A stretch of DNA of 64,000 bases from Clostridiales bacterium (GTDB lineage Bacteria; Bacillota; Clostridia; Christensenellales; UBA1242), in contig SVIS01000001.1 of NCBI GenBank assembly GCA_015069385.1, positions 17,127 to 81,126 of the forward strand. The letters are read 5' to 3'. Numbering within the stretch: position 1 is the stretch's first letter; the number at the start of each line of letters is the position of its first letter. The position numbers and the translations under genes were made by a program. The notes beneath the pieces are model-generated. The model was not told where the DNA came from and made no database searches. It saw nothing but the letters and a program-made list of their open reading frames with translations. This document shows positions 1 to 64,000 of this stretch, one piece after another.

Positions 1-1
1 T

Positions 2-748
2 CTTGCATTAATGGATGCTGGTGTTCCAATTAAGGCTCCTGTTGCAGGTATTGCTATGGGTTTAATTAAAGATGAAACTACTGGCAAAGTTGCAGTTATG
101 AGTGATATACAAGGCTTAGAAGACTTTCTTGGTGATATGGACTTTAAAGTTACAGGTACATCAAAAGGTATTACAGCCATTCAAATGGATATCAAAATAA
201 AAGGCATTGATAAAGCAATTTTAACAACAGCTTTAAATCAAGCTCGTGATGGAAGAATGTTCATTATGCAAAAAATGCTAGAATGTATTCCAGAACCTAA
301 TAAAGAACTTTCTAAATATGCTCCAAAAATTATTTCATTTAATATTAATCCAGAAAAAATTGGTGATGTTGTTGGAAAAAGTGGTAAGACAATTAATAAA
401 ATCATTGAGGAAACTGGTGTTAAAATAGATATTGATGATGATGGCAGAGTGTTTATTGCAACTCAAAATGCAGACATGGCTCAAAGAGCAAAAGAAATAA
501 TTTTAAATATTGTAACCGATATTGAAGTTGGTAAACAATACAAAGGTAGAGTTGTTAGAATAATGTCTTTTGGTGCTTTTGTTGATTTAGGCGCTGGCAA
601 AGAAGGAATGATTCATATATCAAAACTTTGTGACAAAAGAGTTGAAAAAGTTGAAGATATATTAAACCTTGGCGATGATGTTTTAATTGAATGTATTAAA
701 GTCGATGATAAGGGTAGATATGATTTTAAACTTATTTCTAAATGCTAA
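2..748 (+). CDS. pnp: Polynucleotide phosphorylase, C-terminal part (KH and S1 domains); the 5' end lies outside the window
   Basis: The frame is open from the window edge. The sequence [20 protein letters not shown]...[15 protein letters not shown] is followed by a KH-like [10 protein letters not shown] motif and an S1 motif [15 protein letters not shown]. An intrinsic terminator follows. Confidence 0.9.
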
Positions 749-760
749 TTATATAAAATA

Positions 761-788
761 AAAATCACCTATTTAGGTGATTTTTATT
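761..788 (+). terminator. Intrinsic terminator after pnp
   Basis: Hairpin AAATCACCT-ATTT-AGGTGATTT followed by a T-run. Confidence 0.75.
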
Positions 789-809
789 TATTAAGCAAGA
801 CAATATAAG

Positions 810-868
810 CGAAGAGAGTGTTTTCTTTAGGCACGCAAGAACAACAGGAACGAAGAGAGTGTTTTCTT
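810..868. repeat. Perfect 18-bp direct repeat CGAAGAGAGTGTTTTCTT, two copies with a 41-bp period
   Basis: The copies lie at 810-827 and 851-868, in the pnp / isomerase intergenic region. The second copy abuts the stop codon of the minus-strand gene. Confidence 0.8.
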
Positions 869-1646
869 ATTTAGATTTGTCATTAAAAGATTGAATAGTT
901 TTATCTAACTTTTTTAAAGCATTTAAATTTTCTTGTAAAATCTTTTTAAAGTCAACATTGTTATATTTAATTTCAGAAGATAAAACCAAATTTGGAAATC
1001 TAACTAAAGATTTTGCAAATTCGTTCCAATTAACACTGCCAGTATATGGTATTTTATGCAAATCAGCTTTACCATCATTATCATGTAAGTGTAATACAGT
1101 TACGAACTCACCATATTTATTCATAATATCAAGTGCCGGTGTTAAAAAATTTTTATGACCAATATCAAAACAAATTTTTAAATTAGGGTGATTAATATTT
1201 GTAAAAATGTAATCAATTTCATCTGCCGAATATAAATTTTCAATACATAAATTTATGTTGTTTTCCTCACAAACTTTTAATAAATTTTTGATTCTTCGTA
1301 AACCTACAATTGTTTGTTTGCTATTAAAACCACCATTTAAGTGCACAACAAAATTTTTAGATAAACCATTGCATAATTTTATTTGATTTATATAATTGTA
1401 TTCAACTTTATCACCGGCTTCGCAGTCAAACCAAAAATTATTTAAGTCAGGTTCATAATAAGAACAATGTATCATTGTACAATCAAGACCTAAACTTTTT
1501 GCCAGTTGTATTTGTTCATTAAATTTTATTGTTTCTTTTGCGTCATATATTCCAGTAAAAAATTCATCGTAGCCTAAATTTTTAATTTCAAGCAATTTTT
1601 CTTTAGTGTCAGCAGTGTTAAAATATAAATTAACAGATTTTTTCAT
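867..1646 (-). CDS. Sugar phosphate isomerase/epimerase (xylose isomerase-like TIM barrel / AP endonuclease 2 fold)
   Basis: 259 aa. Contains CIENLY, FDIGH and HLHDNDGKADLHKIPYTGSVNW metal-site motifs typical of this fold. Confidence 0.6.
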   Translation of the reverse strand: MKKSVNLYFNTADTKEKLLEIKNLGYDEFFTGIYDAKETIKFNEQIQLAKSLGLDCTMIHCSYYEPDLNNFWFDCEAGDKVEYNYINQIKLCNGLSKNFVVHLNGGFNSKQTIVGLRRIKNLLKVCEENNINLCIENLYSADEIDYIFTNINHPNLKICFDIGHKNFLTPALDIMNKYGEFVTVLHLHDNDGKADLHKIPYTGSVNWNEFAKSLVRFPNLVLSSEIKYNNVDFKKILQENLNALKKLDKTIQSFNDKSK

Positions 1647-1713
1647 ATTTTGCTCCTTATAAATTATTGTACATTAAAGTAATTTTTTTGTAAAACATTT
1701 CATAATTTACTTT

Positions 1714-2427
1714 ATGAATAAAATAACTTATAAGTTTTTTCAAAAGTATATTGCAAACTTTATTATTATTCTTGCAATAATCTCTATAAGCATTTTAACT
1801 TATCAAGGTGGAGTTATTGGTGCATTTAGCAGCAATAACACTCAACCAATTTTTTGTGGAAAAGAACATAATAACACAATATCGTTGATGTTTAATGTTT
1901 ATATGGGAAATGAATATGTTGAACAAATTATAAATGTTTTAGAAAAAAATAATGTAAAAGCAACATTTTTTGTTGGTGGTATATGGGTTGAAAAAAATAA
2001 TGATTGTTTTATGAAAATATATAACAGCGGCAATGAAATTGCATCACACGGCTATTGGCATAAAGACCATAGTAAAATTACTGACCAGCAACAAATTAAC
2101 GAAATTAATTTAACTCATGAACTAGTTCGTGATTTAACAGGAATAAATATGACATTATTTGCACCACCTAGTGGAGCATATAACAAAATGACAGCACAAA
2201 TAGCCGAAAGTTTAGGTTATAAAACTATTATGTGGAGTAAAGATACAATTGATTGGCGTGACCAAGATGAAGAGTTACTTTATACAAGAGCAACAAATGC
2301 TGCACAGGCAGGTGATTTAATTTTAATGCATCCAACACAAGCCACTGCAAATTGTTTAGACAAAATTATCAAAAAATATATAGAACTAGGTTTAAATATT
2401 GATACAGTTAGCAAAAATATTAGTTAA
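1714..2427 (+). CDS. Polysaccharide deacetylase (NodB homology domain, PdaB-like)
   Basis: 237 aa with an N-terminal TM helix. Contains TFFVGGIW, ASHGYWHKDH, FAPPSGAY and LMHP motifs. Confidence 0.8.
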   Translation: MNKITYKFFQKYIANFIIILAIISISILTYQGGVIGAFSSNNTQPIFCGKEHNNTISLMFNVYMGNEYVEQIINVLEKNNVKATFFVGGIWVEKNNDCFMKIYNSGNEIASHGYWHKDHSKITDQQQINEINLTHELVRDLTGINMTLFAPPSGAYNKMTAQIAESLGYKTIMWSKDTIDWRDQDEELLYTRATNAAQAGDLILMHPTQATANCLDKIIKKYIELGLNIDTVSKNIS

Positions 2428-2515
2428 TTTCTGTCATTATTTTTAAGATTAATTTTACTTTATTGTTGCAGTGAAAAATAAATAATGATATACTAAACTG
2501 ACAAAGGAATTTTAT

Positions 2516-5314
2516 ATGGCAATATATAATTTTGAAGAACAGAAACCAAAGAAAAAAAAGACCGACTATCAAAAAATTGTAGGCTGTATTTTAGTTGCTG
2601 TTTCAATAATTTGTCTCTTTTGCTTAATAACTCGGTTTGTTCCTTTCATGAAAAGTTTTTTATTAGGAACTGCTGGGCTTTTTTGCTATCCTCTTTTTAT
2701 AACATTAATGGCAGTTGGCTTTGCCCTTGTTGGTCATAAAAAGTATGTAATGCCAAAAAAATATGGTGTTCTTCTTTGTTTGTCAGTAATATTTGTTTTA
2801 AGTATTTTACAATTAATTTTAGTTAAAAATGATGGTCTTAATTTTTGGCAATATATAACCACATGTTACACACAAAAAACAACTGCAGGTGGTATTATTT
2901 TAGGCATTGTTACGGCACCTGTTTTATATTTATTAAATCGATTGGGTGCATATATAATATTTATTGCACTTTCATTAATTTTTGTTGCTTTAACAATAGA
3001 TTATATACACTACTTAAGTAAAAATGAAAATTTAAAAAAAGCAATAAAAGTTTTAAATTCTCCAGAACAAGTTTCTAGTATTCCTGCAAAAATTACTGTT
3101 AAAGAGTTAGAAAACAATTTAAAATCTTCTGTTTTAAATAATACACAAACAGAAAATAAAGAGCAGGTAAAAATAACACTTAATGCTAAACAAGAACAAG
3201 AAACGACTGAAGAAGCTGCTAAACGTAAGTTAGGTTTACTTGCATCTTCTAAACAAGATCTAGAAGATAATAGCCGCTATTTCAATACAGAGATTGAAAA
3301 CGAAGTAAAAATCAAACCAGAAAATACTAGGGAATATTTGCTTTCTGGTAAAAATGATAAAATTGAACTTAGTAAATATAGTTCTAATCAGTTAAATAAA
3401 ATACAAGCAAATTTTATGAATCTAAAGAACAAGAGTTTTGATGATGAAACTATAACCCCAACCATCAATTTAAATGACATGCCAAGCAAAGTTATTCATG
3501 AAGATATTTCAACAATTATTCCGTCCACTTCAATAACTAATGTTAAAAGCACAATTGGAAATACTGATAATGTTGAATCAAATATTAAACCTAAAGTGAA
3601 TATTATAGAAGATAATTTAACTATTAATGAGCCAATAAAGATTCAACCAATTCCATCACAAATTATTGAAGAAAAACAACATGAAAACACTTTAGATGTA
3701 GAAAACTTTACTAATAATATTTTGGCATCATTAAATAAAGAAACAAAACAAGAAACTACAAATACTTCTAGTTATATTTCGTCAACAAATATGTTTAAAG
3801 AGGAACCATCACAAGTTTCCATGCCAATTGTTCCAAAAGAGCCAATTGTTTATGTTAAACCACCAATAGAACTTCTAACTACACAAAGTATGGATTTATC
3901 TCTTATGAATCAAGATGTTGTAATGAAGAGAGAAGAGTTAGAAATTGCCCTAGATACATTTGGCATTCCTGCAAAAGTAATTGGTGTAGTAATAGGTCCT
4001 GCTGTTACAAGATATGAACTTGAAATGCCAGCCGGTGTTAGTATTAAACGCTTACTTGCTCTTCAAGAAGATATTGCATATAATTTATCATCTAATGGTG
4101 ATATTCGTATAGAAGCGCCAATTCCTGGAAGAAGAGCCGTTGGTATAGAAGTTCCTAATGAAAAAATTGCAACAGTTGGCTTAAGAGATATAATTTTATC
4201 ACGTGAATTCATGGAGGCTAAGGCAAATTTGTCTATTGCTCTTGGTAAGGATATCTCGGGTGCGGTTAAAACTTTTAGTTTAATTAAAGTACCACATCTT
4301 TTAATTGCTGGTACAACAGGCTCTGGTAAATCTGTTTGTATAAATGCAATTATTTTAAGTTTAATTTATAGATATTCTCCAGATGAAGTTAAGTTTATTT
4401 TAGTTGACCCAAAACGTGTGGAATTTTCTATGTATAACAATCTTCCTCATTTATTAACACCAAATGTTATAACCGATAGCGAAAAAGCACTAAATGCACT
4501 TTCTTGGTGTGTTGATGAAATGGAAAGAAGATTTATTGTATTTGCAAACGCACGTGTAAAAAATTTAGAAGAATATAATCATAGCGAAGAGGTTTTAGAG
4601 GGTAGAGCAGAAAAAATGCCTTATATAATTTTCATCATTGATGAACTTGCAGACCTTTTAATGACTGCAAAAAAAGAGGCAGAAGAACATATTTGTAGAA
4701 TATTACAAAAAGCAAGGGCTGCCGGCATTCATATGATTCTTGCAACTCAAAGACCTTCAGTAGATATTGTAACTGGAAAAATTAAAGCAAACTTAAGTGC
4801 CAGAATTTGTTTTGCTTTAATGACTTTTGCCGATTCAAAAACTGTTTTAGATCAAGGTGGGGCAGATAAACTTCTTGGCAAAGGTGATATGTTGTTTATG
4901 TCTAGTGATACAGGTGTTCCTAAACGTATTCAAGGTTGTTTTGTAACAACAAAAGAAATTGATGACATTGTTACTTATGTAAAAGAAAATAATGGTGATT
5001 ACGAGTTTGATATGAAAACAGAACAATCTATTTTAAATCCACCTAAAAAAGATGTTGTAACACAAATAGATGGAGATAGAGCATCTAACGATGGCTTCGA
5101 TGCTTTAATGCCACAAGTATTAAAGTCTGTAATAGAAAGCGGACATGCATCTATATCTATGATACAAAGAAAATTTTTAGTTGGTTTTCCAAGGGCTGCT
5201 AGAATTATTGACCAAATGGAAGAAGCAGGTTATATTTCACCATCAGATGGCAGTAAATCTCGATCGGTTTATATGACTATGGAAGAATATGACAAATTAT
5301 ATGGAGAAGGATAA
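2516..5314 (+). CDS. ftsK: DNA translocase FtsK/SpoIIIE
   Basis: 932 aa. N-terminal TM helices and a long low-complexity linker are followed by the motor domain with Walker A GTTGSGKS and Walker B IIDELADL, then a gamma domain (SISMIQRKF..GFPRAARIIDQME). Confidence 0.92.
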   Translation: MAIYNFEEQKPKKKKTDYQKIVGCILVAVSIICLFCLITRFVPFMKSFLLGTAGLFCYPLFITLMAVGFALVGHKKYVMPKKYGVLLCLSVIFVLSILQLILVKNDGLNFWQYITTCYTQKTTAGGIILGIVTAPVLYLLNRLGAYIIFIALSLIFVALTIDYIHYLSKNENLKKAIKVLNSPEQVSSIPAKITVKELENNLKSSVLNNTQTENKEQVKITLNAKQEQETTEEAAKRKLGLLASSKQDLEDNSRYFNTEIENEVKIKPENTREYLLSGKNDKIELSKYSSNQLNKIQANFMNLKNKSFDDETITPTINLNDMPSKVIHEDISTIIPSTSITNVKSTIGNTDNVESNIKPKVNIIEDNLTINEPIKIQPIPSQIIEEKQHENTLDVENFTNNILASLNKETKQETTNTSSYISSTNMFKEEPSQVSMPIVPKEPIVYVKPPIELLTTQSMDLSLMNQDVVMKREELEIALDTFGIPAKVIGVVIGPAVTRYELEMPAGVSIKRLLALQEDIAYNLSSNGDIRIEAPIPGRRAVGIEVPNEKIATVGLRDIILSREFMEAKANLSIALGKDISGAVKTFSLIKVPHLLIAGTTGSGKSVCINAIILSLIYRYSPDEVKFILVDPKRVEFSMYNNLPHLLTPNVITDSEKALNALSWCVDEMERRFIVFANARVKNLEEYNHSEEVLEGRAEKMPYIIFIIDELADLLMTAKKEAEEHICRILQKARAAGIHMILATQRPSVDIVTGKIKANLSARICFALMTFADSKTVLDQGGADKLLGKGDMLFMSSDTGVPKRIQGCFVTTKEIDDIVTYVKENNGDYEFDMKTEQSILNPPKKDVVTQIDGDRASNDGFDALMPQVLKSVIESGHASISMIQRKFLVGFPRAARIIDQMEEAGYISPSDGSKSRSVYMTMEEYDKLYGEG

Positions 5315-5323
5315 AGTTTAAAT

Positions 5324-6640
5324 ATGACATTTGATGAACTAAAGACAAAAAAGGTTGGTGCTATTAGTTTAGGTTGTGATAAAAACAGAGTTGATCTTGA
5401 AAAAATGCTTTTTAATTTAAAAAACTTTGGTTTTAAAATATGTGCAGAAGTTGAAGACTGCGATATTATTATTGTGAATACTTGTGCATTTATTGCACCA
5501 GCTACAACCGAAGCTATTTCAACAATTTTAGAAATGGAAGAACTTAAACAAATAAAATGTGAAAAATTAATTGTTACTGGTTGTTTAAACAATCGTTATG
5601 GAATAGAAGTTCAACATTTTTTCAAAAATGTAGATGCTTTTGTTGATATTAAAGATAATAAAAATATTGTAAATATCATATTACGTCTTTATAATTTACA
5701 AGGAAATGTTGATTACAAAAACGGTAGATTTTTAACAAATTTACCTCATTATGCTTATTTAAAAATTGCTGATGGATGTGATAATGGTTGTGCTTATTGT
5801 ACTATACCTAGAATTCGTGGAAGATATAAATCTGAGCCGTTTGATGAATTATTAAAAGAAGCAAAACAATTAGCAGAACAAGGTGTCAAAGAATTAATTC
5901 TTGTTGCGCAAGATATAACTAGATATGGTACAGATTTATATAATTCTAATAAATTAGTAGACTTAATAAAAGAGTTAAGTAAAATTAAAAAACTAAAATG
6001 GATACGTTTACATTATTGCTATCCAGAAACAATTACGGAAGAATTATTGCAAGAAATTAAAAACAATCCAAAAGTTTGTAAATATTTAGATATTCCACTT
6101 CAGCATATTGACAATAAAATATTAAAAGATATGAATAGACGTTCGTCAGAAGAAGATATACGAAATTTAATACAAAATATTAAAACAAATTATCCTGAAA
6201 TTGCAATAAGGTCTACATTTATTGTTGGATTCCCGGGTGAAACAGGAAAACAATTTAAAAAGTTGTTAGAATTTTTAGAAAGTGCTAAACTAAATAATGT
6301 TGGTTTTTTTACATATTCAAAAGAAGAAAAAACAAAAGCATATTTTATGAAAAAACAAGTTCCTAACTTCATCAAAAATATACGCTTGAAAAAAGCTCAA
6401 AAAATTCAAGAAAAGGTTATGCATGCGTTAAATATTAATCAAATTGGTAATACAGTTGATGTATTAATTGATTTTTATGATGAGCAAGAACATGTCTTTG
6501 TTGGACGAACAGCACAAAATTCACCTGAAGTTGATTTTTTAGTAATATTTGATGAGAAACAACAAGTTCAAATAGGAGAAATACAAAAAGCCAAACTAAT
6601 TGGCTATTATGAAGGTTTATTTAAAGGAGAAATAATATAA
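5324..6640 (+). CDS. rimO: Ribosomal protein S12 methylthiotransferase RimO (radical SAM MTTase with TRAM domain)
   Basis: 438 aa. Contains LGCDKNRVDLE, the radical-SAM cluster motif CDNGCAYCTIP and a C-terminal TRAM-like beta domain. The ftsK-rimO-pgsA-cinA-recA gene order is conserved. Confidence 0.8.
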   Translation: MTFDELKTKKVGAISLGCDKNRVDLEKMLFNLKNFGFKICAEVEDCDIIIVNTCAFIAPATTEAISTILEMEELKQIKCEKLIVTGCLNNRYGIEVQHFFKNVDAFVDIKDNKNIVNIILRLYNLQGNVDYKNGRFLTNLPHYAYLKIADGCDNGCAYCTIPRIRGRYKSEPFDELLKEAKQLAEQGVKELILVAQDITRYGTDLYNSNKLVDLIKELSKIKKLKWIRLHYCYPETITEELLQEIKNNPKVCKYLDIPLQHIDNKILKDMNRRSSEEDIRNLIQNIKTNYPEIAIRSTFIVGFPGETGKQFKKLLEFLESAKLNNVGFFTYSKEEKTKAYFMKKQVPNFIKNIRLKKAQKIQEKVMHALNINQIGNTVDVLIDFYDEQEHVFVGRTAQNSPEVDFLVIFDEKQQVQIGEIQKAKLIGYYEGLFKGEII

Positions 6641-7218
6641 TGAATTTACCAAACAAATTATCTTTACTTAGAATATTTTTAATACCTGTTATGCTATTTT
6701 TTTATTTAGCAGATTTTGTTCCATATGGAAAAGTAATTGCTTTAGCTGTATTTATAATCGCTGCTTTTACTGATTTTTTAGATGGAAAAATCGCAAGAAA
6801 ACATAATCTTGTCACAAATCTTGGAAAATTATTAGATCCAATAGCAGACAAACTTTTAGTTATGTCAGGTCTTTTACTTGTTGTAATTGATTACACGATT
6901 CCACATCCTTATGGTGTTCTTATTGCAATTATTATTATTGGAAGAGAATTGCTAATATCAGCATTTAGACAAATCGCTGCTTCACATAATATTGTTATGG
7001 CCGCTGACATGTTTGGTAAAATTAAAACTTTCACACAAGATATTGCAATTCCTGTTCTTTTCCTAGTTTCATTTTTTACCTATAATGTAACAATTAATTC
7101 AACTGTTTTACTTGTTTTACAAATAATTGGATATGTTTCTATTGGTCTTGCAACATTATTTACTATTTTGTCAGGTGCAAACTATATTATTAAAAATAAA
7201 CAAGTATTAAAAGGCTAA
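6640..7218 (+). CDS. pgsA: CDP-diacylglycerol--glycerol-3-phosphate 3-phosphatidyltransferase
   Basis: 192 aa. Carries the CDP-alcohol phosphatidyltransferase motif DFLDGKIARKHNLVTNLGKLLDPIADK and is multi-TM. Confidence 0.92.
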   Translation: MNLPNKLSLLRIFLIPVMLFFYLADFVPYGKVIALAVFIIAAFTDFLDGKIARKHNLVTNLGKLLDPIADKLLVMSGLLLVVIDYTIPHPYGVLIAIIIIGRELLISAFRQIAASHNIVMAADMFGKIKTFTQDIAIPVLFLVSFFTYNVTINSTVLLVLQIIGYVSIGLATLFTILSGANYIIKNKQVLKG

Positions 7219-7219
7219 A

Positions 7220-8398
7220 ATGGTTCATATATATACTTTTTGTGATAAAACTCTTCTTGGCAAAAAGTTTAATTTATCGGCTAAATTTTTGAGTGAAAAC
7301 ATGTATAAATTAAACTTTAAAATAGAAGAAGTATGTGTTTTTTGTAATAACTATGATTATGAGAATTTAACATTTAAAAATAATGACATTTATTTTTTGT
7401 TATTACAAAAATCTAATAGCAAATTAAATTCAGTTCTTGCAAATTTAAGTGGTTGTGAACTTACAACAAACGAATCTTTAAAAAACACAACTACAAATTA
7501 TTATAAACAATTGAATTTACCTATGGATAAAACAAGTGAACTTGAATGTATAATTCCATCTAAGGCTGTGGCAATTACAAATCCAAATGGTAAAACACAA
7601 GGTTTTTATGTAAAAGTTGCTGAAAGTTACATATTTGTTTTACCAAATAATTTTAATGAATTTAAAAGTATTTATAACGATTGTTTGCTTGAATATATTG
7701 AAAATAATTTTGCTATAGAATATAAAAGTGAAACATATAAAACTTTTGGACTTAGTGAAGATTATATTTTCGAAGTGCTAAAAGAACAAATAAAAAATAA
7801 AGATAAAGTGCATATATCTATATTTTCAAGAGGGTTAGATAATGACATTGTAATAAAGGCAAAACAAGGTAATGAACTTTTTCAAACATATAGACAGGTT
7901 GTTTTTAATAAACTAGAAAAATACATTTATTCTGTACAAGATTTATCGTTAAATAACTATTTAGAAAATTTAATAAAAACAAGTAATGTAAAACTTTCTC
8001 TTATAGGTGATTTGTCGGTTAACAATATATTAAATAATGTGAATGTTAATATTAATAATATTTCAAGCATCATATGTTTACCAAATGTAAAATCAAAGTT
8101 AAAATTTGGCATTTCTAATGATTTAATACAGACCTACGGAGAGGCAAGTGCGGAAGTTGCATATGCTCTAGCAGTAAAATCATTAGAAAATAATGATTGT
8201 GATTTAGCATTAGCTGTTATTATGCATATTTCAAATAACGTAGCAACTTCATATATTGCATTAGGTAACAAATTAAAAATTGATATTTATAAAAACACCT
8301 TTCAAGGCGATAATAATTCAATTTTTGATAATGTGGCAAATGCGGCAAAATTTTACTTAATAAAAAAATTGAATGCAAGAGATTATAAAACTCTTTAA
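7220..8398 (+). CDS. cinA: Divergent CinA-like competence/damage-inducible protein
   Basis: 392 aa in the conserved position between pgsA and recA. The N-terminus aligns loosely to the CinA MoCF-type domain, and the C-terminal YGEASAEVAYALA resembles the PncC-type region. The sequence is highly diverged. Confidence 0.55.
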   Translation: MVHIYTFCDKTLLGKKFNLSAKFLSENMYKLNFKIEEVCVFCNNYDYENLTFKNNDIYFLLLQKSNSKLNSVLANLSGCELTTNESLKNTTTNYYKQLNLPMDKTSELECIIPSKAVAITNPNGKTQGFYVKVAESYIFVLPNNFNEFKSIYNDCLLEYIENNFAIEYKSETYKTFGLSEDYIFEVLKEQIKNKDKVHISIFSRGLDNDIVIKAKQGNELFQTYRQVVFNKLEKYIYSVQDLSLNNYLENLIKTSNVKLSLIGDLSVNNILNNVNVNINNISSIICLPNVKSKLKFGISNDLIQTYGEASAEVAYALAVKSLENNDCDLALAVIMHISNNVATSYIALGNKLKIDIYKNTFQGDNNSIFDNVANAAKFYLIKKLNARDYKTL

Positions 8399-8406
8399 AG
8401 AAAATA

Positions 8407-8445
8407 GTACAAATGTTTGCTATTTGAAAAATGGTATGATATAAT
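8407..8445 (+). promoter_or_regulatory. recA promoter with overlapping LexA (Cheo-type) box
   Basis: The box GTACAAATGTTT lies at 8407-8418. The -35 is TTGCTA (8417-8422), followed by 17 nt and the -10 TATAAT (8440-8445). The same ACAAATGTTTG core occurs at the lexA promoter. Confidence 0.6.
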
Positions 8446-8467
8446 AGAAGAGTTATTAGGAGATTAT

Positions 8468-9478
8468 ATGGACGATAAGAAAAAAATTTTAGAACAAGCA
8501 ATTTTAAACATTGAAAAACAGTTTGGTAAAGGCGCTATTATGAAATTAGGTGATGCACCTGATCAAAAAATTGAAGTTATACCAACTGGATGTTTACCAT
8601 TAGATTTAGCACTTGGTTGTGGCGGTATGCCAAGAGGTAGAATAATTGAAATATATGGACCAGAATCATCTGGTAAAACAACACTCGCACTACATGTAGT
8701 TGCAGAGGCGCAAAAAATGGGTGGAACTGCTGCCTTTATTGATGCAGAACATGCACTTGACCCAGTTTATGCTGGCAAACTAGGTGTTGATATTGGTGAA
8801 CTTTATGTTTCTCAGCCAGATAATGGTGAACAAGCACTTGATATTTGTGATTCATTAGTTAGAACAGGTGCTGTAGATGTTGTTGTAGTAGACTCTGTTG
8901 CTGCTTTAACTCCTAAGGCAGAAATTGATGGCGATATGGGTGACCAACATATGGGTCTTCAGGCAAGACTTATGAGTCAAGCCATGCGAAAAATTGCTGG
9001 TATAGCAAATAAAAGTAAAACTTGTATTATATTTATAAATCAACTTCGTGAAAAAATTGGTGTTATGTTTGGTAATCCTGAAACCACTGCTGGAGGTAAA
9101 GCACTTAAATTTTATGCTAGTATACGTATTGATATTAGAAGAGTTGATTCTATAAAAGATGGTGCAAATATTATTGGTAACAAAACAAAAGCAAAAATTG
9201 TAAAAAATAAACTTGCACCTCCATTTAAAACTGTTGAATTTGATATCATGTATGGTGAGGGTATTTCAAAAGTAGGCTCAACTCTTGACATGGCTATAGA
9301 GTTAAACATTGTTCAAAAAACTGGCTCTTGGTTCTCATATAATGATGAAAAAATTGCTCAAGGTAAGGAAAACTGCAAACAATACTTAAAAGACCATCCA
9401 GAAGTTTACGAAGAAATTGAAAGTAAAGTTCGCGAACAAATTACTGGTGGTAATTTAAATGCATTAATTGAAGAATAA
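8468..9478 (+). CDS. recA: Recombinase RecA
   Basis: [29 protein letters not shown], Walker [10 protein letters not shown] and the rest of the protein are canonical RecA. An AGGAG RBS lies 7 nt upstream of ATG 8468; the ORF-track start at 8417 is an upstream extension. Confidence 0.97.
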
Positions 9479-9483
9479 AATTT

Positions 9484-9515
9484 GAAGGAAGATATTTAAT
9501 TTTATCTTCCTTTTA
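9484..9515 (+). terminator. Intrinsic terminator after recA
   Basis: Hairpin AAGGAAGAT / ATCTTCCTT followed by TTTT. Confidence 0.75.
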
Positions 9516-9600
9516 ATTGGGTATTGTTTTTTACAAGATTTTGTGATATATTACTCTTGTAAACATATTTTGTTGATTTTCTAGTTAAAGGGGTAATACA

Positions 9601-10140
9601 ATGAAAACTATGTGTGTATTTGATAAAAATTCGTTATTAGATGTAGATGAATGAAAACTTGCAAATAAACTTGTAAAAGATGGTGGAGTTAACGATGCTC
9701 TGTATTTTAAACGCAAATCTTATACTGTATCCGGCAATTATACAGTATATTGTGGTATAGTTTGTTTTTTAGATTATGACGAAACAACTTATTTTACTAG
9801 ACCATTACCTTATTATTTAATAGTTAATACAAAAACAAATCAATTAGTTGCTATAACCGATGCAAAAGATTATAGAGAAAACGAAACAATAATTTCACTA
9901 ATTAACAAACCATTAAAAATGAAACAATACGTTTATGGTAAAGATATGAAATATAAAAATGCAATATTTAATTTGGAAACAGGTGATATCACCCCCATTG
10001 ATAAGCATTTAGAATATGATGAAAAAGGTAATATTTGTGTAAAAGAAAAAATTGTTACAATTAAAAAAACAATATATAAAAATGGTAAACCTCAACAACC
10101 TGTATACGAATGTCAAAATAAAGATTTGTGTAAGCAATAA
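9601..10140 (+). pseudogene. Hypothetical 179-codon ORF interrupted by a single in-frame TGA at 9652-9654
   Basis: ATG 9601 has the RBS AAAGGGG upstream. The same frame stays open from 9655 to 10140 but has no ATG, GTG or TTG between 9655 and 9918. The ORF track therefore reports only the last 73 aa. Confidence 0.45.
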
Positions 10141-10181
10141 AAATAAAGAGATTGTATATATAAACAATCTCTTTATTTTTT
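10141..10181. terminator. Bidirectional intrinsic terminator
   Basis: Hairpin AAAGAGATTGT / ACAATCTCTTT flanked by A- and T-runs, between convergent genes. Confidence 0.75.
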
Positions 10182-12396
10182 ATTGTTCGTTATAAAATAA
10201 CTCAACTATATTACTTTTTTCACTTTCTAAAATATCGCCTGTTGAATAGTTCTTGGCTTTGGTTTTTACATAATATTTACAAACTGAATTAGGCTGTTGC
10301 AAAAAAGTGAACTTTGTTATACCTTTTTTATTTGAAACAGTTTGTAATAAAACTTCAGAATCATTTTTTATTTCATATAATTCGTATTCATAGTAAGCAT
10401 TTGCATCAAAAGATATTGTTGTTACTCCATTTAAGACTTTTCCTTCAATTTTTACTGGCTGAATTGTGAGTGATGTATCATAGTTGATTTTTGGTAAGTT
10501 AAAGCGTGAAAAAAGTGCTTTTCTACGATATCTTTCAGGTAAAAAATTATTAGCTTTGTATATTATGTGTTCATTTTCAAGAGCAAGGCTATCTATTTCA
10601 ACTTCAATTACAGAAGATGGTATTTCAAAGGTTTTAGGGGAGTGAGTTTTATATATTTCATTAAAATAATTTTTAACATAAGAAGTTGGTTTGCCGCCGC
10701 CTACAATATTTATTGGTGAATTATCAATATTGCCTATCCAACAACCAACAATATCTTCTGATGTATAACTAATATTATATGCATCTAGGTTTTGTTTTGA
10801 AATTGAAGATGTACCTGTTTTTGAAGCAACATAATATGGTAAATCACTTAATCGTTTGGCTGTTCCATTTTTTGCACCATCATGTAACATGTCTGTAAGC
10901 AAATATGCAGTATCTGTTCTATATATATTTTTTGGAATTGAATTATTTTTATATATTAGTTTGCCACTTTTATCAAAAATATAATCGATAAACTTTGATT
11001 CTATATATTTTCCTTCATTTGCCAATGTTTGATAACAATTAGTCAATTCTTTTAAAGTCATTCCATAAGTCATTCCGCCAAGCGCTAGGGCAAGATTATT
11101 ATCTTCTTCTACAAATTGTATATTTTGTTTATGTAAATAATTTTTTGCTTTATCAATACCAACATAACTCAATATTTTAACTGCCGGAATATTCAATGAA
11201 GAAGATAATGCTTCTTTTGCACTTACATATCCATATTGTTTATTTCCTATGTTTTGAGGTTCATAGCCATTTATTGATATATGTTCATCTAAAATTACAG
11301 TACTTGGTGTAATTATGTTCTCATTAATAGCAGGAGCATATACAAGAATAGGTTTTATGGCCGATGCTGGCTGCCTTTTTACGTTAAATAGTGGTAAATC
11401 TGCTTTTTCAGTATATGCTTCTATAAAACCAGATTTTGCATTTATAGATATCATAGCATAATCTTCATTAATTGAAGTATCAACAGATTTTTCAAGTGAC
11501 TCTTGTTTTTCTTTATTCATGTATGTAAATATTTTATATCCGCCAACAGCAATATTTTTTTCTGGCATTTTCAAAATTTTTTCAGCCTCTTTAATAGCCG
11601 CCTTAGAATAAGAATTCATTATGTTGCTATTGTTGCTTATATTTATTACTGTATTAATACTTTTTGCTTTTATAAATTCGTTTTCATTAATATTACCATC
11701 ATTTTTCATTTCGTTTAAAACTATATTTCTACGTTTAATGCAATTCGTATATTCTTTTACTGGATGATACTTGTTGGGCGATTTAATTATTCCAGCCAAA
11801 ACAGCACTTTCATCTAAACTAAGTTTGCTAACTGGTTTTGAAAAATAATGTTCACTGGCATTTTGTATACCATAACAGTTATCACCAAAGTATATAATAT
11901 TTAAATAATATTCTAAAATTTCGTCTTTAGAAAATTGTTTTTCTAATTGCTTGGTTAATTTAATTTCGTTAATTTTACGTCCTATGGATTTTTCGTTTGT
12001 TAGGTGAGTGTTTTTAATTAATTGTTGAGATATAGTTGATGCTCCTTCTTTAAAACTTAATGACATTATGTTTTTCACTACTGCTCCCAAAATTCTTTTA
12101 ACATTTATTCCTGAATGAGAATAAAACTTTTTATCTTCTATACTTATAAAACACTGTTTTGTATATTTAGGTATTTGGTTTAAGGTTACATAATCTCCAT
12201 TAATAAAAGTATGTTTTAATGGTCGTTTTTCAGAGTCATATATATTAATAACTAAATTTGAATTTGTAATTTTTGTTTTATCAAACTGAACAGGAGAAGT
12301 AAAATATATAATAGCCATATATGTTAAAACAAATAAGCAGAAAATAATCCCACTAATCATTCCAACCTTTAATGCTTTTTTTAAAATTTTTCTCAT
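10180..12396 (-). CDS. Class A penicillin-binding protein (transglycosylase plus transpeptidase), PBP1A-like
   Basis: 738 aa with an N-terminal TM helix. Contains the GT51 motifs EDKKFYSHSGIN and STISQQLIKN, and the transpeptidase motifs SAIKP and KTGTS. Confidence 0.9.
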   Translation of the reverse strand: MRKILKKALKVGMISGIIFCLFVLTYMAIIYFTSPVQFDKTKITNSNLVINIYDSEKRPLKHTFINGDYVTLNQIPKYTKQCFISIEDKKFYSHSGINVKRILGAVVKNIMSLSFKEGASTISQQLIKNTHLTNEKSIGRKINEIKLTKQLEKQFSKDEILEYYLNIIYFGDNCYGIQNASEHYFSKPVSKLSLDESAVLAGIIKSPNKYHPVKEYTNCIKRRNIVLNEMKNDGNINENEFIKAKSINTVINISNNSNIMNSYSKAAIKEAEKILKMPEKNIAVGGYKIFTYMNKEKQESLEKSVDTSINEDYAMISINAKSGFIEAYTEKADLPLFNVKRQPASAIKPILVYAPAINENIITPSTVILDEHISINGYEPQNIGNKQYGYVSAKEALSSSLNIPAVKILSYVGIDKAKNYLHKQNIQFVEEDNNLALALGGMTYGMTLKELTNCYQTLANEGKYIESKFIDYIFDKSGKLIYKNNSIPKNIYRTDTAYLLTDMLHDGAKNGTAKRLSDLPYYVASKTGTSSISKQNLDAYNISYTSEDIVGCWIGNIDNSPINIVGGGKPTSYVKNYFNEIYKTHSPKTFEIPSSVIEVEIDSLALENEHIIYKANNFLPERYRRKALFSRFNLPKINYDTSLTIQPVKIEGKVLNGVTTISFDANAYYEYELYEIKNDSEVLLQTVSNKKGITKFTFLQQPNSVCKYYVKTKAKNYSTGDILESEKSNIVELFYNEQ

Positions 12397-12552
12397 TAAG
12401 TTTAGTATCTCAATACAAAAAAAAATTATACAATATATATTTGATTTAATGCTTTAATCATATGCTTATAAAGAATATAGTAATTATTTAAACTAAATAA
12501 AATTCCTAGCAATTTTCATATTTTTGTTGTATAATTCATATTGGAGAATTTT

Positions 12553-13680
12553 ATGTTATATACTATAGTTACTTTTGGATGTCAAATGAATGTCCATGAA
12601 TCAGAAAAAATTGCCGGTATGCTTGAAAATATTGGTTACAGCTATACAGATAGTAAAGAGGCTGCCGATATAATCGTATTTAATACATGTGCAATCCGTG
12701 AAGGTGCAGAAGACAGAGCATTAGGAAATATTGGTAATTTAAAAAGAATGAAAAAAGCAAATCCTAATAAAATAATAGCTGTTGCTGGTTGTATGACTCA
12801 ACAAAAACAGATTGCAGAAAAATTATTTAAAACATTTCCTTTTATTGATATTATAGTTGGAACACATAATCTATATTCATTACCTATACTAATTAAAGAA
12901 AAACAAGAAAAGAATAAACGTATTTTTTCAAATGTAGAATCTGGTGAAGTTTGTGAAAATGTTCCAGTTAGTAGAACTAGTGGTGAAAATGCTTGGGTAA
13001 ATATAATGTATGGTTGTAATAATTTTTGTACATATTGCATAGTTCCATATGTTAGAGGCCGAGAAATGAGCCGTAAAAAAGAAGATATATTAAATGAATG
13101 TAAAAATATTATATCTTGTGGGAAATATAAACAAATAACATTACTGGGGCAAAATGTAAATTCTTATCATGCACCTGATTATGAAAACGGCAATTTTGCT
13201 GATTTGTTAAAATCAATTTGTAGATTAGATGGTGATTTTAAACTAACTTTTATGACAAGTCATCCTAAAGATATTTCTGATGAAGTTATAGAAATTTTGG
13301 CATCGGAAGATAAAATTTTAAAGGAACTTCATTTACCTGTTCAAAGTGGTAGTACTAAAATATTAAAAGCAATGAACAGAAAATATACAAGAGAGCATTA
13401 TTTATATATTGTTGATAAAATTAAGAACAAAATACCAAATATTAGACTAACAACAGATATTATTGTTGGATTTCCAGGTGAAACTGAAGAAGATTTTAAT
13501 GATACTTGTTCATTAATTGAATATGTAAAGTATGATGGGATATTTGCCTTTATGTATTCAAAGCGTAGTGGAACTGTTGCCGAAAATATGCCAAACCAAA
13601 TACCAGATGAAATTAAAAATTTCAGAGTAAATAAAATTTTAGAAATGGAAAAACAAATACAAAAGAAAAAAGGAATATAA
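12553..13680 (+). CDS. miaB: tRNA-2-methylthio-N6-dimethylallyladenosine synthase MiaB, lacking the C-terminal TRAM domain
   Basis: The protein starts MLYTIVTFGCQMNVHESE and contains FNTCAIREGAE and the radical-SAM motif CNNFCTYCIVP. It ends at about 375 aa, 3 nt before mutS. A GGAGA RBS precedes ATG 12553. The miaB-mutS-mutL-miaA gene order is conserved. Confidence 0.85.
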   Translation: MLYTIVTFGCQMNVHESEKIAGMLENIGYSYTDSKEAADIIVFNTCAIREGAEDRALGNIGNLKRMKKANPNKIIAVAGCMTQQKQIAEKLFKTFPFIDIIVGTHNLYSLPILIKEKQEKNKRIFSNVESGEVCENVPVSRTSGENAWVNIMYGCNNFCTYCIVPYVRGREMSRKKEDILNECKNIISCGKYKQITLLGQNVNSYHAPDYENGNFADLLKSICRLDGDFKLTFMTSHPKDISDEVIEILASEDKILKELHLPVQSGSTKILKAMNRKYTREHYLYIVDKIKNKIPNIRLTTDIIVGFPGETEEDFNDTCSLIEYVKYDGIFAFMYSKRSGTVAENMPNQIPDEIKNFRVNKILEMEKQIQKKKGI

Positions 13681-13683
13681 TTT

Positions 13684-16296
13684 ATGGCTAAAAATCCTAA
13701 GGTTAAAGAACCTAGCGACATGATGAAACAATATTTGATTACCAAAGAGCAATATAAAGATTGCGTGCTTTTTTATAGGCTTGGTGATTTTTATGAACTA
13801 TTTAATGAAGATGCTGTTTCCATGTCTAGAGTGTTAGATTTAACTTTAACAGGAAAAGATTGTGGCTTAGATGAACGTGCCCCAATGTGTGGCATTCCTT
13901 ATCACGCAGCAGAAGGTTATATTAACAAACTAATTTCTTTAGGTTATAAAATTGCTATATGTGAACAATTAACAGCGCCTGAAAAAGGAAAAATAGTTAA
14001 ACGAGATGTTGTCAGAGTTATTACACCTGGAACAGTTGTCGATACTGGAGTTTTAGATGAAAAACGAAATAATTATATCGTTTCGATTTTTCAGCGTAAT
14101 AATCATATAGGTGTTTCACTTTGTGAACTTACTACAGGTGAATTTTCTATTGCAAATTATGACGGCGAAGATTGTTTTAATAACTTAAATGATTTTTTAA
14201 TTAGAACAATGCCATCTGAAATTATTTGTAATGCTAATTATCAATTAAGTGATTTACTTACTTGTGTAAAAGTAAATATGATGCCAAAGTTTAGTGATTA
14301 TGATGAAAAAAAGTATGCCAAAGTTACTTGTGATGAAATATTATCAAAGTATTTTGGAATAAATTATCAAACTGAGTTTGACATAAAAGATATGCCTTAT
14401 GGGCAAATAGCCTCTGGTGCATTGCTTTCATATTTAGAAGAAACTCAAAAACGTTCGCTTTCCCATATTAAAGAAATTGTTAAGCAAAAATCAAGTGATT
14501 ATATGCAAATTGATTTAAACACAAGGCGTAATTTAGAAATATTAGAAACATTAAAAGATAGGCGTAAAAAAGGTGCGTTAATCTCAGTTATAGATAAAAC
14601 TCAAACAACTATGGGTTCTAGACTTATGAAAAACTGGATTCAAGAGCCATTATACAATGAAAAAGAAATTAACAATCGATTGAATGCAGTTGAAGAACTT
14701 GTCAAAAAATTAATAGCACGTGATGAACTAAGAGAAATTTTAAATAAAATTACCGATATTGAAAGAATATCGGGTAGAATTGCTTATGGTAATTTCACGC
14801 CAAGAGATGCAGTATCTTTAAGAGAATCATTAATTCTTTTGCCAAAATTAACAAATGTTTTACAAAAGTTTGAAAACGACAAAATTAAAAATTTTTGTAA
14901 TAAAATTCCAGATTTTACAAAAGTTACAAAATTGTTATTTGATGCTTTTATTGATCAACCACCTGCAATACTTAGTAGTGGTGGGTATATAAGTAGTGGC
15001 TATAATGCTGAATTAGATGAATATAAGAACGCTAGTGTTAACGCACAAGAATGGATTAATCAGTTAGAAATTAGAGAGAAAGAAGAAACTGGTATAAAAT
15101 CATTAAAAATAAGTTTTAATCGTGTATATGGCTATTTTATTGAAATTAATAAAATGTTTGCAGACCAAGTTCCTATGCGTTATGTAAGAAAACAAACAGT
15201 GGCAAATGCTGATAGATATATTACAGATGAACTTCATGAATTACAGGAAAAAATTGAACATGCAGATGAAAATTCAGTTAGGTTGGAACAAGCAATTTTT
15301 AAACAGATTAGAGAGATATTATTAGAAAATTGTTTGAATATTCAAACGGCATCAAAGGTTATAGCAGAACTTGATTGTTTGCTTTCATTTGCTGAGGTTG
15401 CAATAAAAAATAATTATGTAAAACCAAAAGTTAGTTCTAGAGTTAAACATATATTAATAGAAGAAGGTCGACATCCAGTTGTTGAAGATTTAAATAAAAA
15501 TTCTTCATTTATACCAAATGATACATTGCTTGACTGTAATGAAAATAAAGTTATGATAATAACAGGTCCAAATATGGCTGGTAAAAGTACATATATGCGC
15601 CAAGTTGCTGTAATTACTTTACTAGCTCACATTGGTTGTTTTGTACCTGCAAAAAAAGCAGAAATAGCATTAACTGACAAAATATTCACTCGAGTTGGTG
15701 CAAGCGATGATTTAGCTATAGGGCAATCAACCTTTATGGTAGAAATGATGGAAGTTGCCAATATTTTAGATAATGCAACGGCAAATAGTCTTGTAGTTTT
15801 AGATGAAATTGGCAGAGGGACTTCTACGTATGATGGCCTTTCAATTGCTTGGGCTGTGGTTGAAGAAATAGCAAATAATATGCATTGCAAAACCTTATTT
15901 GCAACTCATTATCATGAATTAACTGAGTTGGAAAATTTTATGCTAGGCGTTAAAAATTATAGAATAGCAATAAAAGAAATAAATGGTCAACTTGTTTTTC
16001 TTCGTAAAATTCAACGTGGCGGTGCTAACAGAAGTTATGGTATAGAGGTAGCGGAACTTGCGGGAGTTATAAAACCTGTAATAGAACGAGCAAAAGTAAT
16101 TTCTGCTGAACTTGAAAAAAATGATATGTCAAACCATATCGTAAAATCTGTTTCTACAACACCACATGAAGTAGAAAAAAAAGAGAAATCTTACACTAAT
16201 ATTGTTGGCATTTTAAAAGATATAGACATAAACAAAGTGACACCTCTTGGTGCATTTGAAACACTTTGTGATTTAGTTGAAAAGGTAAAAGGATAA
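13684..16296 (+). CDS. mutS: DNA mismatch repair protein MutS
   Basis: 870 aa. Contains TPMMKQY-like MMKQYL, FYRLGDFYELF, Walker A GPNMAGKST and DEIGRGTSTYDG. Confidence 0.97.
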   Translation: MAKNPKVKEPSDMMKQYLITKEQYKDCVLFYRLGDFYELFNEDAVSMSRVLDLTLTGKDCGLDERAPMCGIPYHAAEGYINKLISLGYKIAICEQLTAPEKGKIVKRDVVRVITPGTVVDTGVLDEKRNNYIVSIFQRNNHIGVSLCELTTGEFSIANYDGEDCFNNLNDFLIRTMPSEIICNANYQLSDLLTCVKVNMMPKFSDYDEKKYAKVTCDEILSKYFGINYQTEFDIKDMPYGQIASGALLSYLEETQKRSLSHIKEIVKQKSSDYMQIDLNTRRNLEILETLKDRRKKGALISVIDKTQTTMGSRLMKNWIQEPLYNEKEINNRLNAVEELVKKLIARDELREILNKITDIERISGRIAYGNFTPRDAVSLRESLILLPKLTNVLQKFENDKIKNFCNKIPDFTKVTKLLFDAFIDQPPAILSSGGYISSGYNAELDEYKNASVNAQEWINQLEIREKEETGIKSLKISFNRVYGYFIEINKMFADQVPMRYVRKQTVANADRYITDELHELQEKIEHADENSVRLEQAIFKQIREILLENCLNIQTASKVIAELDCLLSFAEVAIKNNYVKPKVSSRVKHILIEEGRHPVVEDLNKNSSFIPNDTLLDCNENKVMIITGPNMAGKSTYMRQVAVITLLAHIGCFVPAKKAEIALTDKIFTRVGASDDLAIGQSTFMVEMMEVANILDNATANSLVVLDEIGRGTSTYDGLSIAWAVVEEIANNMHCKTLFATHYHELTELENFMLGVKNYRIAIKEINGQLVFLRKIQRGGANRSYGIEVAELAGVIKPVIERAKVISAELEKNDMSNHIVKSVSTTPHEVEKKEKSYTNIVGILKDIDINKVTPLGAFETLCDLVEKVKG

Positions 16297-16298
16297 GT

Positions 16299-18173
16299 AT
16301 GAGCATAAAACTTCTAGATAAACAGGTTATTAATCAAATAGCAGCAGGTGAAGTTGTAGAGAAACCGGCATCAATTGTTAAAGAGTTAGTAGAAAATTCT
16401 ATTGATGCCGGAGCTACAGAAATTACCATCGAAATAAAAAACGGAGGAATAGATTATATATCTATAACCGATAACGGTTGTGGAATTAATAAAGATGAAG
16501 TTGTCTTAGCTTTTACTCCACATGCAACTAGTAAATTAGAAAAAATTAATGACTTAAATTCATTAACCACAATGGGCTTTCGTGGGGAAGCGCTTGCATC
16601 TATTTCTGCAATCAGTAAAGTGACAATGGTAACTAAAACTAATCAACAAGATACAGGAATTAAAGTAGAATTAGAGGGTGGTGAAATATTACATTCTAAT
16701 GAAGTAGCTTGTGTTACTGGGACAAAAATTGAAGTTAAAGAAATTTTTTATAATACACCGCCTCGTCTAAAATTTTTACGTAAACCAAAGACCGAAGAAA
16801 ATGATATAACAAGTTATGTAGAGAAGTTAATTTTATGCAATGAGCATATTTCTTTTAAATATATAATTAATGATAAAATAATATATAATACCATATCTGG
16901 TAATATTATGAATAATCTATACTCAATATATGGTAAAGAGTTGGCAGAAAATATGTTGCCAGTAAAGTATAATATTGGTGAGTATTTTGTTTCTGGCTTT
17001 GTATCCAAACCAGAATTCTCAAAGGCAAATAGGTCATATCAAAACCTATTTGTTAACAATAGATTTTGCAATAATGCACTAATAAGTACTGCAGTTTCTA
17101 ATGCATATGAAAACTTTACTATGAAAGGGAAATTTCCAGTCTATACCTTATTCTTACATTTACCACAAGACCAATTAGACGTTAACGTTCATCCCAACAA
17201 ACTAGAAGTTAAGTTTGAAAATACTCAATTGGTTTATCGTGTTTTTAATGATGCTGTTTTTAAAACATTATCAGATTTTAATCATGTACGAACAATTAAT
17301 GAAAAAGAAGTTCATGAATCAACTTTTGTACCACCTTTAATAAAAGAGCCTATTACTAACATAAATAAAAATGAGGGAATTAGTTTTTCACATAATAATA
17401 TTGCTGAAGATGCGGTATTAGAAAAATATCAAAAGCATATTGTTGATACAAACAAAAATCGTGGTTCTTTTCATTTTGAATTAACTGATAATATTTTACC
17501 TCAAGTCGATATTGTTGAATCTGACATAAAACTGGTTGAAACTAAAAATAATACTCCAATTAAAAAATTTGAACAAACCGACTTTAAAAAGGTTCTTAAT
17601 ATAGAATATAATTATATTGGTAAAGTATTTAATACATATTTAATAATAGAGCATGACGATAAACTATTTTTAATTGACCAACATGCCGCTCACGAACGAC
17701 AGAATTATGATTCTATAATGAAACAGTTAAATGATAACAATTTAAAAATACAAGATTTACTTATTCCTTATACATTTAAAACAAGCCAAGCCGAAGCCGC
17801 TTTTTTAGATAACAATTTATCAATATTGCGTGAATTTGGAATTGAAATTTCAGAGTTTGGATATAATTCATTTAGAGTTTCATCTGTTCCTTTGTTAATT
17901 GCAGATATTGATTTAAAAATATTTTTTGATGAAATATTAGACAACCTTTCTTCTATGGTAAAATCCCCACAAGGAATTTTAAAAAATAGATTTATGCAAA
18001 TGGCATGTAAAGCAGCAGTAAAAGGTGGAGATTCTTTAAGTGATTCCGAAATCAAAAATCTACTTAATAAATTAAAAAATGAAACCGATGTTTTACTATG
18101 CCCGCATGGTCGTCCCATTATAGTTGAAATTACCAAAAAGCAAATTGAAAAATGGTTTAAAAGGATTGTATAA
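16299..18173 (+). CDS. mutL: DNA mismatch repair protein MutL
   Basis: 624 aa. Contains the GHKL ATPase motifs IAAGEVVEKPASIVKELVENSIDAG and DNGCGI, and the C-terminal endonuclease region DQHAAHER. Confidence 0.95.
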   Translation: MSIKLLDKQVINQIAAGEVVEKPASIVKELVENSIDAGATEITIEIKNGGIDYISITDNGCGINKDEVVLAFTPHATSKLEKINDLNSLTTMGFRGEALASISAISKVTMVTKTNQQDTGIKVELEGGEILHSNEVACVTGTKIEVKEIFYNTPPRLKFLRKPKTEENDITSYVEKLILCNEHISFKYIINDKIIYNTISGNIMNNLYSIYGKELAENMLPVKYNIGEYFVSGFVSKPEFSKANRSYQNLFVNNRFCNNALISTAVSNAYENFTMKGKFPVYTLFLHLPQDQLDVNVHPNKLEVKFENTQLVYRVFNDAVFKTLSDFNHVRTINEKEVHESTFVPPLIKEPITNINKNEGISFSHNNIAEDAVLEKYQKHIVDTNKNRGSFHFELTDNILPQVDIVESDIKLVETKNNTPIKKFEQTDFKKVLNIEYNYIGKVFNTYLIIEHDDKLFLIDQHAAHERQNYDSIMKQLNDNNLKIQDLLIPYTFKTSQAEAAFLDNNLSILREFGIEISEFGYNSFRVSSVPLLIADIDLKIFFDEILDNLSSMVKSPQGILKNRFMQMACKAAVKGGDSLSDSEIKNLLNKLKNETDVLLCPHGRPIIVEITKKQIEKWFKRIV

Positions 18174-19057
18174 TGGTTGATGTTATAATAATTTATGGAC
18201 CAACAGCCGTTGGAAAATCCGCAATTGCTGTTCAACTCGCAAAAGCCATTAACGGAGAAATTATATCGGCAGATTCTAAGCAGATATATAAAAAACTTGA
18301 TATCGGTTCTGCTAAAGTAACAAAAGAAGAAATGGATGGTATAAAACATTATTTAATTGATATTAAACAACCATGGGAAGATTATAGTGTAAGTGATTTT
18401 TGCATTGATGCAAATAAAGCAATTAAAAATATTTTATCTCGCAATAAAACACCTATTATAGTAGGTGGTACTGGTTTATATATAAAAGGACTTATAGAAG
18501 GTTATTCTTTTGGAAACACTGCCAAAGATATTGATTTTAGAAGTAAGTTACAAAACTATACTAATAGCGAAATATATCAGCAAATATTAAGTATAAACCC
18601 AAACGAAATCATAGATAAAGAAAATAGACATAGATTAATAAGAAGGTTAGAATGTTTAACATTAGGGACTCAGAATATTAATAATGATTTTAAATATACT
18701 TATAAACTTTTTGTTATATCTGATGAAAGGCAAAAAATTTATGACAGAATAAATAACAGAGTAGACAAAATGTTAAAAGATGGTTTGCTTGATGAGGCTA
18801 AAATGTTACAAAGCGAATGTACATTTAAAGATTGTTTAGCCATGAAGGCAATTGGTTATAAAGAATTATTTCCATTTTTAAATAATGAAAAAAGTCTTGA
18901 AGAATGTACGGAAATTCTTAAGCAAAAATCTAGAAATTATGCTAAAAGACAGTTTACCTTTTTAAATCAATTTAAATCTTATACGAAAGTCGATTTTATA
19001 GGGGTAAAAGAAACAACTATTAAAATAAAACAAATTTTAGAGGAACAAAATGGATAA
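18173..19057 (+). CDS. miaA: tRNA dimethylallyltransferase MiaA
   Basis: 294 aa. Contains the P-loop GPTAVGKS, then ISADSKQIYKKLDIGSAK and VGGTGLY. The start overlaps the mutL stop codon. Confidence 0.93.
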   Translation: MVDVIIIYGPTAVGKSAIAVQLAKAINGEIISADSKQIYKKLDIGSAKVTKEEMDGIKHYLIDIKQPWEDYSVSDFCIDANKAIKNILSRNKTPIIVGGTGLYIKGLIEGYSFGNTAKDIDFRSKLQNYTNSEIYQQILSINPNEIIDKENRHRLIRRLECLTLGTQNINNDFKYTYKLFVISDERQKIYDRINNRVDKMLKDGLLDEAKMLQSECTFKDCLAMKAIGYKELFPFLNNEKSLEECTEILKQKSRNYAKRQFTFLNQFKSYTKVDFIGVKETTIKIKQILEEQNG

Positions 19058-20282
19058 ATTACAATTTTTAAAAGAATGTGAAAATGATTTAAAAGATAGA
19101 TATGAAGAACTAGATGATATTGCATATATAAATCAAAAGAAAATTTTAGATGCTTTTCAAGAAAATAAAGTAGCACTTAGAAATTTTTATGGCTCAACAG
19201 GCTATGGTTACGATGATGCAGGTAAAGAAGTTTTAAACAAAATTTATGCTAAAGTATTTGGCACTGAAGCTGCAGTTGTTTCACCATTAATCACATGTGG
19301 TACACACGCTTTAAATTTGGCGCTTTGTGCTGTTTTAAGACCTAATGATATTATATTATCTATAACTGGTGCTCCTTATGATACAATTGTTGATTGTATT
19401 AAGGGGGTTGAAAATAAAGATATAGGCAGTTTAAAAGATTTTGGGGTTAAATATGAGCAAATAGAATTAAAAAATGATATTATTGATGAGGAACTTGTTT
19501 TACAAAAAATCAAAACTTTAAAACCAAAACTTGTTTATATGCAACGTTCTCGTGGATATGGTTGGAGAAAACCATTATCTATTAATGACTTTAAAGAAAT
19601 AATTAAAAAAATTCGAATTATTAACAAAGATTGTTTTATCTTTATTGATAATTGTTATGGCGAATTTGTTGAAACTGCTGAACCAAGCAGTGTGGGCGCA
19701 GATTTAGTTGTTGGATCATTATGTAAAAATCCTGGTGGAGGAATTGTTCCAACCGGAGGATATATTGTTGGAACCAAAAGGGCAATTGACCTTGTTGAAA
19801 AAAGGCTTACCGCCCCATCAATTGGTATTGAAGTTGGTAGTTATGAAATGGGGTATAGGCTTTATTTTCAAGGTTTATTTATGGCTCCACAAACAGTTAA
19901 AAATGCAATTAAAGGTGCATATCTTATTGGTAGAGTAATGGAAAAACTTGGCTATACAGTTTTACCATCTTCAAATGAAAAAAGTTATGATATAATAAAA
20001 TCTATAAAATTTAATACTAGTGAAGAACTTATAAAATTTGTTCAATTAATTCAGAGTTTAAGTCCTGTAGATAGCGATGCGACCCCTCTTCCATGGGAAA
20101 TGCCAGGCTATACAGATCCTGTTATCATGGCTGCTGGCACTTTTGTTCAGGGCGCCTCGATAGAACTTTCATGTGATAGTCCTATTAGAAAACCATATGT
20201 TGCATATTTTCAAGGTGGCTTAACATATGAACATATTAAAATTGTGGCAGAGAAGTTGCTTGATATGTATAGTAATATATAA
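19050..20282 (+). CDS. PLP-dependent YnbB / aluminium-resistance family protein (Met gamma-lyase-like)
   Basis: 410 aa. Contains GSTGYGYDDAGKE and SLCKNPGGG (lysine-containing loop). It is commonly found downstream of miaA in Firmicutes. Confidence 0.8.
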   Translation: MDKLQFLKECENDLKDRYEELDDIAYINQKKILDAFQENKVALRNFYGSTGYGYDDAGKEVLNKIYAKVFGTEAAVVSPLITCGTHALNLALCAVLRPNDIILSITGAPYDTIVDCIKGVENKDIGSLKDFGVKYEQIELKNDIIDEELVLQKIKTLKPKLVYMQRSRGYGWRKPLSINDFKEIIKKIRIINKDCFIFIDNCYGEFVETAEPSSVGADLVVGSLCKNPGGGIVPTGGYIVGTKRAIDLVEKRLTAPSIGIEVGSYEMGYRLYFQGLFMAPQTVKNAIKGAYLIGRVMEKLGYTVLPSSNEKSYDIIKSIKFNTSEELIKFVQLIQSLSPVDSDATPLPWEMPGYTDPVIMAAGTFVQGASIELSCDSPIRKPYVAYFQGGLTYEHIKIVAEKLLDMYSNI

Positions 20283-20432
20283 AAAAGAAGAGTAAAGAGT
20301 TATCCCTTTTGAAACTAGTGAAATAATAAGGTAAATCTTTTATGATTTGCCTTGTTTAATGAATTTTTAAATTTGGTATTGTAATCTTCTTTTAAATGTG
20401 CTATACTGCTTATACTTTTAAGGAGGATTTAA

Positions 20433-20882
20433 ATGGAATATTTAACTGAAGAATTATATATCGCGTGTTTTCATGGTAAAAGTTATAATGACCATCATGA
20501 TAAATTTTTAATAGGCATTTTAAATGGTGAGAAGAAGAAATTAAAAGATGTTATAACTGGAGAAATAGTTGAAAGTTTTCACTTTACACCTATAACTAGA
20601 CTTAAATGGTTTAGAGATGGCGGGAATAATATGGCATTAGGATACATGACGGGATTGGCAGCTGCCGATGCTTCTATTCGTCAACATATATTAGCGGAAA
20701 GGATAAATTCAATTTTAACTAAAGATGTATTAGAAGAAAAAGATATTATAAAAATAAAAAAAATTATGAATAAAGAAATTATAAGAAATTATGAAAAAAA
20801 ATTGCAAAAAAACAATCTTTTAAATGAAAAAGAAAAAAAATTGCAAAAATATTCAATTGATGAATCAGAAAGAAATTTTTAA
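20433..20882 (+). CDS. Hypothetical protein with a Lys/Glu-rich C-terminal tail containing an 18-bp internal DNA repeat
   Basis: 149 aa. The RBS AAGGAGG and the promoter TTGTAA-17-TATACT lie upstream. No family was recognised. Confidence 0.5.
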   Translation: MEYLTEELYIACFHGKSYNDHHDKFLIGILNGEKKKLKDVITGEIVESFHFTPITRLKWFRDGGNNMALGYMTGLAAADASIRQHILAERINSILTKDVLEEKDIIKIKKIMNKEIIRNYEKKLQKNNLLNEKEKKLQKYSIDESERNF

Positions 20883-21184
20883 TAATTTTAAAGCACTCAA
20901 ATAAATAAAAATATTTGGGTGTTTTTAATGGCATTTAGGCGTGTGCTTGTCATATACAAGAGTCTTTAAAATGAGTTTTTCTTTTGCTGGTTAAAACAGA
21001 GAAACTAAAATTGTGCTTATGGCTTTATTTTTCGTTTCTCTGCCTCTTGATATCGTGTTTTCATTTCTTCTCTTGTCAAGTACCTTTCACGGCATAAAGT
21101 AGCCAATAAAAAGAGAACTAGATATTTTCTAATTCTCTTAATTATAATACTAGTTTCAAAATTGACTGTCTAACCCTTCTTTTT

Positions 21185-21793
21185 TTAAAACCTTTTAATA
21201 CAACCAATAACTTTACCCAGAATAGTACAATCTTTTGTTATAATTGGTTTATAAAATTCATTTTGAGGTTGAAGTCTAATACTATCACCAGTTTTGTAAA
21301 AATTTTTAACAGTAGCATAACCATCTAAATAAGCAACAACAATATCACCATTTTCAGCATTGTTTTGTTTTTTTACAACAACATAATCACCATCTTCTAT
21401 GCCTATATTTATCATACTATCACCAGATATTTTTAACATAAATAAATCTTGATTTGTGTTAAATAATGATTTAGATATAATAAGTTCATCTTCAACATTT
21501 TCGAATGCCAAAATAGGATTACCTGCAGCAACTTTACCAATAAGAGGTATAGAAATAACCTCCTGTTCGCTTTCTTCTTTTGTTTGTGTATAGTTTAAAC
21601 AGCGAGCTTTATTATCATGTCTTACTAATAATTTTTTTTCTACAAGTCTATCAACATATTTTTTTATTGAATTGGTAGATTTAATATTAACGGCAATTGC
21701 AATTTCTCTATAAGAAGGAGGAAACCCTTTTTCTTTTGTATAAGATTTAATAAATTCAAAAATTTCTGCCTCTTTAATATCACCTTTTTTCAT
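21185..21793 (-). CDS. lexA: LexA repressor (S24 peptidase)
   Basis: An N-terminal wHTH (GFPPSYREIA) is followed by the cleavage and catalytic region VAAGNPI ... KISGDSMINIGIEDGDYVVV ... K. ATG 21793 is preferred over the GTG at 21799. Confidence 0.93.
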   Translation of the reverse strand: MKKGDIKEAEIFEFIKSYTKEKGFPPSYREIAIAVNIKSTNSIKKYVDRLVEKKLLVRHDNKARCLNYTQTKEESEQEVISIPLIGKVAAGNPILAFENVEDELIISKSLFNTNQDLFMLKISGDSMINIGIEDGDYVVVKKQNNAENGDIVVAYLDGYATVKNFYKTGDSIRLQPQNEFYKPIITKDCTILGKVIGCIKRF

Positions 21794-21814
21794 ATGCACC
21801 TCATCTTTTTTAAA

Positions 21815-21853
21815 ATTATACTATAAAAAAAACCAAAAGTCAAACATTTGTTT
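21815..21853 (-). promoter_or_regulatory. lexA promoter with overlapping LexA box
   Basis: On the minus strand the promoter is TTGACT (21843-21838), 17 nt, TATAAT (21820-21815). The box AAACAAATGTTT (21853-21842) overlaps the -35. Confidence 0.6.
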
Positions 21854-21871
21854 ACTTCCGGTTCTTTTATA

Positions 21872-23476
21872 TTAATATATGCTTTTTGATTTTAAGATAA
21901 TCTTAGTAAAAAGAAAATATATAAAATATGTTAAAGATAACATAATAGGATATAGTGTAATTAAACAATAAGATTTAAAATTTACAAAGGTAAAACCACA
22001 TAAAAGATTAATAGCAAAAATTACTGGTATTAATAATATACTTATTAGACACAATTTCCAATTAAATTTAAACTTAGAAGTATCTAAAGCAATTCTTTTT
22101 TGTGGTGTACGAACATATGTAATATATGTACAAATAAAATAAATAAGGAAAAGTATAGGAAATAAAAGATAAGACGTAACATTGTGTAATTTTACATTTG
22201 GAATAAAACTACAAATTATTCCAAACGTAATTGATAATAGTGAAATATATACAAATAACATTAAAGATGATAGCATATTAAATTTTGTAATACGAATCAT
22301 ATTATAGTCTTTTTCTGTTTTTCTTAAAGATTTTTGAAAAGGTTTAAATTTAATATTTTGTTCAGAATAAAATTCCTGCAAATCTTTATAACTAGGAAAT
22401 TTTATTTTATTATCAATTAATTCCAACTCTTGATTTTCAGCATTTGCAATACTTTTTTCGTATAAATCTTTTACCCTATCTTCATAAGTGACTTTTTTTG
22501 CCTTTTTAAGGTCAGGAGCAACACTATTACCAGCAACATAAACTTCAAATCTTCTATTATCCCATTTAGTTGGTTTTGGCATATCTTCGGGGTTTAATCG
22601 TTCTGTAATAATAACACCATCATCCTTATTTGTAATAACCTCATCATCTTTATTTTCAACCAATTCAGGTTTTAAATTTTCCAATTCTTTTAAATCATTA
22701 GATACTTCTTTTTTTCCTATGTAGCCAGGAAGAACATTTACATCAATTTTAGAAATGGTTTTATCTGTTGGTGACTCAGTTTTAATTTCTTGTTCTTTTA
22801 TAACAACGTTTTCTATTTCTTGCTTTTCTGAAATAAGAATATTAGTCTGTGATACATATTTTTTTTCATAACTATCGTTATTTTTTAAACAATCAGAAAA
22901 ACTTTTATTAGTTTTTTTAATATAGTCAAAAGAGTATGTTTTTGGTTCTTGTATTAATTTAGTTTCTATTGGTTTTTGATTTGTTAGATTAAGCGAATCT
23001 TGACTAGGTGGAGTAATAATAGGCGAGTTAGAAAACAAGTCAAATTGAATAAAAGAATTATCTTTTTGGGGTTGTTCTAATTCATTATTATTTTTAGCAT
23101 TTTCGGTAGTAGTAGACGTTAAATTAAATAAGTTTTCTTGTTGTAAAACTTTTGTAGTTTTTACTGTATTATTTTCTTTAAAAGACAAAGGAATATCAGC
23201 TTGCCATTTTTCTAAATGTTTTTTACCAAGATCTGTTAAATGGTAATAATGACGCCTTCCACCAATTTCACTATCGCGCCAATATGATGAAATAAGAGAT
23301 TGTTCCTCCATACGTTTTAAACTAGAATATAAACTAGGCTGTTTTATACTAACTTTTCCATTAGTCTTAGAAAGAACTTCCTCTATAATTTCATAGCCAT
23401 ATTTATCTTTATCGAGTAGTGTATTTAATATTATAGTTGATAATTGACCTCTAGGAATTTCATCTTTTATAATCAT
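21872..23476 (-). CDS. PadR-family wHTH regulator fused to a long linker and a multi-pass membrane domain
   Basis: 534 aa. The N-terminal 100 aa are classical PadR (YGYEIIEEV..., LYSSLKRMEEQSLISSYW...GGRRHYYHLTDLGK). The C-terminal ~150 aa contain about 4 hydrophobic helices. Confidence 0.7.
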   Translation of the reverse strand: MIIKDEIPRGQLSTIILNTLLDKDKYGYEIIEEVLSKTNGKVSIKQPSLYSSLKRMEEQSLISSYWRDSEIGGRRHYYHLTDLGKKHLEKWQADIPLSFKENNTVKTTKVLQQENLFNLTSTTTENAKNNNELEQPQKDNSFIQFDLFSNSPIITPPSQDSLNLTNQKPIETKLIQEPKTYSFDYIKKTNKSFSDCLKNNDSYEKKYVSQTNILISEKQEIENVVIKEQEIKTESPTDKTISKIDVNVLPGYIGKKEVSNDLKELENLKPELVENKDDEVITNKDDGVIITERLNPEDMPKPTKWDNRRFEVYVAGNSVAPDLKKAKKVTYEDRVKDLYEKSIANAENQELELIDNKIKFPSYKDLQEFYSEQNIKFKPFQKSLRKTEKDYNMIRITKFNMLSSLMLFVYISLLSITFGIICSFIPNVKLHNVTSYLLFPILFLIYFICTYITYVRTPQKRIALDTSKFKFNWKLCLISILLIPVIFAINLLCGFTFVNFKSYCLITLYPIMLSLTYFIYFLFTKIILKSKSIY

Positions 23477-23595
23477 ATTTTTATCCTTTTGTAATTAAAA
23501 ACATTTTAATATATTATTATATAAATTGTCAAATGGGTATTATGCAAAATATAAAATGAGTTGAAAAATACTATATTTTGTGGTACTATTTGCAT

Positions 23596-24243
23596 ATGGA
23601 ATACAAATTGATAAGGTCACAGCGAAAAACTATTGCTATAAAAATAATACCAACATGTGAAATTATAGTACTTGCTCCAAAAAAATGTTCACTTAATTTC
23701 ATAAATGAATTTCTTAAATCTAAAACAATTTGGATACAAAAGACTATTCAAAACATACAACAAAAAAATCATCAATTAAACAAATTTAATCAATTAGAAA
23801 AAACAATTTTATTCGGACAAGAATTTGATATTATCGATTGCATAAATCATTATGAAATAGCCAACTATTATATAAAGCACACTAAAGCTTCTAATAAGCA
23901 AAAAATTATTAAACAATTTTATATAAAACTTGCAAATGAATATTTAATCAATAAAACCCAAAAACTCGCAAACTCTTTAAACTTAAATTATAAAAACATA
24001 AAAATAATATCAGCGAGAAAAAAGTGGGGTAGTTGTAATAATTTAAAGGAAATAAAATTAAACTTTAGGTTAATAATGTTACCAGAAAATCTTATAAATT
24101 ATGTAATTTGCCATGAACTTTGTCATTTAAAACAAATGAATCATAGTAAACAGTTTTGGTCTTTATTAGAATCTTTAGGTTATAAAAAAACAATTGTAAA
24201 ACAAAACTTTATAAACTATAATTTTGTTTTACAACTGCTTTAA
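23596..24243 (+). CDS. YgjP-like zinc metallopeptidase (DUF45 / M48-related)
   Basis: Contains RKKWGSCN and the HExxH motif VICHELCHLKQMNHSKQFW. ATG 23596 is preferred as the start. Confidence 0.75.
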   Translation: MEYKLIRSQRKTIAIKIIPTCEIIVLAPKKCSLNFINEFLKSKTIWIQKTIQNIQQKNHQLNKFNQLEKTILFGQEFDIIDCINHYEIANYYIKHTKASNKQKIIKQFYIKLANEYLINKTQKLANSLNLNYKNIKIISARKKWGSCNNLKEIKLNFRLIMLPENLINYVICHELCHLKQMNHSKQFWSLLESLGYKKTIVKQNFINYNFVLQLL

Positions 24244-24244
24244 T

Positions 24245-25138
24245 TTAAATAGAAATAGGTAGGTTAAATATTTTTTTAAAATCATTTGGTAAATCAATTC
24301 CTATTTCAATCTTTTTATTTGTTAGTGGATTAATTATTGTCATTTTAGCACAAACAAGTGCAGCATGTGATATTAATTCGCTTTTTTTTCCATATAATTC
24401 ATCACCAACAAGAGCATGTGATATGTTTGATAAATGCACTCTTATTTGATGCGTTCTTCCATATTCTAAATTGATTTTGCAAAATGAGTTATTACCATCA
24501 AACATAAGAGGAGTTACAAAAGTTCTTGCCGGTTTGCCTAATTCAGAAATTTCACGCTTTTGATTGTTAATTCCTAACTCATTTGTAGTTGTAATAATTG
24601 GTTTATCTATCAATAAATTATCTTTTATAAAACCCGTACAAATAGCATAATATGTTTTTTGTATATAATTACCAGAATTAAGTAAATTGCTTATTAAACT
24701 ATGTTTTGCTATGCATACTAAACCTGCAGTATCTTTATCTAATCTATTAATAATTCTTACTATAAACTCTTTATCCTTTTTACTCATGTAATATGAAATC
24801 ATACTAGATAAATTATCAATAAAATGTGACCTTGATGGTGTAGTTGGTATTCCACTGGGTTTGTTTACAATTAAAACATCATCATCTTCATATACTATAT
24901 CTAGTGGAGTTGTATTATAGGCAACCATGTTTGTTGTTGCTGGATTTTTATATAATTCTAATAAATCTCCGTTATTTATTAATTTATTTGTAAAGGCTGT
25001 TTGTCCGTTTAATTTAATATAACCTTCTCTTTTACGCAAATGTCTTATATAATTTTCGCTAAAACCATTTTTCTTTAAAAACTTATATATGGTTTCGTTT
25101 TGTTCACATTGCTTTATAATAATTTTATTATAACTCAT
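24245..25138 (-). CDS. RluA-family pseudouridine synthase
   Basis: 297 aa. An S4-like N-terminus is followed by the catalytic motif NRLDKDTAGLV and the C-terminal GRTHQIRVH. Confidence 0.85.
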   Translation of the reverse strand: MSYNKIIIKQCEQNETIYKFLKKNGFSENYIRHLRKREGYIKLNGQTAFTNKLINNGDLLELYKNPATTNMVAYNTTPLDIVYEDDDVLIVNKPSGIPTTPSRSHFIDNLSSMISYYMSKKDKEFIVRIINRLDKDTAGLVCIAKHSLISNLLNSGNYIQKTYYAICTGFIKDNLLIDKPIITTTNELGINNQKREISELGKPARTFVTPLMFDGNNSFCKINLEYGRTHQIRVHLSNISHALVGDELYGKKSELISHAALVCAKMTIINPLTNKKIEIGIDLPNDFKKIFNLPISI

Positions 25139-25182
25139 AATTTTCTAAAAAGTTATGGATAGGTACGCTATCCATAACTTCA

Positions 25183-27558
25183 TTAACCTTTTAATTTTAA
25201 ACCTATTTGTTCCATATGTTGTAACATACGCATATTAAAAATATCAATATCTTTTGATGAAAGAGTTTTATCAAGTGAACAAATATTGTATTTTATTGTC
25301 CAACTTACATAATCACCTAACGTTTCGCTTTCATAAATATCTGTTAATTTATAAGACCAAATTAATTTTGCTTTAAATGTTTCCATATGCTTTTCAAGTT
25401 GAGCATATTTCATTGTTTTTGGCACAAGAAATGTGTAATCAATATTTACATCTTGAAATTTACTAACTTTTTTAACTTGTAAATTAAGTTTTTGAGCAGT
25501 GAGCAAAGAATTAATATCAACTTCTAATATTGCAATATTAAAACGTTTATCAATTTCAAGTTTAACACTTGGATGCAAAATTCCAAAATAACCAATATTA
25601 GTTTCATTAGCAAAAATATTTGTGCTATTAACAGGATGCATATAAGTTGGCATACAATCATTTGCTCCAATTTCTATTTTAGTTCCATATATGTTTTCTG
25701 TTATATCTAAAAGAACTTCTTTTAATTTAAAATATAAATCAGAATTAGATAATGTTTGACTAGCCAAACAAATTGATAGGTGAGGTCTTTCTAGGGCAAG
25801 ATTATTATCATCTAGGCCAGTAATAACTCTACCAACTTCAAAAATTTGAATATCTTGGTAACTATTACGATTTTCTTCCATAACTTTAAGCATAGTTGGT
25901 GCAAGAGCAGACCTAATACCAGATTGTCCAGCGTTAGAATCATCTACAAGCGAAACATATGATTTTTGATTAATTCCCACTCGTTTATTGAAATCAATAT
26001 AATTCCAAAGATATGAATGAACTTCATTCATACCATATTTTTCAGCAAGAAGATATTTTGTTTGATATTCGTATATATGTTCATAGTTTTGTTCTACAGA
26101 TTTAACTTCCATTGCAATAGGTTTTGCTTCAATATTATCATAGCCGTAAGAGCGAGCAATTTCCTCAACTAAATCTTCACGAAGAGAAATGTCTTTTGTT
26201 GCTCTATATGATGGAACTACAACTCTTAATTCGTTATTTACCTTTTCAACAATAAAACCAAGTTTTGTTAAAATGTTTATTATGTCATTATCACTTATAT
26301 TTAAACCAATTCTTTTAGATACAAAATCACTTGTAATGTTAATAACAATTGTAGGATATTTTTTTGTATATACATCTGTTAAACAAGAAGTTACTTTAAC
26401 AGCAGCATCTCTTAATTTAAGCAATTTAACTAAGCGAGCGATAGCTAAAGTTGTCATTTCTGGATCTAAAGATTTTTCATATCTTTGACTAGCATCTGTT
26501 TTTAGTCCTATTGCTGTTGAGGCAACTCTTATTGCTTTACAATCAAAACAAGCACTTTCAAGAAGCAACGATGTTGTTTGATCTGATATACCAGATAATT
26601 TACCTCCTTTAATACCAGCAATAGCAACTGGGGTGTTGTTTTGGTCGCAAATAATTGTAGCGCCTTCTGGTACTTCGTGTTCTTCTCCTTCTAATGTTAA
26701 TATTTTAGTTTCTTTACTAGCCATATTAACATTAATTCCTTTTACAATTTCATGGTCAAAAGCATGCATTGGTTGTCCAATTTCTAACATTAAATAATTT
26801 GTTAAATCTGTAAGAAGGTTAATGTCTCGCATACCGCAATAATTTAACCTAATTTTCATTGTTTGATCACTATATTTTTCTGTAACATTGTCAACAGAAA
26901 GAGCAGAATAACGAAAACAATCTGGTGAATTGTTACTTACACTCAAAGATGGCAAGTTTTCATAATCTTTTAAATTATCAACTTCAAGAATTTTTAATTC
27001 TCTATTAAACATTGCAGCAAATTCTCTTGCAATTCCATAATGTCCCCAAAGGTCGGGTCTATTAGTAAGTGATTTGTTATCAACCTCAAAAACAATATCG
27101 TCAATAGGAAAAACAGTTTTAATATTGGCTCCTAAAGCAACAGGGAAGTTTATGTCCATAATACCAGTATTGTCTGAACCAATACCTAATTCTTCTTCAC
27201 TACAACACATGCCAAAACTTTCAACACCTGCAAGTTTTGCTTTAGTCATTTTATGTCCACCAACCATACTGCCAATTGGAGCAAGACAAACTGTCATGTT
27301 TTCTCTTACATTTGGTGCTCCACAAACTATTTGTAAAATTTCTGTACCAGTATTTACAGCCAAAACATGTAAATGGTCAGAATTTGGATGCATATCAACT
27401 TTTTCAATGCGTGCAAAAATAACTCCTTGAGTATCTTTACCTTTATGTTCATATCCTTCAATTTCGGCAGTAGTAAGGTTAAATTTTCTAATTAATTCTT
27501 CTGTTTCAATTCCATCTAAATTTACGAAATCTTTAATCCAATTCATTGAAATATACAT
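25183..27558 (-). CDS. pheT: Phenylalanine--tRNA ligase beta subunit
   Basis: The N-terminus MYISMNWIKDF is followed by tRNA-binding, B3/4, B5 and anticodon-binding-like regions. The RBS AAGGAGG precedes ATG 27558. Confidence 0.95.
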   Translation of the reverse strand: MYISMNWIKDFVNLDGIETEELIRKFNLTTAEIEGYEHKGKDTQGVIFARIEKVDMHPNSDHLHVLAVNTGTEILQIVCGAPNVRENMTVCLAPIGSMVGGHKMTKAKLAGVESFGMCCSEEELGIGSDNTGIMDINFPVALGANIKTVFPIDDIVFEVDNKSLTNRPDLWGHYGIAREFAAMFNRELKILEVDNLKDYENLPSLSVSNNSPDCFRYSALSVDNVTEKYSDQTMKIRLNYCGMRDINLLTDLTNYLMLEIGQPMHAFDHEIVKGINVNMASKETKILTLEGEEHEVPEGATIICDQNNTPVAIAGIKGGKLSGISDQTTSLLLESACFDCKAIRVASTAIGLKTDASQRYEKSLDPEMTTLAIARLVKLLKLRDAAVKVTSCLTDVYTKKYPTIVINITSDFVSKRIGLNISDNDIINILTKLGFIVEKVNNELRVVVPSYRATKDISLREDLVEEIARSYGYDNIEAKPIAMEVKSVEQNYEHIYEYQTKYLLAEKYGMNEVHSYLWNYIDFNKRVGINQKSYVSLVDDSNAGQSGIRSALAPTMLKVMEENRNSYQDIQIFEVGRVITGLDDNNLALERPHLSICLASQTLSNSDLYFKLKEVLLDITENIYGTKIEIGANDCMPTYMHPVNSTNIFANETNIGYFGILHPSVKLEIDKRFNIAILEVDINSLLTAQKLNLQVKKVSKFQDVNIDYTFLVPKTMKYAQLEKHMETFKAKLIWSYKLTDIYESETLGDYVSWTIKYNICSLDKTLSSKDIDIFNMRMLQHMEQIGLKLKG

Positions 27559-27568
27559 TTTTACCTCC

Positions 27569-28597
27569 TTAAGCCTTAACACCAAATTGGCTTAGTACTT
27601 TTAAATTTCCACTATTTAAATAACGAATATCATCTAGACCAGTTTTTAACATAACAAGCCTGTCAAAACCAAGTCCAAAAGCAAATCCACTATATTCATT
27701 AGGATTAATTCCTGCAAGAGAAAGTACGTTAGGGTGAATCATTCCACAAGGACAAAGTTCTAGCCACCCAGAATTTTTACATGTCGAACAACCTTTTCCT
27801 CCACAAAATGTACAAGTGGCATCCATTTCAAAACCCGGTTCTACAAAAGGGAAAAACCCCGGTCTCAAACGAATATTTATATCAGTTTTAAAAACCTCTG
27901 ACAACATTTTTTTCATAAAATAAATTAAATTAGACACTGAAACATTCTTATCAACAAGCATACCTTCTATTTGAAAAAAAGTGTTTTCATGGCTATGATC
28001 AAGGGCTTCATTTCTAAAACATCTGCCAGGGAATATGGCTTTAAGAGGACCATTATATTTCCTTAAAATTCGGTTTTGAGCAGCAGAGGTTTGTGTCTTT
28101 AATAATTGCCCATTATCAAGCCAAAAAGTATCTTGCATATCACGTGCTGGGTGGTTTTTAGGAACATTAACTGCATCAAAGTTATTGTATTCTGTTTCAA
28201 CTTCATATCCATCTTCAACACTAAAACCCATAGAAACAAAAACGTCTTCTATTTCTTTTTGAAGGGAAGTACGCGGATGCAGTGAGCCTTTTTTAATATT
28301 TAAAGGCAGTGTAATATCAATAGGTTGTTCATTAGCAATTTCATTTAAAATTTTTTCATTTTCTAATTTTTCTTTCAATTCTTGTAAATTAGTTTCAATT
28401 AAATTCTTAACTGAGTTAATTGTTTGCCCAAATTCTTTTCTTTGTTCAACAGGCATTTCTTTAATTTTAGGCATTAATAATGTTAATTTACCTTTTTTAC
28501 CAATGTAGGCAACTCTTAATGCTTCTAAATTATGAATATCATTTATTTCTGCAATTTCGTTTTCAAAATCTTTTTTTATTTGTTTTAATTCTTCCAT
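27569..28597 (-). CDS. pheS: Phenylalanine--tRNA ligase alpha subunit
   Basis: About 342 aa starting MEELKQIKKDF. Contains the class II motifs HPARDMQDTFW, FPGRCFRNE and GFAFGLGFDRL. The RBS GGAGAA lies upstream of ATG 28597. Confidence 0.95.
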   Translation of the reverse strand: MEELKQIKKDFENEIAEINDIHNLEALRVAYIGKKGKLTLLMPKIKEMPVEQRKEFGQTINSVKNLIETNLQELKEKLENEKILNEIANEQPIDITLPLNIKKGSLHPRTSLQKEIEDVFVSMGFSVEDGYEVETEYNNFDAVNVPKNHPARDMQDTFWLDNGQLLKTQTSAAQNRILRKYNGPLKAIFPGRCFRNEALDHSHENTFFQIEGMLVDKNVSVSNLIYFMKKMLSEVFKTDINIRLRPGFFPFVEPGFEMDATCTFCGGKGCSTCKNSGWLELCPCGMIHPNVLSLAGINPNEYSGFAFGLGFDRLVMLKTGLDDIRYLNSGNLKVLSQFGVKA

Positions 28598-28619
28598 TAA
28601 TAATTCTCCTTTTTTAATA

Positions 28620-28862
28620 TAAAAAAACCTATTGCAATAGCAATAGGGCATTAAATAACGCTGTACCACCTATTTTCACTTGAAAATCAAGCCTTATTTG
28701 TATTTATACGGTTTAATCCGGCTTTTCTTTTTACCGAAAAGCAACTCCAATGCTGAAATTCGTTAAACTAACTGAACATAAGTGGCTCTCAGCCGGTGGC
28801 ACACTCTTCCTTTATGAAATTAGTTTACTACTGTACACATCTTCATAGTTTTTACAAAACAA
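28620..28862 (-). promoter_or_regulatory. T-box leader (Phe specifier) controlling pheST
   Basis: On the minus strand the stem I elements AGAGA/GCTGAGAGCC are present and the specifier-loop context is GAATTTCAGC, with UUC at 28757-28755. The T-box sequence AATAGGTGGTACAGCG is followed by the terminator GCCCTATTGC/GCAATAGG plus a T-run. Confidence 0.85.
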
Positions 28863-28867
28863 AATTG

Positions 28868-28896
28868 ACTTTAACATTTTTATATTATTTTGTCAA
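28868..28896 (-). promoter_or_regulatory. Promoter of the pheST T-box leader
   Basis: Minus strand: TTGACA (28896-28891), 17 nt, TAAAGT (28873-28868). Confidence 0.55.
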
Positions 28897-28961
28897 CTAT
28901 TTAAACTAATCTTACAGCAACTTTGTTGACTTTTTTAATATAAAGTGGTAACTTTGAATGT

Positions 28962-30083
28962 ATGATTTATCTAGATAATGCAGCAACAACCCCGTTAGAT
29001 AAAGAAGCTGGTGAAATATATCTAAATTTTGCCAGCAATGATTTTTTCAATCCATCTGCTATCTATTCAAAAAGTATTAATATTTTTAATGAAATAGAAA
29101 TCACAAAAGAATGTATTGCAAAACATTTAGGAACAAATTTCGATAATAACATAATTTTTACTGCCAGCGCTACAGAAGCAAACAATTTGGCAATTAGAGG
29201 AGCATATAGAAAAAATTTTGGAAAAATGCTTTTTTCAATTGGCGAACACCCATCTGTTTATAATGTTGCAATGGAATTAAAAAAACAAGGTGCAAATATT
29301 GATTTTATTAATTTACAGCCTTCTGGAGAAATTGATTATTTAGATTTAGAAAACAAATTGTCTAATGATGTTTCATTCATTTCTGTTATGTTTTGTAGCA
29401 ACGAAACTGGTGCAATAAATGATTTAAAACGAATCTCTGATTTAAAAAATAAGTATTGTCCTAAAGCAATTTTACATAGCGATGGAGTCCAGGCATTTGG
29501 TAAATTAAAAATTAACGTCGAATATTTTGGCATTGATTTATTCACAATAAGTGCACATAAAACTTTTGGTCCAAAAGGAATAGGGGCACTTTATGTTAAG
29601 AATAAAAATATAATAAATCCCATCATTTTTGGTGGAGGACAAGAATATAATTTACGCTCAGGAACAGAAAATGTTCCAGCAATTTTAGCTTTTAAAAAAG
29701 CAATTTTAAACGTTGGTAATTTAAAACAAAACTATAAACATGTACAAGAATGTTGTGATATTTTTAAGAAAGAAATAAATGTCACTGGTTGCAAAATCAA
29801 CTCTAGTGGTAGTCCGTATGTTTTAAGTTTAAGTTTTCCAGGTGTAAATGGTGAAACACTTGTGCATATGATGGAGTCTAAAAATATATTAATTTCACGA
29901 GGAAGTGCTTGCTCTTCTAAAAAGTCTGGAAATAGAATATTGGAAGCCATGGGGTTATCTAAAGAAGATATTTTAGGAAGTATTAGAATAAGTTTTAGTA
30001 AAAATACTACATTAGAAGAGACAAGGCTTGCCGGACAAATTTTATCTAATTGTTATACTGAATTAAAGGAAAAACTTAAATGA
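28962..30083 (+). CDS. Cysteine desulfurase (NifS/IscS class V aminotransferase)
   Basis: 373 aa. Contains MIYLDNAATTP, the PLP lysine context SAHKTFGPKG, and the catalytic loop GSACSS. It ends with a TGA that overlaps the thiI ATG. Confidence 0.88.
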   Translation: MIYLDNAATTPLDKEAGEIYLNFASNDFFNPSAIYSKSINIFNEIEITKECIAKHLGTNFDNNIIFTASATEANNLAIRGAYRKNFGKMLFSIGEHPSVYNVAMELKKQGANIDFINLQPSGEIDYLDLENKLSNDVSFISVMFCSNETGAINDLKRISDLKNKYCPKAILHSDGVQAFGKLKINVEYFGIDLFTISAHKTFGPKGIGALYVKNKNIINPIIFGGGQEYNLRSGTENVPAILAFKKAILNVGNLKQNYKHVQECCDIFKKEINVTGCKINSSGSPYVLSLSFPGVNGETLVHMMESKNILISRGSACSSKKSGNRILEAMGLSKEDILGSIRISFSKNTTLEETRLAGQILSNCYTELKEKLK

Positions 30084-31234
30084 AAAAAGTAATTTTACTT
30101 CGCTTTGGCGAAATTTATTTAAAAGGTAAAAATAAAGGGTATTTTGAAAGGGTTTTATTAAGAAATATTAAAACAGCATTAAGCAACATTGATTGCATAG
30201 TGAATAAAACTTCTGGTAGATATATTGTATCAGATTTTGATGATATGGACTATAATAATATTGTATCAAAATTAACAAAAGTTTTTGGATTAACATCTTT
30301 AAGTGTGGCAACAGAATTTGATACAAGTAGAAATAATATAGAGAACTTTTTGGCAAATTTTAAAACCAATGTAAAAACTTTTAGAGTATCGGTTAAAAGA
30401 GCAGATAAAACATTTAACATAGCATCAAATGAATATGAAAAAATTTTGGGTGAAATAGTTTTAAATGCAAACCCTAATTTAAAAGTAAAATTAAAAGAAC
30501 CAGAACTTGAACTTGTTGTTGAAATTAGAGAAAACAAAAAAACATATGTACTAACAGAAAGTATTAATTGTGCTGGAGGAATGCCAGTTGGTACTGCAGG
30601 AAAGGGATTAGTGCTTTTAAGTGGGGGAATAGATAGTCCAGTTTCTGCTTATATGATGTCAAAAAGAGGCTTAGAACTTGTTGCTCTACATTTTCATAGT
30701 TTTCCATATACAAGTTTGCAAGCAAAAGAAAAAGTAATTAAACTAGCCAAAATTTTGTCAAATTATACTGGTCATATTCAACTAATTTGTTGTCCTTTTA
30801 CTGAAATTCAAGAAGAAATTCATAAACATTGTTCACCAGAGTTTATGATAACTATAATGCGTAGAATTATGATGCGTATTTCAAAAATTGTATGCGACAA
30901 ATTTAATGCCAAAGCAATAATAACTGGTGAAAGTTTGGCACAAGTAGCAAGTCAAACCCTCGAAAGCATTAATGTTACTAATGAAGCACAAACAACTTAT
31001 CCAGTATTTAGACCTTGTATTGGCATGGATAAAAGTGAAATAATTGATATCTCTCAAAAAATAGGTACTTTTGAAACATCAATTTTACCATATGAAGATT
31101 GTTGTACTGTTTTTTTACCTAAAAATCCAGTAATAAAACCTCACTTAAATAAAGTAAAACGCGAAGAAAATAAATTAGATGTTGAAATATTAATTGAACA
31201 AGCGATTACAAAATTGGAAATAACAGAAATTTAA
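30080..31234 (+). CDS. thiI: tRNA 4-thiouridine synthase ThiI (no rhodanese domain)
   Basis: 384 aa. An N-terminal ferredoxin-like/THUMP region (RFGEIYLKGKN) is followed by the PP-loop LLSGGIDSPV. Confidence 0.9.
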   Translation: MKKVILLRFGEIYLKGKNKGYFERVLLRNIKTALSNIDCIVNKTSGRYIVSDFDDMDYNNIVSKLTKVFGLTSLSVATEFDTSRNNIENFLANFKTNVKTFRVSVKRADKTFNIASNEYEKILGEIVLNANPNLKVKLKEPELELVVEIRENKKTYVLTESINCAGGMPVGTAGKGLVLLSGGIDSPVSAYMMSKRGLELVALHFHSFPYTSLQAKEKVIKLAKILSNYTGHIQLICCPFTEIQEEIHKHCSPEFMITIMRRIMMRISKIVCDKFNAKAIITGESLAQVASQTLESINVTNEAQTTYPVFRPCIGMDKSEIIDISQKIGTFETSILPYEDCCTVFLPKNPVIKPHLNKVKREENKLDVEILIEQAITKLEITEI

Positions 31235-31244
31235 AATATAAATC

Positions 31245-31282
31245 AGTCAAATAAAAAGCATATTTATTTGACTTTATTTTTT
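31245..31282 (+). terminator. Intrinsic terminator after thiI
   Basis: Hairpin AGTCAAATAAA / TTTATTTGACT followed by a T-rich run. Confidence 0.7.
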
Positions 31283-31380
31283 ATATAGGTTAAACTAATT
31301 TTGTATGTTAGGGGTGCATACAATTTGAAAAGAACAATTCTCCTTTAGCCAACTATTAATAATTTTAAAGGGGAATATTT

Positions 31381-32964
31381 ATGAACATTAGCATTATGTG
31401 TGCTAGCGTTGTAGTTACAATTTGTATTTCTCTCGGTGCTCTAATAGTAGGTGCTATTGCAGGATATTTTATATTTAATTATCTTGCTTCAAAACGCACA
31501 AGTAAAAATAAAGCCACTGCTTTAAAAATTATTGAAGATGCTTATGCCGAGGCAAAAACAATAAAAAAAGAAGCTACAATCGAAGCAAAAGATGAAGTTC
31601 AAAAACTTAAAGATGAGGCAAATAAGGAAATCTCATTTAAAAGGGAAGAACTTAAAAAAACAGAAGATAGAATTTCTCAAAAAGAAGATTTTATTGATAA
31701 AAAAGACTTATACTTAGACAAAAAACAACAAGAACTTGATGAAAAATTCAAAAAAATCGATGAAAAGAATATTGAACTTACTAATGAATTAGAACAACAA
31801 ACTAAAATAAAAAATAATATGCTTTCTGAACTTGAAAAAATTTCTTTAATGAGCAAGGATGAGGCAAAGCAAGTACTAGTTAATTCAATGACAGAAGATG
31901 CCCGAAAAGAAGCAGCAAAAATAGTAAAACAAATAGAGGAAGATGCTAAAGAAAGCGCTCGAAAAGAAGCACAAAATATTGTTAGTCTAGCAATTCAAAA
32001 ATGTGCTACCGATATGGTTGCAGAAGCAACAATTTCTAACGTTACAATCCCAAACGAAGAAATGAAAGGTAGAATAATTGGTCGTGAAGGTCGTAATATT
32101 CGTGCTATTGAAAGTGCAACTGGTGTTGATTTAATCGTTGATGATACTCCAGAAACTATTACTCTTTCGTGCTTTGACCCTATAAGACGTGAAATTGCAA
32201 GATTATCTTTAGAAAAACTTATTCTAGATGGAAGAATTCATCCAACCCGAATTGAAGAAATAGTAGAAAAAGTTAAAAGAGACATTGATGTGCAAATAAA
32301 AGAAGCTGGCGATCAAGCAGTAAATGATGCTGGCGTTTATGGATTGCATCCAGAACTTATAAAAACTTTAGGTCGTTTAAAATATAGAACAAGTTACGGA
32401 CAAAATGTTTTAAAACATAGCCTTGAAACTTGTTATATAGCAGGTTTGCTTGCTGCTGAAATTGGCGCAGATGTAAAAACAGCAAAACGTGGTGGTTTAT
32501 TACATGATATAGGTAAAGCACTTGACCACGAAGTTGAAGGTACTCATGTTCAAATAGGAGTCGATTTAGCAAAAAAATATAAAGAAAGTCCAGCAGTTAT
32601 TCATTGTATAGAGGCTCATCATTTTAATGTTGAATTTAATAGTGTTGAGGCCATTTTAGTCCAAGTTGCTGATGCTATTTCAAGTGCAAGACCTGGTGCT
32701 AGACGTGAAACTATGGAGACATATGTTAAACGTTTAGAACAATTAGAAGGTATTGCAAATGAGTTTAAAGGTGTAGATAAATCATTTGCTGTTCAGGCCG
32801 GTAGAGAAGTGCGAATAATTGTTAAACCTGAACAAATTTCAGATGAAGACGCAATGTTTATGGCAAAAGATATTGCTAAAAAGATTGAAGACCAAATGGA
32901 ATATCCAGGTCAAATTAAAGTTAACGTTATTAGAGAATCAAGGTTTGTTGAAACAGCTAAATAA
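31381..32964 (+). CDS. rny: Ribonuclease Y
   Basis: 527 aa. An N-terminal TM helix and a coiled coil are followed by a KH domain ([12 protein letters not shown]) and an HD domain ([15 protein letters not shown]...GLLHDIGK). Confidence 0.95.
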
Positions 32965-32967
32965 TAA

Positions 32968-32996
32968 GAAAAGTCCTAATTTATAGGACTTTTTTA
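32968..32996 (+). terminator. Intrinsic terminator after rny
   Basis: Hairpin AGTCCT / AGGACT followed by TTTTT. Confidence 0.75.
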
Positions 32997-33010
32997 TATT
33001 CATAAGCAAA

Positions 33011-33027
33011 TGTCGAATATTGTCGAA
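33011..33027 (+). promoter_or_regulatory. Two tandem consensus Spo0A (0A) boxes TGTCGAA
   Basis: TGTCGAA occurs at 33011-33017 and 33021-33027, giving exact 10-bp phasing. The boxes lie about 50 bp upstream of the -35 of the antiporter-mgtC promoter. Confidence 0.5.
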
Positions 33028-33078
33028 TTTATAAACAAAAATTAAAGAAAGCACCTAAACACTTTAAATTAATATTGG

Positions 33079-33107
33079 TTGACCTTTTGATAATAAGTTT
33101 GTATACT
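33079..33107 (+). promoter_or_regulatory. Sigma-A type promoter of the antiporter-mgtC operon
   Basis: TTGACC, 17 nt, TATACT. Confidence 0.6.
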
Positions 33108-33168
33108 AAAAAAACAAACAAATAAATAAATTTTTGCATAAACTATAAATTACACTAAAGGAGGTCAA

Positions 33169-34623
33169 GTGGACTGGTATATTAACGCATTATCTCAAAC
33201 ATCTCAAACAACACAAGTTATTGTTTCTATAGCAATTATGCTCACATTTGGCTTTCTTTTAACAAGATTAACAAAACTAATCAAATTACCAAATGTTACA
33301 GGTTATATTTTAGCAGGTATTATAATTGGTCCCTATTGTTTAAATTTAATTCCTCTTAATATAATTAGTGGACTAGATTTCATCTCTGATATAGCACTTG
33401 CTTTTATTGCTTTTAGTGTTGGCGAGTATTTTAAATTTTCAAGTATTAAAAAAAATGGTTTTAAAGTTTTTGCGCTAACACTTTTTGAAGGATTAATAGC
33501 TTCATTGCTCGTTTTTGTTGTAATGTATTTTGCATTAGGCTTAAGTTTAACTTTTTCAATCATTTTAGCAGCATTGGCTTCTGCAACAGCCCCAGCCTCA
33601 ACAATTATGACAATTAAGCAAAAAAAGGCCAAGGGCGAATTTGTTGATACATTATTGCAAGTAATCACTTATGACAATTTTGTTAGTTTAATTTTATTTA
33701 GTGTTGCACTATCATTAACTTTAGCAACAAGTTCAACAGAGGCAGTAAGTTTTGGTGTAATTATGTTACCAATACTTAAAAATATTGGTGCAATTGCTAT
33801 TGGGGTCGCTTTAGGATTTATATTAAAATTACTTATGCAATTTAAACACGGCTCCGATAACAGATTAATTATTATTTTATGTATTTTATTTTTATTCTGT
33901 GGAATTTGTTCTCTTTTAGATGTATCACCACTACTTGGTTGTATAGCTATTGGTATGATATATACAAATTTTGCAAAAGAAGAAAAATTATTTTTACAAG
34001 TAAATTATTTTACTCCACCAATTATGTTACTATTTTTTGTAACATCAGGATTATCTTTTAATTTTTCAGCACTTTTTACCTCATCTAGCATTATTGGCAA
34101 CATACCATTAGTAGTTATTGGGCTTGTTTATTTAATTATAAGATTTATAGGCAAATATGCTGGTTCTTACTTAGGTGCAACAACACTTAAATGTTCAAAA
34201 AATATAAGGAATTATTTAGGTCTTGGTTTAATACCTCAAGCAGGGGTTGCAATAGGTCTTGCCGCTTTAGGTGCAAGAACAATTGGGGGAGAAATAGGCG
34301 ATGCTTTAGTAACGGTAATTTTAACAGCAAGTATTTTGTATGAAATTATTGGACCAATATGTGCCAACATCTCTTTATATCTATCTAAATCTTATCCAAG
34401 TAAACTAGAAGAACTAGTGCCAACAAATGAAATAACTAGCAAAGAAGAAAAAACAGAGGTTCAACTTTTAATAGAGCGTATACAAATGATTGAACAACAA
34501 AATAAAAACAAATTGAATGAATTATCACAAGAAGAAGCGGCTTTTAACGAAGCAAGTGAAGAATATTTAGAAGCATTTTATAACGAAATAAAAATAAAAA
34601 GAAATCGCCGTAACAGGTTTTAA
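33169..34623 (+). CDS. Cation:proton antiporter (CPA2 / Kef-type Na+/H+ exchanger family)
   Basis: 484 aa with about 12 TM helices. Contains LPNVTGYILAGIIIGP. It has a GTG start with the RBS AAAGGAGG and a charged coiled C-terminal tail. Confidence 0.8.
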   Translation: MDWYINALSQTSQTTQVIVSIAIMLTFGFLLTRLTKLIKLPNVTGYILAGIIIGPYCLNLIPLNIISGLDFISDIALAFIAFSVGEYFKFSSIKKNGFKVFALTLFEGLIASLLVFVVMYFALGLSLTFSIILAALASATAPASTIMTIKQKKAKGEFVDTLLQVITYDNFVSLILFSVALSLTLATSSTEAVSFGVIMLPILKNIGAIAIGVALGFILKLLMQFKHGSDNRLIIILCILFLFCGICSLLDVSPLLGCIAIGMIYTNFAKEEKLFLQVNYFTPPIMLLFFVTSGLSFNFSALFTSSSIIGNIPLVVIGLVYLIIRFIGKYAGSYLGATTLKCSKNIRNYLGLGLIPQAGVAIGLAALGARTIGGEIGDALVTVILTASILYEIIGPICANISLYLSKSYPSKLEELVPTNEITSKEEKTEVQLLIERIQMIEQQNKNKLNELSQEEAAFNEASEEYLEAFYNEIKIKRNRRNRF

Positions 34624-34634
34624 AGGAGAATTTT

Positions 34635-35357
34635 ATGAATATTATAGACCCTATTGCAAAATTATTAGGAGAGTGGTCAGCAACAATTTCTGTTGGTGCA
34701 ATATTTTTACGAATATTTTTGGCATTAACACTTTCTGCAATGCTTGGTTGCGAAAGAGCACGTAAAAGACATTCGGCAGGTCTTAGAACATTTATGGTAG
34801 TTGCTCTTGCTTGTACTCTTGCTGGTATGATTGATATGTTTTTGATAGAAACATTAGGATTATCATTTGCTTTCGTTTCTGTCGGAGTTGTAATTGCTGT
34901 AGCATCTTTAAGTAATAATTCTATTTTATTTACTTCTAAAAATCAAATTAAAGGATTAACTACTTCTGTTAGTTTATGGGCATGTGGACTAATTGGTCTA
35001 TGTCTTGGAGTAGGTTTTTATACAATAGCAATTGTTGGCTCTATAATTCTTTTATGTAGCCTTTCAATATTTCCTAAAATAGAAAGGTATTTAAAAAACC
35101 GTTCTAATCACTTTGAAATTCATTTAGAATTAGATAATAAAAATAATCTTCCAAGATTTATGTCAACCATACGTGAACTTGGGCTAAGAATTGATGAAAT
35201 TGAGGTTAATTCTGCATATTTAAATTCGGGTTTGAGTGTTTATACTGTTTCGCTAACTATTTTAAGTGAAGAATTAAAAAAATATAAAACGCATGCAGAA
35301 ATAATAGCGGCAATTAACTCTTTAGAATATGTTAAATATATAGAGGAAATGCGATAA
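34635..35357 (+). CDS. MgtC/SapB family membrane protein
   Basis: 240 aa. Contains LGCERARKRHSAGLRTF and GLTTSVSLWACGLIGLCLGVGFY, followed by a C-terminal ACT-like soluble domain. Confidence 0.8.
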   Translation: MNIIDPIAKLLGEWSATISVGAIFLRIFLALTLSAMLGCERARKRHSAGLRTFMVVALACTLAGMIDMFLIETLGLSFAFVSVGVVIAVASLSNNSILFTSKNQIKGLTTSVSLWACGLIGLCLGVGFYTIAIVGSIILLCSLSIFPKIERYLKNRSNHFEIHLELDNKNNLPRFMSTIRELGLRIDEIEVNSAYLNSGLSVYTVSLTILSEELKKYKTHAEIIAAINSLEYVKYIEEMR

Positions 35358-35395
35358 AATAAAAAGGCGAGTGGTTCCCCCCCCATTCGCTTTTA

Positions 35396-36124
35396 TTATT
35401 CAGCAGCCATTAATGATTTACGCATTTTTTCTATTATTTTATTTTCAAGTCTACTAACTTGTACTTGTGATACACCTAAAATTTTTGCTATTTCACTTTG
35501 AGTTTTATCTCTAAAAAATCTAAGAATAATAATTTGTTTATCACGTTCATCTAAGTTTTTTAAAACTTCTTTTAAAACAATATTATCAACCATATCATCA
35601 CTTGTATCATCAGTATACTTGTCTAATAAAAAATTTGTTTTTGAATCTTCATCATCAGATGGTGTATATATTGATATTGGCATTTTTGCTGAATCCATAG
35701 TAAAAATAACTTCAGTTGGTTCTATATTGAAATGCTTTCCAATTTCTTCATAGGTTGGCTTTCTATATTCCTTTTTTATAAATTCTTCAACATATCGGTT
35801 AATTTTAATATTTTGAGCCTTAATTGCTCTAGAAACTTTAATCGCTCCATCATCACGCATAAATCTTTTAATTTCACCTATAACCATTGGAACAACATAA
35901 GTAGAGAATTTGGTTTGAAAACTTTCATCAAAATTATAAATGGCTTTTATAAAACCAAGACATCCTAACTGATAAAGGTCATCATATTCTATTCCTTTAT
36001 TTATATATCTTTTAATCAAACATTTTATAAGAGGAGAGTTTGCTTTTACAAGTTCTTCTTTTGCTAAATTATCACCTTGCTTTGCTCGCTTGATTAATTC
36101 AAGCGTTTCCTCTTGTGTAAACAT
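35396..36124 (-). CDS. sigF: Sporulation sigma factor SigF
   Basis: Contains region 2 DDLYQLGCLGFIKAIYNFD, then region 3 and region 4 (QSEIAKILGVSQVQVSRLE). It is the third gene of the spoIIA operon, and its ATG overlaps the spoIIAB TGA. Confidence 0.9.
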   Translation of the reverse strand: MFTQEETLELIKRAKQGDNLAKEELVKANSPLIKCLIKRYINKGIEYDDLYQLGCLGFIKAIYNFDESFQTKFSTYVVPMVIGEIKRFMRDDGAIKVSRAIKAQNIKINRYVEEFIKKEYRKPTYEEIGKHFNIEPTEVIFTMDSAKMPISIYTPSDDEDSKTNFLLDKYTDDTSDDMVDNIVLKEVLKNLDERDKQIIILRFFRDKTQSEIAKILGVSQVQVSRLENKIIEKMRKSLMAAE

Positions 36125-36576
36125 CAAACACCTGCTACAGTTTGCGAATAATTATCTTTAAAAATTTTCTCCATTTTAACTAAAACGCCAGTTTTACCAT
36201 TTTTTTGTAAACTAACAGAATCCATAAAACTCTCCATAACTGTAAACCCCATTCCCGAACGTTCTTCATTAGGTTTTGTTGTATAAAAAGGCTCTCTAGC
36301 TTTATCAAAATCATCTATTCCTATTCCATTGTCACTTATTTCTATTACAACACCAGTATTATATAATTTAACCCTAATGGTTATATCTCCATCTTTTAAA
36401 GGATAAGCATGTACTACAGCATTAGTAACAGCTTCGCTTACAGCAGTTTTAATATCTGTTATTTCATCAACAGAAGGATTTGCCTGAATACAAAAAGCAG
36501 CAATAGCAGAACGAGCAAAACCTTCATTGATTGATATAGCTTTAAACTTTATTTCCATTTCATTAATAGTTCTCAT
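36124..36576 (-). CDS. spoIIAB: Anti-sigma F factor SpoIIAB (serine kinase)
   Basis: 150 aa. Contains the GHKL motifs EAVTNAVVHAY, DNGIGI and GMGF. Confidence 0.92.
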   Translation of the reverse strand: MRTINEMEIKFKAISINEGFARSAIAAFCIQANPSVDEITDIKTAVSEAVTNAVVHAYPLKDGDITIRVKLYNTGVVIEISDNGIGIDDFDKAREPFYTTKPNEERSGMGFTVMESFMDSVSLQKNGKTGVLVKMEKIFKDNYSQTVAGV

Positions 36577-36586
36577 AAATTACTCC

Positions 36587-36895
36587 TTAAGATATTTTTG
36601 GCATAATGTCATATAAACCAGTCATTTTGAATATTCTTTCTGCATGGCTTGATGGATTACATATAAATATAGGAATATTTTTATCCTTAAGTTTTTTATA
36701 TCTGCCTACAAGAACCCCAATGCCAGTGCTATCCATAAAATCTAATTCAGATAAATCAATTATTACTTGATTAAAATTTGGTTTACTAAATATCTCATCT
36801 AAGTTTATTCTTGTTTGATAAGCGCTATGCTCATCTAATTCTCCGCTTAAAATTACATAAAGTGTTCTTTCATATATTCTATTTTTTATTTGCAT
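36587..36895 (-). CDS. spoIIAA: Anti-sigma F factor antagonist SpoIIAA (STAS domain)
   Basis: 102 aa. Contains the phosphorylatable Ser context FMDSTGIGVLVGRYK. Confidence 0.9.
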   Translation of the reverse strand: MQIKNRIYERTLYVILSGELDEHSAYQTRINLDEIFSKPNFNQVIIDLSELDFMDSTGIGVLVGRYKKLKDKNIPIFICNPSSHAERIFKMTGLYDIMPKIS

Positions 36896-37050
36896 ATCTT
36901 CCTCCTATTAAAAACATTTAAATTTTAACATCTTGTTTTTGTATTAATTTGACAAAGAGAGAAGAATAAATAAAAATATTGTCAAAAATTAAAAATGTAA
37001 TTCTATATTTAAAATTAAAAAAAATATTTTAAAAAACTTTTAAAAAAACG

Positions 37051-37079
37051 TTGACAAGTTTTTAAAATTATAATATTAT
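37051..37079 (+). promoter_or_regulatory. Promoter of the tRNA cluster
   Basis: TTGACA (37051-37056), 17 nt, TATTAT (37074-37079), about 20 nt upstream of tRNA-Pro. Confidence 0.6.
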
Positions 37080-37097
37080 ATCTGAGTCAGTATCAGA

Positions 37098-37173
37098 CGG
37101 GGTGTAGCGCAGTTGGTAGCGCACGTGGTTTGGGACCATGGGGCCGGGAGTTCGAGTCTCTTCACCCCGACCA
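37098..37173 (+). tRNA. tRNA-Pro (anticodon TGG), encoded CCA
   Basis: Cloverleaf read by hand. The acceptor is CGGGGTG/CACCCCG, the anticodon loop is TTTGGGA, and the T-loop is TTCGAGT. Confidence 0.9.
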
Positions 37174-37181
37174 TAATTTTT

Positions 37182-37258
37182 GGGTCTTTAGCTCAGTTGG
37201 TTAGAGCTACCGGCTCATAACCGGTTGGTCCGGGGTTCGAGTCCCTGAAGACCCACCA
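37182..37258 (+). tRNA. tRNA with CAT anticodon, probably tRNA-Ile2 (lysidine-modified) rather than elongator Met
   Basis: The acceptor is GGGTCTT/AAGACCC. The anticodon arm CCGGCTCATAACCGG followed by TTGGTC resembles the Ile2(CAU) type. CCA is encoded. Confidence 0.8.
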
Positions 37259-37302
37259 AAAATTACTTTGGTGAAGTTATGGTACTAGAAATAAAATTTT
37301 GT

Positions 37303-37379
37303 GGTTCGGTAGTTCAGCTGGTTAGAACGCTAGCCTGTCACGCTAGAGGTCGTGGGTTCGATCCCCATCCGAATCGCCA
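37303..37379 (+). tRNA. tRNA-Asp (anticodon GTC)
   Basis: Sequence GGTTCGGTAGTTCAGCTGGTTAGAAC...CCTGTCACG...GGTTCGATCCC...CCGAATCGCCA. Confidence 0.92.
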
Positions 37380-37383
37380 ATTT

Positions 37384-37459
37384 GCCTCGGTAGCTCAGTC
37401 GGTAGAGCAAGGGACTGAAAATCCCTGTGTCGGTGGTTCGATTCCGCCCCGCGGCACCA
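37384..37459 (+). tRNA. tRNA-Phe (anticodon GAA)
   Basis: Sequence GCCTCGGTAGCTCAGTCGGTAGAGC...GACTGAAAATC...GGTTCGATTCC...CCGCGGCACCA. The acceptor stem has one U4-C69 mismatch. Confidence 0.88.
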
Positions 37460-37598
37460 CGCTTAAGCGGTTAAATACTGCTTTAGGCATATTGTTAGCC
37501 AGTTTGTTGGCATTAAAAATAACACACCCTCCCCTTTTAATATATTTTTTGTGGTTTAGATTTTTGGTGTTATTTTTATCTAGTAAATACCACTTTAT

Positions 37599-37674
37599 GC
37601 TGGTGTAGCTCAATTGGCAGAGCAACTGACTTGTAATCAGTAGGTTGTTGGTTCGATTCCGATCACCAGCTCCA
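37599..37674 (+). tRNA. tRNA-Thr (anticodon TGT)
   Basis: Sequence GCTGGTGTAGCTCAATTGGCAGAGC...GACTTGTAATC...GGTTCGATTCC...CACCAGCTCCA. Confidence 0.92.
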
Positions 37675-37679
37675 ACCTT

Positions 37680-37765
37680 GGGTAGGTTGCAGAGCGGCCA
37701 AATGCTACGGACTGTAAATCCGTCGACTTACGTCTTCGGTGGTTCGAATCCACCCCTGCCCACCA
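37680..37765 (+). tRNA. tRNA-Tyr (anticodon GTA), class II with a long variable arm
   Basis: Sequence GGGTAGGTTGCAGAGCGG...GACTGTAAATC, then the long variable arm CGACTTACGTCTTCG, then GGTTCGAATCC...CCTGCCCACCA. Confidence 0.9.
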
Positions 37766-37776
37766 TTAGGAAAGTG

Positions 37777-37815
37777 CCTCAATACCTTTATTTAAAAGGA
37801 ATTGAGGTTTTTTTA
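37777..37815 (+). terminator. Intrinsic terminator ending the tRNA cluster
   Basis: Hairpin CCTCAAT / ATTGAGG followed by TTTTTTT. Confidence 0.75.
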
Positions 37816-37878
37816 TTTCATTTTAAAATTTTATGCACACATTTACCTTAAGCCGTAAAAAATGTGCCAATTTATTAA

Positions 37879-37902
37879 AAAAGTTGTACCAAAAGTTGTA
37901 CC
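37879..37902. repeat. Tandem 12-bp repeat AAAAGTTGTACC, two copies
   Basis: Perfect tandem duplication in the intergenic region downstream of the tRNA cluster. Confidence 0.8.
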
Positions 37903-37961
37903 AAATTTTTTTTAAAAAATACAGAATAAATTGTTATACAATTTAAGTTTTTATATCATTA

Positions 37962-37998
37962 AAAAGCCTCAACTAACAAAACAGTAGTTGAGGTTTAT
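37962..37998 (-). terminator. Intrinsic terminator after the 38002-39357 lipoprotein gene
   Basis: Hairpin CCTCAACTA / TAGTTGAGG with a flanking T-run on the minus strand. Confidence 0.7.
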
Positions 37999-38001
37999 TA
38001 A

Positions 38002-39357
38002 TTAAAATTTAATTGTATAAACTATACATCTTCCATTTTCACAATCTTTTGTTTCAATATCAATTATTGGAAGATTATGTTCTAATTCTTCTAAAGTAAC
38101 AGTTTTATTATCAGAAATTTCTTCCAAGTTTGATTCTATTTGTTTATCTACAAACTGGTCTTCTGAATCATTGTCATTGTGAATAGGCTTACTATTTTTC
38201 TCTATATTTGATTCATCATTTTTTTCTAGCAAAGGTTTTGGTCTTGGATATGGTCTAGGCAATGGCTCTGGTCGATCATTCCAAGTATTTATTATCTCAT
38301 CATTTTGCTGTTCATCATTGATATTGATTTGTTCTTTATCCAAATCTTTACGTGAACGATAAGTATCAACATTCTTGTATGTTCCAAAAGAATTTATATT
38401 AGGGTAGATATAGCCTTGCCTAAATGGCATCATACCGTAACCATACATATTTCCAGCATATCCCATAGGTCCATAACCTCCCATACCGTAACCATTATAT
38501 CCATAATTATTCATACCGTATTGATTAGCATAGTCCATACCATAGCCTGGGTTATAATTACGTAAATAATTATCCTTGTTATACACCGGATTATTTCTTA
38601 TATCACCATATATATTTGTTCCGGCATTTTCATAAGTATCTATATTTTTCATAATCCCTGTTTTTTGTATATCATTATCAATAGTCTTATATTCTTTACA
38701 TAAAACATTTTCTATATTTTGCAAACTACTCATAATACTTGAATAATAAGTTAACCTTGTATTTAAACCTGTTTGCAATTTTAAATATTTAAAATTCAAT
38801 TGTTCTGGTTTTGAACTATATTCATCTTTTAAACTTTGAACACTCTTGTAATAATTAGAAATTTCATTACGTGTTAAACTAATTCGAGTATTATTTGCCA
38901 TAATAGAACTATTTAATTCATTTAAAGTATTTATTTGTTCATCAGACAAGTTAGTATTATCATCAATATTTTGTTTGCATAATTCTTTTATTTGAGTACT
39001 TTTTGCATATATTTGTTTTTTTGTATTATTAAGTGAATCATTCAAGTTTATTGTAGCTAAAATATTGTTGTTTAACATAGTTAATTTAGTTATATAAGCA
39101 TTCATTGAAGTATTTTCTAACAGGTTTATAGTCTCAATATCTATATCAGTTAAATCATTTGCGTCCATAAAATCGCTTAGAAATAACGTTGAATTATCAA
39201 TATTTTGTACCTTGTCTAATGTATTAGTAATTTTCGACATGTTATTTGATATCATGCTAAGAGTAGTATTAGAATTATTTTCTGTACACCCCATTATAAA
39301 AATAGCACAAAAGATAAAACTTGAAATAATTAATACTTTTATTATTTTATTTTTCAT
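38002..39357 (-). CDS. Putative lipoprotein with an Asn-rich helical region and a Tyr/Gly/Met-rich low-complexity segment
   Basis: 451 aa. A signal peptide is followed by a lipobox (FIMGC). The segment GYGMDYANQYGMNNYGYNGYGMGGYGPMGYAGNMYGYGMMPF is encoded at about 38425-38555 by repeated CATACCGTAACCA units. A Pro-rich PEPLPRPYPRPKP stretch is also present. No family was recognised. Confidence 0.6.
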   Translation of the reverse strand: MKNKIIKVLIISSFIFCAIFIMGCTENNSNTTLSMISNNMSKITNTLDKVQNIDNSTLFLSDFMDANDLTDIDIETINLLENTSMNAYITKLTMLNNNILATINLNDSLNNTKKQIYAKSTQIKELCKQNIDDNTNLSDEQINTLNELNSSIMANNTRISLTRNEISNYYKSVQSLKDEYSSKPEQLNFKYLKLQTGLNTRLTYYSSIMSSLQNIENVLCKEYKTIDNDIQKTGIMKNIDTYENAGTNIYGDIRNNPVYNKDNYLRNYNPGYGMDYANQYGMNNYGYNGYGMGGYGPMGYAGNMYGYGMMPFRQGYIYPNINSFGTYKNVDTYRSRKDLDKEQININDEQQNDEIINTWNDRPEPLPRPYPRPKPLLEKNDESNIEKNSKPIHNDNDSEDQFVDKQIESNLEEISDNKTVTLEELEHNLPIIDIETKDCENGRCIVYTIKF

Positions 39358-39464
39358 AATATAATCTCCCTTTATATAGTTTGCGTAACAATTTATTTTT
39401 TATTCACATAATGTTTAAAAAAAAATTGTCAGGGAATAATATTCAAAAAGTAATGGAGCATAGT

Positions 39465-39911
39465 ATGACAGAATTAGAAAGAAATGAAAGATATAATCAA
39501 TATGTAGAAGCAAAAATTGCAAAAACCCATGCATGGCCAAGTTTATTTAATGCCTTTTGGATAGGCGGATTAATTTGTGTTATTGGTCAACTATTTAACG
39601 ATATGTTAATTGCTGTTTTTCCCACATTACAAACAGAAAGTGCTTGGTCATACACATTAATCTTTATTATTTTTATAGCCTCATTTTTAACAGGTTTAGG
39701 TGTGTTTGATAAAATTGCAGTACATGCTGGTGCAGGAACAATTATTCCTATTACTGGATTTTCTAATTCTATTGTAAGTCCAGCAATGGAGTTTAGAAAT
39801 GAAGGAATCGTATTTGGTATGTGCGCTAAAATGTTTGTTATCGCCGGTCCAGTGATTGTTTTTGGTACAGTAGCAAGCACTATTGTAGGTTTAATTTATC
39901 TATTTATTTAA
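39465..39911 (+). CDS. spoVAC: Stage V sporulation protein AC
   Basis: About 148 aa. It is multi-TM with FWIGGLICVIGQ and GAGTIIPITGFSNS. A GGAG RBS precedes ATG 39465; the ORF-track TTG start at 39381 is unlikely. Confidence 0.88.
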   Translation: MTELERNERYNQYVEAKIAKTHAWPSLFNAFWIGGLICVIGQLFNDMLIAVFPTLQTESAWSYTLIFIIFIASFLTGLGVFDKIAVHAGAGTIIPITGFSNSIVSPAMEFRNEGIVFGMCAKMFVIAGPVIVFGTVASTIVGLIYLFI

Positions 39912-39923
39912 AAGGAATATTTT

Positions 39924-40973
39924 ATGTTTAACGTACAAAATCAAACAATTTTTTTTAAACAAAAGCCACATATTATAGGCAATTATGCAATAGTTGGACC
40001 AAAAGAAGGTCTTGGGAGTCTAAAAAACTATTTTGATTATATTATGAAAGATGATTTATATGGAGAAAAAACATATGAAAAAGCAGAAAGAAAGATGGTA
40101 GAACAGGCAGTAATTGGAGCAGTAACAAAAGCCAATTTGACCCCAAAAGATTTACAACTCTTCGTATCTGGAGACCTTTTAAATCAAATTGTAACATCAT
40201 CTTTTGCCGCACGTGCATTTGATGTACCTTATGTAGGATTATTTGGTGCTTGTTCAACAATGGCCGAAAGTTTAGCAATAGGTGCCAGTCTTGTTAACGC
40301 AGGTTATTTTGACAATGTTGCATGCGCAACCGCATCACATTTTTCTACAGCAGAAAGGCAGTTTAGATATCCATTAGAATTAGGTAATCAAAGACCGCCA
40401 ACATCTCAATGGACTGTAACTGGAGCTGGCTGTAGTATTCTTAGTAGTAAAGGTAATGGTCCAATTATAACCAGTGCCACCTTCGGCAAGGTTACCGATT
40501 TTGGAATAAATGATGTAAATAATATGGGAAGTGTAATGGCTCCAGGTTGCGCATCAACAATGATTTCACACTTTAAAGACACAAATACTAAACCAGATGA
40601 TTACGACCTTATTGTTACTGGTGATTTAGGCAAATTAGGAAGTGAAATTTTAATAGATTTACTAGAAGATCATGGGTATAAACTAGGTACCAATTATAAT
40701 GATTGTGGACAAATTATTTTTAATGGCAAACAGAGTGTTTTAATGGGTGGTAGTGGTTGTGGTTGCTCGGCAAGTGTTTTGAACTCTTATATATTAGAAA
40801 AAGTACGAAAAAAAGAATATAATAAGGTCTTATTTGTTGCAACAGGTGCTTTACTCTCATCAACATCAACACAACAAGGCGATACTATACCGGGTATAGC
40901 ACATGCTGTAGTTATTGAATCGTATGAAGAAGAAAAAAGTCCAAAAAAAGAAAAAAAGGGGAGTAAGAATTAA
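39924..40973 (+). CDS. spoVAD: Stage V sporulation protein AD (thiolase-like fold)
   Basis: 349 aa. Contains GPKEG, GDLLNQI, FGACST and GGSGCGCSA. It has a short Lys/Glu-rich C-terminal extension. Confidence 0.9.
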   Translation: MFNVQNQTIFFKQKPHIIGNYAIVGPKEGLGSLKNYFDYIMKDDLYGEKTYEKAERKMVEQAVIGAVTKANLTPKDLQLFVSGDLLNQIVTSSFAARAFDVPYVGLFGACSTMAESLAIGASLVNAGYFDNVACATASHFSTAERQFRYPLELGNQRPPTSQWTVTGAGCSILSSKGNGPIITSATFGKVTDFGINDVNNMGSVMAPGCASTMISHFKDTNTKPDDYDLIVTGDLGKLGSEILIDLLEDHGYKLGTNYNDCGQIIFNGKQSVLMGGSGCGCSASVLNSYILEKVRKKEYNKVLFVATGALLSSTSTQQGDTIPGIAHAVVIESYEEEKSPKKEKKGSKN

Positions 40974-40974
40974 T

Positions 40975-41346
40975 ATGTTACCATGGTATGAATATTTTAT
41001 TGTTTTTGGAATTGGTGGACTAATATGTATGATAGGTCAAATACTAGTTATAACAACAAAAATTACCACAGCAAGAATACTTGTGTTATTTGAAATGATA
41101 GGCGTAGCATTAGCTGCAATAGGTATATATGAACCTATTTCTAATTTTGCAAAAGCGGGTATAAATGTTCCAATCGTAGGTTTTGGAGCTAGCCTTGCTA
41201 AAGGAGCAATTGAAGCGGTACAAACAGATGGTCTGCTTGGAGCTTTTAGTGGAGGATTAGCGGCAGTTGCAGGCGGAATCGCCGCAGCAATCGTATTTGG
41301 TTCATTAATTGGTAGCATATTTAAAGCACGCACAAAAAAGTATTAA
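40975..41346 (+). CDS. spoVAE: Stage V sporulation protein AE (AEB-type)
   Basis: About 123 aa starting MLPWYEYFIVFGIGGLICMIGQ. The RBS GGGGAG lies upstream of ATG 40975; the ORF-track start at 40915 lies in an alternative frame of the spoVAD tail. Confidence 0.85.
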   Translation: MLPWYEYFIVFGIGGLICMIGQILVITTKITTARILVLFEMIGVALAAIGIYEPISNFAKAGINVPIVGFGASLAKGAIEAVQTDGLLGAFSGGLAAVAGGIAAAIVFGSLIGSIFKARTKKY

Positions 41347-41389
41347 CATTTAGTAAAATTTTTAATTGCTATAACATATAATTATAACA

Positions 41390-42064
41390 ATGAAAAATAA
41401 AACAAATAAAAGTTTTATTAAAAGATTAAAACGCAAGATATTAATATGTCTTGCGGTTTTATCTTGTTTAATAGTTACTATTATATGTTATTTAAACTAT
41501 GTAGTTAATCCTGTTATTATTTCTACAAGTGCTGCTAAAGTTCGTTCGCTAAGCCAAAGAGCAGTTGAAAATGTTGTTAGGCAAGTAATACACGAAAATG
41601 TGATGTATGATACATTAGTGCTTATAATGAGAGATGAAAGCGGAAAGATAGTAACAATAAGTTCGAACTCAGCAACAATTAATATGCTTGCGTTAGAAGT
41701 TACCGAAAAAGCCCAAAACGCATTATCTCAAATGGGTGCAAATGGAATTGATATTCCTATTGGCTCTTTTAGTGGCATGCCAATTTTTACGGGTAGAGGT
41801 CCAGCTGTAAATATCAAAATGCTACCAATTGGAACGATATTTTGCAAATTTGAATCAACCTTTACAGAAGCAGGAATTAACCAAACAAATCATAGAATTT
41901 ATTTAAAAGTATACTCATCAGTTAGTGTAATTTTACCAACAGCAAATCAAACTATACAAACGGAAACTCAGTTAATGATTTGTGAAAGCATTATTGTAGG
42001 TGAAATACCTGATACATATTTACATTCAGATAGTCTTGATGAAATGATGAACTTAATTCCATAA
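41390..42064 (+). CDS. yunB: Sporulation protein YunB
   Basis: 224 aa with an N-terminal TM helix. The segment IPIGSFSGMPIFTGRGPAVNIKMLPIG...GINQTNHRIYLKV...VGEIP aligns with the B. subtilis YunB pattern. Confidence 0.75.
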   Translation: MKNKTNKSFIKRLKRKILICLAVLSCLIVTIICYLNYVVNPVIISTSAAKVRSLSQRAVENVVRQVIHENVMYDTLVLIMRDESGKIVTISSNSATINMLALEVTEKAQNALSQMGANGIDIPIGSFSGMPIFTGRGPAVNIKMLPIGTIFCKFESTFTEAGINQTNHRIYLKVYSSVSVILPTANQTIQTETQLMICESIIVGEIPDTYLHSDSLDEMMNLIP

Positions 42065-42077
42065 TTCCATGTAAAAA

Positions 42078-42110
42078 TAAAACTGCCAAAATTTATTGGC
42101 AGTTTTTTTA
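42078..42110 (+). terminator. Intrinsic terminator after yunB
   Basis: Hairpin CTGCCAA / TTGGCAG followed by TTTTTTT. Confidence 0.8.
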
Positions 42111-42146
42111 TTAGGGTAGTATTTTTAATAGAAAAAAACTTATAAC

Positions 42147-42180
42147 ATTTATTCGCAAAATACAGGTTTTGCGAATAAAT
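42147..42180. other. dif-like recombination site candidate, left copy: perfect 14-bp inverted arms around a 6-bp asymmetric core
   Basis: ATTTATTCGCAAAA-TACAGG-TTTTGCGAATAAAT. The first 17 bp are repeated exactly at 43201-43217. Confidence 0.5.
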
Positions 42181-42200
42181 ATTGTAATATAAACAAAAAA

Positions 42201-43139
42201 TTATTGTATTTTTAATATATTAACAAACTTTATTGCCATTTCATATTTAATTGTATTAAGGGGTTCTTTAAATAAAGAAATGTTTGTATTACAAATACTT
42301 TTTTTATTTTGCATAGTACTATTTTTTAAATAATTTATTATGTTTATAGTTGTAATTGTTTCATCTTGAGCAAAAAGTTCATTTGGACAATCAAATAATA
42401 AAGACTCAATAAAAATTTGATTTGGTTTTTGCTGAAAAAGATTCCAATATAAATTATTAAAAATTTTAATTTGTTGCTTAAAATAGCCTTGAGTTTTTAT
42501 ATCTTTAATTTCTATATTATCAAAACGTTCATAAAAATCAATTATTATCTTTTTAGAAGTGCTTGTATTATATAAACAAAAAGAATTCGTATCTGTTATA
42601 AATACAGGATAAATATTAATATCTACTCCAAACTCTTCTTTGCCAACAATACTAATTTTTTTTGTATCAATATATAATTTAGATTCTTTATATAATAACT
42701 TTGTTAATTCTGAGAATAAATCATAAAGCAAAACCTCTATATCATAATCTTGTAAATTTAAAACTTTTTTATTAGTTTGCTTTATAACCTGCTCACCTTT
42801 TTTCTTTCTCGATGAAAATAGTTTAAAATTAGCTTTAAAATAGTTCCAATATTGTATTAAATTATTTTTAAATTTACTATGTCTTTTGTTTACAAAATTT
42901 AACTCAATTTGCGGAGCATCAACTAGCAAAAATAAATCTAATGAAGAATTAAAATATTCTACTCCAGTAAATACTTCATTTGCAACGTATAGTTCATAGT
43001 TTATAATATAAGGATTTCTCTGTTTGATTGTATTTATAACTTCATCAATATACTGAGAAATAACATTATATGCATGATTAAATGCATTTAAATTAGTATC
43101 TTTTGAAAATTCTTTAATTAAACTTTTCATCATATTCAT
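42201..43139 (-). CDS. Hypothetical protein with weak minimal-nucleotidyltransferase (Pol-beta / SMODS-like) features
   Basis: 312 aa. FTGVEYFNSSLDLFLLVD sits at the G-S...D-x-D position but is degenerate. GVDINIYPVF fits a third-carboxylate strand. IFIESLLFDCPNELF resembles the helix that follows the NTase core in SMODS-type proteins. The assignment rests on motif resemblance only. Confidence 0.45.
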   Translation of the reverse strand: MNMMKSLIKEFSKDTNLNAFNHAYNVISQYIDEVINTIKQRNPYIINYELYVANEVFTGVEYFNSSLDLFLLVDAPQIELNFVNKRHSKFKNNLIQYWNYFKANFKLFSSRKKKGEQVIKQTNKKVLNLQDYDIEVLLYDLFSELTKLLYKESKLYIDTKKISIVGKEEFGVDINIYPVFITDTNSFCLYNTSTSKKIIIDFYERFDNIEIKDIKTQGYFKQQIKIFNNLYWNLFQQKPNQIFIESLLFDCPNELFAQDETITTINIINYLKNSTMQNKKSICNTNISLFKEPLNTIKYEMAIKFVNILKIQ

Positions 43140-43197
43140 ACTTATATTCTACAATTAGTCAAATAATTTTGTAAAGCAAATTTATTATCAAAAATAA

Positions 43198-43226
43198 TTG
43201 ATTTATTCGCAAAATACTAATATAAT
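43198..43226 (+). promoter_or_regulatory. Promoter of the recombinase gene, with the dif-like arm in its spacer
   Basis: TTGATT (43198-43203), 17 nt, TATAAT (43221-43226). The ATG at 43233 lies 7 nt after the -10 and has no SD, which implies a leaderless mRNA. Confidence 0.55.
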
Positions 43227-43234
43227 ATTGATAT
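43201..43234. other. dif-like site candidate, right copy: conserved left arm with a degenerate right arm
   Basis: ATTTATTCGCAAAA-TACTAA-TATAATATTGATAT, immediately upstream of and overlapping the recombinase start. Confidence 0.45.
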
Positions 43235-44261
43235 GAGTAATTATTTTTTTGAACGAAATAAAAAAAGCAATGAAAAACTACGACAAATTGTAAATACATT
43301 ACCCGATTTTACTATTGATTATTTTATTGGAATAGAACAAAATACTTCACCACTTACACGACTTAACTATGCAACCGATTTAGCCATTTTTTTCTATTTT
43401 CTAAGCGGAGAAATCTTGCATAAACCAATAAAATCTATTAATTTATATGACTTGAATAATATAAGATCTCGTGATATCGAATTATTTTTAAGTTTTGTTA
43501 CCAATTTTAGCAAAGATGGTATTGAATATCAAAATGGCGAGCGAGGCAAGGCAAGAAAATTATCTGCTATTAAATCACTTTTTAAATATTTGTATAAAAA
43601 CGACTATATTTCACAAGATGAAACAAGTAAAGTTAAATCACCTAAAATTCATTCTAAGCCCATTATACATTTAGATGCTAATGAAGTTTCAAAACTATTA
43701 AATGAATCTGAAAACCCAACCGAACTTAACAATCGTGAGATGGCTTTTAATAAAATTACATGTATAAGAGATACTGCTCTTTTAAGTTTGTTTCTTGGTA
43801 CAGGAATTCGTGTTAGTGAATGCGTTGGATTAAATGTTAAAGATATTGATTTCGAAAATAATGCATTTAAAATAACTAGAAAAGGTGGCAACCAAACAAT
43901 TTTATATTTTAGCGAAGAAGTAAGTGCACCACTAAAAGCATGGCTAGAAGAACGCAGTTTTTGGCTTAAAGACAAAGAACAAGAAACAGCCTTGTTTATA
44001 TCGCTTCAAAAAAAACGAATTAGTGTAAGGGCTGTTGAAAAATTAGTTAAAAAATATAGTTTAACTGCCTCTCCTTTAAAAAAAATCACCCCACATAAAC
44101 TAAGAAGTACATATGGTACTTCTTTATATCAAGAAACTGGTGATATTTACATAGTGGCTGAAGTTCTTGGTCATAAAGATGTTAACACTACAAAAAAACA
44201 CTATGCTTCAATTAGCGAAGATATAAAACGTTCTGTAGTTAATAAAGTAAAATTAAGATAA
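43233..44261 (+). CDS. Tyrosine site-specific recombinase, XerS-like single-recombinase Xer type
   Basis: 342 aa. Contains the N-terminal SAM-like domain (TRLNYATDLAIFFYFL, LSAIKSLFKYLY), then GIRVSECVGL, TRKGGNQ, and HKLRSTYGTSLY...LGHKDVNTTKKHY with the catalytic Tyr. Confidence 0.8.
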   Translation: MSNYFFERNKKSNEKLRQIVNTLPDFTIDYFIGIEQNTSPLTRLNYATDLAIFFYFLSGEILHKPIKSINLYDLNNIRSRDIELFLSFVTNFSKDGIEYQNGERGKARKLSAIKSLFKYLYKNDYISQDETSKVKSPKIHSKPIIHLDANEVSKLLNESENPTELNNREMAFNKITCIRDTALLSLFLGTGIRVSECVGLNVKDIDFENNAFKITRKGGNQTILYFSEEVSAPLKAWLEERSFWLKDKEQETALFISLQKKRISVRAVEKLVKKYSLTASPLKKITPHKLRSTYGTSLYQETGDIYIVAEVLGHKDVNTTKKHYASISEDIKRSVVNKVKLR

Positions 44262-44289
44262 AAAAAGCATACAATGTATGCTTTTTTTA
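44261..44289. terminator. Bidirectional intrinsic terminator
   Basis: Hairpin AGCATAC / GTATGCT flanked by A6 and T7, between convergent genes. Confidence 0.8.
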
Positions 44290-44856
44290 ATTTTCACCTA
44301 ATTCATTTTTTATGCTTTCTATACGCTCTACTACTTTTTTCATTTCAAGTTTTCTGTTTAACTCATCTAATTGCTTTTTTAACATAAGTTCATCATCATA
44401 ATTAGGTACTTCAGCAATGGGATCAATTGTTATTGTTGTGCTTTTATATAACTTTGTTAATTTAAAACTAACTACAAACATTATAAGTGATAACACATGA
44501 CTAACAAGCAAAATACCAATTGTTAAGTAATAACCAATATCAAGTATGAATTTAGTATAGTAAACAACAAATATTCCTGCAATTATTGCTGAAAATGTAA
44601 TGAACAATAACAAAAATAAATACTTAGCCAATCCAAATAAATTTTTAATCTTTTTTGTTTTTGAAAGTATAGTAAACAAGTAACTTAAAAGTAATAATTC
44701 TTCTGTCAACAAAGCTATATTCAGCCATAAAATACCAGTTTGTTGAATTAAATTATTTATACTATAGTAACAAACCCAAGCAATTGCGGCTAAAATAAAC
44801 AATGTTAATGCCTTATATACCGCAGATAAAATTTGTTTTTTTTGCTTATTATCCAT
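44287..44856 (-). CDS. Hypothetical multi-pass membrane protein with a C-terminal coiled coil
   Basis: About 189 aa with 5 hydrophobic helices and the tail DELMLKKQLDELNRKLEMKKVVERIESIKNELGEN. No family was recognised. Confidence 0.5.
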   Translation of the reverse strand: MDNKQKKQILSAVYKALTLFILAAIAWVCYYSINNLIQQTGILWLNIALLTEELLLLSYLFTILSKTKKIKNLFGLAKYLFLLLFITFSAIIAGIFVVYYTKFILDIGYYLTIGILLVSHVLSLIMFVVSFKLTKLYKSTTITIDPIAEVPNYDDELMLKKQLDELNRKLEMKKVVERIESIKNELGEN

Positions 44857-44986
44857 AACCCACCCCACTAATTAATTTTATTATACAATATATATATTGC
44901 TTTGTCAAATCTTGTAGATTTAAATATGTACACACTCATTTTAAATTTGTTTGCTCTTTTTATAAAACATGTTATACTTAGTTCAT

Positions 44987-45724
44987 ATGGAAAATCAAGT
45001 TGTATTAATTACCGGCGCAGCAAATGGAATAGGTGCAGCAATGGCAAAGTTATTTGCTTTAAATAACTATAAAGTTATTATTAATTATAATAATTCTGAA
45101 GTAAATGCCAAAAACCTAGTTAAAGACTTATCTTACGTTAAATTTGAGCCTTATGCTTGTAAGGCAGATGTTCAAAATGAAGATGAAATAAAAAACATGA
45201 TTAAAGATATTATTAATAATTTTGGGCATATTGACATACTTATTAATAATGCCGGGATTGCAAGTAGTAACCTTTTAATTGATGAAAATTTAGATTCAAT
45301 TCAAAAAGTAATAAACACCAACCTTGTCGGCACAATAAACTGTACTAAACATGTTTGTAAACATATGATATCGCAAGGTTATGGTAAAATAATAAACATA
45401 TCTTCAATTTGGGGCAAATATGGTGCATGTATGGAGAGTATTTATTCTGCAAGCAAAGGCGGTATTATTACTTTTACAAAAGCCATGGCAAAAGAACTTG
45501 CTTCTGCAAACATTACAGTCAATTGTATTGCACCTGGTATAGTTGAAACAAACATGATGAATGTTTATTCTTTAGAAGAAAAAAACGAATTAAAAGAACA
45601 AATTCCTTTAAATCGTTTTGCTAAACCAGAAGAAATTGCTAACCTTGCACTTTTTTTAGCAAGTGAAAAAGCTGATTATATAACTGGACAAACCATTATA
45701 ATTGATGGTGGTTTTACATTGTAA
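44987..45724 (+). CDS. fabG: Short-chain dehydrogenase/reductase, FabG-like 3-oxoacyl-ACP reductase
   Basis: Contains TGAANGIGAA, NNAG, the catalytic S...YSASK triad and PGIVETNM. The extended -10 TGTTATACT ends 8 nt before ATG 44987, so the mRNA is possibly leaderless. Confidence 0.82.
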   Translation: MENQVVLITGAANGIGAAMAKLFALNNYKVIINYNNSEVNAKNLVKDLSYVKFEPYACKADVQNEDEIKNMIKDIINNFGHIDILINNAGIASSNLLIDENLDSIQKVINTNLVGTINCTKHVCKHMISQGYGKIINISSIWGKYGACMESIYSASKGGIITFTKAMAKELASANITVNCIAPGIVETNMMNVYSLEEKNELKEQIPLNRFAKPEEIANLALFLASEKADYITGQTIIIDGGFTL

Positions 45725-45744
45725 TTATAAGAAACCTTGTAATA

Positions 45745-45776
45745 AAAAATCTTTTAAAAAAGAAGATTTTTTTATA
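45745..45776 (+). terminator. Intrinsic terminator after the fabG-like gene
   Basis: Hairpin AAATCTT / AAGATTT followed by a T-run. Confidence 0.65.
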
Positions 45777-45779
45777 TTA

Positions 45780-45855
45780 TGGAGCTACTGGGCGGGCTTG
45801 AACCGCCGACCTATTGATTACGAATCAATTGCTCTACCAACTGAGCTACAATAGC
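45780..45855 (-). tRNA. tRNA-Thr (anticodon CGT)
   Basis: Minus strand: GCTATTGTAGCTCAGTTGGTAGAGC...GATTCGTAATC...GGTTCAAGCCC...CAGTAGCTCCA. Confidence 0.9.
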
Positions 45856-45877
45856 AAATGGTGCCAAAGCACCCATT

Positions 45878-46909
45878 TTAATAAAGCCAAAAGTTCACTT
45901 TTGTATTATCATCAGAAATTGATTTAACACCCACCTTTACTTTATCATTAAGTTTAACTATTTCATATATGCGTTTATCATTTTTCTGTGTAGCATCAGA
46001 AACATGTAATAAACCTTGTGCTCCATTTTCTAATAATATAATGGCACCAAAAGGTAAAATTTTAATAACCTCTCCTTCATAAACTTCACTAAATTTTAAA
46101 GATTTAATTGCAGTTATTTTTGGGTCTTCATTATTTTGCTTTAAACCAACCGAAACTTTTTTTGTGGCTTGATCTAGTTTAATAATTCTAAATTCATATT
46201 CATTACCAACACATAGCACTTCATTTGGATTTTTTATTCTTTTATAACTAACATCACTAATATGAATAAATGCATCAACTCCATTCAAGTCAACAAAAGC
46301 ACCATATGGCATAATTTTTACTACTTTTCCAACTACCTTTTTACCTAAAAAAGCAGCATTCCAAAATAAATTTTCGGCATTTTCTTTTATTTGTTCTTTT
46401 AACATTCTTACAGAGGCAACAATTTCTTTTTTGTCTTTATTTATTTCTAAAACTATAGCTTCTAATTGTTTAGTTTTATAATAACCCATATGATGTATTT
46501 TAGTATCAATTTGTTCTTTTGGAATAAATATTTTATATGCCCCTAATTTACTAATAAGACCATAATCGTTATAACTGTTAACAACGAATATAAATGTTGA
46601 ACCAACTTTAAGAGCCTCAGCTTTAATAGATCCCGAAATTATATCTTCTGCATCAGATTTAGATACTTCAATCATTCCATCTTCCGTTTTAGTGCCAAGA
46701 ACTAACGCTTTAAATCTGTCACCAATTTTTATATCATTATAATTTTTAAAATCTTCTTTTCTTATAAAAGCGTCTGATTTTCCACCAATATTAAAAATCA
46801 CACCATCTTCTCTTTTTGCGATAACAACACCATCATATATGCTGTTTTTTTTGTAATCGGCTAATGTTTGTTCTATAGCATTTAAATTAAATTTTATATT
46901 ATCTTCCAT
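45878..46909 (-). CDS. Ribosomal protein S1-like protein with four S1 domains
   Basis: Contains repeated S1 OB-fold units (GDRFKALV, VVGKVVKIMPYGAFVDL, YEGEVIKILPFGAIILL). The start is ambiguous between ATG 46909 and TTG 46945. Confidence 0.8.
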   Translation of the reverse strand: MEDNIKFNLNAIEQTLADYKKNSIYDGVVIAKREDGVIFNIGGKSDAFIRKEDFKNYNDIKIGDRFKALVLGTKTEDGMIEVSKSDAEDIISGSIKAEALKVGSTFIFVVNSYNDYGLISKLGAYKIFIPKEQIDTKIHHMGYYKTKQLEAIVLEINKDKKEIVASVRMLKEQIKENAENLFWNAAFLGKKVVGKVVKIMPYGAFVDLNGVDAFIHISDVSYKRIKNPNEVLCVGNEYEFRIIKLDQATKKVSVGLKQNNEDPKITAIKSLKFSEVYEGEVIKILPFGAIILLENGAQGLLHVSDATQKNDKRIYEIVKLNDKVKVGVKSISDDNTKVNFWLY

Positions 46910-47019
46910 AATTTTTTTAACTCCATCTAACAAATATTGTAACAAAATATTTTATATTTTGTCTATTAAAATAAAACTTATATTTTTAATAAAAAGCAAA
47001 GAATTAACTCTTTGCTTTT

Positions 47020-47718
47020 TTATCTTAATTTTTTACAAACATTATATAAATTTTTAGGATTGTGCGAATCTTGTTTTTTATAGATGTCTGATTGCCTTTT
47101 GTTAAGATTGTTTATATCATCATCAATTGGTTTGAAACAAATAGTTAAACAACCTGTTTTATAAGCCCATTCATCGTTATAGCCATTTCCTATAAAAACA
47201 ATATTATCCTTAGTATAACCTTGCTCTTTTAATAATTCAATAAACTTTGCCTTGCCTTCATAGTCATAATCAGTAAGAATTAATTTTTGAAGTTTGCCAT
47301 TTGAGTCAAAAACACACTTATTTGCCTCGATTGCTTCAAAATATTTAACATAATCTCCCAAAACAAGTTCTATTGTATCAATAATACTACCACTCACAAT
47401 AAATAGTTTATAACCACTATTATATAACTTTAATATTAGTTCTTTGGCTCTATCTGTTAACTCGATGCTTTTCGATACAGAATATAATTGACTATAACTA
47501 AGATTTTTGTTTTTAAAAGCCTCACAAGTTAAATTAAAACATTCTTCTCTTGTTATTTTTTTATTAACAACAAATCCAACATACAATTTAGAATAAAGCG
47601 AACTTTTATCTGTTTCATATCCGCATATCTCCCATAACATTTTCCAAATGTTTTGATTCTTTTTTGTAAGAGTACCCTCAAAATCAAAAATAATTGCTTT
47701 TTGCATATTGTTCTCCAT
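47020..47718 (-). CDS. HAD-superfamily hydrolase (phosphoserine phosphatase-like subfamily IB)
   Basis: 232 aa. Motif I is IFDFEGTL, motif II is VSGS, and motif III is K...GNGYNDEW. Confidence 0.7.
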   Translation of the reverse strand: MENNMQKAIIFDFEGTLTKKNQNIWKMLWEICGYETDKSSLYSKLYVGFVVNKKITREECFNLTCEAFKNKNLSYSQLYSVSKSIELTDRAKELILKLYNSGYKLFIVSGSIIDTIELVLGDYVKYFEAIEANKCVFDSNGKLQKLILTDYDYEGKAKFIELLKEQGYTKDNIVFIGNGYNDEWAYKTGCLTICFKPIDDDINNLNKRQSDIYKKQDSHNPKNLYNVCKKLR

Positions 47719-47861
47719 ATATTCAGTATATCATAAACTTTTTCAATTTTCAATATATAAACATTTTATAAATTGTTCTGGTGGAATTATTATTTAAAAA
47801 TGAGTAGAAAAATTTCTACTCATTTTTAACTACTAATATAATTAGGAACATTCAATCTGTT

Positions 47862-48437
47862 TTAGTTTAAATTTTTTAATTCTAACATTTTTTCTCTAAT
47901 TATTTTATTTGCTTTGACAGCACCCTCCTCACCTTTATATGAATTGTCAAAGTAAATTGGTTCACCTACAACAATTTTATTAATGCCAAAAACATGAGGT
48001 TTCTTTTTAATATATAAAGGTACTATAGGTGCATTGGATTTTACGGAAAATACACTTGCACCTGCCTTAAACTCTAAAAGTGGTTCTTGTGTTTTATTTC
48101 TAGTTCCTTCTGGAAAAATTGTTAATATTTTATCTTTTTTTAAAACAGATAAACAATCTTTTATTGTGGTTAAACCTATATTTTCTCTATCAACCGCAAT
48201 TCCACCACAACATTTAAAAAACCAAGCAACAAACTTATTTTTAAAAAGTTCTTTTTTTGCTAATACATATTGTTTACGCCACATACAATTAAATAAATAT
48301 ATATAATCAATATTGCTTTTATGATTGCATACAAAGATTACCTTTCCTTTTGGAATTTTCTTTTTTCCAATCATTCTACAAGGAAATAAAATTGTAAAAG
48401 GTATTGCAGTTATTAATTTAATAAGCCAAAAAATCAT
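47862..48437 (-). CDS. plsC: 1-acyl-sn-glycerol-3-phosphate acyltransferase
   Basis: 191 aa. Contains the NHKSNIDY (HX4D) motif and the FPEGTRN motif. Confidence 0.87.
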   Translation of the reverse strand: MIFWLIKLITAIPFTILFPCRMIGKKKIPKGKVIFVCNHKSNIDYIYLFNCMWRKQYVLAKKELFKNKFVAWFFKCCGGIAVDRENIGLTTIKDCLSVLKKDKILTIFPEGTRNKTQEPLLEFKAGASVFSVKSNAPIVPLYIKKKPHVFGINKIVVGEPIYFDNSYKGEEGAVKANKIIREKMLELKNLN

Positions 48438-48451
48438 ATCTACACCTCTAA

Positions 48452-49108
48452 TTATACGAGTTTAATATATTTAATTATTTCATTAACGCTTTGCTCTATA
48501 GTATTATGCGAAGTATCAATATCTATAGCATCATCTGCCCTTTTTAAGGGACTAAACTTTCTTGTTGTATCAAGAATATCTCTATTTTTTAATGATTCAA
48601 CAACTTCTTTTAAAGTAATTTGTTGTCCGTTAGATATTAAATCTGCCATACGTCTTTGAGCCCGAATATGAATGTCACATGTAATAAAAAATTTATAGTC
48701 GGCATCAGGAAACACATGAGTACCAATATCCCTACCTTCAACAACAACATTGTTGCACAAAGCAAACTCTCTTTGAATACTAGTAACCCTTTCTCTTAAT
48801 GGTAATATTTGGGAATATAACGAAACATTTTGTTGAACAGCAATACTAGAAACATATGGCGTGCAATTAACATTATTTATAATTACAAACTGTTTTTCTT
48901 CTTCAAATAAAATTTGAATATGTATTTTTGATAGCGAATTAACAATAGCAATTTCATTATCAGGAAATATACTTTGCTGATACAGATAATAAGATATCGC
49001 TCTATATACCATACCAGTATTTAAGCATTTAAATCCAAGCTTTTTAGCCACCTTATTTGCAAGAGTGCTTTTTCCAGTGCCTGATTGCCCATCTAATGTT
49101 ATTATCAT
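48452..49108 (-). CDS. cmk: Cytidylate kinase
   Basis: 218 aa. Contains the P-loop DGQSGTGKST, then GMVYRA and EGRDIGT. Confidence 0.92.
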   Translation of the reverse strand: MIITLDGQSGTGKSTLANKVAKKLGFKCLNTGMVYRAISYYLYQQSIFPDNEIAIVNSLSKIHIQILFEEEKQFVIINNVNCTPYVSSIAVQQNVSLYSQILPLRERVTSIQREFALCNNVVVEGRDIGTHVFPDADYKFFITCDIHIRAQRRMADLISNGQQITLKEVVESLKNRDILDTTRKFSPLKRADDAIDIDTSHNTIEQSVNEIIKYIKLV

Positions 49109-49120
49109 AAAATAATACCT

Positions 49121-49369
49121 CTAACCTTTTAATCCACGTGCTTGCCTTTCCATGTTTTCAATAACAATATCATTTATTTCGCCAAGAGATGCACAATACT
49201 TTAAAACATCCCATGGCTCATTAGTATGAAAATGAATTTTTATTAATTCGCTATCCCCAACCGCAATAAGACAATCTTCTTTAAAATTAGATAAAAAATA
49301 ATCTCTAATTTTATCTTCATCTAAACCTTTTCCTTCAATAAGAAGTTGAGTATCATAAATATATTCCAT
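49121..49369 (-). CDS. Small stand-alone protein resembling the central domain of DAK2-fusion protein YloV
   Basis: 82 aa. The segment CLIAVGDSELIKIHFHTNEPWDVLKYCASLGEINDIVIENMERQ matches the GDS..VV.D...VKVHVHTN.P..VL......G.L..I.I.NM..Q pattern. Confidence 0.55.
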   Translation of the reverse strand: MEYIYDTQLLIEGKGLDEDKIRDYFLSNFKEDCLIAVGDSELIKIHFHTNEPWDVLKYCASLGEINDIVIENMERQARGLKG

Positions 49370-49416
49370 GTAAATCCCCCTTAATATATTATCATAACAT
49401 AAGAAATAATTAAAAA

Positions 49417-50631
49417 TTATTTAACACTGTTTCCAGCAACATAACCTGTAGAAAATGCAATTTGCAAATTAAAACCACCCGTTAAAGCATCGACATCTAA
49501 CACTTCACCTGCAAAATACAATCTTTTTACAAGTTTGCTTTCCATTGTTTTTGGATTAATTTCCTTTATATTAACACCACCACTTGTTATGATACCGAAA
49601 TCAAGTTTGTCCAATCCATCAAATGTAAGTGGGAACTGTTTTAATAGAGTTATAATATTGGTAAGATGAATTGCATTAAGAGTTTTAACTTTATAAGTTT
49701 TTTCAATATTTAACTTATACAAAAATGGCTCAATAAATGCTTTTGGTAATAAGCCAGCAAGCAAAGAACTAATTTGCATTTGCTTATTGTTATCAATGTC
49801 TCGCTTTAATCTTGCAAGCAATTTCTCATAAGATAAAGCCGGTTTAAAATCAATATATAAATCAACATTACTTTGTCTATTAATAAATGAACTCATAGAC
49901 AAAACTATTGGTCCGCTAATACCTTTTGAGGTGAATAGCATTTCACCGAATAATTCTTTATATAACTTTTTATTTACATATGCTTTTAAAGCAACATTTT
50001 TTAAACTAAGTCCCTCTATATTTTTAACAAAAGTATCTTTTAATAATATAGGAACTAACCCTGCTTTTAAATCAATAATTGTATGACCAAAATTTTTTGC
50101 AAAATTATAACCATCACCTGTAGAACCAGTTGCTGAATATGTTAACCCACCAGTACAACATATTGTAGCATCATAATTATTATATGTGCCACAATTTGTT
50201 ATTATGGTAAACATATTTTCTTTGTTTGTAATATGAGTAACTTTATTATCAAGTAAAATATTAACTCTATTTATAGATAAAAACTTTGTTAAAGCTTTTA
50301 TAATATCACTTGATTTATCAGACATTGGAAAAGCCCTTTCACCTCTTTCAACCTTTATTGGTGTGCCTAAATCCTCAAAAAAACTAATGGTATCATAACT
50401 ACCAAAAGCATTTAACGCACTATATAAAAACTTTGAATTATTTACAACGTTATTTAAAATATTTTCATTACTAGAACAATTAGTAACATTACAACGCCCT
50501 TTTCCAGTTATAAAAATTTTTTTACCTAGTTTGTTATTTGCTTCAAATAAATCAACTTCATTACCATTTTTTGCACATATTCCAGCAGCCATCATTCCAC
50601 TTGCACCACCACCAATAATAGCAACTCTCAT
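49417..50631 (-). CDS. NAD(P)/FAD-dependent oxidoreductase, HI0933/BaiN family flavoprotein
   Basis: 404 aa. Contains the N-terminal dinucleotide fold VAIIGGGASGMMAA, then GKGRCNVTN and the C-terminal FAGEVLDVDALTGGFNLQ. Confidence 0.85.
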   Translation of the reverse strand: MRVAIIGGGASGMMAAGICAKNGNEVDLFEANNKLGKKIFITGKGRCNVTNCSSNENILNNVVNNSKFLYSALNAFGSYDTISFFEDLGTPIKVERGERAFPMSDKSSDIIKALTKFLSINRVNILLDNKVTHITNKENMFTIITNCGTYNNYDATICCTGGLTYSATGSTGDGYNFAKNFGHTIIDLKAGLVPILLKDTFVKNIEGLSLKNVALKAYVNKKLYKELFGEMLFTSKGISGPIVLSMSSFINRQSNVDLYIDFKPALSYEKLLARLKRDIDNNKQMQISSLLAGLLPKAFIEPFLYKLNIEKTYKVKTLNAIHLTNIITLLKQFPLTFDGLDKLDFGIITSGGVNIKEINPKTMESKLVKRLYFAGEVLDVDALTGGFNLQIAFSTGYVAGNSVK

Positions 50632-51338
50632 TTACGTACCTCAAATATACTATAAAGTTCTTTTTCTGTTAAAGGACGATATTTTCCTCTATCCAATCCT
50701 CCAAGTTTTAATCCACCAATACTTACACGTTTTAGCAAAACAACATTTTTTCCAATTGCCTCAAACATTCTTCTTATTTGCCTATTCTGACCTTCATCAA
50801 TAATAACAGACATTTTAGAAATTTTATCCTTTACTCCTAATAACTCAACCTTAGCACTTGGCATACGTATGCCATTTTCAACCACACCCGCACGCAAAAC
50901 CGCAAGTTCGCCTTCTGTCATAACACCTTCAACCGTTACAATGTATTCTTTTTCTACATGGTTAGAAGGATGCATTAATTTATTTGCAAAATCACCATCA
51001 TTAGTTAACAGTAGTAATCCCTCACTATTATAATCTAATCTACCAATTGAAAATACACGTTCTGGCACTTTTACCAAGTCATATATAGTTTTTCTATTTT
51101 TTTCATCTTTTGCAGAACAAATATAGCCCTTTGGTTTGTTAAATTTATAATAAACGTATTTATTTGGCAAAGATACCTCATTACCATTAAATAATACCTT
51201 ATCTTTTTTTATATTAATATCAGTAGAAAGGTCAACAACCACTTTGCCGTTGACCTTAATTTCACCATTTAAAATATGTTGTTCTACTTTCCTTCTAGAT
51301 GCAACCCCACAAAGTGCAAGAAATTTATTTATCCTCAT
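50628..51338 (-). CDS. rluB: Pseudouridine synthase, RsuA/RluB family
   Basis: 236 aa. An S4 domain (RINKFLALCGVASRR) is followed by the catalytic motif GRLDYNSEGLLLLTNDG. Confidence 0.9.
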   Translation of the reverse strand: MRINKFLALCGVASRRKVEQHILNGEIKVNGKVVVDLSTDINIKKDKVLFNGNEVSLPNKYVYYKFNKPKGYICSAKDEKNRKTIYDLVKVPERVFSIGRLDYNSEGLLLLTNDGDFANKLMHPSNHVEKEYIVTVEGVMTEGELAVLRAGVVENGIRMPSAKVELLGVKDKISKMSVIIDEGQNRQIRRMFEAIGKNVVLLKRVSIGGLKLGGLDRGKYRPLTEKELYSIFEVRK

Positions 51339-51339
51339 T

Positions 51340-52473
51340 TTACCACTCTGAAATAATATCTTGTATACTACTCCATACTCCTATTTTTTTTACACTATTC
51401 ATTGTATAGATTTTTTCAGAAAATAGCAAGTTATTATCTAAATATATTTCTAGAGTACCAACCACTATATCTTTTAAAACTGGTGCATCAATTGAAGTTG
51501 GTAAGTTATATTTGTAAATTAATCTATCTTTTTCTTCTTTTGTTAAAGGGTACTCAAATCCTTTTTTAGTATAAGTTTTTACACTTGTTTCTTTTCCTTC
51601 ATTTACTGTTAATCTTCTAATAATTTTGTAACTAGGCAGAAGTGTAAACTTTTCATAATCATTATATGATCTAATTAATAAATCATTACTTTCTTCAAAC
51701 ATAGGTCCACAATTTAATACTACACAAACAGTTCTAAATCCCTTTCTTTCACAAGCAGATACTAAACACCTACCTGCATCGTCAGTATATCCTGTTTTTA
51801 CACCAATGCAACCATCAAGCGTATTTAAAAGTCTATTTTTATTTTTTAAGTACCTATATGTACCTTGAGTTGCACCTCTTATTCTAGTGCTTTTAGTAGT
51901 TACAATTTCTTTAAAGGTTTCATTTTCTAATGCTTTTGCAGTAATTAAAGCTAAATCATGAGCGGTTGTGTAATGATTATTTTCATCAAGCCCATGAGGA
52001 TTTTGAAAAGAAGAATTATAAGCACCACAAATATTTGCTGTTTTTTGCATAAGGTCACAAAACGCTGGAATATCTTTTGCAATATAATATGCAAGTGCTG
52101 TTGCAGCATCGTTTCCAGATGGCAACATCATTCCATATAACAATTCTCTAACTGTTATAACTTCATCGTTTTTTAAATATATACTTGTTCCAGGAACACC
52201 TACAGCACGATTATCAATTTTAATTTCCTTGTCTAAATCATTGCAATTATTTAAAACTGTTAATGCCGTTACTATTTTAGTCGTTGATGCCATTGCTACT
52301 TTATTATCTTCATTTTTAGCATATAACTTTCTTGAAGAGTCAGTCTCGATAACACACATAGATTTAGCTGAAGTTAAGGTGTCTGCCTTCACCTCATAAT
52401 CAGGTGTTCGAAAAGAAACTAAAAATAACAAAAAAATAACTAATAGTAAAATTGTAATTTTATTTCTTTTCAT
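51340..52473 (-). CDS. D-alanyl-D-alanine carboxypeptidase (S11), DacB-like
   Basis: 377 aa with a signal peptide. Contains the SxxK (ASTTKIV), SGN (PSGND) and KTG (VKTGYT) motifs. It lies upstream of ytfJ/ytfI. Confidence 0.88.
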   Translation of the reverse strand: MKRNKITILLLVIFLLFLVSFRTPDYEVKADTLTSAKSMCVIETDSSRKLYAKNEDNKVAMASTTKIVTALTVLNNCNDLDKEIKIDNRAVGVPGTSIYLKNDEVITVRELLYGMMLPSGNDAATALAYYIAKDIPAFCDLMQKTANICGAYNSSFQNPHGLDENNHYTTAHDLALITAKALENETFKEIVTTKSTRIRGATQGTYRYLKNKNRLLNTLDGCIGVKTGYTDDAGRCLVSACERKGFRTVCVVLNCGPMFEESNDLLIRSYNDYEKFTLLPSYKIIRRLTVNEGKETSVKTYTKKGFEYPLTKEEKDRLIYKYNLPTSIDAPVLKDIVVGTLEIYLDNNLLFSEKIYTMNSVKKIGVWSSIQDIISEW

Positions 52474-52864
52474 CTTTTTCCTCTTTATTATTTGACTTCA
52501 ACTTATCCACAATACTATTAACAAGATTTAAAATTGTTTGATAGGTTGTTTTATTTTCAATATCAACAAATTTTACCTCATCTTGTTGTATTACAATAAA
52601 ACCAACAGGAGTAACACTCATTCCACAACCGCTTCCACCAGCCATAGGAAAATGATTAGCAACTCTTCTTGTAGATTTATCAGCGTATTCTCCACCGCCT
52701 ACAACAAATCCCACACTTGCTTTAGATATGGGAATAACTGATGTTATGTCATCTATTCTAATTGCTTCTCCAACTATTGTATTCGTCTCCATTAAGGTTT
52801 TAACCTTATCTAAAGAAGTTTTCATAAGTTCATCTATACTTGAATTTTTACTATACTCTTTCAT
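52460..52864 (-). CDS. ytfJ: Sporulation protein YtfJ (GerW family)
   Basis: 134 aa. The segments NTIVGEAIRIDDITSVIPISKASVGFVVGGGEY and AGGSGCGMSVTPVGFIVI align with B. subtilis YtfJ. Confidence 0.85.
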   Translation of the reverse strand: MKEYSKNSSIDELMKTSLDKVKTLMETNTIVGEAIRIDDITSVIPISKASVGFVVGGGEYADKSTRRVANHFPMAGGSGCGMSVTPVGFIVIQQDEVKFVDIENKTTYQTILNLVNSIVDKLKSNNKEEKDEKK

Positions 52865-53411
52865 ATTTTTCGCTCCTTTTTATAATTAAAAACGACATAA
52901 CAAACGCATAAATAATATCAAATAAAGTTATAAAACATGTAACATGTGCTGCTATTGCAAAATATTGTCCATTAAACTCAGGAATATTTATCACTTGCAT
53001 TCTTGCTGATTTTTTTGTGTTTTTTACATATCCCATTATCATAGAAACTAATACATTAATAAACCCTGTACCCAATGCTGTTAGATATGCATCATTTAAA
53101 CCAATTCTAGAGTAAAAAACGGCTCTTTTTAATAAAATTTTTTCTTTTAATTGAACTGATAGTTGTTTTAAAAATCTTAATTGTTTTTTAGACACCTTTA
53201 ATTGTACTTCTTTTTTATCTTTTTCTGTAAATAGTATTATTTCTTTACCCTCTCGTTTAATTTTATAAGCAAAAATTTTTATAAACAATACATATATTGA
53301 TAGAACTCCAATATTATTAAGGATATCAAAAGTAACATAAACTTTACTAAATATTGGAACTATTAATAACAACAAAAAAAACACTACAATAACTGGCAAT
53401 ACTATTTGCAT
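52851..53411 (-). CDS. ytfI: Sporulation membrane protein YtfI-like (DUF2953)
   Basis: 186 aa. It has an N-terminal TM helix, sits in the conserved position upstream of ytfJ, and has hydrophobic segments at the C-terminus. Confidence 0.6.
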   Translation of the reverse strand: MQIVLPVIVVFFLLLLIVPIFSKVYVTFDILNNIGVLSIYVLFIKIFAYKIKREGKEIILFTEKDKKEVQLKVSKKQLRFLKQLSVQLKEKILLKRAVFYSRIGLNDAYLTALGTGFINVLVSMIMGYVKNTKKSARMQVINIPEFNGQYFAIAAHVTCFITLFDIIYAFVMSFLIIKRSEKYERV

Positions 53412-53458
53412 ATTATTATTGTGTTTTATTTTTGATTTTTTATTACATATAAAATAAA

Positions 53459-54124
53459 TTAATCAACTGCTTCTATTTCATCTGCCTCTATAGTTTGAAT
53501 ATCTTCACCTTTTAAAAACTCAGGAACTATTTCTTCTTGTGAAATTTCATGGTCGCGATATAAACTATCCGTATTTTGTTGAACTTCCGTTTCGGCACGA
53601 ATAAGTTTTATTCTTTCTAATAAATCTTCATATGCCGGTAATTCATCGATATCTTTCAAATTAAAGCGCTTTAAAAATTCATCAGTAGTGCCATATAAAA
53701 ATGGTTTACCAACCGCATCTTTTCTTCCAACTACTTCTATTAATTTATTATCTAATAACATTTGAATCGCATAATCAGCCGAGCGAGTATTTCTTATTTC
53801 TTCAATTTCTAATTTGGTTATAGGTTGTTTATAAGCAACAATTGCTACAGTTTCAAGAGTTGCTTTTGTTAATGCCTTCTCTCTTATAGGATTTAAAATA
53901 TCACTTACCTTATCGACATATTTCTGATTTGTACATAATTGTATTTTTTCTTTAAATTCAATTAGAATAATTCCATTATCACCAGAAAGTTCTTCTTTTA
54001 ACTGATTTATAATTTTTGTAAACTCTTTTTCAGAAAGTTCTAATTTTTCACGTATTGCTTTTTTTTCTACACCTTCACCGGCCACAAAAAGTGTGGCTTT
54101 GATTATTTCTTTAATTTCATTCAT
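53459..54124 (-). CDS. scpB: Segregation and condensation protein B
   Basis: 221 aa. Contains tandem wHTH regions (EAILFVAGE-like TLFVAGEGV, LETVAIVAYKQPITKLEIEEIRN). It overlaps scpA. Confidence 0.92.
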   Translation of the reverse strand: MNEIKEIIKATLFVAGEGVEKKAIREKLELSEKEFTKIINQLKEELSGDNGIILIEFKEKIQLCTNQKYVDKVSDILNPIREKALTKATLETVAIVAYKQPITKLEIEEIRNTRSADYAIQMLLDNKLIEVVGRKDAVGKPFLYGTTDEFLKRFNLKDIDELPAYEDLLERIKLIRAETEVQQNTDSLYRDHEISQEEIVPEFLKGEDIQTIEADEIEAVD

Positions 54125-54878
54125 TTATTGCTTTTTCCTCATTCTCATATATATCTATTTCGCCGAACAATTCACTTTGTTTTGCTTTTACAAATTGCAA
54201 TTTTAATAATTCTAATAAAGCCAAAAATATGTTTAACATTTCACTTTTTGTATTATCAACTTCAAACAAATCTGTGAATTTAATATGTTTTTTTTCTCTA
54301 ATGGTGCTTTTAATAGCAACAATTTTTTCTGCAACTGTAAATCTATCTTTAACTATTTTTTTAGGTTCGGCAGATTCTTGCTTCCGCTCAACTCTACACA
54401 ATAAATTTGCAAACGCATCTAGCAAGTTTTCTAACACCATATCTTTAAGTACAATTTTTACATTACCAGCGAGTTTATCTGGATCTTTATACAACTTATT
54501 TATATCTTCTAAACGCTGTAGTTCTTGACTAGCATCTTGAAAGATAGCATACTCTTTCATTTTAGCCTTAAGATATGTTTCAGGATCAATTTCATCATTA
54601 GTGTCTTCTGGCATTTCGACTGGTAATATTGCCTTAGATTTTATTTCTATTAACATTGAAGCAACTTGAATAAATTCACTTGCACTTTCTAAATCTAAAT
54701 CTTCTACATCTTTAATATAATCTAAATATTGTTCGGTAATGTCAGCCAAATGAATTTCATCAATATCCATTTTAGATTCTTTTACTAAATGTAATAAAAG
54801 AGCAATTGGTCCTTCAAAGTTTTCTAATTTTATACCATAACTATCAGCATAAATTTCTTCCAAATTTTCTTTTTTCAT
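54117..54878 (-). CDS. scpA: Segregation and condensation protein A (kleisin)
   Basis: Contains LENFEGPIALLLHLVKESKMDI and the C-terminal FLALLELLK. ATG 54878 overlaps the upstream TAA by 1 nt. Confidence 0.9.
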   Translation of the reverse strand: MKKENLEEIYADSYGIKLENFEGPIALLLHLVKESKMDIDEIHLADITEQYLDYIKDVEDLDLESASEFIQVASMLIEIKSKAILPVEMPEDTNDEIDPETYLKAKMKEYAIFQDASQELQRLEDINKLYKDPDKLAGNVKIVLKDMVLENLLDAFANLLCRVERKQESAEPKKIVKDRFTVAEKIVAIKSTIREKKHIKFTDLFEVDNTKSEMLNIFLALLELLKLQFVKAKQSELFGEIDIYENEEKAINE

Positions 54879-55576
54879 TAAACAAAAAGCCCCCAAAAAC
54901 TAAAGAATGTTTCAGTAATAAAGCCAGTAACAATATTATAAAAAGCATCAAAAAATGGCAAACATATAACAACAATTAAAATTAGATTACCCCAACGATA
55001 CATAAAATTTAAAAATTTATTATTAAGTCTAAAAATAGATTTAACAGCATTAAAACCATCTAAAGGATATATTGGTATTAAATTAAATACAAAAAGCGCT
55101 ATGTTTAAAACAATTGAATATTCCAAGAAATAATGTATTAAATAAAGCAAATCATTGCTATATGTAAAATTACCCGATATATCAAACTGAGCTACATTTA
55201 CAAAGAAGAAATAAAAAATACCACTTAAAATAAACGCCAATAGTAAATTTGTTAAAACGCCAGCAACACTAACAAAAAACATATCTCTTCTATATTTTTT
55301 AAAATGAAGTGGATTAACCTCAACTGGTTTTGCCCAACCAAAACCAACAACCAAAAAACCAATTAAACCATATGGGTCAATATGTTTTAAAGGATTTACT
55401 GTTAAACGACCTAACGCTTTTGGTGTTGGATCACCTAATTTATAAGCAGTCAAAGCATGTGCATATTCATGTAAACCAAATGCTAACACAATTGCAAAAA
55501 GATAGCCCACTCCAAAAGCGAGCATACGGGAAAAAGACATTCCTTGTTGTACCATACTTTGTATTAAATAAAACAT
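54878..55576 (-). CDS. Site-2 protease family (M50) membrane metalloprotease
   Basis: 232 aa, multi-TM. Contains the HExxH motif LHEYAHALTAY and NLIPIYPLDG. Confidence 0.8.
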   Translation of the reverse strand: MFYLIQSMVQQGMSFSRMLAFGVGYLFAIVLAFGLHEYAHALTAYKLGDPTPKALGRLTVNPLKHIDPYGLIGFLVVGFGWAKPVEVNPLHFKKYRRDMFFVSVAGVLTNLLLAFILSGIFYFFFVNVAQFDISGNFTYSNDLLYLIHYFLEYSIVLNIALFVFNLIPIYPLDGFNAVKSIFRLNNKFLNFMYRWGNLILIVVICLPFFDAFYNIVTGFITETFFSFWGLFV

Positions 55577-55613
55577 AAAATTATTATAACAAACAATTTT
55601 AATTTAATCAACA

Positions 55614-55645
55614 ATTAAAAAGACTTTTACTATCAGTAAAAGCCT
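55614..55645 (-). terminator. Intrinsic terminator after the 55655-56815 carboxypeptidase gene
   Basis: Hairpin CTTTTACT / AGTAAAAG with a T-run on the minus strand. Confidence 0.65.
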
Positions 55646-55654
55646 TTAAATAAA

Positions 55655-56815
55655 TTACCAATTAGAAATTACATTTCGTATATTATCAATATAAGAAAGC
55701 GGAACTATATCTTCTTTAACAGTCAAATTTATAATCTTTATAACATTACCTTCTTTAGAAATAATTACTTCTCCTATCTTTTCCCCCGCACTACAATGAG
55801 TAATTTCATCTGGAAGTTGGTATGAAACTTCATAATTAGACGTCTTTCCTTTTTTATCAAAAGCGAAAAAATCTTCTGTAGCAACAATCTCTGCAACTTT
55901 TTGTTTACATCTTTTTGTACCAATTTCTTTAAGCACAATGTCTTTATTAATTAGTTGTTTGTTTTGATAATTAGCAAAACCATAATTAAATAAATTAGTT
56001 GTTTCTTTAAAGCGGTCATTGCCCGTTTTTGCGCCTATAATTACAGAGATTAATCGCATATTATTTTTACAAGCAGATGCTGTTAAACAATAACCAGCTT
56101 CACTAGTGGATCCAGTTTTTCCAGAATCACAACCATCATAATATCTTATTAATTTGTTTGTATTTACTAATTCGGTTTTTCTACCAGAAGGATGTATAAG
56201 ATTATCCATCCAAATTGTACTATATTTTTTATATTCGTTATATTTTAAAATATTTGACAATAAAATTGCACAATCTTCTGCCGTAGAATATTGTTCCGGC
56301 GCAGGAAGTCCAGTTGAATTACAATATAAAGTATTTTTCATTCCTAAATTTTTAGCAGTTGAATTCATTAAATCAACAAAAGAACTTTCACTACCACAAA
56401 TACCTTCTGCTAGAGCTACGCTTGCATCATTTGCTGATGCCATAATTACACTTTTTAATAAATCTTCTACTGAATAATTCACAAATGGATCAATGAAAAC
56501 CTGTGATCCACCCATACTAGATGAATTTTCTGTAGTAGTAAATTCTTGATTTAAACTTATTTTTCCAGATTCTAAACCATTTAAAGTTATGTATATAGTC
56601 ATTAATTTTACCATACTCGCAATAGGTAATTTTTTATCCTTCTCTTTTTCAAAAATTATTGTGCCAGAATTATAGTCTATAAGTAGTGCAGATTTTGCTG
56701 TGGTAATAATTTGAGATTCGGCAAGCAATAATGGTTTATTTTGCATAATACCACAAAATGTAGATAATAGTATTGTAAGCATAATACCATAAATTGACAT
56801 TTTAAACTTTTTCAT
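55655..56815 (-). CDS. D-alanyl-D-alanine carboxypeptidase (S11), DacA/DacF-like
   Basis: 386 aa with a signal peptide. Contains the SxxK (ASMVKLMT), SxN (SANDA) and KTG (GKTGST) motifs. Confidence 0.88.
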   Translation of the reverse strand: MKKFKMSIYGIMLTILLSTFCGIMQNKPLLLAESQIITTAKSALLIDYNSGTIIFEKEKDKKLPIASMVKLMTIYITLNGLESGKISLNQEFTTTENSSSMGGSQVFIDPFVNYSVEDLLKSVIMASANDASVALAEGICGSESSFVDLMNSTAKNLGMKNTLYCNSTGLPAPEQYSTAEDCAILLSNILKYNEYKKYSTIWMDNLIHPSGRKTELVNTNKLIRYYDGCDSGKTGSTSEAGYCLTASACKNNMRLISVIIGAKTGNDRFKETTNLFNYGFANYQNKQLINKDIVLKEIGTKRCKQKVAEIVATEDFFAFDKKGKTSNYEVSYQLPDEITHCSAGEKIGEVIISKEGNVIKIINLTVKEDIVPLSYIDNIRNVISNW

Positions 56816-56880
56816 ATTTAGTTTCTCCCTTTAAAAGTATTGTTTACTAAATATAAAAAAATATTACAAATTTTAAAAAC

Positions 56881-57501
56881 TTACATAATCAATATCGTTG
56901 TAGGTTTAAAAATAATCAATAATCCCCCTTCTAACAAATTAGCAATTAATAATACAATTGAAAAAATCAATATTTTTTTAAAATGAGAGTTATCTATAAA
57001 ACCACACCTTTTCTTTTCTTTTTTCACATTTAAAAATATCATAAATATTACACATTGCAGCATTAAACTAAGCAATTGACATGGCAATATTATTATAAGA
57101 CACCCAATAATACCACCCAAACCAATACTTATAATAACAAAAGTACAATTCAATGTTATCAAAAATGCCCTATATATTAAAAGCATATATCCAAATAATG
57201 ATAAAAAACCATTTAATGAGAAAATAAATAATAAACCTACCATCACAACAGATGATAACATTCTCAACAAACAATGCCTAAAAGTATAAATTGAACCATC
57301 GATTATGGAGTACATACTAAATTTCTCTAACTCTATATCATTATCTAAGTTATATAATTTTATAGAAGTAAAAATACCAGTTAACAACGCCACAATCAAA
57401 AATAATCCCAAAATAATGATTAATATTTTGTTTTTATTATAAAATTCTAAACAAGCATATTTTAAATTTAAAAGTCGGCTTTCTTTATTATAATTAATCA
57501 T
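56881..57501 (-). CDS. spoIIM: Stage II sporulation protein M
   Basis: 206 aa with 5 TM helices. Its size, topology and position next to spoIVB fit SpoIIM. The sequence motifs are weak. Confidence 0.65.
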   Translation of the reverse strand: MINYNKESRLLNLKYACLEFYNKNKILIIILGLFLIVALLTGIFTSIKLYNLDNDIELEKFSMYSIIDGSIYTFRHCLLRMLSSVVMVGLLFIFSLNGFLSLFGYMLLIYRAFLITLNCTFVIISIGLGGIIGCLIIILPCQLLSLMLQCVIFMIFLNVKKEKKRCGFIDNSHFKKILIFSIVLLIANLLEGGLLIIFKPTTILIM

Positions 57502-57528
57502 ATCATATTATATGAACATTTTATATAA

Positions 57529-58737
57529 TTATGCCGCTTGCTCAAGCATCCAATCAATATACACACCATACCCCTTTGTTGCATCATTAAGAAATACGTG
57601 TGTTACAGCCCCAATTATTTTACCATTTTGCAATATAGGAGAACCACTCATACCCTGCACAATTCCACCTGTAAGATCTATCAATCTCGAATCTATAACT
57701 CTAAAAACAAAACTTTTATCACTAGATTTTGGTTGAAAATTCGCCTTAATTATTTCTATATCATATTCTTCCCTTATTCCACTAACCGAACTAATTATTT
57801 TTGCCCTTCCTAATTTTACCAACATCCTATTTCCAACCGGAGCAATTAAATTTGAATCAATCAAACTTTGCACATCTTCACTTATTCCAAACACACCACA
57901 TTTTGTATTTTTCAAAATATCACCATTAGGTTCTTTAGTTTGCGAAAATAAACACCTAATCTCACCAGTCTTTCCCTTTTCCGCTTTATTTATTCCAACC
58001 AAATTGCATAAATAAACACCACCATCTTGCACCGGAATTTCCACACCAGTTTCATAGTCACAAATACTATGTCCAAGTGCACCAAATTTACCATCTTTTG
58101 TAACAAATGTTAATGTGCCTATACCCTGTGCATCATCTCGAACCCAAAGCCCAATTTTATACTCCTGATTAATCTCATCATACTGTGGCAAAACAACAAT
58201 CTCTCGTTCTTCGCCTTTTCGAATAATACTCACACTTAACGGTTCGTTAGTCACACCCTCCAGCATACTATATATATCATTAGGCTTTTCTATTTTTTGA
58301 TTATTAATTTTAGTTATAATATCACCAGTTTTAAAAGGTGATTTCGCCTTACTATTTCCTGATACCCTATTTTCACCAACAACAATAAGACCTTTAGTAT
58401 TTATTGAAAACCCAAGCGGTATTCCCCCCAAATATACCTCCTTATCATCTTCTATAACAGCATCAACCCTTTTTATTGGTATTATACCAAACAACTTTAT
58501 TAACAAACTGGTATTATGCCTCCGCTCACCGCCAACAGTAAAAATATTCTCGCTTAATTCGGCTGTAGCATATCTTCCAAAAGTGCTTTCTTGATTTAAT
58601 GAATTTAAATCCTCTAGTGTCATACGAACGCTATTTGGCAAATCAAAAATTGCAGAATAATTAATATTGATACACAACAAAACAAATCCAAAAGCAAACA
58701 TTATTCCAAAAATTTTTAAAAATATTTTTTTTAACAT
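57529..58737 (-). CDS. spoIVB: SpoIVB signalling serine peptidase (S55)
   Basis: 402 aa. An N-terminal TM helix and a PDZ region (GDIITKINNQKI) are followed by the peptidase domain with GTLTF...GALGH and GIVQGMSGSPI. Confidence 0.9.
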   Translation of the reverse strand: MLKKIFLKIFGIMFAFGFVLLCININYSAIFDLPNSVRMTLEDLNSLNQESTFGRYATAELSENIFTVGGERRHNTSLLIKLFGIIPIKRVDAVIEDDKEVYLGGIPLGFSINTKGLIVVGENRVSGNSKAKSPFKTGDIITKINNQKIEKPNDIYSMLEGVTNEPLSVSIIRKGEEREIVVLPQYDEINQEYKIGLWVRDDAQGIGTLTFVTKDGKFGALGHSICDYETGVEIPVQDGGVYLCNLVGINKAEKGKTGEIRCLFSQTKEPNGDILKNTKCGVFGISEDVQSLIDSNLIAPVGNRMLVKLGRAKIISSVSGIREEYDIEIIKANFQPKSSDKSFVFRVIDSRLIDLTGGIVQGMSGSPILQNGKIIGAVTHVFLNDATKGYGVYIDWMLEQAA

Positions 58738-58747
58738 ACATACACCT

Positions 58748-58775
58748 TAAAAAAGACTATCATGTGATAGTCTTT
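58748..58775 (-). terminator. Intrinsic terminator after recN
   Basis: Hairpin AGACTATCA / TGATAGTCT with a T-run on the minus strand. Confidence 0.7.
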
Positions 58776-58803
58776 GTAAATATTTACATTTTATACTCTT
58801 AAA

Positions 58804-60483
58804 TTAGTTAACTTTAAAAGCATTTGCTTTAGTTTTAAGTTCTTCAGCAAATTGCATTGCAACTTCCGTTGGCTGAGCCCCAGATGATATGGCTAAATAT
58901 TTTATTATTTCATTATCTTGCAAGTAAGATATCTTTGTAAATGTTTTGTCAGATACTACTTCTTTTGAAACATAAATGTAATTATCCGCCATAGCAGCAA
59001 CCTGACATAAATGTGTAATACAAATTAATTGACAACTTTTAGAAAGAACCGCTAAACGCTCAGCAACCTTTTGACCTATTTCACCACTAATTCCGGTATC
59101 CACCTCATCAAAAACTAAAGTTGATGTTTTAAAACATCTTGCAAAAACATTTTTAATTGCCAACATAAACCTGCTCATTTCTCCACCAGAAATTGTTTTA
59201 GATAAACTTTTAAGCCCCTCACCAGCATTTGCTGAAAGCAAAAATTCTATTTCATCTAAACCATCTTTAGTAAACAATGCTAATTCTTTTTCAGGAAGAG
59301 GTTTAAAGTCTACTTTAAAAATAGCATTTTTAAACCCTAACAATTTTAATTCTTTAATTACCTCTATCTCTACTTTTTTTGCAACCTCACGCCTAATATT
59401 AGATAAATTTTGACTTTCTTGGTATAAACAAAAACCTATTTTCTCATATTCTTCAGAAAGTTTGATCAATTTTTCTTCACCAAAAAGTAAATTATCGTAG
59501 TCGTTTTTAATTTTAGTTAAATATAATAATATCTCTTCAATAGTAGCACCATATTTTTTCTTTAAAGACTTTATTTCATCTTCTCTTGCCATCAACACAT
59601 CTAGTTCACTTTGATCAAAATCACTATTAGATAAAACAGAATTAACAGATTCCGCAATATCATACAAATCAATTTTAACCGAATTAAGCCTATCATTTAA
59701 TTCTTTAACTTCAGAGTTAAACCTAGCCGCTACCGAAAGAGCACTCTCAACAATATTAACACCATTTTCTATTGTATCAAATTCACTTTGAGCATTTTTT
59801 AAACTATCGAAAATTTTTTCATAGTTTACAAGCACACTTATTTTATTTTTTAATTCATCATCTTCACCCAAATAAAGATTAGCCGTTTCAATATCATTAA
59901 TTTGATAAGATAAAAGTTCAAGTTCACGTTCTCTATTTTGCCTATTGCCACCAAAATCAGCCATTTGCTGTTTTATATTTTTATATTGTTGCAACAATTC
60001 ATTAATTTTATTCTTAGACTCAAGAACATTTACAGCAGCATAAGAATCTAAAATAGACAAATGATTTTTTATTTTAAGAAGTTGTATATTTTCATTTTGA
60101 CCACACGTGTCAACCATATAAGAAGCCAAAGTTTTAACAATAGATGCTGGCACTATTGTTCCGTTTATACGACTCTCTGTTTTACCATCAACATTTTGAG
60201 TTCTAGTAATAATTAAGGATTCATCAACTTCAATTCCGCTATCTTCGAGCAATGTATCAATCTCTGGCATAGAGTCATCAAAAATAGCCTGCACCATTAA
60301 TTTACTTTCACCATTTCGAAGGTTTAACTTATTTGCTTTATCTCCCAAAACAAAAGACAAAGCATCCAAAATAAGGCTTTTACCAGCACCAGTTTCACCA
60401 ACCAGAACATTAAAGCCTTCAGAAAAGTCTATAGTTTGCTCAGCAATTAAAGCAAAATTCTTTATTTTTAAAGTACGTAACAT
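58804..60483 (-). CDS. recN: DNA repair protein RecN
   Basis: 559 aa. Contains Walker A GETGAGKS, a long coiled coil, the signature SGGEMSR and Walker B LVFDEVD. Confidence 0.95.
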   Translation of the reverse strand: MLRTLKIKNFALIAEQTIDFSEGFNVLVGETGAGKSLILDALSFVLGDKANKLNLRNGESKLMVQAIFDDSMPEIDTLLEDSGIEVDESLIITRTQNVDGKTESRINGTIVPASIVKTLASYMVDTCGQNENIQLLKIKNHLSILDSYAAVNVLESKNKINELLQQYKNIKQQMADFGGNRQNRERELELLSYQINDIETANLYLGEDDELKNKISVLVNYEKIFDSLKNAQSEFDTIENGVNIVESALSVAARFNSEVKELNDRLNSVKIDLYDIAESVNSVLSNSDFDQSELDVLMAREDEIKSLKKKYGATIEEILLYLTKIKNDYDNLLFGEEKLIKLSEEYEKIGFCLYQESQNLSNIRREVAKKVEIEVIKELKLLGFKNAIFKVDFKPLPEKELALFTKDGLDEIEFLLSANAGEGLKSLSKTISGGEMSRFMLAIKNVFARCFKTSTLVFDEVDTGISGEIGQKVAERLAVLSKSCQLICITHLCQVAAMADNYIYVSKEVVSDKTFTKISYLQDNEIIKYLAISSGAQPTEVAMQFAEELKTKANAFKVN

Positions 60484-60486
60484 ATT

Positions 60487-60939
60487 TTAACCCAAAATTT
60501 CAATTATTGTATTCATTGCCTCAATAGCCCTAAATTCATCAGGAAAGTACACAACAACAGAATCGTCCCCACAAGAAGAGCCAAGAACCTCAACTAAATT
60601 TAACTTATCTATCAAAGAACAAATTCCGCAAGCAAATTGTTTAATTGTTTTAATAATACAAACATTTGAAACTGCCTTAACAGATATAACACACATTTTA
60701 AATAAATTTACATTTTTATTGCTAACACCTTGCTCGCCAGAATCAACCAAAGCATATTTATAACGCCCCTCAGATCCAAGAACTTTTATTAAACCCAGCT
60801 CTTTAATATCACGAGAAATTGTTGCCTGAGTTACGTCAAAATTAGCACTTCTAAGCTGTGCTACTAAATCATCTTGAGTTTCAACCTCTTTAGTTGAAAT
60901 AATCTCTAATATTTTTGATTGCCTTAACGAACGTGCCAA
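60487..60939 (-). CDS. argR: Arginine repressor ArgR/AhrC
   Basis: About 150 aa. Contains RQSKILEIISTKEVETQDDLV...VTQATISRDIKELGLIKV and the C-terminal hexamerisation domain GDDSVVV. The TTG start at 60939 has the RBS AGGAGG 5 nt upstream; the ORF-track start at 61044 lies in the leader. Confidence 0.9.
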   Translation of the reverse strand: MARSLRQSKILEIISTKEVETQDDLVAQLRSANFDVTQATISRDIKELGLIKVLGSEGRYKYALVDSGEQGVSNKNVNLFKMCVISVKAVSNVCIIKTIKQFACGICSLIDKLNLVEVLGSSCGDDSVVVYFPDEFRAIEAMNTIIEILG

Positions 60940-61035
60940 CTTTTCCTCCTGTAAACACCTCACCCCCTTTATTTTAAAGGGATTGGAGCATTTGTGAATA
61001 ATTATAAATTCATAATTATTCATACTTTTTTGAAT

Positions 61036-61086
61036 ATTATACAATACAATTTATAATTATGCAAGTGTTTTATGCATATTTATTCA
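61036..61086 (-). promoter_or_regulatory. argR promoter with two ARG-box-like operators
   Basis: Minus strand: TGAATAAATATGCA (61086-61073) and TGCATAATTATAAA (61063-61050). The promoter TTGCAT (61064-61059), 17 nt, TATAAT (61041-61036) overlaps the second box. Confidence 0.5.
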
Positions 61087-61171
61087 CCCGTTTTTTATTA
61101 AAATTTAACCTTTTGCATTTTTATCAAAATGAAATTTATAAATATAAATACGTTATACATAGTTATAGATC

Positions 61172-61210
61172 AAACAAAAAAAGAAGTCCCTGTTCAACAA
61201 GACTTCTTTT
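61172..61210 (-). terminator. Intrinsic terminator after the oapA-like gene
   Basis: Hairpin AAGAAGTC / GACTTCTT with a T-run on the minus strand, directly after the stop codon. Confidence 0.7.
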
Positions 61211-61211
61211 T

Positions 61212-61811
61212 TTATTTTATTTTTTTGTTTTTATCAATAGATTTTTGCTTTGTAAACAAACTTAAAAACTTACCCACTTTTAAAATAATAGAATTACAAT
61301 TTTCCATTGCCTTACGCTTTCCTAGCGCTTTACCAAATATAGTTACACCCGCAATTAATGCCGTTATTAACGAAGCAACCAAAATTGTCAAATTTGCATT
61401 TTGAAAATCTATTGTAATTTTTGCCACAATACTTGCACCCGCTGCACCACTTAAAATTCCGCACACATCACCTAAAACGTCTGCACAAAGCGATGCTACC
61501 TTATCCGCATTGCGAATAAGCATTAACCCCTCCTTTGCACCCCTAATCTTTTTAGAACTCATTGCCATAAAAGGCTCTTTTGTACACGCGGTCACCGCCA
61601 CACCAATCATATCTGTAATAATCGCTATAAGAACAAATACAACTATCACAATTATTGCAACAATTATTCCAGTTGCCCCCATTAAAAATTCAGACAAAAT
61701 ACTAAAACTTAATGACAACGCAACTGCCATCACAAATATTTTTAATGGCCAATAATTAGTAGAGTTTTGCTTTTTTACTTTTTTATTTTTCCGCTTGGGT
61801 ACTTCTTCCAT
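61212..61811 (-). CDS. Small 4-TM membrane protein with Lys/Arg-rich N- and C-termini; candidate OLE-associated protein OapA
   Basis: 199 aa. The N-terminus is MEEVPKRKNKKVKKQ, four hydrophobic helices follow, and the C-terminus is GKRKAMEN...KQKSIDKNKKIK. It lies immediately downstream of the ~610-nt structured-RNA candidate and upstream of argR-recN. Confidence 0.55.
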   Translation of the reverse strand: MEEVPKRKNKKVKKQNSTNYWPLKIFVMAVALSLSFSILSEFLMGATGIIVAIIVIVVFVLIAIITDMIGVAVTACTKEPFMAMSSKKIRGAKEGLMLIRNADKVASLCADVLGDVCGILSGAAGASIVAKITIDFQNANLTILVASLITALIAGVTIFGKALGKRKAMENCNSIILKVGKFLSLFTKQKSIDKNKKIK

Positions 61812-61867
61812 AACTTCCCTTTTTTATTTATTATATGTTTTTTATATTTACTTAATTACAATATATA

Positions 61868-62479
61868 ATTAAAAAGTAAAGCATACTTTACTTTTTTTAA
61901 ATCATATTGAGAAGGCAATATTTTAAGTAAACCTTGCGACATAGGTTCGGTTGGATTTCCCACTTACAAGACTTTTCGTCACCAAAAAGCAGTTTCCTTT
62001 TAACTATAAGCAATCACCGAATCGCCACTAAGAACGCACTATAATCCCTAAAATATCTGATATATTTTTTATATCAACAGCCTAGAGGTTTTCCCAAGCA
62101 CCATAGTTTGACCTTAGCCTATTTTGCAAATGTTGTTTCAATAATATAGCCTATTTATACTAAGCGCTTAAAGCATAAATAAACTTTAAAACACTATATC
62201 CCCAAACACTCACTCAAGGCAGGCTACGCTGCACACAATGTTTGTCGTATGCAGGTTCATGCCTAAGTAGTAAAAACAATTTCAGTTTTCACCAAGATAG
62301 GTCTCCGCGATAATTGGGTTTAAACTGTATGCCATTACAGCCCTCCCAAAAATCTTAACTCTCAGCATCTACCCCAGTTTGGGCAACCAAAGCAAACACC
62401 AAAAACTTCACAGGTGTGCCCGTCGGCGCTATTAAATCGCCTTCCAGCCAAATTTTGATGACTAGGATACTGCACCTTC
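61868..62479 (-). ncRNA. Large (~610 nt) structured non-coding RNA candidate, most consistent with OLE RNA
   Basis: The 736-bp gap between proS and the oapA-like gene contains no ORF and is visibly more GC-rich than its neighbours. The candidate has its own promoter (62514-62486) and a terminal hairpin AGTAAAG/CTTTACT plus T-run (61899-61868). It contains many local stems. The synteny RNA - small membrane protein - argR - recN - spoIVB is as described for OLE loci. Confidence 0.6.
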
Positions 62480-62485
62480 ATAAAT

Positions 62486-62514
62486 ATATTAACATAAATA
62501 TATAAAAAAATCAA
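62486..62514 (-). promoter_or_regulatory. Promoter of the large ncRNA candidate
   Basis: Minus strand: TTGATT (62514-62509), 17 nt, TAATAT (62491-62486). The predicted start is near 62479. Confidence 0.55.
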
Positions 62515-62534
62515 GAAGTTCACCACTTCTTGAC
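62503..62534 (-). terminator. Intrinsic terminator after proS
   Basis: Hairpin TCAAGAAGT / ACTTCTTGA with T7 on the minus strand. Confidence 0.8.
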
Positions 62535-62547
62535 ATTTAATATTAAA

Positions 62548-64000
62548 TTAAAACTTTTGCTCATTAATATATTTAATCAAATATGAAACAATTTCATCAT
62601 ATTTAACCATTTTCTTTTCACCAGTTGACCTAAACGCAACCTCTACTTCACCACTCGACAAACTTCTTGGGCTTACAACAACTCTTACCGGAATCCCCAT
62701 AAGTTCACTGTCAGCAAATTTTACGCCAGCAGAAACATTATCCCTATCATCAAAAAGAACATCAACTCCCTTGTTTTTAAGTTCCAAATAAAGACTATTA
62801 GCCTTATCACAAACTACTTCATCATCAATACGAAGTGGGCAAATAACAACTTCCCATGGGGCAACATTCATATTCCAAATAAGACCCTTTTCGTCCGAAC
62901 CCTCCTCAGCAATACAAGCCAAATTGCGACCAACCCCAATACCATAACAACCCATAATTGGATTTATCTCTTCACCATTTTGTGCATGAACAGTCATATT
63001 CATTGGTTTTGTATATTTAGTACCAAGTTGAAAAATATTACCAATTTCAACACCGCGAGAAATTTTTAACACACCTTTACCACATTCAACACAAATTTCT
63101 CCATCTTTTACTTTAGAAATATCATGAAACTCAACTCCAACTAAATCACGAGAAATGTTTAATCCCTTAATATGATATTCTTCTTTATTAGCACCACAAA
63201 TAAGATTGTTTTCATCTTTTAAGGATTCATCATAAACAATAATAAGGTTATCGTTATTTAAATTTAATGGTCCAATATTACCTTTTACTAATATAGAATT
63301 ATCTAAATCTTTAGGTGCTACATCTCTTCCAATTAAGGCTTTAAGTTTTGCCTCATTAACCTCTAAGTCGCCACGCACAAAAGCAAGTAAAGATTTTTCC
63401 TGCTCACCCTCCATGGCATAACATACCGCTTTACATGTTTGATTTGGCTGTATATTAAAGAATTGACAAATTTCATCAATAGATTTTGCATTACCAGTAT
63501 ATACTTCCTCTAATGGTTGTTCGTTATTAAATGATTTGTCTAAAATTCCCTTAGCAACCTCCACATTAGCCCTATAAGAACACTCAGGACAAATTGCAAT
63601 ACTATCCTCACCAATATCAGTTAACAACATATATTCATGAGCAATTTTACCACCCATCATTCCAGAGTCACTTGCAACAGAGATTACATTTTTCAAACCC
63701 AACCTATTGTATATATTAAAGTATGCATCATACACTTTGTTGTAGTATTCTTCCAAATCTTTTTGACTTGCATGAAAAGAATAGGCATCTTTCATTGTAA
63801 ACTCTCTTACTCTAATTAAACCAGCACGAGACCTTGCCTCATCTCTAAATTTTGTTTGTATTTGATAAATCATAAATGGTAATTGCTCATATGATTTCAC
63901 CAAATTTCTTGCTAAATGAACAGCCGCCTCCTCATGAGTCATGCCAAGTAACATATCATGACCAGACCTATCTTTAAATCTAACCATTTCAGAACCAATC
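62548..64000 (-). CDS. proS: Proline--tRNA ligase (bacterial type with INS editing domain); the 5' end lies outside the window
   Basis: The frame is open to the window edge. Contains class II motif 2 (FRDEARSRAGLIRVREFTMKDAYSF), the editing-domain region, motif 3 (GCYGIGVGR) and the anticodon-binding domain. Confidence 0.95.
   Translation of the reverse strand, partial: IGSEMVRFKDRSGHDMLLGMTHEEAAVHLARNLVKSYEQLPFMIYQIQTKFRDEARSRAGLIRVREFTMKDAYSFHASQKDLEEYYNKVYDAYFNIYNRLGLKNVISVASDSGMMGGKIAHEYMLLTDIGEDSIAICPECSYRANVEVAKGILDKSFNNEQPLEEVYTGNAKSIDEICQFFNIQPNQTCKAVCYAMEGEQEKSLLAFVRGDLEVNEAKLKALIGRDVAPKDLDNSILVKGNIGPLNLNNDNLIIVYDESLKDENNLICGANKEEYHIKGLNISRDLVGVEFHDISKVKDGEICVECGKGVLKISRGVEIGNIFQLGTKYTKPMNMTVHAQNGEEINPIMGCYGIGVGRNLACIAEEGSDEKGLIWNMNVAPWEVVICPLRIDDEVVCDKANSLYLELKNKGVDVLFDDRDNVSAGVKFADSELMGIPVRVVVSPRSLSSGEVEVAFRSTGEKKMVKYDEIVSYLIKYINEQKF

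Follow-up and report, generated by a model that had tools for sequence, protein, structure and literature searches.

Several described dif/Xer systems rely on a single recombinase. In the XerS/difSL system of streptococci and lactococci (Le Bourgeois 2007; Nolivos 2010, PMC2965235; PMC5357621), one tyrosine recombinase of ~350 aa forms a gene-site module at the terminus of Firmicutes hosts that have FtsK; the site, difSL, is 31 bp long, with unequal arms of the ...GAAAA / TTTTC... type and a long central region (PMC5357621). The XerH/difH system of Helicobacter and Campylobacter (Bebel 2016, PMC5241119) likewise has a single recombinase and a site near its gene, with a spacer of the 6-bp class between arms containing A4/T4. 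The XerL/dif system of Legionellales also combines a single recombinase with long uninterrupted inverted repeats, and in Legionella xerL and dif are >400 kb apart (PMC9765430). The classical XerC/XerD pair (CodV/RipX), by contrast, acts with two proteins at an asymmetric 28-bp dif. In the literature, we found no description of a XerS-like dif/Xer system in Clostridia.

Here we analyse a 64-kb window of a 131-kb metagenome contig from uncultured gut Clostridia. We regard the window as probably a replichore junction, that is, a terminus region, and its 34-bp palindrome as the dif of a XerS-like recombinase encoded 1 kb away. The module is of the single-recombinase type and resembles both XerS/difSL and XerH/difH while being a member of neither. 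The host is a low-GC, spore-forming, uncultured member of the Clostridia. The features are as follows.

1..42146, mostly + strand: left arm, with pnp (3' end), ftsK, rimO, pgsA, recA, miaB, mutSL, miaA, nifS-thiI-rny, spoVAC/D/E, yunB and six tRNAs
2516..5314, + strand: FtsK DNA translocase with gamma (DNA-reading) domain (NCBIfam FtsK, E = 2.7e-116)
42147..42180, no strand: dif-like site, a perfect 14-6-14 palindrome of 34 bp, ATTTATTCGCAAAA-TACAGG-TTTTGCGAATAAAT
42201..43139, - strand: CD-NTase-fold protein, 312 aa, weak family matches
43201..43217, + strand: lone dif arm with 3 nt of spacer, ATTTATTCGCAAAATAC, matching the left arm exactly
43233..44261, + strand: Xer-family tyrosine recombinase, XerS-like, 342 aa (NCBIfam, Pfam)
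44259..44289, no strand: hairpin that terminates in both directions, between the convergent xer and membrane-protein genes
44287..44868, - strand: membrane protein, 193 aa, no family match, GC3 skew +0.436
44969..45724, + strand: short-chain dehydrogenase, above cutoff for the NCBIfam model YmfI, EF-P 5-aminopentanone reductase (257.8 bits, cutoff 238)
45780..45855, - strand: tRNA-Thr(CGT)
45878..63987, - strand: right arm, with genes for an S1-domain protein and a HAD protein, plsC, cmk, rluB, a dacB-like gene, ytfJ, scpB, scpA, spoIVB, recN, an argR-like gene and proS, plus OLE RNA
61,896-62,494, - strand: OLE RNA (358 bits)

The recombinase and site beside known systems

The Xer-type recombinase that an earlier note had placed at 43-45 kb is real. 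Its best NCBIfam match, over the full length, is the XerS model NF003462 at 201.1 bits, short of the cutoff of 267, and the XerC, XerA and XerD models all score below XerS, the classical models lying far under their own cutoffs (XerC TIGR02224, 173 bits against 335; XerD TIGR02225, 159 bits against 330). The protein belongs to the tyrosine recombinase superfamily: it carries the Pfam Phage_integrase domain (PF00589, E = 2.8e-35) together with a SAM-like N domain, and its catalytic R-K-H-R-H-Y residues (R193, K217, H288, R291, H314 and Y324) are invariant among 19 homologues. Its best PDB match is XerD (1a0p, E = 8e-24), and XerH (5jjv, E = 4e-13) is a weaker match than XerD or XerA.

Like XerS/difSL, the module links one recombinase gene to its site, in the window and in 60/80 related loci, with arms of a similar type and a Firmicutes host that has FtsK. 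It differs from that system in the sub-cutoff XerS score, in a host of the class Clostridia, in a site with equal arms and a short spacer that does not match difSL (at least 9 mismatches; the best window match has 9), and in a site-to-xer distance of up to 4 kb, across which serS or the NTase-fold gene can stand. From XerH/difH it is set apart by phylum and by the lack of a difH in the window, where the best match has 9 mismatches. With XerC/XerD it shares the superfamily, the catalytic residues and a proposed role at the terminus; however, neither an asymmetric 28-bp dif nor any B. subtilis-type or E. coli-type dif was found in the window by sequence match, and the identity of the two arms implies one protein species rather than two. 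Compared by site and layout, XerL/dif differs in that the window xer and site are linked and the taxon is unrelated.

A conserved palindrome where gene directions meet

In B. subtilis, the recA/mutS/spoIIIE block and the recN/spoIVB/scpAB/cmk block lie on opposite replichores and point toward the terminus. In the window, the flip from + to - genes described in the earlier note is borne out: to the left of ~42.1 kb, the + strand carries 23 genes and the - strand 11 (26.0 vs 12.5 kb of coding sequence), and beyond 45.8 kb all 20 genes lie on the - strand (Fisher p = 3e-7). The gene names given in that note were confirmed, both for the + genes on the left and for the - genes on the right (S1, cmk, scpB, scpA, spoIVB, recN). 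The all-minus right side holds without exception, since tRNA-Thr and the large ncRNA, which is OLE RNA, are also on the - strand; on the left, where the six-tRNA cluster (37,098-37,765) is on the + strand, "most genes" is accurate, yet the share is 68% and short of near-all. Between 42.2 and 45.7 kb the gene strands alternate (-, +, -, +). The pattern persists 8-10 kb past both window ends, with plsX-rnc-smc-ftsY-rpsO-pnp all + on the left flank and spoIIIAA-AH, nusB, xseAB and proS all - on the right. Such convergent orientation over tens of kilobases is what a terminus region displays.

The gene directions meet at the palindrome, which lies in the intergenic space between the convergent yunB (+) and NTase-fold (-) genes and occurs in one full copy in the window. 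Short, AT-rich, intergenic, palindromic and near the skew switch, it has the properties of a chromosomal dif. The earlier note had placed the terminus, the dimer resolution site and a dif-like palindrome at about 43-45 kb. The association stands, as the strand switch coincides with the recombinase and a dif-like site, but the position shifts: both the conserved palindrome and the point where gene orientation switches map to 42.15 kb, within the 42-46 kb named in that note and left of its narrower interval. The palindrome at 44,259-44,289 was rejected as a dif, being an ordinary bidirectional terminator hairpin and not the conserved site.

Conservation was assessed in 80 related species-level loci by searching for TTCGYAAAA-N6-TTTTRCGAA with <=2 mismatches. 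The consensus AACTATTCGYAAAA-N6-TTTTRCGAATAGTT is present in 60, each time upstream of the xer homologue and at a distance of 42 to 4,130 nt. The search returned 61 matches, against 0-1 in shuffled sequence (1.34 Mb), and the site is single in 59 of the 60 loci, the exception (L029) having a second, weaker copy 340 nt farther upstream. Among 41 testable site-bearing loci, GC skew converges (left-positive, right-negative) in 35 and coding strands in 33, whereas none of 9 site-lacking loci shows convergence (Fisher p = 2e-6). Gene content beside the site varies by lineage; rny, for example, is on the left and + in some and on the right and - in others, always directed toward the site. Because different flanking genes still point at the site, the convergence is not merely inherited gene order.

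These comparisons bear on whether the flip might be just a local boundary, where operons converge or an inversion ended within one replichore, the recombinase then serving a mobile element as its integrase or resolvase. Large Clostridia plasmids and phage-labelled records do contain homologues with 35-47% identity, and the dif-xer segment is inverted between some relatives. However, the best "phage" match, a 102-kb scaffold from faeces that is neither verified nor annotated, has the same site upstream of xer; the co-oriented blocks extend at least 50 kb to the left and at least 28 kb to the right; every neighbour is a housekeeping or sporulation gene, and the window has no genes for phage or conjugation functions; and a single full site per locus leaves no partner for inversion or excision. 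Together with the lack of convergence in site-lacking loci, this makes a local boundary very improbable. The NTase-fold gene, which by synteny stays next to the site in 13 related loci, is itself not mobile cargo; its product (AF2 model pLDDT 86; Foldseek match to CdnE 6e0k, E = 2e-10) is possibly devoid of catalytic activity.

Another reading would make the palindrome a mere transcription terminator or repressor operator rather than a recombination site. On the - strand, the NTase-fold gene reaches its stop codon just before the palindrome, which folds into a hairpin (-17 kcal/mol, z = -5) and is followed on that strand by a T-run a few bases beyond the extended stem; additionally, the lone arm and the predicted xer promoter (-35 from 43,198; -10 at 43,221-43,226) overlap. 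Yet dyad positions co-vary and genomes of 25-57% GC retain both the arm sequence itself, beyond pairing, and the 6-nt spacer length; the site is found upstream of xer whichever gene is its neighbour, and ssDNA prophages are inserted precisely at it with arm and spacer duplicated (see below). A purely regulatory palindrome is therefore hardly credible, although as a dif it could also terminate transcription of the adjacent - strand gene. About 24 related loci also have a lone arm, 50-90 nt upstream of the xer start (rarely to ~280 nt) and often adjoining a TTGAC box, and its position suggests a probable operator for Xer autoregulation.

GC skew and the meeting point of the forks

The earlier note predicted a skew extremum at ~43-45 kb. 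The all-site cumulative G-C curve has its maximum at 42,440 within a plateau spanning 41.7-46 kb, and all-site skew is positive across the left arm (1..42146); this curve, however, mostly tracks the coding strand, and neutral sites give no clean sign flip at the palindrome. Skew at third-codon plus intergenic positions is strongly negative right of ~42.1 kb (~-0.35 to -0.5), ~-0.12 immediately left of the site, ~0 over 16-36 kb, merely +0.05 to +0.15 farther left, and ~0 in the 8-kb left extension. The right arm has a coding-strand GC3 skew of +0.405 and an intergenic skew of -0.278. In the 42.2-45.8 kb zone, GC3 skew is -0.31 in + genes and +0.41 in - genes, so skew there tracks the DNA strand rather than transcription, and synonymous sites already have the skew of the right-hand replichore. 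The NTase-fold gene (+0.385) shows this right-replichore polarity, and the YmfI gene (-0.234) fits a lagging-strand gene on that replichore. A motif scan found no canonical KOPS or SRS motifs; the skewed k-mers mirror coding-strand bias, and no polar motif was shown to converge on the site.

Since neutral-site skew is one-sided, the forks may meet tens of kilobases left of the site. Were they to meet that far left or farther, the palindrome would still be dif, and the flip would mark a dimer-resolution and orientation junction instead of the terminus proper. The zero crossing lies ~15-25 kb left of the site, with weak values to at least 50 kb left; a close relative (L114) repeats the asymmetry and another locus (L115) mirrors it; and several close relatives have - genes left of the site that are not C-rich. 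Kono et al. 2011 (PMC3025954) argued that replication need not terminate at dif. Against such a displacement, the directions of genes, which record fork movement over the long term, meet exactly at the site in the window and in 33/41 site-bearing loci. Synonymous skew pooled over relatives by gene strand also converges on the site (left of it, -0.098 for + vs -0.196 for - genes; right of it, -0.173 for + vs -0.054 for - genes), and the left-side profile is noisy, with a standard error of ~0.06 per bin of ~250 sites. We consider a separate meeting point unlikely, while giving it clearly more weight than a local boundary or a purely regulatory palindrome, and favour the reading of the window as a terminus region with its own dif/Xer module.

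Prophages at the site and a proposed mechanism

In four related loci, small ssDNA phage genomes occupy the homologous site. Two carry Microviridae prophages (L046 and L008; capsid F E = 4e-172, scaffold, Rep) and one an inovirus-like element (L073), each bounded by the full site and by a direct copy of one arm plus spacer, and a fourth (L113) shows the same pattern. No integrase was found among the ORFs screened, the small ORFs having been screened in part, and the window itself has no prophage element at the site. The arrangement resembles IMEX such as CTX phage, Enterobacteria gokushovirus prophages and Bacteroidetes microvirus proviruses (PMC3091885; bioRxiv 10.1101/743518), although the host system in these four loci is a XerS-like module and not XerCD, and it recalls XerL/dif, whose site came to light through an integrated mobile element (PMC9765430). 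The host list of a 2022 summary (PMC9753089) names microvirus prophages only in Bacteroidales, Hyphomicrobiales and Enterobacteriaceae. As the prophages are flanked by copies of arm and spacer, they indirectly indicate that recombination takes place at the site in vivo.

By analogy with XerS and XerH, two copies of one recombinase would bind the identical 14-nt arms of one site. In a chromosome dimer, FtsK would pump DNA at the septum until two sites meet, and four recombinase subunits would then swap strands across the 6-bp spacer to resolve the dimer. FtsK is the expected motor and activator for this reaction, and an identical ftsK gene has recorded Pfam FtsK_alpha, FtsK_SpoIIIE and FtsK_gamma domains. 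Through the lone arm over its promoter, the recombinase probably represses its own gene. From sequence and analogy we infer catalysis, FtsK dependence, action by a lone recombinase, autoregulation and a nearby meeting of forks. The terminus itself would be ordinary; what seems new is the form of the dif/Xer module.

Gene layout and the convergent junction

The window comes from a metagenome contig of 130.8 kb (JGI 3300031555), has a G+C content of ~28%, and encodes sporulation genes and OLE RNA. Family searches confirmed the names of pnp (3' end), ftsK, rimO, pgsA, recA, miaB, mutS, mutL, miaA, nifS, thiI, rny, spoVAC/D/E and yunB on the + strand, and of cmk, scpB, scpA, spoIVB, recN, proS and a gene for an S1-domain protein on the - strand. 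An earlier note had read a flip in coding strand from + to - at ~43-45 kb as the replication terminus and dimer resolution site. The strand switch itself is confirmed by gene counts of 23 + and 11 - left of 42.1 kb vs 0 + and 20 - right of 45.8 kb (Fisher p = 3e-7), and the pattern runs past both window ends, into plsX-rnc-smc-ftsY-rpsO-pnp on the left (all +) and spoIIIA, nusB, xseAB and proS on the right (all -). By these counts the left arm is 68% + and not uniformly so; its - strand genes include PBP1A, lexA, pheST and the sigF operon. Between the arms, at 42.2-45.7 kb, lie four genes of alternating strand.

Features of the window
2,516-5,314, FtsK with gamma domain
37.1-37.8 kb, + strand, six tRNAs
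42,147-42,180, between yunB (+) and a - strand gene, perfect palindrome ATTTATTCGCAAAA-TACAGG-TTTTGCGAATAAAT
43,201-43,217, in the predicted xer promoter (between its -35 and -10 boxes), 17-nt exact copy of one palindrome arm plus 3 spacer bases
Right of the switch, - strand, tRNA-Thr(CGT)
61896-62494, - strand, full-length OLE RNA (358 bits)

Several further genes are recorded here as observations in their own right. An N/Y/G-rich ORF of 451 aa with an N-terminal lipoprotein-like signal (38002-39357, -), which had no match in a family search, is conserved in position in three relatives (L006, L114 and L115). The product of a short-chain dehydrogenase gene (44969-45724, +) scores 257.8 bits against the NCBIfam model for YmfI, the EF-P 5-aminopentanone reductase (cutoff 238), only narrowly above the FabG models. 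Finally, a membrane-like ORF of 199 aa (61,212-61,811) comes after the OLE RNA on the - strand.

The palindrome falls between the end of yunB at 42,064, which has its own terminator, and the end of the neighbouring - strand gene at 42,201. A tyrosine recombinase gene, xer, lies 1 kb to its right; the 342-aa product has XerS as its top family match, over the full length at 201 bits (below the cutoff of 267), scores lower still against the XerC, XerA and XerD models, and has XerD, XerA and XerH as its nearest solved structures. Across 19 homologues, none of its six catalytic residues varies.

Conservation of the site and its neighbours in relatives

Homologue alignment was used to choose 80 loci from species-representative genomes, all of uncultured or poorly characterised Clostridia-class bacteria, and each contig was read for up to 10 kb on either side of xer. 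The motif TTCGYAAAA-N6-TTTTRCGAA, allowing up to 2 mismatches, was present in 60 of the 80 loci, as a single copy in 59 and with a second, weaker copy in the remaining one (L029), and lay upstream of xer in every case at distances of 42 to 4,130 nt. These 61 matches compare with 0-1 in shuffled sequence (1.34 Mb). The arms of the consensus, AACTATTCGYAAAA-N6-TTTTRCGAATAGTT, are kept across genomes of 25% to 57% G+C, and symmetric arm positions co-vary (one pair, for example, alternates between T:A and G:C). The identity of the two arms argues for binding of each half by one and the same protein species, and we infer single-recombinase operation, as we do every mechanistic step. Over 61 sites (the 60 related loci and the window), the 6-nt spacer follows the asymmetric consensus N-R-C-A-R-S. 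Its direction is toward xer in 27 loci and the opposite in 34, so that site polarity relative to xer is not fixed.

The lone arm within the xer promoter also recurs. In ~24 related loci it precedes the xer start by 50-90 nt (rarely by up to ~280 nt), often with a TTGAC box directly after it, and where a full site is equally close to the start, the full site takes the lone arm's position. From this placement, the lone arm is probably an autoregulatory operator.

In relatives, the interval from the site to xer is occupied by one of two - strand genes, an NTase-fold gene in 13 loci and serS in 12. We considered whether the NTase-fold gene might be IMEX-like cargo held between the site and the 17-nt arm copy, and rejected the idea because both genes are conserved - strand neighbours in these loci and because lone arms are common close to the promoter in loci with no intervening gene as well; the NTase-fold gene and serS are ordinary right-arm genes. 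In the window the former encodes a 312-aa protein (42201-43139, -) modelled with confidence as a CD-NTase (CdnE-like) fold (pLDDT 86; Foldseek E = 2e-10) and belonging to a small family of 49 clusters. A CBASS role for this gene is unsupported: its surroundings contain no effector gene, and the family alignment shows Phe where the D-x-D motif should supply its second catalytic carboxylate.

The probable terminus and the meeting of forks

Loci were considered testable where at least 4 kb was available on both sides, which left 41 site-bearing loci, the window included. G-C skew is positive on the left and negative on the right in 35 of the 41 site-bearing loci, and coding strands converge in 33 of them, compared with none of 9 loci lacking the site (Fisher p = 2e-6). 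Third-codon skew resolved by gene strand (left, -0.098 for + genes vs -0.196 for - genes; right, -0.173 vs -0.054) shows that the strand-linked, replicative component also converges on the site. Additionally, rny lies on the left on the + strand in 8 loci and on the right on the - strand in 9, pointing at the site every time, and convergence is therefore not only inherited synteny. In one relative (L115; ENA ERZ27287548 k141_238669; Xer 75% identical), a dif-xer segment of ~12 kb has been inverted with respect to the pheST/nifS-thiI-rny block, as compared with window positions 25183-45724; this inversion spans the terminus, yet the genes still point at the site.

In the window, the cumulative G-C curve over all sites peaks at 42,440. 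We downgraded this peak as proof of a terminus, as codon-position analysis indicates that all-site skew mostly tracks the coding strand. Neutral positions of the right arm are strongly skewed, at +0.405 for third codon positions of - genes, -0.278 for intergenic sequence and +0.48 for the extension beyond the window. The 42.2-45.8 kb zone carries the same strand polarity (-0.31 for + genes, +0.41 for - genes at third positions), which places the mutational boundary at ~42.1 kb and not at 45.8 kb. On the left arm replicative skew is almost nil (+ genes 0.034, - genes 0.054, intergenic 0.028, left extension -0.005); in bins, it is ~-0.12 immediately left of the site and rises to between +0.05 and +0.15 at 1-16 kb. 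A scan for polar motifs found GAGAAGGG and GGGNAGGG essentially absent and GAAGAAG skewed only on the left, and the skewed k-mers identified de novo mirror coding bias.

The same asymmetry is seen in L114, a relative with the gene order of the window, and its mirror image in L115. Synonymous-site skew lies at ~0.25-0.45 on one flank, and the opposite flank stays close to zero over at least 50 kb. Given this one-sided pattern, forks may meet to the left of the site, or termination may be asymmetric. Were termination one-sided relative to dif, the fork of one replichore would always copy as far as the site, and forks from both directions would replicate the opposite flank about equally often over at least 50 kb; at dif, synonymous-site skew would then show a step with no change of sign. 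We regard such one-sided termination in these genomes as improbable. In the window, and equally in the relative with the inverted dif-xer segment, it is the nifS-thiI-rny replichore that forms the neutral flank. This constancy despite inversion hints at asymmetric termination, or at a barrier associated with the dif locus, over simple collision of forks at dif. A replication terminus with dimer resolution at the site is supported, the point at which forks meet being putative; the earlier reading thus holds in substance, with the site placed at 42.15 kb instead of 43-45 kb.

Phages at the site, known systems and significance

Inserts of 5.2-5.3 kb and higher G+C abut the site in two related loci (L046:516-5855 and L008:64-5302), encode a Microviridae major capsid (capsid F; E = 4e-172 and 7e-154, respectively), a Chlamydia-phage scaffold protein and Rep, and end at their far edge in the left arm and spacer, repeated in direct orientation. 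The 6.4-kb inovirus-like element of a third locus (L073:3139-9507) encodes Rep, matches Zot weakly and has an identical copy of 27 nt at its boundary. The xer-dif-microvirus arrangement recurs on an IMG/VR contig (L113:3570-7704), where the phage is likewise enclosed by the site and a copy of arm and spacer. The exact site is also present on 21 viral contigs, some of them of 4-7 kb with an inovirus-like Rep. Borrowing of host Xer by ssDNA phages that lack an integrase is well known for XerCD (PMC3091885; PMC5357621), and by analogy the phage signature is indirect evidence of recombination at the site in vivo. Clostridia are not among the microvirus-prophage hosts listed in the abstract of a 2022 summary (PMC9753089).

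A phage or plasmid origin of the recombinase itself was rejected, since homologues there are only distant (at most 47% identity). The best 'phage' match was likewise set aside, being an unverified scaffold with the same site: this 102-kb 'Bacteriophage sp.' record from human faeces (MT835478.1; L090) carries an xer of 47% identity with the site lying 1.4 kb upstream, and may be a bacterial scaffold filed as phage. As a separate observation, the 144-kb Butyrivibrio hungatei plasmid pNP144 (L091) carries, at ~5860-5893, a related 14-6-14 palindrome, ATTATTGCGTTAAA-CATATC-TTTAGCGCAATAAT, 125 nt upstream of a 42%-identical recombinase gene, which a second tyrosine recombinase gene adjoins.

The module resembles XerS/difSL and XerH/difH in its apparently single recombinase, linked site and terminus location. 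However, its recombinase falls under the XerS cutoff, and its site matches neither difSL nor difH and differs in architecture; the recombinase scores also set it apart from XerC/XerD. When the window was scanned with the dif sites of B. subtilis and E. coli, difSL and difH, none matched with fewer than 9 mismatches. The reviews consulted and a 2022 Legionella paper name only XerS, XerH and XerL as bacterial single-recombinase systems (PMC5357621, PMC9765430). Full-text literature searches found no description of the site or of an XerS-like system in Clostridia, and the arm sequences returned unrelated primers only.

On sequence grounds, the recombinase and its 34-bp site appear to be the dimer resolution system of a large uncultured gut Clostridia group (Christensenellales-like and related MAGs). 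A replication terminus is ordinary and by itself of little surprise; the novel part is the dif/Xer module, a variant beside the known single-recombinase systems. Its consensus site could serve as a marker for termini in fragmented MAGs, for checking assemblies near the terminus, and for linking to their hosts those gut Microviridae and inovirus-like phages that carry the site or integrate at it.

What the first reader, a model, noticed from the sequence alone, without database searches (positions are those of the whole stretch)
42147..43234. Two directly oriented dif-like sites flank a 1-kb single-gene insert next to a XerS-like recombinase (minimal IMEX-like element?)
Seen in sequence:
- 42147-42180 reads ATTTATTCGCAAAA-TACAGG-TTTTGCGAATAAAT. 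This is a pair of perfect 14-bp inverted arms around a 6-bp asymmetric core, the architecture of a tyrosine-recombinase core site.
- Its first 17 bp, the left arm plus TAC of the core, recur exactly at 43201-43217. There they are followed by TAA and a degenerate right arm.
- The second copy sits in the spacer of the promoter of the adjacent recombinase gene, whose ATG is at 43233.
- The two copies are in direct orientation and enclose only the orphan ORF at 42201-43139.

Established knowledge:
- Single-recombinase Xer systems (XerS/difSL, XerH/difH) place dif immediately next to the recombinase gene.
- Elements that integrate by Xer recombination end up flanked by two dif-like sites whose identity breaks inside the central region.

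Inference: a ~1.05-kb circular element carrying the palindromic site integrated into the chromosomal dif. An element of this kind, with no recombinase gene of its own, would be among the smallest Xer-exploiting cassettes. Alternatively, the shared 17-mer is an operator for a regulator that controls both divergent promoters.
Basis: partly seen in the sequence, partly recalled or inferred. Interest (0 to 1): 0.8.

Follow-up and report, generated by a model that had tools for sequence, protein, structure and literature searches.

The report
Terminus dif site plus xer-promoter half-site
The two repeats are not the ends of a tiny mobile cassette: one is most likely the chromosome's own dimer-resolution (dif) site at the replication terminus, and the other is a conserved single-arm copy built into the promoter of the neighbouring Xer recombinase gene, probably so that the enzyme can control its own production.

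Summary
The sequence observation is correct. 42147-42180 is a perfect 14+6+14 palindrome, and its first 17 bp recur at 43201-43217 inside the TTGATT-17-TATAAT promoter of a XerS-like tyrosine recombinase gene.

The IMEX reading is not supported:
- The palindrome is conserved upstream of the orthologous recombinase gene in 52 of 84 related Clostridia loci (consensus AACTATTCGTAAAA-GCTGTG-TTTTACGAATAGTT).
- It lies within 300 bp of the window's cumulative GC-skew maximum.
- It has difH/difSL-like architecture.
- In two relatives it is the integration point of microvirus prophages. In the one whose far junction lies within the held DNA, both junctions carry two-armed sites.

The second copy is only a half-site. 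A half-site embedded in the xer promoter is present in about 30 relatives, including nine where the full site is only 160-281 bp away with no gene between them. It covaries with the arms of the full site. The extra shared TAC occurs only in this window (1 of 30 loci).

The enclosed 312-aa gene has a CD-NTase fold and lacks the canonical DxD motif. It is syntenic in every close relative and in every contig of the same species, so it is a resident gene, not cargo.

Best reading: a Clostridial single-recombinase-type dif/Xer module with a detached, probably autoregulatory, operator. I found no description of it in the literature library I searched.

The parts
42147..42180 (.). Full dif-like core site: ATTTATTCGCAAAA (42147-42160), TACAGG (42161-42166), TTTTGCGAATAAAT (42167-42180). 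I read it as the chromosomal dimer-resolution site of the adjacent recombinase.
   Evidence: sequence and repeat; conserved in 52/84 related loci; cumulative GC-skew maximum at 42440; terminus-like skew polarity around the site in 28/39 relatives and the opposite polarity in 0/39; the site occurs in viral contigs and flanks a microvirus prophage.
43201..43214 (+). Single-arm (half-site) copy of the dif arm inside the xer promoter spacer. I infer that it is an autoregulatory operator. The exact identity with the full site runs on to 43217 (TAC), which I take to be coincidence.
   Evidence: 30 loci have a separate promoter half-site, and the 3-nt extension is shared in only 1/30; the half-site matches the arms of its own locus better than the arms of other loci (12.9 vs 11.9 of 14; 0 of 20000 permutations reach the observed value).
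43198..43226 (+). Sigma-70-type promoter of xer: -35 TTGATT (43198-43203), 17-nt spacer, -10 TATAAT (43221-43226). The ATG follows 6 nt later, so the mRNA is probably leaderless.
   Evidence: 10/12 match to consensus; 41/84 related loci have a -10-like hexamer 5-8 nt, mostly 6 nt, before the ATG.
43233..44261 (+). Xer-family tyrosine recombinase, 342 aa, XerS-like in length and profile.
   Evidence: Pfam Phage_integrase 2.8e-35 plus the SAM-like N-terminal domain. XerS NF003462 at 201 bits, below the 267-bit cutoff; XerC 173, XerA 166, XerD 159 bits. R193, K217, H288, R291, H314 and Y324 are invariant in 16 homologs. XerD 8e-24 and XerH 4e-13 among solved structures.
42201..43139 (-). Resident 312-aa gene with a CD-NTase fold and D68-L-F70 where CD-NTases have DxD. 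It is transcribed divergently from xer, and its 3' end faces the dif site. It is not cargo.
   Evidence: weak matches to an anti-phage nucleotidyltransferase and to an oligonucleotide cyclase. PF26305 CD_NTase_C in homologs. AlphaFold2 model, pLDDT 84.5; best match CdnE 6e0k, E 3.8e-10, TM about 0.6; synteny.
41390..42064 (+). yunB, the last gene of the plus-strand (left replichore) block spoVAC-spoVAD-spoVAE-yunB.
   Evidence: Spore_YunB 5e-30; same order in relatives.
42079..42106 (+). Intrinsic terminator hairpin of yunB, separate from the dif palindrome.
   Evidence: (I5).
43180..43193 (+). Degenerate 12/14 copy (ATTTATTATCAAAA) lacking the invariant CG. Probably chance.
   Evidence: not conserved in L081, L082 or L084.

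Best explanation
The 34-bp palindrome at 42147-42180 is the dif site of a XerS/XerH-type chromosome-dimer-resolution module. Two monomers of the adjacent 342-aa Xer recombinase would bind the two identical 14-bp arms and exchange strands across the 6-bp central region when two copies meet at the replication terminus. This mechanism is inferred from XerH/difH and XerS/difSL.

The copy at 43201-43214 is a single arm placed between the -35 and -10 elements of the recombinase gene's own promoter, which probably makes a leaderless mRNA. A recombinase monomer bound there would occlude RNA polymerase, giving negative autoregulation. This is also an inference. In many relatives dif itself sits in the xer promoter or leader. 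In lineages where dif has been separated from xer, a half-site has been kept in the promoter.

The 312-aa CD-NTase-fold gene between the two sites is an ordinary, vertically inherited, lineage-specific gene. It is neither flanked by recombination-competent sites nor mobile.
For: Site is conserved and linked to xer. A full site, consensus AACTATTCGTAAAA-GCTGTG-TTTTACGAATAGTT with CG and A4/T4 invariant, lies 62-4147 bp upstream of the orthologous gene in 52/84 loci.

Terminus position.
- The window's cumulative GC-skew maximum is at 42440.
- Genes switch from mostly plus strand to mostly minus strand at 42-44 kb.
- In relatives the 5 kb to the left of the site has positive skew and the 5 kb to the right negative skew in 28/39 loci, and never the reverse.

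Architecture matches known sites.
- difH is TTTAGTTATGAAAA-CTGCAC-TTTTCAAACT, where the G and the A4 run are essential (PMC3325230).
- difSL arms are TTTCCGAAAA and TTTTCTTGAAA.
- Both of those sites lie next to their recombinase gene (PMC5357621).

The site behaves as a recombination target.
- It occurs in 21 IMG/VR viral contigs.
- In L105 a ~4.9-kb microvirus prophage (Rep and capsid genes) lies between two-armed copies that share TTTTGCGAATAGATTAT.
- In L002 a microvirus abuts a hybrid site, ATATTCACAAAA-GACAGC-TTTTGCGAATAA.

The half-site is a conserved promoter feature.
- 30 loci have a separate half-site at -28 to -88.
- Nine of them (L023, L032, L036, L043, L044, L047, L056, L058, L074) have the full site only 127-281 bp from the xer start, or 74-207 bp from the half-site, with no gene between.
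- In the 12 loci with the full site within 135 bp of the start, only two (L029, L036) also have a separate one.
- In the window and in L081, L082 and L084 the half-site always fills the spacer between -35 and -10.
- It tracks lineage-specific arm variants: AATTATT in L081, ATTTGTT in L084, ATCTATGCG in L003.

Literature. Le Bourgeois et al. 2007 already proposed that XerS autoregulates by binding difSL at its promoter (PMC1914069).

The enclosed gene is resident.
- Homologs occupy the same position and orientation in L001, L002, L003, L005, L007, L077, L078, L081-L084 and L106-L108.
- All 49 database homologs are 30-55% identical.
Against: - No binding or recombination experiment exists. That the recombinase, and not some other protein, binds the half-site is an inference.
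- I could not test whether the genome also encodes XerC/XerD and a classical dif elsewhere. There is no Bacillus-type dif in the window, but the window is only 64 kb.
- The recombinase scores below NCBIfam's XerS cutoff, and among solved structures it is closer to XerD than to XerH by plain sequence.
- About a third of the related loci show no full site within the DNA held. The search pattern was derived from the family itself.
- The palindrome also satisfies a loose terminator scan for the minus-strand gene, so a dual role is possible.
- L077 and L078 have the 312-aa homolog but no site within 6 kb.
Confidence: 0.68

Rival explanations
1. One reading: a ~1.05-kb circular cassette carrying only the 312-aa gene integrated into dif by Xer recombination. 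The two copies are its junctions, and it could excise again.
For: Two copies of the arm bracket a single gene next to the recombinase gene, and the identity extends 3 nt into the central region. The gene resembles defence-type nucleotidyltransferases, which are often mobile. IMEXs do use this family's dif.
Against: - The right-hand copy has no second arm (5/14 match).
- The same full-site plus half-site layout exists with no gene between the sites in at least 9 relatives.
- The TAC extension is shared in 1/30 loci, and the close relatives differ immediately after the arm.
- The gene is present and syntenic in every relative with 54-81% identical xer that I examined, and in 7 contigs of the same species. 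No empty site was found.
- In L003, L005, L007, L077 and L078 its homolog follows the housekeeping gene serS.
- The gene's divergence (40-55% identity) parallels that of the host gene (70-81%).
Confidence: 0.03
2. Fossil IMEX: an ancestor acquired the CD-NTase-like gene by Xer-mediated integration. One junction then decayed to a half-site that was co-opted as an operator.
For: Distances between dif and xer vary from 62 bp to 4.1 kb among lineages, so DNA has repeatedly entered this interval. IMEX integration at this dif is real.
Against: - Promoter half-sites exist in lineages without any insert, so they do not need an integration event to arise.
- In the 'far' lineages the central region is mostly inverted relative to xer: 13 of 17 loci, against 8 of 35 'near' loci. 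A local inversion that carried dif away from xer fits this better than an insertion does.
- In several far loci the intervening genes include housekeeping serS.
Confidence: 0.07
3. The motif is the operator of a separate DNA-binding regulator, not the recombinase. The palindrome would be a full operator and the promoter copy a half operator.
For: Perfect palindromes are typical of dimeric regulators. The half-site overlaps a promoter. LexA is encoded just downstream of xer in L001 (Pfam-confirmed), and ORFs of similar size and position in L002 and L077 were not scanned.
Against: - The palindrome is not at a promoter in the window. It lies between two convergent 3' ends.
- It sits at the skew switch in the window and in relatives.
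- It has A4-N6-T4 dif architecture.
- It flanks an integrated microvirus and occurs in phage contigs.
- Its arms change together with the linked recombinase lineage.
- It does not resemble a LexA box (from general knowledge).
Confidence: 0.1
4. The palindrome is only a Rho-independent terminator for the 312-aa gene, and the promoter match is chance.
For: It is scored as terminator-like on the minus strand: a 17-pair stem, with a T-run after a few bases.
Against: - It is conserved at the sequence level across more than 50 genomes in varied contexts, including directly upstream of xer with no gene ending there.
- The central region is conserved.
- An exact 14-mer third copy is expected about 0.005 times per window.
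- The T-run is offset from the stem.
Confidence: 0.02

Closest known systems
XerS/difSL of streptococci and lactococci (Le Bourgeois 2007, PMC1914069; Nolivos 2010, PMC2965235)
   Same: - Firmicutes.
- A long Xer recombinase (356 vs 342 aa). XerS is the best-scoring NCBIfam profile, aligned end to end.
- dif is genetically linked to the recombinase gene and lies at the terminus.
- Arms are of the T-rich, CG, AAAA type (TTTCCGAAAA).
- Autoregulation through the site at the promoter was already proposed for XerS.
   Different: - The score is below the XerS equivalog cutoff (201 vs 267 bits).
- Arms are perfect 14-bp inverted repeats around 6 bp, whereas difSL has unequal arms around an 11-bp centre.
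- In this lineage dif lies 1.05 kb from xer, and a separate half-site stays in the promoter.
XerH/difH of Helicobacter and Campylobacter (Debowski 2012, PMC3325230; Bebel 2016, PMC5241119)
   Same: - The site pattern is the same, ...G-AAAA-N6-TTTT-C..., with a 6-bp centre.
- The H. pylori centre CTGCAC resembles this family's GCTGCA/GCTGTG.
- dif lies near the xer gene.
   Different: - Different phylum.
- Protein similarity is only E 4e-13, weaker than to XerD.
- difH arms are imperfect.
XerL/dif of Legionellales (PMC9765430)
   Same: A single-recombinase system found through an integrated mobile element. Its dif arms are long, uninterrupted inverted repeats.
   Different: xerL lies more than 400 kb from its dif. 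The recombinase family is unrelated and the bacteria are proteobacteria.
IMEXs, in particular Microviridae prophages at dif (Krupovic & Forterre 2011, PMC3091885; Kirchberger & Ochman 2020, PMC7062461)
   Same: In relatives L105 and L002 a microvirus genome sits at this family's dif. In L105 two-armed sites are present on both sides.
   Different: The window's 1-kb interval has one two-armed site and one single arm. It has no replication or structural genes, and it is conserved rather than variable.
Recombinases that repress their own promoter through their recombination site, e.g. Tn3/gamma-delta resolvase at res and TnpI of Tn5401 (from general knowledge)
   Same: Recombinase-binding sequences overlap the promoter of the recombinase gene.
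   Different: Here the operator is a detached single arm, separate from the functional recombination site. Binding has not been shown.

Membership tests
IMEX (integrative mobile element exploiting Xer) | Flanked on both sides by dif-like sites, each able to bind two recombinase monomers (two arms around a central region) | tested here: not met
   The left site is two-armed. The right site has one arm only (5/14 match on the other side). Positive control: L105 has two-armed sites at both prophage ends.
IMEX (integrative mobile element exploiting Xer) | Identity between the flanking sites breaks inside the central region (crossover signature) | tested here: not met
   The TAC extension is shared only in the window (1/30 loci). 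In L081, L082 and L084 the identity ends at or one base after the arm.
IMEX (integrative mobile element exploiting Xer) | Variable presence: empty sites in related genomes or strains, or evidence of a free or replicating form | tested here: not met
   The gene is present in all close relatives and in all contigs of the same species that reach the region. Its 49 homologs lie on the same contigs as xer. It has no replication gene.
IMEX (integrative mobile element exploiting Xer) | Located at the chromosomal dif | tested here: met
   The interval abuts the dif-like site at the skew maximum. This is also true of any resident neighbour of dif.
Single-recombinase Xer/dif module (XerS/difSL, XerH/difH type) | Xer-family tyrosine recombinase with the R-K-H-R-H-Y catalytic set | tested here: met
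   R193, K217, H288, R291, H314 and Y324 are invariant in alignment A1.
Single-recombinase Xer/dif module (XerS/difSL, XerH/difH type) | dif: two inverted arms around a 6-11 bp centre, conserved across the lineage | tested here: met
Single-recombinase Xer/dif module (XerS/difSL, XerH/difH type) | dif at the replication terminus (GC-skew switch) | tested here: met
   Skew maximum at 42440, strand switch, 28/39 relatives terminus-like and 0 origin-like. Whole-chromosome skew was not available.
Single-recombinase Xer/dif module (XerS/difSL, XerH/difH type) | dif genetically linked to the recombinase gene | tested here: met
   62-4147 bp upstream in 52/84 loci.
Single-recombinase Xer/dif module (XerS/difSL, XerH/difH type) | Only one Xer recombinase acts (no XerC/XerD partner); the site is unique in the genome | not testable with these tools
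There is no Bacillus-type dif in the window.
Single-recombinase Xer/dif module (XerS/difSL, XerH/difH type) | Recombination at the site by this enzyme, dependent on FtsK | not testable with these tools
   Needs experiments. Indirect support: microvirus prophages integrated at the site.
XerS proper (NCBIfam NF003462 equivalog) | Score at or above the curated cutoff (267 bits) | tested here: not met
   201 bits. It is best described as XerS-like and not as XerS.
CD-NTase / CBASS cyclase (for the 312-aa gene) | cGAS/DncV-like nucleotidyltransferase fold | tested here: met
   AlphaFold2 model with pLDDT 84.5. Best Foldseek match CdnE 6e0k, E 3.8e-10, TM about 0.6. PF26305 in homologs.
CD-NTase / CBASS cyclase (for the 312-aa gene) | Catalytic GS...[DE]x[DE]...[DE] acidic triad | tested here: inconclusive
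   On the strand where DxD is expected the family has D68-L-F70, with F nearly invariant. The positions were assigned by motif and secondary structure, not by superposition.
CD-NTase / CBASS cyclase (for the 312-aa gene) | Operon with an effector (Cap) gene | tested here: not met
   The gene is monocistronic in the window, or follows serS in relatives.

The most novel reading that the evidence does not exclude
A large group of gut and rumen Clostridia (Christensenellales-like, Caccovivens and others) resolves chromosome dimers with a previously undescribed single-recombinase Xer system. Its features would be: a perfectly palindromic 14-6-14 dif; a leaderless xer gene autoregulated through dif, or through a detached dif half-site kept in its promoter after dif and xer were separated; and exploitation by microviruses and possibly tailed phages for integration. 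The detached half-site would be natural evidence for the Xer autoregulation proposed for XerS in 2007 and, as far as I could find, not followed up since.
Probability: 0.45. Interest if true: 0.6.

Novelty: new variant of a known kind. Interest (0 to 1): 0.42.

Why it matters
The proposed 'smallest Xer-exploiting cassette' is not there, so that claim should be dropped.

What is there is still useful:
- It gives a testable dif/Xer pair for a large, mostly uncultured branch of Clostridia, for which I found no single-recombinase (XerS/XerH-type) dif described in the library searched.
- It gives a sequence marker for the replication terminus in their MAGs.
- It identifies the attachment site used by gut microviruses in these hosts.
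- It offers a clean natural experiment, a detached half-site retained in the promoter, that supports recombinase autoregulation.

Tried and rejected
- Classical Firmicutes dif (Bacillus type) in the window: none within 3 mismatches.
- Other copies of the 14-mer as evidence of a regulon: only the three exact copies. The copies with 1-2 mismatches lack the CG or fall at chance level.
- Pfam on the 312-aa protein and on two of its homologs: no hit in my scans. Only weak NCBIfam and PADLOC hits, so I used structure prediction instead.
I repeated it with database proteins only.
- Search for the left junction of the L002 microvirus: not within the DNA held.
- Search for a full site in L077, L078, L004, L011, L012 and L018 with a generic palindrome finder: none within the DNA held.
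- Empty-site search among contigs of the same species: none.
- Literature search for a Clostridial XerS/XerH-like system: nothing found in the library. The library lacks most subscription journals.
- Terminator-only reading of the palindrome: rejected on conservation.
- The degenerate copy at 43180-43193 as a second operator: rejected, because it is not conserved and lacks the CG.
Full report
**Observation.**
- 42147-42180 reads ATTTATTCGCAAAA-TACAGG-TTTTGCGAATAAAT, with perfect 14-bp inverted arms.
- The first 17 bp recur exactly at 43201-43217 (D4).
- The second copy fills the 17-nt spacer between TTGATT (43198-43203) and TATAAT (43221-43226), the best promoter-like match in front of the ATG at 43233.
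- What follows the second copy matches the right arm at only 5 of 14 positions, so it is a half-site.
- Exact copies of the 14-mer occur nowhere else in the 64 kb. From base composition I estimate about 0.005 chance matches per window.
- A 12/14 copy at 43180-43193 lacks the CG core and is not conserved in relatives.

**Genes.**
- 43233-44261 (+) encodes a 342-aa tyrosine recombinase (Pfam Phage_integrase 2.8e-35). Its best NCBIfam model is XerS at 201 bits, aligned end to end but below the 267-bit cutoff. XerC, XerA and XerD follow at 173, 166 and 159 bits. Among solved structures XerD is the closest by sequence (8e-24) and XerH scores 4e-13. The catalytic R, K, H, R, H and Y are invariant in 16 homologs.
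- 41390-42064 (+) is yunB, preceded by spoVA genes. It has its own terminator at 42079-42106.
- 42201-43139 (-) encodes a 312-aa protein with no Pfam hit and weak hits to an anti-phage nucleotidyltransferase and to an oligonucleotide cyclase.

**Terminus.** Cumulative G-C skew peaks at 42440, within 300 bp of the palindrome (coarser profile). Long ORFs are mostly on the plus strand before 42 kb and almost all on the minus strand after 44 kb. No Bacillus-type dif is present in the window.

**Relatives.**
- The recombinase has thousands of homologs in uncultured Clostridia.
- A scan of one genome per species returned 80 loci with 49-64% identity. Look-ups of closer homologs gave L081-L084 (76-81%) and L106-L109 (same protein).
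- Printing the 120 bp upstream of each gene showed the same motif again and again.
- A systematic scan found a full two-armed site upstream of xer in 52 of 84 loci, 62 to 4147 bp from the start codon. The consensus is AACTATTCGTAAAA-GCTGTG-TTTTACGAATAGTT. The CG and the A4/T4 runs were fixed by the search pattern itself, so their apparent invariance says nothing; most flanking positions, which the pattern left free, are also strongly conserved.
- Around those sites, the left 5 kb has positive and the right 5 kb negative GC skew in 28 of 39 testable loci, and never the reverse. A terminus gives this polarity whichever way a locus is oriented.
- The architecture matches difH (TTTAGTTATGAAAA-CTGCAC-TTTTCAAACT, where the G and the A4 run are essential; PMC3325230) and resembles difSL (arms TTTCCGAAAA and TTTTCTTGAAA; PMC5357621). 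Both of those sites lie beside their recombinase genes.

**The site is used by mobile elements, and that is what a real IMEX looks like here.**
- The pattern ATTCGYAAAA-N6-TTTTRCGAAT occurs in 21 IMG/VR contigs.
- L105 is a host fragment laid out as: xer; a divergent 296-aa gene distantly related to the 312-aa protein; a full site at 3565-3600; a microvirus Rep gene and capsid gene; then two-armed sites again at 8476-8556. The 17-mer TTTTGCGAATAGATTAT is repeated at both ends.
- L002 is laid out as: xer; the 312-aa homolog; a hybrid site ATATTCACAAAA-GACAGC-TTTTGCGAATAA; then a microvirus (Rep, Phage_F capsid).
- Microvirus prophages at dif are known (PMC3091885, PMC7062461).
- Other viral hits are tailed-phage fragments with terminase and portal genes.

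**The half-site is a conserved promoter feature, not a scar.**
- Thirty loci have a separate half-site 28-88 bp before the start codon.
- Nine of these (L023, L032, L036, L043, L044, L047, L056, L058, L074) have the full site only 127-281 bp from the xer start, or 74-207 bp from the half-site, which is too close to hold a gene.
- Of the 12 loci with the full site within 135 bp of the start, only two (L029, L036) also have a separate half-site.
- In the window and in L081, L082 and L084 the half-site always lies between TTGAnT and TATAAT. The bases after the arm differ between the full site and the half-site in the relatives: GAC vs TTA, TCC vs TGT, GGC vs TCA.
- Only the window shares all three following bases (1 of 30). 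The 'identity breaking inside the central region' is therefore coincidence.
- The half-site follows lineage-specific arm variants. Its mean identity to the arms of its own locus is 12.9 of 14, against 11.9 after permutation, and 0 of 20000 permutations reach the observed value. Shared ancestry inflates this test.
- In 41 of 84 loci a -10-like hexamer ends 5-8 nt, mostly 6 nt, before the ATG. This fixes the promoter position and suggests a leaderless mRNA.
[quoted passage not shown] The detached half-site fits that idea.

**The enclosed gene is resident.**
- Homologs of the 312-aa protein lie in the same position and orientation in L001, L002, L003, L005, L007, L077 and L078.
- In five of these they follow serS.
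- They are also in place in L081-L084 and in every contig of the same species that reaches the region.
- The database holds only 49 homologs, 30-55% identical, on contigs whose lengths match those of the xer homologs.
- An AlphaFold2 model (pLDDT 84.5) matches CD-NTases, with CdnE 6e0k as the best hit (E 3.8e-10, TM about 0.6).
- Where CD-NTases carry Asp-x-Asp, the family has D68-L-F70. This assignment is by motif position, and the alignment numbering is one lower because Met1 was omitted.
- No effector gene is adjacent.
- I cannot say what the protein does. A non-catalytic or divergent nucleotidyltransferase is the best description.

**Mechanism.**
- Shown: conservation of the site, its linkage to xer, its terminus position, its use as an integration point by microviruses, and the promoter placement and covariation of the half-site.
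- Inferred: two recombinase monomers bind the palindrome and resolve chromosome dimers, as XerH and XerS do.
- Inferred: a monomer bound to the promoter half-site represses xer.
- Not testable here: whether this is the only Xer in the genome, whether the site is unique, and whether recombination depends on FtsK.

**An unexplained regularity.**
- Sites within about 800 bp of xer mostly have the central region as GCTGTG (27 of 35).
- Sites 1 kb or more away, including the window's (TACAGG, the reverse complement of CCTGTA), mostly have the reverse complement (13 of 17).
- A local inversion that carried dif, plus a neighbouring gene, away from the xer promoter would explain both the distance and the flip. 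This is conjecture.

**Novelty.** Reviews and recent papers list XerS, XerH, XerL and archaeal XerA as the single-recombinase systems. I found nothing on Clostridia in the library, though the library is incomplete. I rate this a new variant of a known kind and of moderate interest. The headline claim of a minimal IMEX is not supported.

Noticed in passing
L105:3565-8556 and L002:1095-4940: Microviridae prophages (Phage_F capsid, Rep ORF2/G2P) are integrated at this family's dif site next to xer. In L105 two-armed dif-like sites flank about 4.9 kb of phage DNA and share a 17-nt direct repeat. These are genuine IMEXs of a XerS/XerH-like system in Clostridia.
   Followed up: partly
L085-L104 (IMG/VR contigs): The full palindromic site also occurs in viral contigs that are not microviruses. 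L093, L104 and L097 carry terminase and portal genes, L099 a D5-like primase-helicase, and L089 and L098 a Rep gene on roughly 6.8-kb contigs. Tailed phages or plasmid-like elements may also use this Xer system for integration or dimer resolution.
   Followed up: partly
window 43221-43235, and 41 of 84 related loci: The -10 hexamer of the xer promoter ends 6 nt before the ATG and there is no Shine-Dalgarno sequence. This implies a leaderless xer mRNA, and the arrangement is conserved across much of the family.
   Followed up: partly
window 42161-42166, and the full sites of L001-L084: The orientation of the 6-bp central region relative to xer correlates with distance. It is GCTGTG-like when dif is within about 800 bp of xer and reverse-complemented when dif is 1 kb or more away. 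This suggests that a local inversion, not an insertion, separated dif from xer.
   Followed up: partly
window 42201-43139 (-): The protein has a CD-NTase fold but no canonical Asp-x-Asp (it has D68-L-F70) and no adjacent effector gene. It is restricted to this lineage and is always near xer. In more distant relatives it follows serS (L003, L005, L007, L077, L078). Its function is unknown.
   Followed up: partly
L001:7097-7708; similar ORFs in L002:7095-7697 and L077:7101-7715: A LexA-type repressor gene lies immediately downstream of xer in L001 (Pfam-confirmed); ORFs of the same size and position in L002 and L077 were not scanned. In the window that position is taken by a 193-aa membrane protein gene on the opposite strand (44287-44868).
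   Followed up: no
window 37098-37765 and 45780-45855: A cluster of six tRNA genes (Pro, Met, Asp, Phe, Thr, Tyr) lies 4.4 kb to the left of the dif site. A single tRNA-Thr(CGT) on the minus strand lies 3.6 kb to its right.
   Followed up: no
window 38002-39357 (-): This ORF encodes a 451-aa protein with a signal-peptide or lipoprotein-like N-terminus, a long Asn-rich region and a Gly/Tyr/Asn/Met-rich repeat segment. It was not analysed.
   Followed up: no
window 44259-44289: A 14-pair hairpin flanked by A- and T-runs lies between the convergent xer gene and the 193-aa gene. It is a likely bidirectional terminator.
   Followed up: no

What the first reader, a model, noticed from the sequence alone, without database searches (positions are those of the whole stretch)
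42201..43139. Orphan cargo gene with degenerate nucleotidyltransferase-like motifs
Seen in sequence:
- The only ORF between the two dif-like sites encodes 312 aa.
- It has a G-x-...-S-S-L-D-L-F-L-L-V-D segment where minimal NTases carry G-S...D-x-D.
- It has a VDINIYP strand that could supply the third carboxylate.
- It has an ESLLFDCPNELF segment reminiscent of the helix following the catalytic core in SMODS / CD-NTase-like proteins.

Inference: it may be a divergent, possibly catalytically altered, nucleotidyltransferase. That would make it a candidate defence or signalling gene carried on a mobile cassette. The resemblance is weak and was judged by eye only.
Basis: inference. Interest (0 to 1): 0.55.

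Follow-up and report, generated by a model that had tools for sequence, protein, structure and literature searches.

The report
Dead cGAS-like protein beside chromosomal dif
The gene encodes a cGAS/CD-NTase-fold protein that has lost its catalytic residues, and it is not mobile cargo: uncultured Clostridia inherit it vertically between the Xer recombinase gene and the chromosome's dif site at the replication terminus, an association I found no report of.

Summary

**Fold and active site**
- The AlphaFold model (pLDDT 87) matches CdnE-type CD-NTases (Foldseek E 7e-10).
- Profile-profile comparison with canonical CD-NTases gives 99.4% probability.
- The active site is gone across the family: GS is N54-E55 (55/55 sequences), DxD is [S/T]-x-D68, and the third Asp is N175.
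- A Lys-rich segment with a 26-column insertion (net +11; canonical relatives 0) defines the family.

**Context**
- The "mobile defence cargo" reading fails. There is no effector gene nearby, no defence neighbours, and no plasmid or phage homologues.
- 30 of 31 related loci have a divergent XerS-like recombinase gene upstream.
- 29 of 32 have a perfect 28-bp palindrome (TATTCGCAAAA-N6-TTTTGCGAATA; here 42150-42177) within 700 bp downstream.
- That palindrome sits at the cumulative GC-skew maximum, so it is the chromosomal dif.
- The second "dif-like site" is one half-site inside the predicted xer promoter.
- Xer proteins from genomes with the gene fall in a single clade, which argues for vertical inheritance.

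**Best reading (inferred):** a non-catalytic, DNA- or Xer-binding accessory of the Xer/dif module. Its function is untested.

The parts
42201..43139 (-). 312-aa catalytically degenerate CD-NTase-fold protein, the subject of the finding
   Evidence: ORF. AF2 model pLDDT 87, pTM 0.80. Foldseek top hit CdnE, E 7e-10. hhalign 99.35% against canonical CD-NTases. 49 homologues, none carrying a functional name.
42936..42980 (-). Degenerate N-terminal catalytic region, N54-E55 ... S65-S66-L67-D68. N54-E55 replace the G-S motif and S66-x-D68 replaces D-x-D.
   Evidence: Translation. Alignments. Column counts: N 55/55, E 55/55, first Asp position acidic in 1/55, second position D/E in 54/55.
42615..42617 (-). 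N175 codon, at the position of the third catalytic Asp of CD-NTases (the strand 'INIYPVF' aligns to 'aDVvPaf')
   Evidence: HMMER alignment to EmCdnE 'ITADVIPCF'. hhalign. N in 49/55 core sequences and acidic in 0/55; D/E in 13/13 canonical relatives. D173 is not conserved.
42750..42887 (-). Lys/Arg-rich helical segment (aa 85-130; 13 K/R against 1 D/E). It contains a family-specific insertion of about 26 columns relative to canonical CD-NTases. Proposed nucleic-acid-binding surface (inference).
   Evidence: Translation. Charge count. Gap of 26 columns in hhalign. Segment aa 80-131: median 51 aa and net +11 in the core family, against 20 aa and net 0 in canonical relatives. Lower pLDDT of 58-69.
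42372..42425 (-). PNQIFIESLLFDCPNELF, the conserved C-terminal-domain helix shared with CD-NTases ('APSYFIECLLYNVPN')
   Evidence: Translation. Alignments to 6E0K. PF26305 CD_NTase_C is precomputed for homologues.
42150..42177 (.). 28-bp perfect palindrome TATTCGCAAAA-TACAGG-TTTTGCGAATA (11-6-11; arms extend to 14 bp, 42147-42180). Candidate chromosomal dif site, 24 bp after the stop codon of the gene.
   Evidence: Sequence. Found within 700 bp downstream of the gene in 29/32 loci. At least 120 metagenome contigs carry the site, and it commonly lies immediately upstream of a Xer ortholog. It lies within about 200 bp of the cumulative G-C maximum (1-kb bin ending at 42,000). It also scores as terminator-like on the minus strand.
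43204..43214 (+). Single Xer half-site TATTCGCAAAA inside the 17-bp spacer of the predicted xer promoter. Proposed autoregulatory operator.
   Evidence: Exact match. Conserved as TTGATT-TATTCGCAAAA-N6-TAnAAT in all clade-A loci. Absent in L007 and in several other lineages.
43198..43226 (+). Predicted xer promoter, TTGATT-17-TATAAT, ending 6 nt before the ATG (leaderless transcript predicted)
   Evidence: Consensus scan. Conserved in clade A. Weak on its own in this AT-rich DNA.
43146..43175 (-). Predicted promoter of the CD-NTase-like gene, TTTACA-18-TAGAAT, ending 6 nt before the ATG
   Evidence: Consensus scan. The TTTACA element ('tgtaaag' on the plus strand) is conserved in clade A.
43233..44261 (+). 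XerS-like tyrosine recombinase, transcribed divergently from the gene
   Evidence: Pfam Phage_integrase 2.8e-35. NCBIfam XerS 2e-59 (201 bits, below the cutoff of 267), XerC 9e-51, XerA 1e-48, XerD 2e-46. Orthologue upstream of the gene in 30/31 loci.
41390..42064 (+). yunB (sporulation gene), convergent with the gene across the dif site. A neighbour in clade A only, not part of the module.
   Evidence: Pfam Spore_YunB 5e-30. Absent from clade-B and more distant loci.

Best explanation
**Shown.**
- The ORF encodes a protein with the two-lobed cGAS/DncV-like (CD-NTase, CdnE-type) fold.
- Four of the five catalytic-motif positions are replaced. GS is N54-E55, the first Asp of DxD is Ser/Thr, and the third Asp is N175. 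Only D68 is kept.
- The family carries a strongly basic helical insertion that canonical enzymes lack.
- The gene is a vertically inherited chromosomal gene of a clade of uncultured Clostridia.
- It is fixed between the gene for a single XerS-like tyrosine recombinase and a perfect 28-bp palindromic site. That site lies at the GC-skew switch, so it is the chromosome's dif at the replication terminus.

**Inferred.**
- The protein no longer makes a nucleotide signal.
- It works as a non-enzymatic accessory of the Xer/dif module. It would bind DNA through the Lys-rich insertion, the recombinase, or both.
- Its role would be to modulate when or in which direction Xer recombines at dif, or to limit use of dif by integrating elements.
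- In this lineage both divergent genes share an intergenic region carrying one Xer half-site inside the predicted xer promoter, so Xer probably controls its own expression and possibly that of this gene.
For: **Fold and homology**
- AF2 model: pLDDT 87, pTM 0.80.
- Foldseek against the PDB: 59 hits at E<=1e-3; those listed are CdnE, CdnD, CdnC, CdnB, CdnG, DncV and MiD51, best 6E0K at 7e-10.
- Family profile against 6E0K: 4.5e-11.
- hhalign against 13 canonical relatives: 99.35%, E 5e-21.

**Loss of the catalytic set**
- Column counts in 55 core and 56 extended family members, against 13 canonical relatives; motif table.

**Basic insertion**
- Net +11 in the family against 0 in canonical relatives, while the rest of the protein is net -7.

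**Linkage to xer and dif**
- A divergent xer gene lies upstream in 30/31 loci that have enough flank.
- dif lies within 700 bp of the stop codon in 29/32 loci.
- This includes picks chosen without regard to context from the representative search: P0095, P0142, P0148 and P0110 lie next to xer, and P0058 (short contig) has dif 35 bp past its stop.
- It also includes very distant relatives recovered from the dif scan: L208, L104, L102.

**The palindrome is dif**
- 11-6-11 architecture.
- It sits 2-400 bp upstream of Xer orthologues in many genomes that lack this gene.
- Cumulative G-C peaks at 42,000, and gene orientation flips there.
- An ssDNA-phage Rep gene abuts the site in L168.
- The arm resembles the left arm of difSL, and xerS-difSL is known to form a single module (PMC5357621).

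**Vertical inheritance and maintenance**
- All 31 Xer proteins from gene-bearing loci fall in one clade of 33 leaves.
- There are no plasmid or phage homologues.
- ORFs are intact and of conserved length across at least 100 clusters.
- Apparent dN/dS is 0.15-0.45.
Against: - No experiment or interaction prediction links the protein to Xer function. The link is gene neighbourhood only.
- Most genomes with the same dif and Xer type lack the gene, so it cannot be a core requirement of the system.
- In many lineages serS lies between xer and the gene and overlaps its start. That weakens a strict xer-gene regulatory unit.
- One locus (L023) has the gene with neither xer nor dif nearby.
- N54, E55 and D68 are invariant or nearly so. 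A remodelled active site rather than a dead one is therefore not excluded.
- Lys-rich segments are common in proteins of 28%-GC genomes.
- The protein evolves 2-2.5 times faster (dN) than xer or yunB.
Confidence: 0.45

Rival explanations
1. Historical hitchhiker. An ancestral CBASS-type cyclase gene landed next to dif, possibly on an element that integrated by Xer recombination (an IMEX). It lost its effector and catalytic residues and has stayed at the terminus by inheritance. Whatever it now does is unrelated to Xer/dif, and the linkage is positional only.
For: - In relatives without the gene, dif lies directly upstream of xer. The gene therefore looks like an insertion between the two.
- A leftover half-site remains on the xer side.
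- dif in these bacteria is used by integrating elements: a phage Rep gene sits next to dif in L168.
- The same palindrome is found on 59 IMG/VR contigs.
- The gene is dispensable for most Xer/dif modules of this type.
- It evolves fast.
- Other lineages have ordinary housekeeping genes between xer and dif.
Against: - The gene keeps its position while the flanks change (yunB, YgjP, Peptidase_U32 and others).
- It does so over a depth at which its own sequence falls to profile E-values of 1e-8 to 1e-15.
- The ORF stays intact with family-specific invariant residues (N54, E55, QIELN) and a conserved basic insertion, so it is under selection.
- Long-term synteny is unusual without functional coupling (general knowledge).
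Confidence: 0.27
2. Still an enzyme. A remodelled active site built from the invariant N54-E55, D68 and perhaps E79 catalyses nucleotidyl transfer or makes a nucleotide signal. That signal could be tied to terminus events, division or sporulation.
For: - N54 and E55 are invariant in 55/55 core sequences, and the second Asp position (D68) is acidic in 54/55.
- Q77, E79 and N81 are invariant or nearly so.
- The nucleotide-pocket helix 'FIESLLYNxP' is retained.
Against: - The extended family does not conserve any of these positions. D68 is replaced by K, T, V, N or I in a number of members, and the third Asp position holds N, I, R, K, L and others.
- The same Asp-to-Asn change at this position is what depositors used for a DncV crystal form (4U0M 'mutant D193N' appears among the hits). 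That this mutant is inactive is my own recollection.
- No receptor or effector gene is nearby.
Confidence: 0.15
3. One reading: an orphan defence or signalling nucleotidyltransferase carried as cargo on a cassette that Xer can currently mobilise between two dif-like sites.
For: - Weak matches to CBASS cyclase models and to the NCBIfam anti-phage NTase model.
- The gene lies between two sequences that share the Xer arm.
Against: - The catalytic motif is degenerate.
- There is no effector gene and no defence neighbours.
- The location is fixed across a whole clade.
- There are no plasmid or phage copies.
- The second site is a half-site with no right arm.
- The spacers of the two sites differ (TACAGG against TACTAA here; unrelated in L005).
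- In L007, and by script in L208, L102, L214, L211 and L216, no xer-side half-site was found.
Confidence: 0.03
4. A partner of seryl-tRNA synthetase or of tRNA metabolism, for example a pseudo-nucleotidyltransferase acting on tRNA. This is suggested by translational coupling with serS in many lineages.
For: - serS lies immediately upstream, and its stop overlaps the gene's start in L211 and L214. serS also lies upstream throughout clade B.
- A basic surface could bind RNA as well as DNA.
Against: - Clade A (including this window), L216, L215, L208 and L104 have no serS at the locus.
- xer and serS are also neighbours in a genome that lacks the gene (L168).
Confidence: 0.05

Closest known systems
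CdnE-clade CD-NTases of CBASS (e.g. Rhodothermus marinus CdnE, PDB 6E0K; Elizabethkingia CdnE, 6E0M; Legionella CdnE, 7X4F)
   Same: - Same two-lobed fold (Foldseek E 7e-10 to 1e-8, TM about 0.6).
- Detectable sequence homology over about 270 columns.
- Shared motifs: Y..F..D..L, RIFxN and FIE(C/S)LLYN(V/C)PN.
   Different: - GS is replaced by N-E, DxD by [S/T]-x-D, and the third Asp by Asn.
- A basic insertion of about 26 columns is present.
- No effector gene is adjacent and the gene is not in a defence island.
- The gene has a fixed position between xer and dif.
- It scores far below curated family cutoffs: NF053871 24.9 against 350 bits, and no Pfam hit.
MiD51/MiD49 (eukaryotic pseudo-nucleotidyltransferase adaptors; PDB 4NXU and others)
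   Same: - NTase fold kept as a scaffold without transferase chemistry (their adaptor role is from my own knowledge).
- They appear among the structural matches (E about 1e-4).
   Different: - Eukaryotic mitochondrial-fission adaptors.
- No specific sequence relationship.
- The analogy concerns how it might work (a scaffold), not membership.
XerS/difSL single-recombinase module of streptococci and lactococci
   Same: - The recombinase's best NCBIfam match is XerS.
- The half-site TATTCGCAAAA resembles the difSL left arm TTTCCGAAAA.
- In streptococci xerS sits next to its site as one module (PMC5357621). Most relatives found here have the same arrangement.
   Different: - The site here is a perfect 11-6-11 palindrome, whereas difSL is asymmetric, 31 bp long, and has an 11-bp centre (PMC5357621).
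- The recombinase scores below the XerS equivalog cutoff.
- An extra gene, this ORF, lies between xer and dif.
Accessory and activation factors of Xer recombination (PepA/ArgR/ArcA at cer and psi; FtsK-gamma; XafT of the TLC satellite phage)
   Same: There is precedent that Xer reactions are steered by non-recombinase proteins that bind DNA or the recombinase. PepA, ArgR, ArcA and FtsK are covered in PMC5357621. XafT is from my own knowledge.
   Different: - None of them has an NTase fold.
- None is known to be encoded between xer and dif.
- A role of this protein in Xer recombination is inferred from gene neighbourhood only.
IMEX elements and pdif modules (genes flanked by Xer sites)
   Same: - The gene lies between two sequences that share a Xer-binding arm.
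- dif in related bacteria is probably used by integrating ssDNA phages.
   Different: - Only one complete site is present.
- The gene is fixed and vertically inherited.
- It is absent from plasmids and phages.

Membership tests
CD-NTase / CBASS cyclase | Pol-beta-like NTase core plus C-terminal helical lobe (cGAS/DncV-like fold) | tested here: met
   AF2 pLDDT 87. Foldseek top hit CdnE 7e-10, prob 1.0. hhalign 99.35%.
CD-NTase / CBASS cyclase | G-S motif before the first catalytic strand | tested here: not met
   N54-E55 in 55/55 core sequences. G-S in 13/13 canonical relatives.
CD-NTase / CBASS cyclase | [DE]-x-[DE] metal-binding pair | tested here: not met
   S66-L67-D68. The first position is acidic in 1/55 core sequences; the second is kept in 54/55.
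CD-NTase / CBASS cyclase | Third catalytic Asp on the 'hDhhP' strand | tested here: not met
   N175. N in 49/55 core sequences and acidic in 0/55. D/E in 13/13 canonical relatives.
CD-NTase / CBASS cyclase | Operon with a signal-activated effector (Cap) gene | tested here: not met
   Neighbours are yunB, xer, a 193-aa membrane protein and an SDR. There are no meaningful PADLOC hits in ten neighbours. In other lineages the neighbours are serS, YgjP and Peptidase_U32.
CD-NTase / CBASS cyclase | Scores above curated family thresholds | tested here: not met
   NCBIfam NF053871 24.9 bits against a cutoff of 350. No Pfam family at E<=1. PF26305 is only 'weak' for some homologues.
CD-NTase / CBASS cyclase | Synthesis of a cyclic oligonucleotide | not testable with these tools
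   Requires a biochemical assay.
IMEX / pdif-type mobile module | Flanked by two complete Xer recombination sites | tested here: not met
   There is one full 11-6-11 site (42150-42177). The other (43204-43214) is a single arm, followed by promoter sequence that matches 3/11 to an arm. In L007 no xer-side half-site exists.
IMEX / pdif-type mobile module | Variable presence or varied genomic contexts; occurrence on plasmids or phages | tested here: not met
   Same slot in 30/31 loci. One Xer clade. No tblastn hit in 72,556 plasmids or 50,697 phage records.
Xer/dif chromosome dimer resolution module (the context, not the ORF itself) | Xer-type tyrosine recombinase | tested here: met
   Phage_integrase 2.8e-35. 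XerS 2e-59, XerC 9e-51, XerA 1e-48, XerD 2e-46. All are below the equivalog cutoffs.
Xer/dif chromosome dimer resolution module (the context, not the ORF itself) | 28-bp site with two 11-bp inverted arms and a 6-8-bp centre | tested here: met
   TATTCGCAAAA-N6-TTTTGCGAATA. The arm sequences are conserved, with changes matched on both arms (TATGCGTAAAA / TTTTACGCATA), while the spacer varies.
Xer/dif chromosome dimer resolution module (the context, not the ORF itself) | Located at the replication terminus (GC-skew switch) | tested here: met
   Cumulative G-C maximum at 42,000. Genes are mostly on the plus strand before it and on the minus strand after it. Tested in this window only.
Xer/dif chromosome dimer resolution module (the context, not the ORF itself) | Recombination at the site by the recombinase | not testable with these tools
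   Requires in vitro or in vivo recombination assays.
Pseudo-NTase scaffold proteins (MiD51-like; an analogy) | NTase fold with the catalytic set lost but under selection | tested here: met
   ORFs of about 310 aa are intact across at least 100 clusters. Apparent dN/dS is below 0.5, with dS saturated.

The most novel reading that the evidence does not exclude
This family is a dedicated accessory subunit of a single-recombinase Xer/dif system. It would be a cGAS-like fold that lost catalysis and was recruited, through a new basic DNA-binding insertion, to control chromosome dimer resolution at the terminus, or to guard dif against ssDNA phages that integrate by exploiting Xer. As far as I know, that would be the first NTase-fold protein tied to Xer recombination. 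It would also be an example of a bacterial immune-enzyme fold re-used in chromosome maintenance.
Probability: 0.3. Interest if true: 0.8.

Novelty: new variant of a known kind. Interest (0 to 1): 0.62.

Why it matters
CD-NTases are known as the signal-producing enzymes of CBASS anti-phage defence and as the bacterial relatives of cGAS. This family keeps the fold, has lost the chemistry, gained a basic insertion, and is locked next to the chromosome's dif site and its recombinase across a whole clade of gut and rumen Clostridia.

If the linkage is functional, three things follow:
- It adds a new kind of accessory factor to Xer recombination. How single-recombinase systems are controlled is still poorly understood.
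- It shows how an immune-enzyme scaffold can be re-purposed.
- It defines a widespread XerS-like module with a perfectly palindromic dif in Clostridia. This module seems also to be a target of integrating ssDNA phages.

If the linkage is only historical, the gene is still a clean natural example of a long-lived pseudo-enzyme derived from a defence gene.

Either way, the practical lesson for annotation is that weak "cyclase" or "anti-phage NTase" hits at this locus should not be read as a defence system.

Tried and rejected
- **Single-sequence library scans.** Pfam and PHROGs found nothing for the ORF. Pfam scans of four homologues gave only noise.
- **Mobile cassette.** Rejected after the synteny, plasmid/phage and Xer-tree tests.
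- **The xer-dif interval as a hotspot for varied cargo.** Rejected. In other lineages the interval holds ordinary housekeeping genes, by sequence a TtcA-like PP-loop ATPase, Dtd, an esterase, a permease and serS.
- **The palindrome as merely the gene's terminator.** It does score as terminator-like. But its sequence, not just its pairing, is conserved. It also occurs upstream of xer in genomes without the gene, and separate terminators exist in L001 and L005.
- **Recombination between the two sites.** The spacers do not match in L001 or L005, so this is unlikely.
- **dN/dS.** dS is saturated (above 1) in all pairs. Only relative dN and a rough ratio below 1 can be used.
- **Fused NT-like + linker + Xer AlphaFold run.** 25 paired sequences were prepared but not submitted.
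- **Literature.** Searches for CD-NTase with Xer, dif or tyrosine recombinase returned nothing relevant.
- **Second profile search for named or cultured members.** All 63 hits are unnamed or 'hypothetical' proteins, with no isolate named among them.
- **Locus L023.** The one exception was examined: IscS-ThiI lie upstream, with no xer, no dif, no RNA gene and no N runs. It remains unexplained.
Full report
**1. Observation**

The ORF at 42201..43139 on the minus strand encodes 312 aa.

The two "dif-like sites" exist. A perfect palindrome, TATTCGCAAAA-TACAGG-TTTTGCGAATA, lies at 42150-42177, with arms that extend to 14 bp. It starts 24 bp after the stop codon. One more copy of the same 11-mer lies at 43204-43214, just before the start of the neighbouring recombinase gene. 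These are the only three exact copies in the window. The second site has no right arm: what follows the 11-mer is TACTAA-TATAAT.

**2. What the protein is**

Single-sequence searches were weak but consistent.
- Pfam and PHROGs found nothing.
- PADLOC "oligonucleotide cyclase" models hit at 1e-7 and 1e-5, over the C-terminal half only.
- An NCBIfam anti-phage NTase model scored 24.9 bits against a cutoff of 350.
- RmCdnE (6E0K) hit at E 0.019.

Profiles settle the question.
- An alignment of 31 homologues (A1) hits RmCdnE at 4.5e-11.
- Against an alignment of 13 canonical relatives recovered in the representative search, it gives hhalign probability 99.35% and E 5e-21 over 272 columns, nearly end to end.
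- The AlphaFold2 model is confident (pLDDT 87, pTM 0.80).
- Its best PDB matches are all CD-NTases: CdnE 7e-10 to 1e-8 with TM about 0.6, then CdnD, DncV, CdnB, CdnC and CdnG, and also the pseudo-NTase MiD51.

**3. The active site is not conserved**

hhalign, MAFFT and HMMER agree on the mapping.
- Canonical G-S aligns to N54-E55.
- D-x-D aligns to S66-L67-D68.
- The third Asp, on the 'aDVvP' strand, aligns to N175 of 'INIYP'.

Column counts are as follows.

| Position | 55 core sequences | 13 canonical relatives |
|---|---|---|
| G | N 55/55 | G 13/13 |
| S | E 55/55 | S 13/13 |
| First Asp | acidic 1/55 (mostly S or T) | D 10/13 |
| Second Asp | D/E 54/55 | D/E 13/13 |
| Third Asp | N 49/55, acidic 0/55 | D/E 13/13 |

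In 56 more distant family members these positions drift further, with I, K, R and L at the third Asp position and several losses of the second Asp.

The family also has a segment (aa 80-131) with a median length of 51 residues and net charge +11. Canonical relatives have 20 residues and net 0 there. The rest of the protein is net -7. hhalign shows a 26-column insertion at this point, and its pLDDT is lower (58-69).

I read this as a pseudo-enzyme with a new basic surface. The invariance of N54, E55 and D68 keeps a remodelled active site formally possible.

**4. Context: not a cassette but the chromosome terminus**

Every homologue with usable flanks sits in the same arrangement.
- Clade A (40-55% identity to the window protein) has spoVA-yunB, then the palindrome, then the gene, then a divergent recombinase gene.
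- Clade B (29-33% identity) and still more distant members have different outer neighbours. They keep xer (divergent), then serS, then the gene, then the palindrome.
- I took five representatives from the profile search without regard to context. Four lie beside a Xer gene: P0095 and P0142 with serS between, and P0148 and P0110 directly. The fifth, P0058, is on a 1.6-kb contig; its upstream ORF was not identified, and the palindrome lies 35 bp past its stop.

Across 36 distinct genes:
- 30 of the 31 with at least 3 kb upstream have a divergent xer. L005 is a script artefact, and xer is present there.
- 29 of the 32 with at least 700 bp downstream have the palindrome within 700 bp.
- The exception is L023.

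In the window, cumulative G-C peaks at 42,000. Gene orientation changes from mostly plus before that point to essentially all minus beyond 45.8 kb. The palindrome therefore sits at the replication terminus.

**5. The palindrome is the dif of a widespread XerS-like module**

- The recombinase's best family match is XerS (2e-59), below the equivalog cutoff, followed by XerC, XerA and XerD.
- In many of these a Xer orthologue (E 1e-90 to 1e-119) starts 40-400 bp from the palindrome, with its promoter in between and no CD-NTase-like gene.
- This is the "recombinase gene next to its own site" layout known for xerS-difSL. The arm resembles the difSL left arm (PMC5357621). Here, however, the site is a classical 11-6-11 perfect palindrome.
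- Arm changes are matched on both arms between lineages (TATTCGCAAAA against TATGCGTAAAA), while the spacer varies.
- In L168 a rolling-circle Rep gene of an ssDNA phage (PF23343, 1e-19) ends 25 bp from the site. That is what a phage integrated by Xer recombination would look like.

**6. The second "site"**

In all clade-A loci the xer-proximal copy has the form TTGATT-TATTCGCAAAA-N6-TAnAAT, followed 5-7 nt later by ATG. It is a single Xer arm in the spacer of a sigma-70-like promoter for a leaderless xer transcript. The scan is weak evidence in AT-rich DNA; the conservation is better evidence.

The half-site is absent in L007. By script it is also absent from L208, L102, L214, L211 and L216, and it is present in another arrangement in L104 and L215.

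I interpret it as an operator, which is an inference. It may equally be a relic of the ancestral dif position. The spacers of the two sites do not match in L001 or L005, so excision or inversion of the gene is unlikely.

**7. Evolution**

- A neighbour-joining tree of 66 Xer proteins puts all 31 from gene-bearing loci in one clade of 33 leaves. 33 of the 35 gene-less loci fall outside it (no bootstrap support was computed).
- The branching broadly mirrors how far the CD-NTase-like proteins have diverged.
- This pattern fits one ancient acquisition followed by vertical descent and rare loss.
- The protein changes faster than its neighbours: dN is 0.25-0.57, against 0.11-0.27 for xer and 0.04-0.23 for yunB in the same genome pairs. 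dS is saturated, so the apparent ratio of 0.15-0.45 is only a rough sign of purifying selection.
- There is no homologue in 72,556 plasmids or 50,697 phage records.
- No defence protein is found among ten neighbours.

**8. Mechanism**

*Shown:* the fold, the degenerate catalytic motif, the basic insertion, the tight and ancient linkage to xer and dif, and the terminus location.

*Inferred:* the protein acts without catalysis, as a DNA-binding or recombinase-binding accessory of the Xer/dif module. It might influence timing or directionality, or limit the use of dif by integrating phages.

The main rival is that the linkage is a historical accident of an old insertion next to dif. Weaker rivals are a remodelled enzyme and a serS-related role. 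Nothing here tests the function directly.

**9. Comparison and novelty**

The protein is homologous to CdnE-type CD-NTases but fails four sequence-level and two context-level defining features of CBASS cyclases. I therefore do not file it as a CD-NTase enzyme or as a CBASS system.

It resembles MiD51-type pseudo-NTases in principle only.

I found no paper connecting an NTase-fold protein with Xer/dif. I rate it a new variant of a known kind, with moderately high interest. The interest rests on the unexpected and very consistent association with xer and dif, not on the defence-cargo idea, which the evidence rejects.

Noticed in passing
window 42150-42177 and 43233-44261; loci L032-L151: A XerS-like recombinase paired with a perfectly palindromic 11-6-11 dif (TATTCG[CT]AAAA-N6-TTTT[AG]CGAATA) is widespread in metagenomic Clostridia. 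The site usually lies 40-400 bp upstream of the xer start. My literature searches turned up no description of this module.
   Followed up: partly
L168 3552-4686; IMG/VR loci L152-L210: 59 IMG/VR contigs carry the same palindrome. In L168 a rolling-circle Rep gene of an ssDNA phage (PF23343) ends 25 bp from it. One identical site (TGTGCGCAAAA-CAAGGG-TTTTGCGAATA) recurs in L160, L166, L172, L186 and L191. These are candidate Xer-exploiting (IMEX-type) phages of Clostridia.
   Followed up: partly
window 43146-43232: Both divergent genes (xer and the CD-NTase-like gene) have a -10-like hexamer 6 nt before the ATG and no Shine-Dalgarno sequence. The pattern is conserved in clade A, which suggests leaderless transcripts.
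   Followed up: partly
window 38002-39357 (-): A 451-aa protein with an N/Y/G/M-rich low-complexity region (GYGMNNYGYNGYGMGGYG...) and no Pfam family. A similar-sized gene (436-456 aa) sits in the same position beside the spoVA operon in clade-A loci. Its only hit is a weak coiled-coil-type LmuB match (2e-4).
   Followed up: no
window 44287-44868 (-): A 193-aa protein that looks multi-pass membrane-spanning by eye, with a C-terminal coiled-coil-like tail and no Pfam or PADLOC hit. A 189-190-aa gene sits in the same position downstream of xer in clade A. It is not present at that position in L007.
   Followed up: no
L215 1317-2213; proteins P0140, P0148, P0161, P0163, P0165: A second, separately degenerate CD-NTase-like branch has D-[ED] at the GS position and mostly basic residues (R/K) at the third-Asp position. 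The one member whose context I looked up (P0148, locus L215) also lies next to a Xer gene.
   Followed up: partly
L211 3711-6020; L214 3715-5900; L007 4705-6960: In many lineages serS sits between xer and the CD-NTase-like gene, and its stop overlaps the gene's start, which implies translational coupling. In L007 serS appears split into 358-aa and 89-aa ORFs, either a frameshift or an assembly error.
   Followed up: no
L023 3700-4674: This is the one family member found away from xer and dif. IscS and ThiI lie upstream. The 2.3 kb downstream has no ORF of 100 aa or more and no Rfam match. Unexplained.
   Followed up: partly
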